Assembly (NCBI GenBank): GCA_964347045.1
Contig: CAYFXC010000030.1
Coordinates: forward strand, 930 to 15,986
Length of the DNA: 15,057 nt
Source: an uncultured archaeon
GTDB lineage: Archaea > Asgardarchaeota > Hermodarchaeia > Hermodarchaeales > Hermodarchaeaceae
Reading direction: 5' to 3'
Shown here: in pieces, positions 1 through 15,057 of the stretch
Layout: every line of letters begins with the position of its first letter
Position numbering within the stretch: the stretch's first letter is position 1
Program-made: the position numbers and the translations under genes
Notes under the pieces: generated by a model
Databases searched by the model: none
The model's input: the letters and a program-made list of their open reading frames with translations, nothing else
Told to the model about the DNA's origin: nothing

Positions 1-924
1 TCCAGCATGGTTGCGGCCGTCTTTTCGGGATTATTCCAATATGCCGTTGCCGTGGAGCCGCCGCGGACATGCACGGTGCCGATTTCTCCCTTGAGTTTCA
101 TGGGGGAAATCCTGTTTTGGCTGGCTCTCATCCTCATCCTGATCTTTTCGGCACTATTCTTCTTTTATCGCAAACAGATTTTGCTTCCTCGCCAACGGGT
201 GCGTCAGCAGCGCATGCAGGCTTGGGTTGATTCCTTTTATGATATTGGGAAAATTAAACGCATTTTGCTGATCCATAAAGAAACCGGGCTCTGCTTGCTG
301 GATCCCATTGTGGATAAAACGATGAAAGCGAATTTAGTCGGTGCGTTAATCCAGGCCATCACGACGTTTGGGCTTAGCTTGACGGAATCGGAGAGCTCTT
401 CCTATGTTCCCCTCGATACGACCACCTCGCTGCAAGAAATCACCTATCGCGACTTTCATATCGTGGTCCATGATGGCAAATACACGCGCAACGCTATCAT
501 CTTCAGTCAACCACCCAGTGGCCAGCTTAACAAGCGCTTAGAACAATTTACCACGCGCTTAGAAGCCGAATATGCCGATGTTCTCGAAAACTGGGCTGGA
601 CGCCTGAATGTTTTTGGAGATGCCATTGGTCTTATCGACGAATATTTCTTCATCACTCTGCGATTACCGCATATCATTCAAGACAGTAAACGCACAGGGC
701 TGTCTCTCTCCCAGGCTGAACGTGTGCTTTTTACCATCGCGAAAAAATTTGCCGCGACCACTGGCTCGTTTTTGGTCCGCGATTTACTTGACAAATATCA
801 AAGCGAAAAAGGGATCCTGCCTGTTGAAGTCTTTGAGGCTATTTTCACGTTACGCGAAAAAGAACTGATCGTACCACTCCATACTGATTTTCTCTACTAC
901 TTTACCAATAACACCGCCGCCTAG
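1..924 (+). CDS. Membrane-anchored protein with cytoplasmic longin/roadblock-like domain and C-terminal wHTH-like segment (probably 5'-truncated by window edge)
   Basis: Frame is open from base 1 (ORF track starts at ATG 7). One TM helix (ILFWLALILILIFSALFFFY) followed by a basic stretch. Then 'ILLIHKETGLCLL...NLVGALIQAITTFG...EITYRDFHIVVHDGKY', resembling the longin-like C-terminal module common on large Asgard membrane proteins. Confidence 0.6.
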   Translation, partial: SSMVAAVFSGLFQYAVAVEPPRTCTVPISPLSFMGEILFWLALILILIFSALFFFYRKQILLPRQRVRQQRMQAWVDSFYDIGKIKRILLIHKETGLCLLDPIVDKTMKANLVGALIQAITTFGLSLTESESSSYVPLDTTTSLQEITYRDFHIVVHDGKYTRNAIIFSQPPSGQLNKRLEQFTTRLEAEYADVLENWAGRLNVFGDAIGLIDEYFFITLRLPHIIQDSKRTGLSLSQAERVLFTIAKKFAATTGSFLVRDLLDKYQSEKGILPVEVFEAIFTLREKELIVPLHTDFLYYFTNNTAA

Positions 925-992
925 CTGGTTCACGGTGATCTAAAACCAATAGGTGCATGCCAGAGACCCAACGGGTCAGTGACGTGCCAAGC

Positions 993-1658
993 TTAGCGGC
1001 GCATCCAGGTCACCGTACCTAGTTCGGTAACATAAATGCAGGGGAGATCAAATTCGATGGCCAGCTGAAACAAGGCCAGGGCGCTGACCTTACTGCCCCC
1101 CGTGACATCAATGAGAATTGCATACTCACGAATCAGATCTTGGGACAAGCGATATACCAGCTCATACATCTTCCCCAAATCGTAATTAAGGATATCAGCG
1201 GGCACTTCATGGAGCACCCGGTCAGAAGTGAGCCCACTTAAACGCCGTCGTGCCGCTTCACCCACAAAGTAGTGAAACTTTTCCGGCCGAAAGCTGGTCT
1301 CCGCCCGAATCCGCTTGGGCACCGCATGGAGCACCTCCGGATCATCGCCAATGGCCCCAATATAGGCAACCGGTGCGTTCACTCCAAGGACCCGTCGGAC
1401 ACTTTGAATTTCATGGGGAATAATCCGGGCGGCTTTTTCTTTTCCGTCCCGGAACCGTTCAATGATGCCATTATTTTCCAGGTGCTGGAGGTTAAAATAC
1501 AGCATCGCATCCGATACTTCATCCACGGGTTTGGCGACCCGCCGTGCAATCGCGGCCCGCAGCACTAATCCCGTTTGGGGCCCATCGAGGAGTTGACGGA
1601 GGATTATCTTGCGGGCTTCAACGCCACCAATGACCCGTTTAACTTTGCCAACAGACAC
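993..1658 (-). CDS. N-terminal winged-HTH (ArsR/PadR-like) + C-terminal CARF-like domain transcriptional regulator
   Basis: 'RKIILRQLLDGP...SDAMLYFNLQHLENNGIIER' is a wHTH. 'ILIDVTGGSKVSALALF...CIYV' matches the CARF D-x-T-G-G-x-K motif. GTG start, divergent from actin. Confidence 0.7.
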   Translation of the reverse strand: MSVGKVKRVIGGVEARKIILRQLLDGPQTGLVLRAAIARRVAKPVDEVSDAMLYFNLQHLENNGIIERFRDGKEKAARIIPHEIQSVRRVLGVNAPVAYIGAIGDDPEVLHAVPKRIRAETSFRPEKFHYFVGEAARRRLSGLTSDRVLHEVPADILNYDLGKMYELVYRLSQDLIREYAILIDVTGGSKVSALALFQLAIEFDLPCIYVTELGTVTWMRR

Positions 1659-1856
1659 CCTGTGCCACCAAGCTGTATAGTTTCCTCGGTCGATTTCAGC
1701 GCTCCCAGAAGTGGGATGGCTCTACTAAAAATCTGCAAAGCTGAGCATATAAATGACTCGTCCCAGCCGCCCTTTGCCTAGACGGCTTTGCGGTTTAATT
1801 CAACAACTCTATCACTGATAACGTTGATAGAGACGACGCCAAAACCTGCCTCAATC

Positions 1857-1964
1857 TTTAAAAGTAAAATTCGAAGTCCTTTCCGTGGGAATACAAAGAC
1901 CAGCCTGGGAAGTATTCCAGCCTGACTTACCCTTTTAAAACCCAAAACCCTTCGAAGGAGATGA
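1857..1964 (+). promoter_or_regulatory. Candidate archaeal TATA boxes (TTTAAAAG 1857-1864; TTTTAAAA 1933-1940) and SD-like GGAGATGA (1957-1964) for actin
   Basis: AT-rich boxes in the divergent intergenic region; GGAG-containing motif 9 nt before ATG 1974. Confidence 0.4.
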
Positions 1965-1973
1965 ACTCATCCA

Positions 1974-3119
1974 ATGGCAACTGAAGAAGAAATGGTCACC
2001 GCCAAACCCTTGGTGGTTGACAACGGCACCGGCCTTAGCAAAAACGGCTACGCCGGTGAAGACCAGCCACGCAGCGTGTTCCCCACGCTCATCGGCTACC
2101 CCAAGTATCCTGCCTACATGACCGACGTCGAACACTACACCCGCGAATACTACATCGGCGAAGAAGCCCTCCAACTCCGCGGCGTCCTCAAACTCGTCTA
2201 CCCCATCGCCCACGGCCAAATCACCGACTGGCCCGCTATGGAAAAGATCTGGCACTACACCTTCTACAACGACCTCCGCATCGACCCCACCGAACACCCC
2301 ATCCTCCTCACCGAGGCCCCACTGAACCCCCGCGCCAACCGCGAAAAGATGGCCGAAATCATGTTCGAAACCTTCAACATCCCCGCCATCTACGTCGCCA
2401 TGCAAGCCGTCCTCAGCCTCTACGCCTCCGGCCGCACCACCGGCCTCGTCATCGACTCCGGCGACGGCGTCACCCACATCGTCCCCATCTACGAAGGCTT
2501 CGCCCTCACCCACGCCATCAGCCGCGTCGACTTAGCCGGCCGCGACATCACCGAATACCTCCGACGCCTCCTCCGCCAACGCGGATACAGCCTCACCACC
2601 ACTGCTGAACGCGAAATCGTCCGCGACATCAAAGAAAAACTCTGCTATGTCGCACTCGAACCCGAAAAAGAAACCAAACTCGCCGAAAAAGTCGCCGGCA
2701 TGGAAAAGAAATACATGCTCCCCGACGGCAGCACCCTCACCGTCGGTGCTGAACGATTCCAGGGACCCGAAGTGCTCTTCAATCCGGGCGCCATCGGCGT
2801 CGAAGCCCAACCCCTCGACGACGCCATCGTCGAAGCCGTCCGCAAATGTGACGTCGACCTCCGACGTGATCTCTACGCCAATATTGTTCTTTCTGGTGGA
2901 ACCACCATGTTCCCCGGCCTCAAAGAACGCCTCCGAAAGGAGATCATCGAACAGATCCCCGAAAACGTCGAAGTCAAAATCGTCGCCCCACCCGAACGGA
3001 TGTACTCCGTCTGGATCGGCGGCTCCATCCTCGCCTCTCTAAAGACGTTTCAGCGCATGTGGGTCACGAAAAAGGAATACATGGAACAAGGCGCTGGTGT
3101 TATTCATCGGTGCTTCTAA
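1974..3119 (+). CDS. Actin (Asgard lokiactin-type, eukaryote-like)
   Basis: Canonical actin motifs throughout: [129 protein letters not shown]-terminal IHRCF. Strong C-ending codon bias. Confidence 0.98.
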
Positions 3120-3170
3120 ACTAGCCGATTTTTGGGAGGCCTGTCCTCCCCTTTTTCATTTTTTTATTTT
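3060..3170 (+). repeat. Repeat R1: native actin 3' end ([19 protein letters not shown]) + terminator; master copy of the array repeat
   Basis: TGGGTCACGAAAAAGGAATACATGGAACAAGGCGCTGGTGTTATTCATCGGTGCTTCTAA, then GGGAGG-CCTGT-CCTCCC and a T-tract. Confidence 0.95.
3134..3170 (+). terminator. Hairpin + poly-T terminator of actin
   Basis: GGGAGG(3134-3139)/CCTCCC(3145-3150) stem followed by TTTTTCATTTTTTTATTTT. Confidence 0.8.
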
Positions 3171-3184
3171 TGGTTAAGTGGTGA

Positions 3185-4318
3185 TTAGATTTCTTGGAAT
3201 TGAAAAGCTCGTTGCCGAAGGATTTTGTGCTTTTTGTGTATTGGGAGTGCTGGATCGATTGGATGGTCTTTTCTGTCAACGAGTATAGCCTTTAGCACAG
3301 CTTGCTTGTCGAGTCCTTCATAGTAACTTCCAACCTTCAATTTGACACCGTCAATAAACCCACCTAGATTGAGGAATTTTTTCGCTTGATGGAGTTGTGC
3401 GGTTTCTATCATCTCGGTTGTTGTGTTGAATGAAAAACCTCGGGTTTCGAGGTATTTTTTCCATTGTACTTTTAGTAATGGATGTTTGCAACCTAATGTA
3501 AGATGTGGATAAGGGAATCGACTATCCCGTGTGAATTTTGGATTGATTGATCCTTCTGTACTCATAGCTAGCCGAATTACGAAGTTGTGAATTGTGGTTG
3601 GAATGGTTGGGTCTGATAGAAATTGCATTGATGGTTGGGGGTTTTCTTGAAGGTAATCGTCCCATGATTGTCCGAGTTTGGGTCGTGTTCGGTAGATAGG
3701 GCTGAGTTTGAGGAGTTCTTCGAGCATGAGTTTGGTGTCGTGTTTTCGGTTGTAGGTGGTGTAGTAGGCTTTGTGGCCTTGTTTGCCGGCTTTGCTCCAG
3801 TAAGGTTTGAAGAAGGTGGATGGGGGTTGGTTGTAGTGGTAATGGTTAAGGTCGGCGAAGATGGCATGGAGGGATTCAGCCTTGTTAGTGAAGGTAATGT
3901 AATGGCCACGGCCTGTGCGTTTGCCTGCACCGCCGTCGGTGATGAGCATGATGGCGATGAGGTGAGGAAGAAAGGGTTTGACGTTGGGGTGTTGGAGGAG
4001 TTGGGGGACTTCGGTGGAGAGAGGGAAGGTGGGGGCTTTAGATCCGCGGCGAAGGAGTTGGGCGTCGCGGAGGGGGCGGAGCGGTTTGTTGTATCGACGG
4101 ATGATGTTTTGGATGGTGTCTTGGGTACAGTCTTTTTCTTGGGCAAGTTGGAGGCTGCTTTTTTCTTCGCAAGTGTAGTCACAGACAATCTTGAGTTCCG
4201 TGGCGATGTCAAATTTGCGTTGGTAGGTGGCTTTAATGCCTGGTTGGGTCGTTTGGCGAAGGTGGTAAATGGGGCAGGTTGGGCATTTCTTAGGAAAGTA
4301 GGGTGGGTCGGTAGTCAT
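3185..4318 (-). CDS. Free-standing double-motif LAGLIDADG-like endonuclease with N-terminal CxxC and HTH
   Basis: Motif 1 'LIAIMLITDGG' followed by 'YITFTNKAESLHAIFADL'. Motif 2 'VIRLAMSTEGSI' followed by 'LTLGCKHPLLKVQWKKYLETRGF'. Both show the LAGLIDADG helix ending in D/E-G, then beta-strand and helix. N-terminal 'CPTC' and HTH-like 'SSLQLAQEKDCTQDTIQNIIRRY'. Recognised by eye, not by HMM. Confidence 0.65.
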   Translation of the reverse strand: MTTDPPYFPKKCPTCPIYHLRQTTQPGIKATYQRKFDIATELKIVCDYTCEEKSSLQLAQEKDCTQDTIQNIIRRYNKPLRPLRDAQLLRRGSKAPTFPLSTEVPQLLQHPNVKPFLPHLIAIMLITDGGAGKRTGRGHYITFTNKAESLHAIFADLNHYHYNQPPSTFFKPYWSKAGKQGHKAYYTTYNRKHDTKLMLEELLKLSPIYRTRPKLGQSWDDYLQENPQPSMQFLSDPTIPTTIHNFVIRLAMSTEGSINPKFTRDSRFPYPHLTLGCKHPLLKVQWKKYLETRGFSFNTTTEMIETAQLHQAKKFLNLGGFIDGVKLKVGSYYEGLDKQAVLKAILVDRKDHPIDPALPIHKKHKILRQRAFQFQEI

Positions 4319-4758
4319 GGTTCGTCACTCTGGCAGTGGTGAGGAACGGTGACGCCGTTGAGATCGCCGGTGTTTGTGAAATGGAGGATGAGACGGCATT
4401 GAAGATGGGTGTGGGTGAAGTCGGTCCAGTCGGGTCGTGGGGTGGTGATAGTGGTGTCGTCATCGAGTTGGAAGGTGCATTCGGTGTCTGTGAGGGTGGT
4501 CAAGGTGGCGAAGATGGCCTGTTCGCCGGGGATTTCGTAGAAGATGTGATCATTGTTGTTGTCGAGGAGTTCTGCACCACAGCTTTTGAGGTCTTGAATG
4601 AAGATGATTCGGTCCTTGAGGGCTTGAATCATGTCATCCCACGTGTGGCAGTCGTCGGCGAGCCATTTGAAGCGCATGATGTGATGCGTTGCCGCATCGA
4701 GTTCATTCAATTCATCTTCAGTGAGGTAGGTTGAGAGTTTTTCATAATCGATTTTCAT
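4315..4758 (-). CDS. Hypothetical protein, translationally coupled to the endonuclease gene
   Basis: 147-aa ORF. Its TGA overlaps the next ATG (ATGA, 4315-4318). Same C/A-rich codon style as its neighbour. Confidence 0.7.
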   Translation of the reverse strand: MKIDYEKLSTYLTEDELNELDAATHHIMRFKWLADDCHTWDDMIQALKDRIIFIQDLKSCGAELLDNNNDHIFYEIPGEQAIFATLTTLTDTECTFQLDDDTTITTPRPDWTDFTHTHLQCRLILHFTNTGDLNGVTVPHHCQSDEP

Positions 4759-4853
4759 GATGGTTCACTTCTGGCGGGGCGCGGGTTTTGGTTGGTTTTT
4801 ATGCGTTATGGTTCTCAGGAAAAGGCGATTAAAACCACACAGCTGCGGACTCG

Positions 4854-4905
4854 TGGGTCACGAAAAAGGAATTCATGGAGCATGGCACTGGCGGGATGGT
4901 CAATG
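4854..4905 (+). repeat. Repeat R2: degenerate actin 3' end (WVTKKEFMEHGTGG...), no terminator
   Basis: TGGGTCACGAAAAAGGAATTCATGGAGCATGGCACTGG; the first 19 nt are identical to the native actin copy. Confidence 0.8.
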
Positions 4906-5562
4906 TTAAAGGACCGCTTGGGTCCCAGGCGGCAGGGGGGACAGGTCAAGGGATTCGAACCGGTTCCCTTTCAGATCTAGCTCTTGGAGGTGTTGGCAGT
5001 GTTGGAGGGGGGTGAGGTCGAGGCTTTGAAGTTGATTGGAAGATAGATCGAGTGTTTTTAGGTGTTGGCAGTGTTGGAGGGGGGTGAGGTCGAGGGTGTG
5101 GAGCTGGTTGACATTGAGCCACAGTTCGTGGAGGTGTTGGCAGTGTTGGAGGGGGGTGAGGTCGAGGGTGTGGAGCTGGTTGTAGGAGAGGATTTGTATT
5201 CGGAGCTGGGTGCAGGTGGTCAGGGGGGTTATGTCGACGGTTTGGAGCTGGTTGTAGGCCAGGTTGAGTATTCGGAGCTGGGTGCAGGTGGCGAGGGGCG
5301 TGAGGTCGAGATGTGGGAGTCGGTTAACGTTGAGCCACAGTTCGTGGAGGTGTTGGCAGTGTTGGAGGGGGGTGAGGTCGAGGGTGTGGAGGTTGTTGAA
5401 TGCGAGACTAAGGCTTTGGAGACGGGAGCAGTGTTGGAGGGGGGTGAGGTTGATGCTCGTGAATCCGATATTTTCAATCCTGATGACGTTAACCTTTGAG
5501 TCGTATTCAGGGGTTTGCCGTTCGTCGCCTGTCACGTCGATGTAGCGGAATTGAACACCCAT
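4906..5562 (-). CDS. Leucine-rich repeat protein (24-aa LRRs)
   Basis: About 7 repeats of LxxLDLTPLxxCxxLxxLxLxxNx. Likely start ATG 5562 (MGVQFRY) after GAGGGA. The ORF-track start (5643) lies inside repeat R3. Confidence 0.9.
   Translation of the reverse strand: MGVQFRYIDVTGDERQTPEYDSKVNVIRIENIGFTSINLTPLQHCSRLQSLSLAFNNLHTLDLTPLQHCQHLHELWLNVNRLPHLDLTPLATCTQLRILNLAYNQLQTVDITPLTTCTQLRIQILSYNQLHTLDLTPLQHCQHLHELWLNVNQLHTLDLTPLQHCQHLKTLDLSSNQLQSLDLTPLQHCQHLQELDLKGNRFESLDLSPLPPGTQAVL
4930..5460. repeat. 72-bp tandem coding repeats of the LRR gene
   Basis: GGTGTTGGCAGTGTTGGAGGGGGGTGAGGTCGAG recurs at 4989, 5061, 5133 and 5349 (72-nt phase). Confidence 0.9.
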
Positions 5563-5633
5563 AGAGCATCCCTCATCGGAACCTATCACGTCTACAAGTT
5601 CAAATGTTTGCCGGTCGGGTGATCGGTCACCAG

Positions 5634-5739
5634 TGGGTGACAAAGAAAGAATACATGGAGCAGGGTGCTGGAGTTATCCACCGCTGCTTCGAGGTAGCTG
5701 AATTTTGGGAGGCCTGTCCTCCCCTTTCTCTCTTTTTTT
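5634..5739 (+). repeat. Repeat R3: actin 3' end ([19 protein letters not shown], stop replaced by GAG) + terminator
   Basis: 19/19 amino acids identical to the actin C-terminus; hairpin GGGAGG-CCTGT-CCTCCC at 5707-5723 plus T-tract. Confidence 0.95.
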
Positions 5740-5831
5740 GTGCGTGTTTTTTTGGGGTGAGGTGTTGGTGGGTGGGAATTGGAGGTGATTTTTAAATGGG
5801 GTTTGGGATTGAGTGGGTGTTGATGGGTTGA

Positions 5832-6617
5832 TTGGTGATGAAGGGTGGGGGTAAACGTCGTTGGGTGCGGATTGTTGCTCTGGTGTTGGTGGTTTTAATT
5901 GTACTGGGGGTTGGGGGATATGGGCTCTTGTGGGCGGGATTGAGTAGGTGGCCTGGGTCCTATACGTATACGGAGAGTCGGATCTTTGATTCGGTGAAAG
6001 AAGGGGCCGCGTTGAGGGAAGCGGAGCTATTCGATTACTCAGTGTTTTTGGTCGGAGACAATGAGACCTTAGCACCATATAGCTACTATCGGGGTATGGT
6101 GGAATATTCGGTGTTGCCGCTCAGCGAATTGCCGTTTCTTGCTAATGCGACACTTGCCCAGTATCGGCTGATAAACCACACGTTCAATCCCTTTCTCATA
6201 TTAGGGAAACGAACAATCACCTATATTGCAAATAGCACTTATTTTCCATCGCTGAATGTGACACTCAACGCAACGGCATTGGGTTCGAACCAGATGAGTC
6301 CTTTGGTGTTTGCCAACCCGAATGGGACCATTGCGGAAACATGGACTAGTGGCGCGTGGCGTGGAGGCTACTGGAACGGAACTGATTATGTGAGTTTTGA
6401 GTATGTGCGAAATAGAGGCTTTGTCGGACCGCAGTTCCTGTTACAAAATCACACTGATGTCTATTTTATCGATATGTTGTTCACAATCCTTCGTGATGGC
6501 GCAGGATCGCGTTCATTCTTTGGTGATATGTTTCGGTATATTCAACGTGTGATTGTGGATGCAACGGGACGAGTTCTCTTTGTATCATCAGCTCAAGATT
6601 ATCTAGCTTGGATTTGA
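5832..6617 (+). CDS. N-terminally anchored membrane/secreted glycoprotein, unknown function
   Basis: KRR + hydrophobic helix (WVRIVALVLVVLIVLGVGGYGLLW); 9 N-x-S/T sequons in the remainder. Exact start uncertain (5832-5838). Confidence 0.75.
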   Translation: MVMKGGGKRRWVRIVALVLVVLIVLGVGGYGLLWAGLSRWPGSYTYTESRIFDSVKEGAALREAELFDYSVFLVGDNETLAPYSYYRGMVEYSVLPLSELPFLANATLAQYRLINHTFNPFLILGKRTITYIANSTYFPSLNVTLNATALGSNQMSPLVFANPNGTIAETWTSGAWRGGYWNGTDYVSFEYVRNRGFVGPQFLLQNHTDVYFIDMLFTILRDGAGSRSFFGDMFRYIQRVIVDATGRVLFVSSAQDYLAWI

Positions 6618-6687
6618 ATCGTGGGCACGCAATTGCTGTTGGATGTAAACGAAAAATAATGCCGTTTTCGAAGCTAAGATTAGGCAA

Positions 6688-6795
6688 ATGTGTGTGACGA
6701 AGAAAGAATACATGGAGCAGGGCGCTGGAGTTATCCACCGCTGCTTCGAGGTAGCTGATTTTTTGGGAGGCTTGGTTTCCTCTATCTCGTTTTTC
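6688..6795 (+). repeat. Repeat R4: actin 3' end ([20 protein letters not shown], stop replaced by GAG) + eroded hairpin
   Basis: ATGTGTGTGACGAAGAAAGAATACATGGAGCAGGGCGCTGGAGTTATCCACCGCTGCTTCGAGGTAGCTGA...GGGAGG at 6765. Confidence 0.93.
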
Positions 6796-6882
6796 TAAGT
6801 TGTGAGAAGTTTGTGTGGCTGGATTGAAATGGAATGGCTTTTGAGGTTAGGCGGGGTAATGGTTGGAAAATTTGACTAGGAG

Positions 6883-7680
6883 TTGGTGGTTGATTTGGAA
6901 GGTGAAGGTTTGAAGGAATTGCCTGAGGTGGGGCATTATGTGGATGTGAACGGGCTCCATATGTATTATGAGGATCAGGGTCAGGGGGTTCCGTTGATTT
7001 TAGTGCATGGTGGGTTGCTGACGGGGAGTCTTGGGTGGGGGGATCTCAGGAAGCGATTTGCCCAGCAGTTTCGTGTGATTGTTCCCGATTGTCGGGGCTG
7101 TGGTCGAACGGATAATCCCCAGGGCAGTATGGATTATCGGGTCATGGCCGATGATATCGTTGCATTAGCCCAGTCCTTGGAGTTGGTGAATCCGATTATC
7201 GGTGGATGGAGTGATGGCGGACAAGTTACATTGGAAATTGGAATCCGGTATCCGGATGTTGCGAAAGCCCTCGTGGTGGGGGCCGCACAGCACGAATTGT
7301 CACCAAAGACAAAGGAGGGCCTGTTGTCAGTTCGTGATTGGCTTAAATCCGAACCAGAACTTACAGCGTCGTTGAGAGCTGCGCATAGCCATGTCTACGG
7401 AGCCGAGTACTGGGAAACATATGTCAACAAGCAGATTCAGATGTGGACTAACCCATCGAACTATCCACAGGACGATATTAAGCGAATCAAGGTGCCCACG
7501 CTCCTCATCGTGGGGGATCAAGATGAAGCAGTCCCCCTCGAAACCCAAATCGAAATGCTTGAGCTGATGCCACAGGCAGAATTAGCCATCATCCCCAATA
7601 TGACGCACATGAATTATGTGAACGAACGCAGTGCAATCTTCTTTGCCGTTGTGATGGACTTCCTTAAACGGATCTCCTGA
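6883..7680 (+). CDS. Alpha/beta-fold hydrolase
   Basis: Oxyanion HGG, 'PDCRGCGRT', nucleophile elbow GWSDGG, 'PTLLIVGDQDEAVP' and catalytic His in 'PNMTH'. Start uncertain by a few codons. Confidence 0.92.
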   Translation: MVVDLEGEGLKELPEVGHYVDVNGLHMYYEDQGQGVPLILVHGGLLTGSLGWGDLRKRFAQQFRVIVPDCRGCGRTDNPQGSMDYRVMADDIVALAQSLELVNPIIGGWSDGGQVTLEIGIRYPDVAKALVVGAAQHELSPKTKEGLLSVRDWLKSEPELTASLRAAHSHVYGAEYWETYVNKQIQMWTNPSNYPQDDIKRIKVPTLLIVGDQDEAVPLETQIEMLELMPQAELAIIPNMTHMNYVNERSAIFFAVVMDFLKRIS

Positions 7681-7691
7681 GAAAAAAGATC

Positions 7692-7726
7692 TTTGGGAGG
7701 CCTGGTCTCCCTTTTCTCTCTTTTTT
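7692..7726 (+). terminator. Repeat R5: hairpin/poly-T half of the actin repeat only
   Basis: TTTGGGAGGCCTGGTCTCCCTTTTCTCTCTTTTTT, near-identical to the R1/R3 terminators. Confidence 0.8.
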
Positions 7727-7792
7727 ATGGGTGGGGTGGGTGGAAGGTGGGTTTTTAGGGTGTGAGGTGGGTTGGTGAGGGGTGAGGGATGA

Positions 7793-8791
7793 TTGTTGGT
7801 TTTGGATTTGGTTGATAAATGGTTGTTAATTGAGTTAGGGGCGAACTGTCGGCTGTCGTATCAGAAGTTGGCGCGTCATTTTGGGTTGACGGTCAATGGG
7901 ATTAAGAAACGGGTGGAAAAGTTGCGGGAGATGGGGGTGATTTTAGGGTCTCTTTTGGTCTTGAATCGGGGGATCGTGTTTGGTTCTCCCCGACATTATT
8001 GGTTCATGTCGCAGTTGTGGGTCGATGAATCGAGAGACGATGAACAGCATTTCATTGAACAGGCAAAGTTTCCTGAATTGGGTTTAAGTTATTTGAAAAC
8101 AACTCGGAACACCATTCTTCTCTCCGGGCGTGTATACGATCTTGCCCGGTATCTTGAACTAGTGAAATTCATTCAACATCTTGAAGGGGTGCATAAATCA
8201 GAAACTGAAGTGTTGAGAGGCTTGTTTGTTCCAGGGCTACTCCGCAATGCACGACAAATCCCGCAGCTCACAATCAAAAGGACCTGTGTTGAGCACGATT
8301 TCACAAAAGATCAACTGTTGTTACTCCACTATCTTAAGGATGACCCACGAATGCAAGTAACAGAACTTGCGGCTAAGACGAAATTTTCGCCAAAGCGGGT
8401 GCGTAAAATCTTAAATATCTTCCACCAAACTCGGTGTGTAGTGTTTACTATCGTGCGGAATTTGAGTGCAGCGAAGCACACCGGTGCATTGGTAAGGATC
8501 ACAATAGATGAAACTCAAACTACCCCGGAGGATTTTGCTCGCTGGATAGTTGAAGCCTATCCGTTTGAATTTCGAATGATTTTTGCGGTGGTCGATAAAC
8601 CCAATCAACTGTGGCTTTCGATTTCTGCCCCACATATTCAAACCATTGATGCGATAGCCGAAACTATCCGTTCTACTCCTTTCACCCAACACACAGACGC
8701 CCTTGTCCTTTTTGGAGCAGTCTTTGGTGACAAAACCAGTCCTTACTATGATCGCCCTCTCGAAACGCTCCTCAAAGAAGCTGGTCTGTAA
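7793..8791 (+). CDS. Tandem (double HTH) Lrp/AsnC-family transcriptional regulator
   Basis: 'LDLVDKWLLIELGANCRLSYQKLARHFGLTVNGIKKRVEKL' and a second HTH 'LLLLHYLKDDPRMQVTELAAKTKFSPKRVRKIL'. Confidence 0.88.
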   Translation: MLVLDLVDKWLLIELGANCRLSYQKLARHFGLTVNGIKKRVEKLREMGVILGSLLVLNRGIVFGSPRHYWFMSQLWVDESRDDEQHFIEQAKFPELGLSYLKTTRNTILLSGRVYDLARYLELVKFIQHLEGVHKSETEVLRGLFVPGLLRNARQIPQLTIKRTCVEHDFTKDQLLLLHYLKDDPRMQVTELAAKTKFSPKRVRKILNIFHQTRCVVFTIVRNLSAAKHTGALVRITIDETQTTPEDFARWIVEAYPFEFRMIFAVVDKPNQLWLSISAPHIQTIDAIAETIRSTPFTQHTDALVLFGAVFGDKTSPYYDRPLETLLKEAGL

Positions 8792-8811
8792 TTAGCACTT
8801 GAATAATGCCC

Positions 8812-8905
8812 GAAAAGAAGGTATACATGGAGCAGGGTGCTGGCGTGATCCTTCGCTGTGTCTAAAATCCTTGGATTTCTGGGAGGTTCCTGCTCCCATT
8901 CTTTT
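8812..8905 (+). repeat. Repeat R6: actin 3' end ([17 protein letters not shown]) + hairpin
   Basis: TACATGGAGCAGGGTGCTGGCGTGATCCTTCGCTGTGTCTAA (TAA 8863-8865); GGGAG/CTCCC stem at 8881-8897. Confidence 0.9.
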
Positions 8906-8944
8906 GTTGGTGCTGAGTGTGGCTTGATTGAGGAAAGTTGGGTG

Positions 8945-9652
8945 TTAGAATTCGGTGATGGGTTTGAGGTATTGGGCCATGCCGAGGGTGAATTGGGCTT
9001 CTGCGGGTGACACTGCTCGTCCGTCAAAGTGTGTGCGTTCGACAAATTCGGCGAAGTGGGTTACCAGGTCTTCAGGGTCGTCGTAGGCGGCGATTTTGTC
9101 GAGGGTGTCTAGGCCGGCGTCGTAGAAGAGGCGGGCGCGTTTTTGTTTCAGTCCTGGGATGCGGGCTAGATTGCTGAGTTTTACTAGTTCTAGGATGGTT
9201 TCTTCTGGTAGGTTGGTTTCTTCGGAGAGTTTCTCTCGTTGGGCTTTGGTTGTGGTGCTGGCGAGGAGTTGGGCGGCGGTTCGAATATCATGGGCCGAGA
9301 GGGTTTTTGCGACTTGGGGATTGACGCCGGTGAAATCTTTGAGGTTCAGTGCCTCTAGCGAGATGATTCCTAAAATTTCGTTAGCGGCGTGATAGAGATC
9401 TTGGTCTGCTGTGAATCCGTAATAGGATTTTAGCGCGTAGAAGTAGCGGTTGATCCTTGGGCGTCGAAATTGCGGGTCCAGCCAGGTGAAAAATGCGTGG
9501 AGGTCCTCGGGTTGTTGGGTGTCAACACTGTGTTGACGATACTTTTGAAGATAGTCAAAATATTCTTTGGATAGTCGAATAAATTGAGTCATCGTATTGG
9601 CGGGGGTTTTTTGGTCCTGTAAATAAGTTCGAAACCCTTTTTCATCAAACAT
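8945..9652 (-). CDS. DUF4332-like (HhH) protein with N-terminal integrase SAM-like/core-binding-like helical domain
   Basis: C-terminal 'LKDFTGVNP..AKTL....IRTAAQLL.....REKLSEETNLPEETILELVKLSNLARIPGL..KRARLFYDAGLDTL' is typical of DUF4332. N-terminal 'FRTYL...NT...F..YL...EDL.AF...L....INRY..ALKSYY.F' resembles the tyrosine-recombinase N-terminal domain. Likely start ATG 9652 after GGAGTGA; the track start 9766 is inside R7. Confidence 0.75.
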   Translation of the reverse strand: MFDEKGFRTYLQDQKTPANTMTQFIRLSKEYFDYLQKYRQHSVDTQQPEDLHAFFTWLDPQFRRPRINRYFYALKSYYGFTADQDLYHAANEILGIISLEALNLKDFTGVNPQVAKTLSAHDIRTAAQLLASTTTKAQREKLSEETNLPEETILELVKLSNLARIPGLKQKRARLFYDAGLDTLDKIAAYDDPEDLVTHFAEFVERTHFDGRAVSPAEAQFTLGMAQYLKPITEF

Positions 9653-9743
9653 CGTGTTCACTCCACTTAGGAAACAAGCTGATATTCGTTTCTTATGTTT
9701 CTTGAGTATAAATTGTCGCGTTTTTGAACTTTCACTATCAAAT

Positions 9744-9850
9744 TGGGGTATGAAAAAACAATACATGGCGCAGGGTGCTGGCGTGATCTACCGCTGCTTC
9801 TAAACGGGTCTTCACATTTTGGGAGGCTTGCCTCCCTTTTTTTCTTTTTT
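9744..9850 (+). repeat. Repeat R7: actin 3' end (WGMKKQYMAQGAGVIYRCF*) + terminator
   Basis: TGG 9744 to TAA 9801-9803, same 57-nt spacing as actin; GGGAGGC-TT-GCCTCCC at 9821-9836 plus T-tract. Confidence 0.93.
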
Positions 9851-9942
9851 GGTGGTTTCTGGTTGAGTTGATCTAAGGTGTGGATTCCGAGGAGTATTTA
9901 CGTGATGGTGAGCATATAGGAGGGTGGTTGGGTGGTTTGGGA

Positions 9943-10992
9943 ATGCCAGTGGATCTTACAGACAAACGGATTATCATGTTGCTAATGGAGAATCCACGCA
10001 CATCCTATCGGGCCTTGGGACGAGCACTGGGATTATCGGTGACGGCCGTACGCAACCGGGTGTTGAAACTTGAAGCCAGCAACGTCATTCGCCAATATGT
10101 GCTCTATCCAAGCTATGCCATGCTGGGGGCGTCGTTATGTACAGCCATTCTGAGCATCGCCAACCCGCCTCCCAGTGACGAGTTCCGAGAGCGCCTTGGA
10201 GCTCATCCGATGATTGAATGGGTAGATTTCCTTGCTGATGGGAATGTGATGTGTTATGCCACCTATATTGGTTCCAAGGGATTAGACGAACTCACCTTAT
10301 TCTTGCACGAGCTGGAAGCGGTCAATGACATTGAATTTCATACCCTGCTGGTTGAAGAAGGCAAGAAATTAACTCTTACTTCGATGCATCTTCAGGTCTT
10401 GCGGTGCCTTCGAAAGGATGTTCGCATGCCCGTCAGCGAAATTGCCCAACTCACTCGACTCACTCAACGGCGCGTTCGAAAACTCTTAGCCGATCTGATA
10501 GGCACCACGGGATCTTTTAGCGGAGAATGGTTTCATGAAAAAGGATGCGGAGATTATCGCAGCGCCCAACAATGTTTTCATCCCCGTGTCAATTGTGATG
10601 TGGCCGAAGGTGGTTCGACACGGTTTCTCGCCCGGATTTCATTTCGTGGCGGCGCTGAACAGCGACGAAAGATTGTGGAGGTCTTAAAACGTGAATATCC
10701 TCTCGAATACTGGTTTAGTCGCGCGAGTGCTTCCGCTCCCGTTCTGTTTTCCATGTTCTTTGTAGATGTCGCTAATTACTCGCCACAAATCATCCAGCGC
10801 ATCAAAGAGCTGGATGGCGTTGAGTCCGTGCGGCCCATTGTCAATTATGCTCACCACTACTACCCGGGCTTAATTGACCGGTTCTGGGAGCAATTATTCA
10901 GCCAATCTAACCCTCATGCCAAAACACAGTGTGGTTGGATTCAGTTCGAATGTGCACACCGTTTCGAAGACACAGGGAGGTTCCGAAGTTGA
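9943..10992 (+). CDS. Tandem Lrp/AsnC-family transcriptional regulator
   Basis: 'VDLTDKRIIMLLMENPRTSYRALGRALGLSVTAVRNRVLKL' and a second HTH 'LQVLRCLRKDVRMPVSEIAQLTRLTQRRVRKLL'. Start taken at ATG 9943 by alignment with the paralogues (track start 9880). Confidence 0.88.
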   Translation: MPVDLTDKRIIMLLMENPRTSYRALGRALGLSVTAVRNRVLKLEASNVIRQYVLYPSYAMLGASLCTAILSIANPPPSDEFRERLGAHPMIEWVDFLADGNVMCYATYIGSKGLDELTLFLHELEAVNDIEFHTLLVEEGKKLTLTSMHLQVLRCLRKDVRMPVSEIAQLTRLTQRRVRKLLADLIGTTGSFSGEWFHEKGCGDYRSAQQCFHPRVNCDVAEGGSTRFLARISFRGGAEQRRKIVEVLKREYPLEYWFSRASASAPVLFSMFFVDVANYSPQIIQRIKELDGVESVRPIVNYAHHYYPGLIDRFWEQLFSQSNPHAKTQCGWIQFECAHRFEDTGRFRS

Positions 10993-11135
10993 CATTCTGT
11001 AACCTCGTCTTATAAAGCAAGGTACTTTTGTAAATCTGTGACTTCACGTGGGCTAATATGTTACCGTCTGCCCTCTTGCAGCTGGTGGGGGTTGTCTTCA
11101 CAATTGGAGGGATACCCCCTTGGAGGAACTCGAAA

Positions 11136-11957
11136 ATGGTTTCTATGAAAACGAAATGGACAATTTCATTGTCCACAATTGTAGCCCTGAGCCTGCTATT
11201 TTTAGGCCTGTGTTGGGGGTTCCCCTCAGCTGGGGCAATGCAAACGCCTGTCTGGTCGGATAACTTCAATGACGGCAACCTCGATGGATGGACCGTCTTT
11301 GAAGGGTCCTTCTCGGCAACTACTCTTCGAATGGAATCTGGTACAGATCTCTGGAATTTCGCATCCCATCCAAGTACGGTGACGACAGGTGAATGGCGAT
11401 TTACAGTCTGCGTTGATGCAATTGCGGGTCCCGCTGTGGCTTTTATGGCCACAACTACCTCTGGAGTCGGTCTTGCCTGTCCAAGTACTTGCTACCTCAT
11501 TTTCCTTAGTCCTCATGGTGGCTGGATTCGTTTGTATAAACTTGAATCTGGAAGCCAGAGTATCTTGGGGGGATATGATATCGATATTGTCTTGGGTACT
11601 GTCTTTGAGGTCATTGTGACACGGGATTCCAATGGACAGTTTAATGTGTGGATCGATGGCACCCATCGGATTTCAGCTGTATCAACCAACATCGAAAGTT
11701 CATCTTATTTTGTCGTTAGGTTCCATGAAGGAGGATACATCGACAACATCCGGGTCTATGACGAAATACTAACCACTACGGGTACTGAAACAGAAACTAC
11801 CACGGACACCACAACCACAGAAGACGGAACATTCACGGGATGGCAGCTTCCGCCACTGCCCGTTGAAGCGATTGGCATAGGCATTGGTGTCGTAGCCATC
11901 ATCATCCTCATCGTTGGGTTGGTTCTGCTTCTCCGACCCAAGAAAATAGAATCGTAA
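11136..11957 (+). CDS. Cell-surface protein: signal peptide, beta-sandwich (ConA/LamG-like) domain, Thr-rich linker, C-terminal TM anchor
   Basis: Signal peptide KTKW+hydrophobic; 'VWSDNFNDGNLDGW...GEWRF...VIVTRDSNGQFNVWIDG...IDNIRVYD'; TTTGTETETTTDTTTTE; TM followed by RPKK. GGAGG at 11122 precedes ATG 11136; TTATAAAG at 11010. Confidence 0.8.
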   Translation: MVSMKTKWTISLSTIVALSLLFLGLCWGFPSAGAMQTPVWSDNFNDGNLDGWTVFEGSFSATTLRMESGTDLWNFASHPSTVTTGEWRFTVCVDAIAGPAVAFMATTTSGVGLACPSTCYLIFLSPHGGWIRLYKLESGSQSILGGYDIDIVLGTVFEVIVTRDSNGQFNVWIDGTHRISAVSTNIESSSYFVVRFHEGGYIDNIRVYDEILTTTGTETETTTDTTTTEDGTFTGWQLPPLPVEAIGIGIGVVAIIILIVGLVLLLRPKKIES

Positions 11958-11985
11958 GGCTATCAGACAGCATGGAGTCTTATCT

Positions 11986-12053
11986 GGGGAGGCCTGGTCT
12001 CTTATCCATCCGTTGTCAGGGGAAGCTTGGCCTCCCCTTCGCCCCATTTTTTT
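11986..12053 (+). repeat. Repeat remnant R8: two eroded copies of the terminator hairpin
   Basis: GGGGAGGCCTGGTCTC (11986-12001, matches R5) and GGGGAAGCTTGGCCTCCCC (12019-12037) followed by TTTTTT. Confidence 0.6.
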
Positions 12054-12102
12054 GGCTAGCAGAAAATGTGAATGTAGACAAATGAGGGAAGGACTTGAAG
12101 AA

Positions 12103-12531
12103 ATGAAGTATTCAGACTTTGTACAAGCATACAAGGACATTCGAACCAAAGTACAGGCTTCATCTGTTGAGGCTGAGGACGAAGGGTTAGTCCTGATCCA
12201 TGAAACAGAGTGGGCTCAAGTACTTCTGGTTCATACCCCACAGAAGGCCGATACTATCAAGCTTATCGTCGAAGTGTCCTTGCCAAGTTGGGTTCATGAG
12301 TTGAGTTTGCCGGGAACTGCCAGCGAACAGTCCTCAGAGTATACACCACAATTGCAGAAGGTGTTAAAGGAGCAAGTGCGTCATCTCGAATACCTCCTCA
12401 CGTTAAGTCATGCAGGATTTCAACTAGCGATAATCGCGGAAGAAGGGTTCTGGAGTGCGTCGACACTCTTACAAGACGCTCCATCTAGGGATCTATTCCT
12501 TCTCCTCGCTCCTCCGGAAGTCACCCTCTAG
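12103..12531 (+). CDS. Hypothetical protein
   Basis: Open frame with protein-like composition. ATG 12103 or 12082 preferred over the track start 12013, which lies in the repeat remnant. Confidence 0.7.
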   Translation: MKYSDFVQAYKDIRTKVQASSVEAEDEGLVLIHETEWAQVLLVHTPQKADTIKLIVEVSLPSWVHELSLPGTASEQSSEYTPQLQKVLKEQVRHLEYLLTLSHAGFQLAIIAEEGFWSASTLLQDAPSRDLFLLLAPPEVTL

Positions 12532-12564
12532 CTTTCATTCTTTTTAGTTGAGCAAAACTAGGTA

Positions 12565-12672
12565 TGGGTGACAAAGAAAGAATACATGGAGCAGGGTGCT
12601 GGCGTGATCCATCGCTGCTTCTAAGCGGCCTTCACCTATTGGGAGGCGTGCCTCCCTTTTTTTCATTTTTTT
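12565..12672 (+). repeat. Repeat R9: intact actin 3' end ([19 protein letters not shown]) + terminator
   Basis: 19/19 aa identical with TAA at 12622-12624; GGGAGGC-GT-GCCTCCC at 12641-12656 plus T-tract. Confidence 0.96.
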
Positions 12673-12731
12673 GTGTTGATTGAGTGATTTTGATGGGGTT
12701 TGCCCGTGGGGTATTTACGGGTGGGTGATTA

Positions 12732-13727
12732 TTGGTAGGGGTGGAGGGTGTTGTTGTGACAGTGGATGATGTTGATCGACGGTTGGGTTTGGAGTTGATG
12801 GGGAATGCACGGTTGTCGTATACGGTGTTGGCGCGGGATTTGGGGTTGTCGGTGAATGCGGTGAAGAAGCGGGTGGCAAAGCTCATGGAGCGTGGGATTT
12901 TGGAGGAGTTTGGGGTGTACGTTAATCCGGAGTTGTGTTATGAGGGAGTGCAAATCAATGAGGTGTTTGGGTGGGTAGCGACGGACGGGGCCGAAGAGGA
13001 GGAAACGTTCATTCATCAGGTTGGTGGGTTTCCGTCAATTCATTCTGTCTCAAAGACTACCCGCGATACCTACATGTTTAATGCAATGGTTCCGGGCTTT
13101 GAGGGGATTTCTAGCATGGGTCGATTTCTTGAAAAACTTCCGGGTGTGACTCACCTTGAAATGGATCCAGTGTTGTATTTGGGGTGGCCCCCTGGGGTGG
13201 TGGGTCGGAAGTTTTCCACTCCACGTAGAGTATACGATTATACTTTTTCGAAGCCTGATTTGTTGGTTTTGCGATGTTTGAAGGAGGATCCGAGGATGTC
13301 GATTTCAAGGATTGCTAAACAGACGGGATTAACACCACGGCGTGTTCGGAAAATTCTTGACATGTTTCATGAAACCAGGGTCGTGGTGGTGTACGCGGAT
13401 ATTAATGTCGAGGCGGCTGGGTTTATGAGGGCTGTCCTGCGTGTGAAAATAGATTTGGCTGTTCAAAGTCCTAAGGCGTTCCGGAATTGGGCATATCAGC
13501 TACATCCGTTTGGATGGCTGGGCACCTATTCGTGTGTTAACCGTCCTTCAACGCTTCTTCACTATATAGGAGCAGAAAATATAATCAGTATTGAAGAATT
13601 GGCGAAAACGGTTAAGGCTTCTCCCGCTGTACAGGCTGTTGAAACCATTATACTCTACCGTGAACACATATTTCATGGGAAATGGCACCAACGCGTTGAT
13701 GAACTGCTCAGAGACGCTGGGCTTTAA
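12732..13727 (+). CDS. Tandem Lrp/AsnC-family transcriptional regulator (closest paralogue of 7793-8791)
   Basis: 'VDDVDRRLGLELMGNARLSYTVLARDLGLSVNAVKKRVAKL' and a second HTH 'LLVLRCLKEDPRMSISRIAKQTGLTPRRVRKIL'; ends LLRDAGL* versus LLKEAGL*. True start probably a GTG some codons downstream. Confidence 0.88.
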   Translation: MVGVEGVVVTVDDVDRRLGLELMGNARLSYTVLARDLGLSVNAVKKRVAKLMERGILEEFGVYVNPELCYEGVQINEVFGWVATDGAEEEETFIHQVGGFPSIHSVSKTTRDTYMFNAMVPGFEGISSMGRFLEKLPGVTHLEMDPVLYLGWPPGVVGRKFSTPRRVYDYTFSKPDLLVLRCLKEDPRMSISRIAKQTGLTPRRVRKILDMFHETRVVVVYADINVEAAGFMRAVLRVKIDLAVQSPKAFRNWAYQLHPFGWLGTYSCVNRPSTLLHYIGAENIISIEELAKTVKASPAVQAVETIILYREHIFHGKWHQRVDELLRDAGL

Positions 13728-13752
13728 CTTTCAGAAATTGTCGATTCGTACT

Positions 13753-13832
13753 CAGGGTACGAGCGTTATTCACCGGTGCTTCTAAAATGGCTGTTTCCCT
13801 TTGGGAGGCTTGCCTCCCTTCTCTCTTTTTTT
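13753..13832 (+). repeat. Repeat R10: 5'-truncated actin 3' end (QGTSVIHRCF*) + terminator
   Basis: CAGGGTACGAGCGTTATTCACCGGTGCTTCTAA (TAA 13783-13785); GGGAGGC-TT-GCCTCCC at 13803-13818 plus T-tract. Confidence 0.9.
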
Positions 13833-13960
13833 CAGGGGATTTTTGTTGTGCGGTTTGGTGTGTTCGCTTTGTGGGTTCAGTATGTATTTTTATAAGCGTA
13901 CATACAACTATGGGTGGTCGTTGAAGAATCTGCGATCGAATTTGGAGGGATTTACTTAGA

Positions 13961-14572
13961 ATGGCTTCAACTAAGTTGTTAGGCAAAACTATAGTGGTTT
14001 CGTTGGCATTGGTTTGTGTGCTTACGATTGCGATGATGCCGGTGGCTTCAGCCAGTTATGGTGATACACGGCGATTTCTTCGCCCGAGCCCCTTTGGTGT
14101 GGGACAAGCGAAACTCTTTGACGTATACATGGACGCGGCTTGGAATCCACCTGGTCGCATTGTTAGCTTGTTTACTGTTGGTATACCTTGGGGACAAAAT
14201 TGGCTAAACGTGTTGGATTCAAATGAGGCTCTTATGATTGCGCCTGTTGGAATCTTCGTTGAACCACCGGATTATACTGACACAAAATCCGCAAGAGAGT
14301 TTTACAGTAATTTCAGGTATGTCGTCACGATTGATGGGGAAGAACTTCCCACCGAAATAACGCCCCTGCGCCCATGCACTTTCGTGGATCGTGAAACCGG
14401 CGAAAAATATCGCTGGTGGGAATGGCGCTGTGGTGCCACCTTTAAAGCCGGTGAATTCGAAGAATACCTTGGTGGACTTGGAATATACACGATTCGCTTC
14501 CGATGGTTCCTAGGCGAGGAGTGTCTTTTCGATAGTGATTGGTTTGGCGTCTATCAGTTCCAACTAGTATGA
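13961..14572 (+). CDS. Secreted hypothetical protein
   Basis: Signal peptide (K..K + hydrophobic + ASA). TATA-like TTTATAAG at 13889 and GGAGGGA at 13944 upstream. Confidence 0.8.
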   Translation: MASTKLLGKTIVVSLALVCVLTIAMMPVASASYGDTRRFLRPSPFGVGQAKLFDVYMDAAWNPPGRIVSLFTVGIPWGQNWLNVLDSNEALMIAPVGIFVEPPDYTDTKSAREFYSNFRYVVTIDGEELPTEITPLRPCTFVDRETGEKYRWWEWRCGATFKAGEFEEYLGGLGIYTIRFRWFLGEECLFDSDWFGVYQFQLV

Positions 14573-14575
14573 AAT

Positions 14576-14632
14576 CTGTGAAATTCATCGAACCAAATGG
14601 GAGGCTTGTCCTCCCCTTTCTCTCTTTTTTTT
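14576..14632 (+). repeat. Repeat R11: terminator plus trace of actin codons
   Basis: GTGAAATTCATCG (compare actin GTGTTATTCATCG); GGGAGG-CTTGT-CCTCCC at 14599-14615, then CTTTCTCTCTTTTTTTT as in R3. Confidence 0.8.
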
Positions 14633-14826
14633 GGCTTCTCTAATATTTTGTAATCTCTCTATTTGAAGCTGTACCCGAAATCGTATTGAAGTCGTGGATG
14701 TATAAGATATGGGAATGCATGGTTGTAACTTGGTTGCGGGTGCTTCTTGTGCTGAAAAATCATCTGCTCGATAAATTTCCCCTTTCTAAACAGATACACA
14801 AGTTCCCCAAGCAAGATGCAGTTGGT

Positions 14827-15057
14827 ATGAAACTAGGCGTAGATGCGGACGTATTTAATTTGGAAATTACTCGTCAACTCAGAAATAATTGCAGAGTGAC
14901 CTATCGTGAATTGGCACGCCAAACCGGACTTTCTACAAAAGCTGTCCAGAAACGTGTGAAAAAACTCATTGATACTCAAAGAATCGGTGAAATTAGGATT
15001 GAATTAAGCCACGCTATGCTTAACTCGGAGATGGTCTGGGCTGAGATTTGGACAGAT
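14827..15057 (+). CDS. Lrp/AsnC-family regulator, N-terminal part (runs off window; not in ORF track)
   Basis: Manual translation: MKLGVDADVFNLEITRQLRNNCRVTYRELARQTGLSTKAVQKRVKKLIDTQRIGEIRIELSHAMLNSEMVWAEIWTD. Confidence 0.85.
   Translation, partial: MKLGVDADVFNLEITRQLRNNCRVTYRELARQTGLSTKAVQKRVKKLIDTQRIGEIRIELSHAMLNSEMVWAEIWTD

Follow-up and report, generated by a model that had tools for sequence, protein, structure and literature searches.

Fungal mitochondrial mORFs, mobile endonuclease ORFs that bring their target gene a new C-terminus, include cases in atp6 of Allomyces macrogynus (a 1994 Allomyces study, as cited in PMC3630166) and in atp6, atp9, cox2 and nad3 of Glomus (PMC3630166), as well as cob and atp6 cases in Endoconidiophora (PMC6279837). 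In these systems a LAGLIDADG or GIY-YIG ORF lies behind the host gene, which ends in an inserted foreign C-terminus inferred to be horizontal in origin; the native C-terminus persists as an unused copy downstream of the ORF, and the two copies differ mainly at synonymous sites (PMC3630166).

Here we analyze a 15,057-nt stretch (the window, on contig C30) from the genome of an Asgard (Hermodarchaeia) archaeon, in which the 3′ end of the actin gene recurs as displaced copies, or tails, between cargo genes. As in mORFs, a predicted endonuclease ORF lies directly behind the host gene and is flanked by two copies of the gene end, and in-use and displaced ends differ mainly synonymously (11:0, 9:1 and 11:0), other copies being in decay. 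By analogy, the locus resembles a kind of system already known from fungal mitochondria, in which a mobile endonuclease carries a gene end (PMC3630166), although the initial annotation knew of no described system of this kind. Unlike mORFs, the actin locus sits on an archaeal chromosome with actin as host gene, its endonuclease gene occupies the opposite strand with no in-frame fusion, and the piece carried includes the terminator; whereas mORFs leave one displaced end, the genome has about 17, distributed across ~30 kb with non-endonuclease genes between them. We found no paper describing such an actin-tail array, and for the build-up of non-endonuclease cargo genes into a ~30-kb row there remains no precedent.

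Free-standing endonucleases of T-even phages, such as SegF, have been associated with "intronless homing" (PMC155333, as cited in PMC13096335; the topic is reviewed in PMC2988022), and SegB promotes nuclease-driven segmental amplification, with tandem repeats arising via homologous recombination (PMC13096335). In these phages, an intergenic endonuclease gene cuts a nearby site in genomes without the gene, as is predicted at actin, and spreads with flanking markers by recombinational repair, as is proposed at actin. The phage enzymes, however, are of the GIY-YIG or HNH type and bring no replacement gene end, whereas the predicted actin-locus enzyme is a LAGLIDADG protein, and SegB amplification repeats one segment whereas the actin array stacks different cargo. 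Collaborative homing, in which the site where a small intron inserts into a gene is the target of a nuclease encoded next door, was reportedly described by Zeng, Bonocora and Shub in 2009 (cited in PMC6279837) for the free-standing F-CphI and an ORF-less psbA intron of cyanophages. Comparable elements occur in relative G011, where a 30-nt BHB-like insertion lies exactly at the tail boundary and a divergent LAGLIDADG gene fills the first slot after actin; unlike in collaborative homing, this putative intron is found in that one MAG only, and the source genome (G000) is without it.

Integrons, which occur in archaea too (PMC9668308), share with the actin array mostly single-gene cassettes in either orientation, a recurring site between them, one anchored end, and content and order that vary between relatives. 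The actin array differs in having no IntI-type integrase, attC hairpin structure or attI, in using a piece of the host gene as its recurring site, and in a conserved first cassette, which is therefore not the newest cargo. The 3′ ends of tRNA and protein genes are duplicated by integrative elements, and islands build up in tandem at these sites. There, as in our reading of the actin locus, the incoming element restores the 3′ end of its target and old copies mark earlier events, but integrative elements encode an integrase or casposase, neither of which is present in the actin array, and usually span many kilobases. A casposon with sequence-specific integration is also known (PMC8464041).

Results

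The repeat unit spans ~110 bp and comprises the last 19 actin codons, a GGGAGG/CCTCCC hairpin and a T-run. Searches with a profile of the unit (nhmmer) returned ten sites in the window, all on the plus strand, confirming the recurrence in a single orientation reported in the initial annotation. Six copies are full-length (3057-3166, native; 5632-5738; 6688-6798; 8804-8914; 9741-9850; 12563-12675) and score 91-109 bits (E 1e-26 to 1e-32), two keep part of the actin-coding similarity (4853-4897, limited to the first 45 nt; 13753-13832, with the last ~10 codons and the hairpin), and two are reduced to hairpin and T-run (7687-7729 and 14595-14632). A further copy previously placed at 11986 comes down to a hairpin-like element, which could be the terminator of the preceding gene because a similar hairpin lies behind a paralog of that gene on contig C45. 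The features of the window are as follows.

1974..3119, +: actin gene, 381 aa, the anchor of the array (Pfam Actin, 449 bits)
3060..3166, +: native tail unit, with last 19 codons (3060-3119), spacer, hairpin (3134-3150) and T-run to ~3166
3185..4318, -: predicted free-standing homing-endonuclease gene (fold match), 377 aa, N-terminal Cys4 and HTH followed by two LAGLIDADG domains; convergent with actin
4315..4758, -: 147-aa ORF, no family, overlapping the endonuclease start by 4 nt and probably co-transcribed with it; ortholog at the same place in G013
4853..4897, +: displaced tail, only the first ~15 codons left and these in decay (Y>F, Q>H, A>T); native codon class
4906..5643, -: cargo, leucine-rich-repeat protein with 72-nt tandem repeats
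5632..5738, +: displaced tail, 19 codons intact, no stop codon; 11 synonymous and 0 non-synonymous changes vs native
5832..6617, +: cargo, 261-aa protein, no family (cluster 12, also in C13 and G013 arrays)
6688..6798, +: displaced tail, 9 synonymous and 1 non-synonymous changes vs native; 94% identity to the 5632 copy
6883..7680, +: cargo, alpha/beta hydrolase (cluster 20, also in the G008 array, where a full tail follows the ortholog)
7687..7729, +: tail remnant, hairpin and T-run only
7793..8791, +: cargo, double winged-helix regulator of a paralog family (cluster 0)
8804..8914, +: displaced tail with 9 synonymous and 6 non-synonymous changes, in decay
8945..9766, -: cargo, DUF4332/helix-hairpin-helix protein (cluster 32, also in G012)
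9741..9850, +: displaced tail with 7 synonymous and 5 non-synonymous changes, in decay
9880..12531, +: three-gene cargo module, double-wHTH (9880-10992), 299-aa (11058-11957) and 172-aa (12013-12531); seen again in C13, G013 and G012 arrays, with paralogs elsewhere in the genome
12020-12057: hairpin-like element inside the three-gene module
12563..12675, +: displaced tail, intact including stop codon (11 synonymous, 0 non-synonymous)
12732..13727, +: cargo, double winged-helix regulator
13753..13832, +: displaced tail without its 5′ part; the last ~10 codons, the hairpin and the T-run remain
13961..14572, +: cargo, 203-aa protein, no family
14595..14632, +: remnant, hairpin and T-run
14686..15057, +: cargo, double-wHTH gene running off the contig end, N-terminal part only

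Intervals hold one to three cargo genes in either orientation. The earlier description of largely single-gene intervals stands as regards gene content and orientation, but not as regards unrelated function, since four cargo genes are paralogous double winged-helix regulators. Genome-wide, the unit is confined to C30 and to contig C13, which carries seven further copies (C13:41143-56659, minus strand), and the profile gives no match below E 0.1 elsewhere in the genome. The GGGAGG-n-CCTCCC hairpin occurs at ten sites in the 2.58-Mb genome, eight of them in the array stretches of C30 and C13. Across nine species, the homology of 45 displaced tails starts at one point (3058-3060) while their left flanks all differ, indicating that the junctions formed independently at one site. 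The earlier proposal that insertions have made repeated use of the 3′ end of actin is supported. The right edge is likewise sharp and joined to many different sequences, window cargo starting 30-100 nt past the T-run. Neither tRNA genes nor Rfam families were found in the window.

Relative to the native end, the tails at 5632 and 12563 both show synonymous changes alone, where only 19% of possible changes would be synonymous (P about 1e-8). This is a signature of purifying selection: both tails diverged while in use as real actin ends. Other displaced tails carry stops and truncations, and decay does not rise steadily with distance from actin, the 4853 copy being badly truncated and the 12563 copy pristine. 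Within the actin gene, silent divergence doubles in the last 360 nt; G000 and G013 differ at 17 positions in nt 67-606 and at 80 in nt 607-1146 (P 8e-12), and the 3′ third is a mosaic between species, as expected of co-conversion tracts ending at a 3′ homing site.

The gene directly behind actin (3185-4318, minus strand), overlooked as a LAGLIDADG homing endonuclease in the initial annotation, folds in an AF2 model (pLDDT 84.8) as a two-domain enzyme of this family. Its predicted structure comprises two alpha-beta-beta-alpha-beta-beta-alpha domains packed via two LAGLIDADG helices, and the top 50 structural matches to residues ~100-377, including I-Tsp061I, I-DmoI, the TliVMA intein nuclease, I-OnuI and WhiA, are all LAGLIDADG proteins (Z 9.4-13.6, rmsd 2.6-4.8 Å over 152-223 residues; Foldseek probability 0.94-1.0). 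Each LAGLIDADG helix ends in an acidic residue (D128-G129 ending helix 114-128, E255-G256 ending helix 241-255), and both D128 (LLTDGxAG) and E255 (MSTEGSI) are invariant in 12 homologs. Neither the protein nor its 12-member profile has a Pfam or PDB sequence match; among its relatives, one with a profile score of 94 bits passes the 22.5-bit cut-off of Pfam LAGLIDADG_3, at 24.3 bits. Because the top structural match is WhiA, a non-cutting LAGLIDADG protein, endonuclease activity is predicted from the conserved residues only. The gene is single-copy in the genome, intact in most species, and occupies the first slot in G000, G004, G005 (with one internal stop), G008, G013 and two further assemblies. 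The succession of native tail, endonuclease gene and next tail copy (3060-3166, 3185-4318 and 4853-4897 in the window) is common to six species. In G016, the sole genome of the sister genus that was analysed, there is one tail, and both the endonuclease gene and the array are absent.

Arrays lie behind actin in nine species of the genus and share cargo families in shuffled order. Comparison of the loci downstream of actin, a check put forward in the initial annotation, revealed variable cassette content with constant repeat boundaries. Five genus members have no tail match in genomes 74-83% complete, and reads of the source run yielded no empty sites. In several relatives, displaced tails are followed directly by 70-195-nt stumps of the endonuclease gene 3′ end, arranged as at the native site (L044 4015-4179, E 7e-31; L056 5892-6086, E 9e-38; L043; G005 C130); no such stump was found behind any displaced tail in the window or C13. 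Related endonuclease genes are flanked by duplications at other host genes: in G037 by the duplicated last ~20 codons of a 3-hydroxyacyl-CoA dehydrogenase, convergent as at actin, and in L074 by the duplicated 5′ 65 codons of a radical-SAM gene. Five of the seven more distant enzyme relatives are without flanking duplication, two of these five lying on contigs too short to judge. G008 and G013 differ by a deletion or insertion of two cassettes, with the crossover between spacer and T-run, near the hairpin. Where species share cargo, the tails on its two sides are conserved to about the same degree.

The array is not an assembly artefact. The conserved actin end of co-assembled strains could in principle have been chained into a false array, and the bin does hold a second actin 5′ fragment (C24, 84% nucleotide and 100% amino acid identity), while contigs of many relatives break within actin. 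However, any displaced tail requires reads that join cargo to tail without the actin body, and single unitigs of the source run bridge such cargo-tail-cargo junctions at 3057, 4853, 9741 and 13753. In a relative, actin, the endonuclease gene and ten tails all lie on one independent 69-kb contig, arrays are seen in nine species and on contigs of 69 and 212 kb, and the tail copies differ from one another, making false chaining extremely improbable. The array extends past the window, as anticipated. The window ends at the contig end, and C13 opens, on the reverse strand, with the matching C-terminal part of the cut gene; C13 is probably the continuation of the array, since a single double-wHTH gene runs into both contig ends, about 28 of its codons being absent.

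Discussion

On balance, we favour interpreting the tails as scars of repeated homing by the free-standing LAGLIDADG endonuclease gene, in a row reshuffled by recombination between tails. In its favour stand the restriction of the repeat family to this locus, the LAGLIDADG fold with its invariant catalytic residues, the constant first slot, the synonymous-only tails, the stumps in relatives, the duplications beside related endonucleases at other genes, the common start of tail homology, the mosaic actin 3′ end, the BHB-like insertion of G011 at this very boundary, and the lack of integrases. Both cleavage of actin and the target site are predicted elements of this mechanism. LAGLIDADG homing endonucleases make site-specific double-strand cuts at targets of 18-22 bp in alleles without the gene; for the actin-locus enzyme, the fixed junction at 3058-3060 and the mosaic actin 3′ end are indirect evidence of such cutting. 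The enzyme would cut actin alleles where the Met361 and Trp362 codons meet (window 3059/3060) or close by, and repair would copy from a donor chromosome in which recoded last 19 codons and a terminator of its own precede the endonuclease gene, which lies on the other strand. Actin would be kept intact with a new tail, the recoding putatively rendering the allele immune to cutting, and the resident tail, starting exactly at the cut, would be shifted downstream. Repeated events with tails of different lineages would pile up old tails, as old endonuclease genes decay to stumps or disappear. Cargo would enter probably as donor flanking DNA copied in repair, and homologous recombination between the ~110-bp tails would move, lose or duplicate it, these two steps being the least supported. 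Against homing, decay of endonuclease genes does not readily explain how the right edge of the unit came to join many sequences; the lack of stumps in the window and C13, the non-monotonic decay of tails, the even conservation of tails on either side of shared cargo and the five distant relatives without duplication also count against it.

An integron-like process was suggested in the initial annotation. In one form of it, a recombinase encoded elsewhere (XerA-type or other) would exchange cassettes as circles at the tail unit, with the inverted repeat GGGAGGC-nnn-GCCTCCC as a possible site and the endonuclease gene as one more cassette. Such a process would suit the sharp edges joined to many cargo sequences, the shuffled cassette order and the crossover near the hairpin in the G008/G013 pair; the spacers between actin stop codon and hairpin, moreover, fall into discrete types that assort with their neighbours, and the hairpin sequence is conserved without covariation, as for a protein-binding site. 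Yet no tyrosine recombinase lies on any array contig of six genomes (G000, G004, G008, G011, G012 and G013), whose PF00589 matches are all on other contigs; G012 and G013, which have large arrays, encode only a housekeeping XerA-type enzyme on another contig, and Pfam scans of about 29 kb of G000 array ORFs (window and C13) revealed no integrase or casposase. The unit has no attC-like fold either, only a 6-bp hairpin being consistent across four units (folding z-scores -0.9 to -1.7). Xer and integrase core sites are much longer than the 6-7-nt arms and 3-5-nt spacer of this inverted repeat. The constant first slot of the endonuclease gene, the stumps behind tails and the duplications at other genes would all go unexplained, and we regard the integron-like process as quite improbable.

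Slightly less improbable, if still unlikely, is a single ancient duplication of the actin end followed by homologous recombination with DNA of relatives, the endonuclease being inactive or a bystander. Direct repeats of 110 bp are adequate substrates for homologous recombination, the similarity of the 5632 and 6688 tails is expected after recombination-mediated insertion or conversion, and both non-monotonic decay and the fold match to inactive WhiA fit this account. Homologous recombination, however, cannot form new junctions at a single nucleotide position with unrelated sequences on their left, nor can it supply tails that were functional in other lineages without an event on the actin side; the catalytic residues are invariant and most species have an intact gene. 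Recombination between tails is also a component of the homing explanation.

Organization of the tail array

The actin gene (1974-3119; Pfam Actin match, 449 bits) ends in a 19-residue stretch. Together with the short spacer, GGGAGGCCTGTCCTCCC hairpin and T-run behind it, this stretch forms a unit of about 110 bp that we call the tail. A search profile built on six copies of this unit located ten tail sites in the window (G000:C30:930-15986, the right edge of which coincides with the contig end), all of them on the + strand.

Tail sites in the window (profile search)
3057, 5632, 6688, 8804, 9741, 12563, + strand: full-length tails
4853, 13753, + strand: partial tails retaining actin codons
7687, 14595, + strand: remnants consisting of hairpin and T-run only

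The initial annotation had listed a further copy at 11986, where we find just a hairpin-like element at 12020; this element may be the terminator of the gene before it, since a similar hairpin lies behind that gene's paralog on contig C45. The proposed anchoring of the repeats on actin held at the scale of the whole 2.58-Mb genome (G000), in which the only copies outside C30 are seven further ones at C13:41143-56659 (- strand). One double winged-helix gene is split into two halves cut by the C30 end and the C13 end, with about 28 codons missing, and C13 is therefore a likely, if unproven, continuation of the C30 array. Taken together with C13 as this likely continuation, the array comprises about 17 tails in about 29 kb and stops short of an arginine-deiminase-like gene and a Na/Pi cotransporter gene. 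An assembly artefact is excluded as its source, because unitigs of the source run bridge the cargo-tail-cargo junctions and a 69-kb contig from a relative covers actin, the gene that directly follows the native tail (the first slot) and ten tails. Repeat-to-repeat joints, circles and empty sites were absent from the Logan contigs of the sample that is the probable source, a neutral result given that such contigs drop rare forms. Rfam and tRNA scans yielded no Rfam families or tRNA genes.

Arrays and cargo in related genomes

A DNA search of 40 relatives detected tail copies in 9 of the 14 same-genus genomes, with the highest count in G012 (15 copies in 20 kb), followed by G013 (11) and G008 (10 in 11.8 kb); the one sister-genus genome examined (G016) carries the native tail alone. 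Clustering of the ORFs from all arrays revealed cargo families that are common to several arrays and differ in order and neighbours, the pattern of variable cassettes between constant repeat boundaries that the initial annotation had proposed to look for. Recurring cargo encodes a glyoxalase, a nitroreductase, methyltransferases, an alpha/beta hydrolase, a metallo-beta-lactamase-fold protein, a CDF transporter, a three-gene module and many double winged-helix (double-wHTH) regulators. Searching ten cargo proteins with PADLOC returned weak HTH matches and otherwise nothing. Two genes located about 2 kb after actin in G016 lie about 8 kb past the array in G011, and the array is therefore an insertion into an older gene neighbourhood.

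A putative homing endonuclease in the first slot

The gene in the first slot (3185-4318 in the window) is identical in kind in G000, G004, G005, G008, G013 and two further assemblies, and is convergent with actin. It is single-copy in the G000 genome, the G005 copy has an internal stop, and in G011 the slot is occupied by a distant LAGLIDADG paralog. The encoded protein has no significant match in Pfam, PHROGs or PDB sequences, and only 14 close homologs were found among 5.8 billion proteins. The alignment of the protein contains two motifs, LLTDGxAG and MSTEGSI, which in an AlphaFold model (pLDDT 84.8) both end helices and are each followed by beta strands. All of the best 50 structural matches to this model are LAGLIDADG proteins (Z 9.4-13.6, residues ~100-377), the top ones including the inactive WhiA. 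The catalytic acidic positions correspond to D128 and E255, both invariant in the alignment, and the N-terminal 100 residues contain four invariant cysteines and a helix-turn-helix. We read the first-slot gene as a free-standing homing endonuclease with inferred activity.

Association of the endonuclease with the tails

The native tail differs from those at 5632 and 12563 by 11 synonymous and 0 non-synonymous changes each, and from that at 6688 by 9 and 1, respectively; as just 19% of possible tail changes are synonymous, the synonymous-only pattern has a P of about 1e-8. These tails diverged as working actin ends and were set aside recently. Other displaced tails carry replacements, stops and truncations. 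In relatives, stumps of the endonuclease 3' end (70-195 nt) sit directly behind displaced tails in the same layout as at the native site. A displaced tail and stump in G004 closely resemble the native tail and gene end of G000 and are followed by a cargo gene; the same cargo gene occurs in G012, but behind a tail without a stump. Neither protein nor DNA profiles detected endonuclease stumps in the window or C13.

Nine species contribute 45 displaced tails, in all of which homology starts at a constant point (3058-3060, the Met361/Trp362 boundary) and the left flanks are unrelated; the junctions therefore arose independently at a single site. Of the 60 positions in the native tails of G000 and G008, 5 differ, and four of these fall in the first 15 nt past this boundary; this is weak evidence, compatible with selection for uncut variants.

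Repeated homing as a proposed account of the array

The best-supported account of these observations is repeated homing of a unit composed of a replacement actin tail, its terminator and the endonuclease gene. Every homing event would displace the resident tail downstream, stacking tails into an array, and recombination between tails would then remove, duplicate and relocate cassettes. Two G008 cassettes are missing from G013, where a hybrid tail has its crossover between spacer and T-run; in the window, tails 5632 and 6688 share 94% identity.

The integron-like reading of the initial annotation would call for a recombinase that is encoded elsewhere and acts on the tail hairpin, and all six genomes surveyed (G000, G004, G008, G011, G012 and G013) do encode tyrosine recombinases. 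These lie without exception on contigs other than those of the arrays, and the repertoire of G012 and G013 is limited to a conserved 314-315-aa XerA-type enzyme. Pfam scans of all G000 array ORFs revealed no recombinase, and no attC-like fold was found in the tail unit; we consider such an enzyme quite improbable. Two candidates from within the array were rejected: the module formed by double-wHTH, 299-aa and 172-aa proteins has paralogs of all three families outside any array, and the DUF4332 protein at 8945-9766 has a weak match to an N-terminal SAM-like domain and lacks a catalytic domain.

Some features of the window fit repeated homing less readily. Tail decay is non-monotonic along the array, no stumps occur in the window and cargo genes begin there 30-100 nt past the T-run, indicating that the right edge of the unit was also joined to many sequences. 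For the entry of cargo, we conjecture that donor flanking DNA might be copied when a break is repaired from one end, and then be joined at the cut. In a test for linkage of cargo to the tail on its left or on its right, identity in both classes (0.69 and 0.65) was just slightly above the background of 0.60 and pointed to neither side. A bolder proposal, which we regard as speculative and rather unlikely, is that endonuclease and tail form a gene-capture platform, a nuclease-driven counterpart of the integron, in which foreign DNA would be copied into, or joined at, breaks made at tails. The locus would thereby continually recruit, store and reshuffle accessory genes behind a gene that is essential, highly conserved and eukaryote-like, and the endonuclease would be domesticated because the island is useful.

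Related endonucleases at other genes

Duplicated gene ends also flank homologs of the endonuclease at other genes.

Loci of related endonucleases
G037:C175 (L059), 24-87, 270-1709, 1867-3174: homolog flanked by gene-end copies
L074, 198-392, 601-1755, 1786-1980: homolog P0021 flanked by gene-end copies
L075, 4001-5119: distant relative between cdc6/orc1 and an Endo_dU gene
L076, 807-1847: distant relative directly upstream of thrS, overlapping it

In G037, which belongs to another Asgard family, the homolog (479 aa; Pfam LAGLIDADG_3 and HTH_3) converges with a gene for 3-hydroxyacyl-CoA dehydrogenase. It lies between two copies of the last ~20 codons of the dehydrogenase gene, which share 83% nucleotide identity with the amino acids kept. 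This dehydrogenase gene belongs to a beta-oxidation cluster. Among six distant relatives, flanking gene-end duplication was seen in one (L074, a hydrocarbon-seep metagenome contig), where P0021 is flanked on either side by a copy of the initial ~65 codons of a radical-SAM gene; here the duplicated part is the 5' end of the gene, not its 3' end, and the outer copy contains a stop. Duplication was not detected in the other five, two of the five contigs being too short to judge; none was detected at L075 and L076.

Comparison with known systems

The proposed homing unit has the same arrangement as the mORFs of fungal mitochondria, mobile endonuclease ORFs in which the inserted C-terminus differs mostly synonymously from the displaced native one (PMC3630166), and the phage endonuclease SegB offers a precedent for repeat building dependent on nuclease and recombination (PMC13096335). 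What differs from mORFs is that the tails, together with non-endonuclease cargo, are stacked over 30 kb of an archaeal chromosome, an arrangement with no described counterpart; our literature search returned no paper on this locus, on actin and LAGLIDADG proteins in Asgard archaea, or on such arrays.

Homing endonucleases are usually viewed as selfish genes that are small and act locally, and actin is a hallmark gene of the archaea most closely related to eukaryotes. If the homing account is true, one homing endonuclease built a 30-kb, species-variable island of accessory genes in a cellular chromosome, repeatedly rewriting the end of actin and providing Asgard archaea with a route to horizontal gene flow and genome diversification without integrase, transposase or virus. 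The stacked, dated tails would then document one homing event after another, a rare kind of fossil record.

Divergence of the actin gene

In a comparison of four species, the number of silent differences per 90-nt stretch of actin doubles over the last 360 nt. Between G000 and G013, nt 67-606 contain 17 differing sites and nt 607-1146 contain 80 (P 8e-12). This 3' rise matches the pattern expected of co-conversion tracts upstream of a 3' homing site; there is no clean identity step between actin body and tail at the boundary, the rise being broader and spanning the last 360-540 nt. Actin is mosaic within the genus, the 5' halves of G000 and G013 being near-identical and the 3' halves about 15% different, and whole-gene trees could consequently mix histories. 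Repeated homing predicts a separate history for the 3' third of actin, and hence bears on actin phylogenies.

The G011 actin carries a 30-nt insertion with in-frame stops exactly at the Met361/Trp362 boundary and a second one of 28 nt about 90 nt upstream. Both are predicted to fold into a helix, a 3-nt bulge, a 4-bp helix, a 3-nt bulge and a helix, a bulge-helix-bulge shape shared with archaeal tRNA-type introns. An intron at the target site could be an additional means of protecting actin. The intron-bearing sequence was seen in this one MAG and was not found in 20 other genomes. The insertions break the actin frame (L047, G011:C32, about 39820-39950; oriented 330-455).

Additional observations

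In the tail hairpin (3134-3150 and copies), a GGAGG Shine-Dalgarno-like arm pairs with a CCTCC anti-Shine-Dalgarno-like arm, and a hairpin and T-run of the same type also lie behind two membrane-protein genes (G000:C12:9286 and G000:C45:2237). G000:C24:1-1379 contains a second actin 5' region with upstream genes and stops at the contig end; over actin residues 1-132 it shares 84% nucleotide and 100% amino acid identity with the window actin, and probably derives from a co-binned close relative. Contig breaks inside actin are common among the assemblies of relatives. The leucine-rich-repeat cargo gene contains, at 4934-5509, at least 8 tandem 72-nt (24-codon) repeats that are 60-75% identical. 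The proteins of ~330 aa with two winged-helix domains form a large genome-wide paralog family that is over-represented in the array, and their genes often adjoin small membrane-protein genes.

Double winged-helix paralogs in G000
Window, 7793-8791, 9880-10992, 12732-13727, 14686-15057
Other contigs, C13; C2, C6, C8, C14, C18, C23, C27

What the first reader, a model, noticed from the sequence alone, without database searches (positions are those of the whole stretch)
3060..12624. Orphan actin C-terminus copies differ from the gene only at synonymous sites
Seen by codon-by-codon comparison: R3 (5634) and R9 (12565) each differ from native actin at 11 of 19 codons, all silent (e.g. GTC>GTG, ACG>ACA, AAA>AAG, AAG>AAA, GAA>GAG, CAA>CAG, GGC>GGT, ATT>ATC, CGG>CGC). 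Neutral decay would not do this. Inference: each copy once served as the translated C-terminus of an actin gene, here or in a donor. An incoming module would supply a new recoded 3' end and push the old one downstream. Homology starts near the W codon in R2, R3, R4, R7 and R9, which points to a fixed crossover or cleavage point near 3057-3062.
Basis: partly seen in the sequence, partly recalled or inferred. Interest (0 to 1): 0.88.

Follow-up and report, generated by a model that had tools for sequence, protein, structure and literature searches.

The report
Cast-off actin gene tails behind actin
Behind the actin gene of this Asgard archaeon lies a row of accessory genes separated by old copies of actin's last 19 codons; these copies once ended a working actin gene and were pushed aside when a selfish DNA-cutting-enzyme module brought a replacement tail, which shows that a core cytoskeleton gene serves as a docking site for mobile DNA.

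Summary
Observation confirmed. The copies at 5634 and 12565 each differ from the live actin tail (3060-3116) at 11 of 19 codons. All the differences are silent third-position changes (chance about 1e-8).

Interpretation partly supported.
- The orphan copies are relics of former coding sequence. In the genus, displaced tails vary about 3 times more at third codon positions, and 19 of 55 carry stops.
- 5634, 6691 and 12565 lie only 4-6 nt from live actin tails of relatives but 10-11 nt from their own. Their halves match live tails of relatives exactly.
- Slot 1 (3185-4318, minus strand) encodes a LAGLIDADG homing endonuclease: pLDDT 92, every Foldseek top hit is of that family, and dN/dS is 0.11-0.28.
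- Across 8 lineages the live tail plus terminator co-varies with that gene (Mantel r=0.68, p=0.001). It does not co-vary with the actin body.

Two corrections.
- 5634 and 6691 share a destroyed stop codon, so not every orphan was itself a live tail. Units are also copied within arrays.
- Only the left edge of the repeat (M361/W362) is fixed. Recombination joints are spread over the ~110-nt tail-hairpin unit.

The closest known system is the fungal mitochondrial mobile ORFs (mORFs) that carry a C-terminus. The stacking into a ~29-kb cassette array on an archaeal chromosome is new. This scan has already noted the same system in related genomes.

The parts
1974..3119 (+). Actin gene (Asgard lokiactin type), 381 aa
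   Evidence: Pfam Actin, E 1.8e-134. It is 98-100% identical in protein to actins of genus relatives.
3060..3170 (+). Live tail unit. It comprises the last 19 codons plus stop (3060-3119), a 14-nt spacer, the hairpin GGGAGG-N5-CCTCCC (3134-3150) and a T-run.
   Evidence: The unit profile matches it end to end.
3185..4318 (-). Free-standing LAGLIDADG homing endonuclease gene with an N-terminal Cys-rich/HTH region, 377 aa
   Evidence: AlphaFold2 with an 81-sequence alignment gives pLDDT 92.4. All 50 top Foldseek PDB hits are LAGLIDADG enzymes. D128 is nearly invariant across the 81-sequence family; D128 and E255 are invariant among the 12 close homologues. Remote relatives hit Pfam LAGLIDADG_3. 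dN/dS is 0.11-0.28.
4315..4758 (-). 147-aa ORF of unknown function, overlapping the start of the nuclease gene by 4 nt (start of the same operon)
   Evidence: It is conserved with the nuclease in G005, G008 and G013. It has no family or atlas match.
4824..4891 (+). Right end of the nuclease module. It comprises a conserved 17-nt motif (4825-4841) followed by a 5' half tail (4854-4891) that breaks off after nt 38.
   Evidence: The same motif precedes the second tail in G005, G008, G011, G012 and G013. G012 has the same break after nt 38 with a shared G>A change. Joints in other metagenomes start at 4841.
4906..5643 (-). Cargo: leucine-rich-repeat protein
   Evidence: Pfam LRR_4/LRR_8, E 1e-20. 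It is absent between the nuclease module and a 5634-type tail in a contig of run X8 (joint 4841>5629).
5634..5745 (+). Orphan unit R3. The tail has 11 silent differences and its stop is mutated to GAG. Hairpin at 5707-5723.
5832..6617 (+). Cargo ORF, 261 aa, unknown
6691..6806 (+). Orphan unit R4. It has 9 silent differences plus W>C, the same GAG in place of the stop as R3, and a decayed hairpin.
6883..7680 (+). Cargo: alpha/beta hydrolase
   Evidence: Pfam Abhydrolase_6, E 8e-21. Its homologue in G008 is followed by a full tail.
7683..7726 (+). Hairpin-only unit (the tail is deleted)
   Evidence: profile positions 77-120. The comparison with G008 shows the tail deletion.
7793..8791 (+). Cargo: double winged-helix AsnC-type protein. 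Paralogues lie at 9880-10992, 12732-13727 and 14686-15057.
   Evidence: Pfam HTH_AsnC-type and HTH_24. The family has 13 matching loci on 10 contigs of this genome.
8806..8921 (+). Orphan unit R5, decayed (6 non-synonymous changes)
8945..9766 (-). Cargo: DUF4332/helix-hairpin-helix protein with a SAM-like N-terminal domain. It has no catalytic recombinase domain.
9744..9859 (+). Orphan unit R7 (5 non-synonymous changes), hairpin at 9821-9836
11058..12057 (+). Cargo ORF of 299 aa plus two hairpin-like remnants (11982-12057). The block is missing in a colinear contig of run X8.
   Evidence: Joint 11087>12076, side 255.
12013..12531 (+). Cargo ORF of 172 aa. A paralogous cassette with its tail lies on contig C13.
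12565..12680 (+). Orphan unit R9. The tail has 11 silent differences and its stop is kept. Hairpin at 12641-12656.
13753..13832 (+). Orphan unit R10: 3' half of a tail plus hairpin at 13803-13818
13961..14572 (+). Cargo ORF, 203 aa, unknown
14587..14630 (+). Hairpin-only unit (14599-14615)

Best explanation
The orphan copies are former 3' ends of a working actin gene, from this lineage or from donors. They now sit untranslated and decaying in a cassette array. A mobile module sits directly behind actin. It consists of a replacement tail with its terminator hairpin, a LAGLIDADG homing-endonuclease gene and a 147-aa ORF. It was inserted at a fixed site, the M361/W362 codon boundary (about 3057-3060). 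The module completes actin with its own silent-variant tail and leaves the previous tail downstream. This is the same logic as mobile endonuclease ORFs with a carried C-terminus in fungal mitochondria. Repeated rounds, by at least two endonuclease lineages in the genus, piled up tail-hairpin units. The ~110-nt units then act as portable homology. Recombination anywhere within them duplicates, deletes and swaps cassettes between strains and produces chimeric live tails. Shown here: the coding legacy of the orphans; their match to live tails of relatives; the nuclease fold and its purifying selection; linkage of the live tail to the nuclease rather than to the actin body; nuclease stumps behind displaced tails in relatives; and variable cassette order in other genomes and metagenomes. 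Inferred: that the nuclease cuts nuclease-free actin alleles at the boundary and so drives insertion, and how cargo genes enter cassettes.
For: -: the changes are all silent, 11 of 19 codons.
- in 34 well-aligned displaced tails of the genus, mismatch by codon position is 0.13/0.11/0.32. Only 3 of 55 are intact and 19 carry stops.
- the orphans are 4-6 nt from live tails of G005, G012 and two JGI contigs, and their halves are identical to the live tails of G008 and G005.
- the slot-1 gene is a LAGLIDADG enzyme with catalytic D/E kept and dN/dS of 0.11-0.28.
- this gene occupies slot 1 in G000, G004, G005 (carrying a stop), G008, G012, G013 and two JGI contigs, and G011 has a distant paralogue there. 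C-terminal nuclease stumps lie at a constant offset (+115 to +133) behind four displaced tails in G004, G005 and G008.
- Mantel r=0.68, p=0.0012 for live tail plus hairpin against the nuclease gene. The actin body against the nuclease gives r=-0.03.
- actin itself is mosaic. G000 and G013 differ at 15 of 173 codons in the 5' half and at 72 of 190 in the 3' half.
- 83 units in 14 contigs are all co-oriented with actin. The sister genus G016 has a single unit.
- the same cassettes occur in other orders, and the joints are spread over the unit.
Against: - In this genome no nuclease stump follows any displaced tail. Most cassettes hold unrelated cargo, and nothing shown here explains how it got there.
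- 5634 and 6691 share a destroyed stop, so some units spread by copying and not by displacement.
- Some homology blocks keep a cargo gene together with the tail after it rather than the tail before it.
- G013's live tail carries the common 3' half although it has the nuclease, so tail variants do not obviously map to immunity.
- The nuclease's target and activity are untested.
- The Mantel test rests on 8 related lineages.
Confidence: 0.62

Rival explanations
1. The array is a recombination-only variable island. One ancient duplication of the actin tail plus terminator created direct repeats. Homologous recombination, unequal crossing-over and Campbell-type insertion of looped-out circles between these repeats built and reshuffle the array. 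The endonuclease gene is just another passenger.
For: - Joints and homology-block ends are spread across the whole unit.
- 5634 and 6691 share a derived stop loss.
- A cassette with its tail is duplicated within the same array (C30 against C13).
- All units are co-oriented.
- No nuclease stumps are found in this genome.
Against: - The model does not explain why a conserved, selected nuclease holds slot 1 in most lineages.
- It does not explain why stumps of it follow displaced tails in relatives.
- It does not explain why the live tail co-varies with the nuclease but not with the adjoining actin body.
Confidence: 0.22
2. The array is an integron-like system. An unidentified site-specific recombinase recognises the tail-hairpin unit as an attC-like site and inserts circular cassettes at the actin end.
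For: The array is polar and sits at a single locus. Its cassettes hold one or two genes, each bounded by a palindrome-containing repeat. The hairpin is almost confined to this island. Integrons are known in Archaea, including Asgard (PMC9668308, listed).
Against: No tyrosine recombinase lies in or beside the arrays of five genomes. Only a conserved XerA-type gene and one or two others lie elsewhere. There is no fixed crossover. The hairpin has 6-nt arms and resembles a terminator rather than an attC site.
Confidence: 0.08
3. The copies are conserved in place because they work now, as an RNA structure, a protein-binding site, a terminator module or a small peptide.
For: The hairpin plus T-run is well conserved and lies 14-26 nt after the stop of several plus-strand cargo genes (7683, 14587), which fits a reused terminator. 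The 3' half of the tail is the best conserved part.
Against: Third-position variation with an unchanged peptide cannot be explained by RNA or DNA function. RNAalifold finds only a weak fold (-8.6 kcal/mol) and no compensatory pair in the tail. Most copies carry stops or amino-acid changes. No ORF reads the orphans as part of a cargo gene.
Confidence: 0.04

Closest known systems
Mobile endonuclease ORFs (mORFs) with a carried C-terminus in fungal mitochondria. Examples are Allomyces macrogynus atp6 and Glomus atp6/atp9/cox2/nad3 (Beaudet et al. 2013, PMC3630166, read).
   Same: A LAGLIDADG (or GIY-YIG) ORF lies just behind a conserved gene. The element brings a foreign copy of the gene's C-terminus that becomes the live ending. 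The native C-terminus remains downstream as a duplicate. The carried and native ends differ strongly in DNA but little in protein.
   Different: Here the host is an archaeal chromosome and the target is actin. The nuclease is on the opposite strand and is not fused in frame. The carried piece includes the terminator hairpin. The process is stacked into about 29 kb with at least 14 tails in this genome, filled with unrelated cargo genes that are exchanged between strains. mORFs give a single duplication.
Intronless homing of free-standing homing endonucleases in T-even phages (Seg and Mob genes). This comparison rests on my own knowledge and on an earlier scan note, not on a paper read here.
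   Same: A free-standing nuclease gene lies between genes. It is thought to cut the neighbouring conserved gene in nuclease-free genomes. Its own genome is protected by sequence polymorphism, and flanking markers are co-converted. That last point fits the mosaic 3' half of actin.
   Different: The phage nucleases are GIY-YIG or HNH enzymes. They leave no duplicated gene end and no cassette stack.
Prophages and integrative elements that insert into the 3' end of a gene and carry a replacement end. Examples are elements targeting tRNA genes, and e14 and phage 21 in E. coli icd (from my own knowledge).
   Same: The element restores the target gene with its own silent-variant 3' end. The old end is left at the far junction. 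Tandem arrays can form.
   Different: Those elements use an integrase with a defined core crossover. No integrase is present here and the joints are not fixed.
Integrons, including the archaeal ones (PMC9668308)
   Same: A polar single-locus array of small, mostly unrelated gene cassettes lies beside a fixed platform. The cassettes are shared between strains in different orders.
   Different: There is no IntI, no attC architecture and no fixed crossover. The repeat is a piece of a host gene plus its terminator.

Membership tests
LAGLIDADG homing endonucleases (monomeric, two-motif) | Two alpha-beta-beta-alpha-beta-beta-alpha domains packed through two LAGLIDADG helices | tested here: met
   The AF2 model has pLDDT 92.4 and pTM 0.87. 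The Foldseek top 50 are all LAGLIDADG enzymes (I-WcaI, I-SceI, I-Tsp061I, I-OnuI and others), each with probability 1.00.
LAGLIDADG homing endonucleases (monomeric, two-motif) | One acidic catalytic residue at the end of each LAGLIDADG helix | tested here: met
   D128 (in the ...LITDGG motif) and E255 (in the ...MSTEGS motif) are invariant in the 12 close homologues. D128 and G256 are at least 90% conserved in 81 family members.
LAGLIDADG homing endonucleases (monomeric, two-motif) | Direct match to a curated LAGLIDADG sequence model | tested here: not met
   The window protein gets no Pfam, NCBIfam or PDB-sequence hit. Only remote relatives found with its profile pass the Pfam LAGLIDADG_3 cut-off. 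The fold evidence outweighs this.
LAGLIDADG homing endonucleases (monomeric, two-motif) | Site-specific cleavage of a long target in nuclease-free alleles | not testable with these tools
   This needs an enzyme assay.
mORF-type element with a carried C-terminus | The endonuclease ORF lies directly behind a conserved host gene | tested here: met
   The nuclease gene ends 65 nt after the actin stop, and the same arrangement is seen in 8 further lineages.
mORF-type element with a carried C-terminus | The live C-terminus belongs to the element and not to the host gene | tested here: met
   Similarity of the live tail plus hairpin tracks similarity of the nuclease (Mantel r=0.68, p=0.0012). It does not track the last 160 nt of the actin body (r=-0.27). 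The evidence is correlative and rests on 8 lineages.
mORF-type element with a carried C-terminus | The displaced native C-terminus is retained downstream, untranslated | tested here: met
   Seven displaced copies lie in the window, and 55 lie in 14 contigs of the genus. They show a coding legacy and later decay.
Integron | An integron integrase (tyrosine recombinase) lies next to the array | tested here: not met
   PF00589 was searched in 5 genomes. Hits occur only on other contigs: a conserved XerA-like gene and 1-2 others.
Integron | attC-type sites with one fixed crossover | tested here: not met
   Joints and block ends range from -30 to +135 relative to the unit start.
Integrase-driven insertion into a gene's 3' end (tRNA or icd type) | An element-encoded integrase and an identical core at both junctions | tested here: not met
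   No integrase is present. The units differ throughout.

The most novel reading that the evidence does not exclude
The actin 3' end of these Asgard archaea is the platform of a cassette-capture system powered by a homing endonuclease. The tail-terminator unit serves as a portable recombination site. Nuclease-induced breaks at it drive capture, stacking and strain-to-strain exchange of accessory genes. The result works like an integron but has no integrase, is anchored in a eukaryote-like cytoskeleton gene and may be read through from its strong promoter.
Probability: 0.3. Interest if true: 0.9.

Novelty: new variant of a known kind. Interest (0 to 1): 0.78.

Why it matters
Actin is one of the signature eukaryote-like genes of Asgard archaea and is almost invariant in protein across this genus. 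Here its last 19 codons are repeatedly replaced by mobile DNA, and the gene anchors a fast-changing accessory-gene island of about 29 kb. Three consequences follow.

- The principle of a mobile ORF with a carried C-terminus extends from fungal mitochondria to an archaeal chromosome.
- The displaced tails give a natural record of past invasions, which makes rates of gene flow in uncultured Asgard populations measurable.
- The findings may explain why the actin gene lies at a contig end in several MAGs of this genus, something to keep in mind for phylogenies built on Asgard actin.

If the nuclease proves to be the motor, this would be a way of building gene-cassette arrays without an integrase. 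I found no paper describing it in the library searched.

Tried and rejected
- Folding the 377-aa protein from a single sequence gave a useless model (pLDDT 35). Only the 81-sequence alignment worked.
- Direct family and PDB-sequence searches of that protein found nothing.
- PADLOC found only weak HTH matches (CasR/Csa3, E 6e-4 to 8e-3) in one AsnC-type protein and nothing in the other nine proteins tested, and the protein atlas found nothing for the 147-aa ORF.
- An exact-pattern scan of JGI metagenome contigs for actin fused to the first 38 nt of the 5634/12565-type tail found 0 matches. A fully degenerate pattern found three further live tails.
- No RNA holder was listed among public runs, so expression and read-through could not be examined.
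- Several joints have short sides (20-79 nt). They only show that a tail unit neighbours a different cassette. I did not use them to claim that cargo sits directly behind actin.
- The apparent longer actin fragment on C13 (aa 325-381) reduces to the tail plus about 25 nt of weak similarity, so I did not count it.
- I first took the break after nt 38 in the half tails of G000 and G012 for two independent cuts at one site. Both carry the same G>A change, so they are more simply one inherited end of the module.
- I looked for a gradient of decay with distance from actin and found none in this window.


Full report
WHAT IS THERE

The window is contig C30:930-15986 of an 89%-complete Asgard MAG. 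Close relatives are filed at NCBI as 'Promethearchaeota archaeon' or 'Candidatus Hodarchaeota archaeon'. ORF 1974-3119 is a eukaryote-like actin (Pfam Actin, E 1.8e-134).

Its last 19 codons plus stop (3060-3119) recur seven more times downstream, always on the plus strand. The copies start at 4854, 5634, 6691, 8806, 9744, 12565 and 13726. Most are followed by a spacer, a GGGAGG-N4-5-CCTCCC hairpin and a T-run, so the repeated unit is about 110 nt.

The hairpin is not a general terminator of this genome. Of 20 strand-wise matches genome-wide, 16 lie on C30 or on C13. The end of C13 carries the missing C-terminal part of the AsnC-type gene that is cut by the end of C30. The two contigs are therefore very probably adjacent, and the array runs for about 29 kb.

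THE OBSERVATION

Copies 5634 and 12565 each differ from the live tail at 11 of 19 codons. Every difference is silent and at a third position. Copy 6691 has 9 silent differences plus W>C. Only 19% of single substitutions here are silent, so the chance value is about 1e-8.

These three copies differ from one another by only 3-5 nt. They represent one diverged allele type seen three times.

ARE THEY FORMER CODING ENDS?

Across 14 contigs of 9 genomes of the genus I collected 55 displaced tails.
- In the 34 that align without gaps, mismatch to the majority is 0.13, 0.11 and 0.32 at codon positions 1, 2 and 3.
- Only 3 of the 55 are free of amino-acid changes, and two of those are in this window.
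- 19 of the 55 carry stops.

This is the pattern of sequence that evolved under protein constraint and then decayed. No ORF reads the orphans as part of a cargo gene. RNAalifold on 22 units finds only a weak fold in the tail and not one compensatory pair.

I then compared the orphans with the live tails of 11 lineages: 8 genomes plus three JGI contigs found with a fully degenerate pattern.
- The orphans are 4-6 nt from live tails of G005, G012, L065 and L067, but 10-11 nt from their own live tail.
- The first 24 nt of 5634 equal the live tail of G008.
- The last 33 nt of 6691 equal the live tail of G005.

So the variant codons do occur as working actin endings elsewhere, in mosaic form. No special recoding is needed to explain them. 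Live tails differ from each other by 4-12 silent changes. Actin 3' halves in the genus reach 11-14 differing codons per 19.

THE MODULE IN SLOT 1

ORF 3185-4318 (minus strand) has no direct family hit. Three lines of evidence identify it.
- Its profile finds 341 relatives, some of which pass Pfam LAGLIDADG_3.
- With an 81-sequence alignment it folds at pLDDT 92.4.
- The 50 best PDB matches are all two-motif LAGLIDADG homing endonucleases.

The acidic residues D128 and E255 are invariant in the 12 close homologues. dN/dS among seven orthologues is 0.11-0.28, so the enzyme is maintained by selection.

Its distribution in relatives is as follows.
- It occupies the first slot behind actin in G000, G004, G008, G012, G013 and two JGI contigs.
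- In G005 it carries a stop.
- G011 has a distant paralogue of the same fold family in that slot.
- C-terminal stumps of the gene lie at a constant offset behind four displaced tails in G004, G005 and G008. In those genomes an older block of tail, hairpin and nuclease has clearly been pushed downstream.
- The sister genus representative G016 has one unit and no nuclease.

DOES THE MODULE SUPPLY THE TAIL?

For the eight lineages with this nuclease, pairwise identity of the live tail plus spacer and hairpin correlates with identity of the nuclease gene (Mantel r=0.68, p=0.0012). The last 160 nt of the actin body correlate neither with the nuclease (r=-0.03) nor with the tail (r=-0.27). The tail therefore travels with the module, and recombination breakpoints concentrate at the body/tail boundary.

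Actin itself is mosaic. G000 and G013 differ at 15 of 173 codons in the 5' half and at 72 of 190 in the 3' half. The actin gene lies at a contig end in seven genus genomes listed (G001, G006, G008, G011, G012, G013 and C24 of G000) and in the 211-kb record. This fits co-existing strains that share the front of actin but differ from there on.

(i) Copies 5634 and 6691 share a stop codon changed to GAG. None of the 11 live tails has this change. At least one of the two was therefore copied from, or converted by, an already displaced tail. A whole cassette with its tail is also duplicated within the array (C30 12011-13599 against C13, 71% identity).

(ii) Only the left edge of the unit is fixed, at or 1-3 nt before the W codon. 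The ends of homology blocks shared between arrays fall just before the unit, inside it and just after it in similar numbers.

(iii) I laid contigs of three other metagenome studies on the window. The same cassettes appear with different neighbours.
- The right end of the nuclease module is joined directly to a 5634-type tail without the LRR cassette (joint 4841>5629, side 61).
- The 299-aa cassette is missing from an otherwise colinear contig (joint 11087>12076, side 255).
- The switch points are always colinear in unit coordinates but at varying positions.

These are contigs of relatives, not reads of this strain, and units are repeats. I therefore use only joints with long sides. Together these points indicate homologous-type recombination within the units as the process that reshuffles the array. 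They argue against a site-specific crossover.

No tyrosine recombinase lies in or next to the arrays of five genomes.

WHAT IT MOST LIKELY IS

The array is a stack of cast-off actin tails. It was founded, and at least sometimes extended, by a homing-endonuclease module that brings its own actin ending. It was then diversified by recombination between the tail-hairpin units.

How the unrelated cargo enters cassettes is not explained by anything I could test. The cargo comprises an LRR protein, a hydrolase, four AsnC-type double winged-helix proteins, a DUF4332 protein and several unknowns. In this genome no nuclease stump marks the older cassettes. For that reason I put the full mechanism at 0.62, although I put the 'former live tail' part at about 0.9.

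COMPARISON WITH WHAT IS KNOWN

The single unit has the architecture of fungal mitochondrial mORFs: gene body, carried C-terminus, LAGLIDADG ORF, native C-terminus. This is described for Allomyces atp6 and four Glomus genes (PMC3630166). It also resembles intronless homing of phage free-standing nucleases, and integrase-driven insertion into gene 3' ends. The features that define the latter two comparisons, and those that define integrons, are not met here (see the membership test).

New here are the host (an archaeal chromosome), the target (actin), the inclusion of the terminator in the carried piece, and the stacking into a strain-variable cassette array. Four literature searches found no description of it.

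Earlier agents of this scan reached a similar reading on related genomes. I re-derived the main points on this window. I add four points:
- the tail-nuclease linkage test;
- the shared stop loss of 5634 and 6691;
- the spread of recombination joints over the unit;
- the evidence from other metagenome populations.

Noticed in passing
L055:15759-15979 (minus strand), which is G011:C32:39758-39978; the equivalent window positions are about 2995 and 3058/3059: In relative G011 the actin 3' region carries two short inserts of 28 and 30 nt that break the frame. The first folds into a canonical bulge-helix-bulge motif: 3-nt bulges on opposite strands separated by a 4-bp helix. The second folds into a relaxed version. 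Cutting after the second bulge nucleotide restores exactly ...APPERMYS... and ...FQRMWVT.... They therefore look like tRNA-type introns in the actin mRNA. The second sits inside the M361 codon, exactly at the left edge of the tail repeat, and contains a decayed duplicate of the preceding 20 nt. A contig of run X8 appears to carry the same allele (joint 2992>5632). Among 19 family genomes only G011 has it.
   Followed up: partly
G000 contig C24:3-398 (minus strand) compared with window 1974-2369: The MAG holds a second copy of the first 132 actin codons at a contig end. It is 100% identical in protein, has 13 silent codon differences, and its upstream region is only 76-84% identical. This is probably a second strain in the bin rather than a second gene.
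   Followed up: partly
window 993-1658 (minus strand): A 221-aa protein lies head to head with actin. It has weak PadR-type winged-helix and Csa3/CARF-like matches. An earlier scan note on a relative reads it as a CARF-type regulator of actin. I did not test this.
   Followed up: no
window 7793-8791, 9880-10992, 12732-13727, 14686-15057: Four paralogous double winged-helix AsnC-type genes lie in 15 kb of the array and at least two more on C13. One search lists 13 matching loci on 10 contigs genome-wide, so the family is strongly enriched among the cassettes. The reason is unknown.
   Followed up: partly
window 4906-5643 (minus strand) next to 3185-4318: A leucine-rich-repeat gene sits beside the homing-endonuclease module. 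Wu et al. 2022 (PMC8813620) describe a Heimdallarchaeum mobile element, HeimM2, that also combines an internalin-like LRR protein with a homing-endonuclease homologue next to the 16S rRNA gene. This may be coincidence.
   Followed up: no
window 8945-9766 (minus strand): This cargo protein has an integrase-type SAM-like N-terminal domain and a DUF4332 helix-hairpin-helix domain, but no catalytic recombinase domain. It is conserved in the array of G012 (74% nt identity).
   Followed up: no

Follow-up and report, generated by a model that had tools for sequence, protein, structure and literature searches.

Gene content and organization of the locus

The window, by which we mean the whole 15,057-nt stretch that was analysed (G000:C30:930-15986), comes from an Asgard archaeon whose relatives are labelled Promethearchaeota. 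The host gene encodes an actin of 381 amino acids (1974-3119, + strand; Pfam Actin, E = 1.8e-134). Its last 20 codons, stop codon and hairpin/T-run terminator (3057-3165, +) form the working tail, R1, and the M361/W362 codon junction (3056-3061, no strand) is the putative cut site considered below. Convergent with actin, and ending 65 nt past the actin stop, is a 377-aa ORF (3185-4318, -) that modelling identifies as a monomeric double-LAGLIDADG endonuclease. The stop codon of a 147-aa ORF that belongs to no known family (4315-4758, -) falls on the nuclease start, a 4-nt overlap. A conserved leader of ~70 nt, likely a promoter (4779-4847, -), marks the distal boundary of the element, and R2, the latest displaced actin tail (4853-4897, +), lies just beyond it. 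An earlier note on this DNA had bounded the nuclease module by R1 and R2; R1 is the working tail with its terminator, whereas R2 is a tail copy cut short after its first ~45 nt, the terminator having been lost by deletion. On the other side of actin, a 221-aa HTH-containing gene (993-1658, -) stands head-to-head with it and is present in all relatives examined.

Besides the working tail, the window holds at least nine more copies, complete or incomplete, of the last 20 codons and terminator, all on the + strand and separated by cargo genes. R2 is followed by a leucine-rich-repeat protein gene (4906-5643, -; ORF and Pfam), then by a displaced tail with terminator (5633-5738) that differs from R1 by 11 silent and 2 amino-acid-changing substitutions, and by a gene for a 261-aa membrane-anchored protein (5832-6617, +). 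The next displaced tail with terminator (6690-6797) precedes an alpha/beta hydrolase gene (6883-7680, +), found as the same cassette in L001 at 79% DNA identity. A remnant consisting of the terminator only (7687-7727), a double AsnC-type HTH regulator gene (7793-8791, +; Pfam) and another tail with terminator (8810-8911) come next, followed by a DUF4332 protein gene (8945-9766, -) whose cassette recurs deep in another array. The tail with terminator at 9744-9851 and the AsnC-type regulator gene behind it make up the first cassette in G003; here that regulator is accompanied by genes for a 299-aa membrane protein and a 172-aa protein (together 9880-12531, +). Beyond the tail with terminator at 12565-12673 lie another AsnC-type regulator gene (12732-13727, +), an eroded tail with terminator (13757-13835), a gene for a 203-aa protein with a hydrophobic N-terminus (13961-14572, +) and a terminator-only remnant (14594-14630), after which an AsnC gene is cut by the contig end.

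An assembly artefact at 2880-5014 is unlikely, as a contig from run X1, which may be the source sample, covers this interval with zero differences. A second run of ~8 tail copies, with cassettes paralogous to those of the window, lies on another contig of the same genome (G000:C13, 36000-58206), and a second actin locus with 76% DNA identity on C24 (1-2300) is cut by the contig end. Contigs C30 and C13 share no overlap and the bin has this further actin locus, and the two arrays were therefore left unjoined. The genome bin may contain two related organisms.

The nuclease and its relatives

The earlier note had recognised two LAGLIDADG-like helices and an N-terminal HTH in the 377-aa protein, and both are borne out by a structural model built with a 106-row alignment (pLDDT 94.2); folding from the single sequence gave a pLDDT of 35 and that model was discarded. 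The motifs IAIMLITDGG (residues 121-130) and IRLAMSTEGS (248-257) sit at the ends of helices 114-127 and 241-255, and a beta-beta-alpha-beta-beta-alpha pattern follows each helix in the predicted model. The HTH (residues 31-79) and the LAGLIDADG part (101-377) together account for the whole model. All of the top 50 Foldseek matches were LAGLIDADG proteins, and language-model features agree with this assignment (0.92). Both active-site positions keep an acid in nearly the whole alignment: at D128 (3935-3937) one is found in 105 of 106 rows, at E255 (3554-3556) in 104 of 106. These results confirm a monomeric double-LAGLIDADG endonuclease with an N-terminal HTH, for which catalysis is predicted.

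Neither the nuclease nor the 147-aa ORF has a Pfam match, Hint and zinc-finger families included in the case of the nuclease. A PDB sequence search with the close alignment returned no match, and one with the wide alignment returned non-significant matches only (1dq3, E = 0.37; 2dch, E = 0.75). Cysteines C12, C15 and C47 are conserved at the N-terminus of the nuclease; the CxxC and further cysteines before and within the HTH (residues 12-51, window 4166-4285, -) are a possible metal site.

In the wide structural search the regulator WhiA ranked first (Z = 15.2), tied with I-Tsp061I (14.7) and TliVMA (14.3) and followed by PI-PfuI (14.0). Together with the HTH, this ranking allows the protein to be viewed as a catalytically silent, WhiA-like DNA-binding regulator that lies beside actin by chance, the repeats having come from some other duplication. 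WhiA has the LAGLIDADG fold without the catalytic acids, and its HTH is at the C-terminus. The protein described here, by contrast, keeps acids at both active-site positions in nearly every row, and a regulator would not leave the gene stubs that we found behind old tails (see below). We regard this explanation as highly improbable.

Thirteen close homologues share 53-79% identity with the nuclease, and there are 357 further, more distant matches. The dN/dS ratio among the close homologues is 0.14-0.28, and one copy has an internal stop. The number and identity of these homologues, and their dN/dS, indicate that the ORF is not a chance reading frame. Several nucleases are mosaic, with breakpoints near codon 225-235; the L008 nuclease and that of the window are mostly 70-92% alike before codon ~235 but 43-59% alike after it. 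Crossovers within the gene could yield new target specificities. Two variants of the strand pair at residues 129-141 exist, and they do not follow overall identity. RNA contigs cover the relatives' actin and not the nuclease, and are uninformative on nuclease expression; among these contigs, no joint suggested an excised circle.

Displaced tails share a common left wall

Of 65 displaced tails that were scored, 64 start no more than 8 nt upstream of W362 or to the right of it: 27 begin at -8 to 0 and 37 are eroded rightward. Just as FBA1 fragments in yeasts begin at the cut of the WHO nuclease (PMC7282813), this common left wall leads us to infer a cut near 3056-3061, at M361/W362, 20 codons before the end of actin. 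R1 would then be the replacement end that the homing element brings along. The displaced tails R3 and R9 are without the left half of the inferred site.

Differences between the copies and the working tail are silent in 69% of cases, compared with 19% expected, which indicates that the tails diverged while coding. The actin protein is nearly invariant among relatives, but its last 80 codons are silently hypervariable: four-fold divergence among five alleles, whose pairs are not independent, is 0.26 over codons 20-300 and 0.43 over codons 301-381. As the earlier note proposed, recoding by silent changes may confer immunity to the nuclease. In one relative, a displaced tail begins a 369-aa ORF, such that the old actin end forms the N-terminus of a cargo protein (L010, reverse complement, 1465-2574).

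Cassettes begin at the repeats, and the same cassettes recur at different ranks in different arrays. Their boundaries are actin tails with terminators, and the cargo lies in both orientations (31 + and 25 -). Two results count against homing. Decay of tail copies with distance was significant in only one of nine arrays (L001), and the correlation between nuclease and tail distances, which bears on immunity by silent recoding, was non-significant (Mantel r = 0.19, p = 0.12, 10 loci).

A fixed slot, relics and bare alleles

The close nuclease family is confined to this genus among 400 Asgard genomes. All ten loci at which a close homologue could be placed, the window included, have the nuclease convergent with the actin stop and tail copies behind it. 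In an eleventh locus, that of G003, the same slot with the same leader is filled by a distantly related LAGLIDADG protein, which falls outside the well-supported close clade in a quick version of the LAGLIDADG tree; a nuclease thus occupies the first slot behind actin in 11 loci, with one intact copy per locus. The leader lies 3-11 nt from the first displaced tail in seven loci and next to the nuclease start in L007, and its core motif has only two occurrences in the genome. The 147-aa ORF is less constant. It has six homologues and no match above 0.78 in an Atlas search, and it is not a fixed partner: it is in the slot in four loci and absent or replaced in seven others. Because those loci carry a different ORF, several ORFs or none, we consider it an optional passenger.

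More distant relatives of the nuclease are not linked to actin: in another Asgard family they occur as free-standing genes at a variety of sites, and elsewhere they lie beside replication genes. One distant homologue appears to interrupt a radical-SAM-like gene (L029:601-1755), with non-coding flanks of ~230 nt and no Rfam intron match. An Rfam search of four loci gave no match, and a search of viral contigs found no relative and no viral carrier. Only 8 of the 19 genomes of the family yielded a near-identical match to the actin 3' end, a shortfall that assembly breaks at the variable array probably explain.

Older nucleases have left traces. Five relics of the nuclease 3' end occur at four loci, 12-24 nt behind older tails, in the strand and with the end position of the intact genes; these old stubs are 80-180 nt long. 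At L003 a leader relic lies directly after a truncated tail. No nuclease relic was detected in the window's own array, which counts against the homing reading.

Alleles without a nuclease were also found. In L086, actin ends on a tail that an AsnC cassette follows. From the start of the repeat, 2190 nt of this tail and cassette match, at 79%, the sequence that lies beyond the element in L020, the two loci representing different species and not a before/after pair from one strain. The window tail at 12565-12673 and its downstream flank likewise match, at 70% over 330 nt, the working actin end of this nuclease-free allele. L086 resembles a stage of a homing cycle at which the site is empty or the element has been lost; the same bare state would also arise if the stretch between R1 and R2 were excised. 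In the sister-genus genome G018, actin is followed by neither a nuclease nor an array. The earlier note's proposal that the actin 3' end is replaced is supported by the common left wall of the tails, the nuclease relics and this occupied/empty pair.

That cassettes begin at repeats and change rank, and that one array allele is nuclease-free, might also be expected of an island built by an integrase, with the recombinase encoded elsewhere, the actin 3' end serving as attachment site and the nuclease as its latest passenger; integrative elements use tRNA ends in this way. The genome does have two tyrosine recombinase (PF00589) genes, and the far ends of the arrays are not closed. Those genes, however, are on contigs C12 and C9, and neither array contig carries one, in agreement with the earlier report that the window lacks a recognisable integrase; no integrase gene was called near the nuclease-free array of L086 either. 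The DUF4332 protein of the window (8945-9766) has a weak integrase-N-terminal-like SAM domain without a catalytic domain. Were the nuclease a mere passenger, moreover, we would not expect it at the head of the array in 11 loci, nor its replacement there by a different LAGLIDADG branch, nor relics of it past older tails. The left ends of many copies are eroded rightward from one wall. An integrase is therefore unlikely as the builder of the array, and we give the island explanation little credence.

Base composition around the actin end

Rightward of every tail copy, the + strand is rich in G and T. GC skew over the first 100 nt is 0.51 where the cargo is on the + strand and 0.42 where it is on the - strand; it fades over ~400 nt, against a genome background near 0. 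Leftward, the body of actin has C at 0.83 of its four-fold sites (genome median 0.21), the highest fraction among 1370 ORFs. We rejected translational codon bias as an explanation for this C-richness, as the highly expressed genes for EF-1a, EF-2, thermosome and RNA polymerase have four-fold C fractions of only 0.17-0.30. In a scan of the whole genome for mirror skew the actin end was joint top (0.58, ~5 SD), and the tail and the nuclease C-terminus form a weakly skewed core between the flanks. This pattern is consistent with strand-biased mutation during repeated resection and refilling, in which each flank would receive one new strand and the copied core two. Strong skew was also seen at G000:C1 ~28650, within the region of the DNA polymerase II large subunit, and at C16:38016-39878, over a 621-aa ORF near ribosomal protein genes.

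Mini-introns in actin and arrays at other genes

Two inserts, one of 28 nt and one of 30 nt, interrupt the actin gene of G003 (L016/L021, G003:C32); both fold in the manner of bulge-helix-bulge introns, and computed removal of both restores the protein exactly. The 30-nt insert falls in codon M361, within the inferred cut site; the 28-nt insert is at E341, a second recoding hot spot. A frameshift in P0201 at the same place as the G003 insert suggests a second intron-bearing allele. An intron at the cut site may represent host resistance, a counter-move to the nuclease. A 31-nt insert of bulge-helix-bulge shape, read by eye, is present at codon 48 of the G018 actin (L023:3210-3240).

A second locus in the same genome has the anatomy of the actin locus. 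There (L066, G000:C3:86856-93762) a group-4-type NiFe hydrogenase large subunit gene with extreme C bias faces a convergent 656-aa ORF with LAGLIDADG-like motifs. This ORF has the leader motif seen at actin, and 5.6 kb away lies a displaced tail; the layout is repeated in six relatives, three of which have tail copies. The 656-aa ORF aligned neither to the window nuclease family nor to solved nucleases, and its motifs make it a candidate LAGLIDADG protein. At a third place (L067, G000:C26:20396-27050, and C19), the sequence immediately behind the 16S rRNA 3' end is present in four or five copies with accessory genes between them, and no nuclease was seen in the first slot.

The presence of similar arrays at two other conserved genes invites the view that the actin locus is a domesticated platform, where the host retains the nuclease to stimulate uptake or exchange of accessory cassettes. 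Purifying selection on the nuclease, the single intact copy per locus and a cargo that resembles working accessory genes common to several species are in keeping with such a role. Purifying selection is also expected while homing continues, however, and the relics, internal stop, bare allele and replacement of one nuclease branch by another fit a selfish cycle of gain, decay and loss. Domestication is compatible with a homing mechanism, but we think it improbable. A wider proposal joins the three loci: tail-swapping LAGLIDADG nucleases, as the entry engine for cassettes, would capture genes without an integrase at actin, the hydrogenase subunit and the 16S trailer, while tRNA-type mini-introns at the actin cut site would provide resistance and break repair would rewrite the composition of actin. 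We offer this combination tentatively; it is possible, though on balance doubtful.

A model for tail replacement

We place the probability that the actin end carries a homing element with tail replacement at roughly 80%. The fold and catalytic residues of the nuclease, its fixed slot, the shared left wall, the silent divergence, the relics and the bare and occupied alleles all support this reading, as do the mosaic nucleases, the internal stop, the mirror skew and the hydrogenase locus of the same anatomy. The element would consist of the replacement actin tail with its terminator, the convergent LAGLIDADG gene, the leader and optional passengers. In the cycle that we envisage, the nuclease would cut a susceptible actin allele at about codon 361/362. 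The left end would be repaired from a donor actin, copying the new tail and the nuclease and leaving actin intact, as the anatomy of the locus suggests. The right end, beginning with the old tail, would rejoin behind the element, at one of the donor's tail copies, within the old nuclease gene or through short homology, pushing the old tail and all that follows it downstream; the occupied and empty states observed are the basis for this step. Displaced tails, having no left half-site, would no longer be cut. Old nucleases would then decay or be deleted, leaving 3' stubs, while passengers remain and a bare allele becomes open to reinvasion, a course suggested by the relics, the copy with a stop codon and the bare allele. 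Each cycle would add one tail and its cargo, and recombination between tails would reshuffle the cassettes, such that no integrase is needed.

Tail-replacing homing has been published so far only for some yeasts and for fungal mitochondria. If the model is true, this third class of homing extends to prokaryotes, its target being the eukaryote-like actin of an Asgard archaeon, and integron-like cassette arrays can be reached without a recombinase. The 3' end and codon usage of this actin may then deviate from the species tree. An intron at the inferred cut would tie the gain of an intron by a protein-coding gene to pressure from homing, in a host that is a close prokaryotic relative of eukaryotes. 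The locus provides a testable enzyme, a putative cut site and a natural panel of alleles.

Comparison with known systems

A literature search, with subscription journals mostly outside its coverage, found no description of Asgard actin with homing endonucleases or cassette arrays, nor any paper that reports a system of this kind from archaea. The occupied and empty alleles at one site that accompany homing were seen here between species (L086 versus L020, and G018), not strains. In the protein itself, each of the two motif helices opens a domain of alpha-beta-beta-alpha-beta-beta-alpha order and both acids are present, as in monomeric LAGLIDADG homing endonucleases. It shares this fold and the two active-site acids with the archaeal intron and intein nucleases I-Tsp061I (2dch), I-DmoI (2vs8), PI-PfuI (1dq3) and TliVMA (7qsu), which it matches with Z scores of 11.8-14.7 and an rmsd of 2.2-3.2 A over 159-192 residues. 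It differs from them in lying outside any intron or intein, in its low identity (12-16%) and in having no Pfam match.

Integrons and islands at tRNA 3' ends resemble the window in that one enzyme gene heads a row of repeat-bounded, shuffled cassettes, which move as units and change rank. In integrons, however, the enzyme beside the array is the tyrosine recombinase IntI, whereas a nuclease heads the array here and PF00589 genes are found only on C12 and C9. Integron cassettes are co-oriented and bounded by attC palindromes; those of the window are bounded by former coding tails with terminators and carry cargo on both strands. Phage islands of homing endonuclease genes near essential genes have been proposed to mobilise neighbouring DNA, and the abstract of that report does not mention tail replacement or stacked tails (PMC10448857).

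The earlier note drew its analogy from fungal mitochondria, where endonuclease ORFs carrying a C-terminus are known from atp6 of Allomyces and from atp6, atp9, cox2 and nad3 of Glomus (PMC3630166). The analogy is sound in that the ORF brings a foreign 3' end and strands the native one downstream, as with R2 and the further copies here. Those ORFs, however, are mitochondrial and lie on the host strand, where they are transcribed together with the host gene and in some cases share its frame; as described, each gene has a single displaced end. The window, by contrast, belongs to a prokaryotic chromosome and has a convergent ORF with its own leader, at least 10 stacked ends and cargo.

A closer analogue is provided by the WHO elements found at FBA1 in Torulaspora and Lachancea yeasts (PMC7282813; bioRxiv 10.64898/2026.08.13.744650). 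In both systems a free-standing double-LAGLIDADG gene lies behind a conserved gene, the element consists of a new 3' end and a nuclease, displaced 3' fragments start at one site and the host gene shows raised diversity in its 3' part. Decay of the older nucleases is likewise common to both, here down to five short 3' relics in relatives, with none detected in the window. The differences are that the host is archaeal, the target is actin rather than FBA1 and only 20 codons are replaced. WHO is an HO/VDE-related, intein-like protein with a C-terminal zinc finger; the window nuclease has neither property and carries an N-terminal HTH instead. WHO genes form clusters of up to nine, where here there are stubs of 80-180 nt, and the spacers between tails contain unrelated cargo genes that are shuffled between arrays. 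The system in the window works like WHO elements and the fungal mitochondrial ORFs but is a member of neither group; its variant features are a prokaryotic host, the deletion of old nucleases and cargo cassettes that are shuffled without an adjacent integrase.
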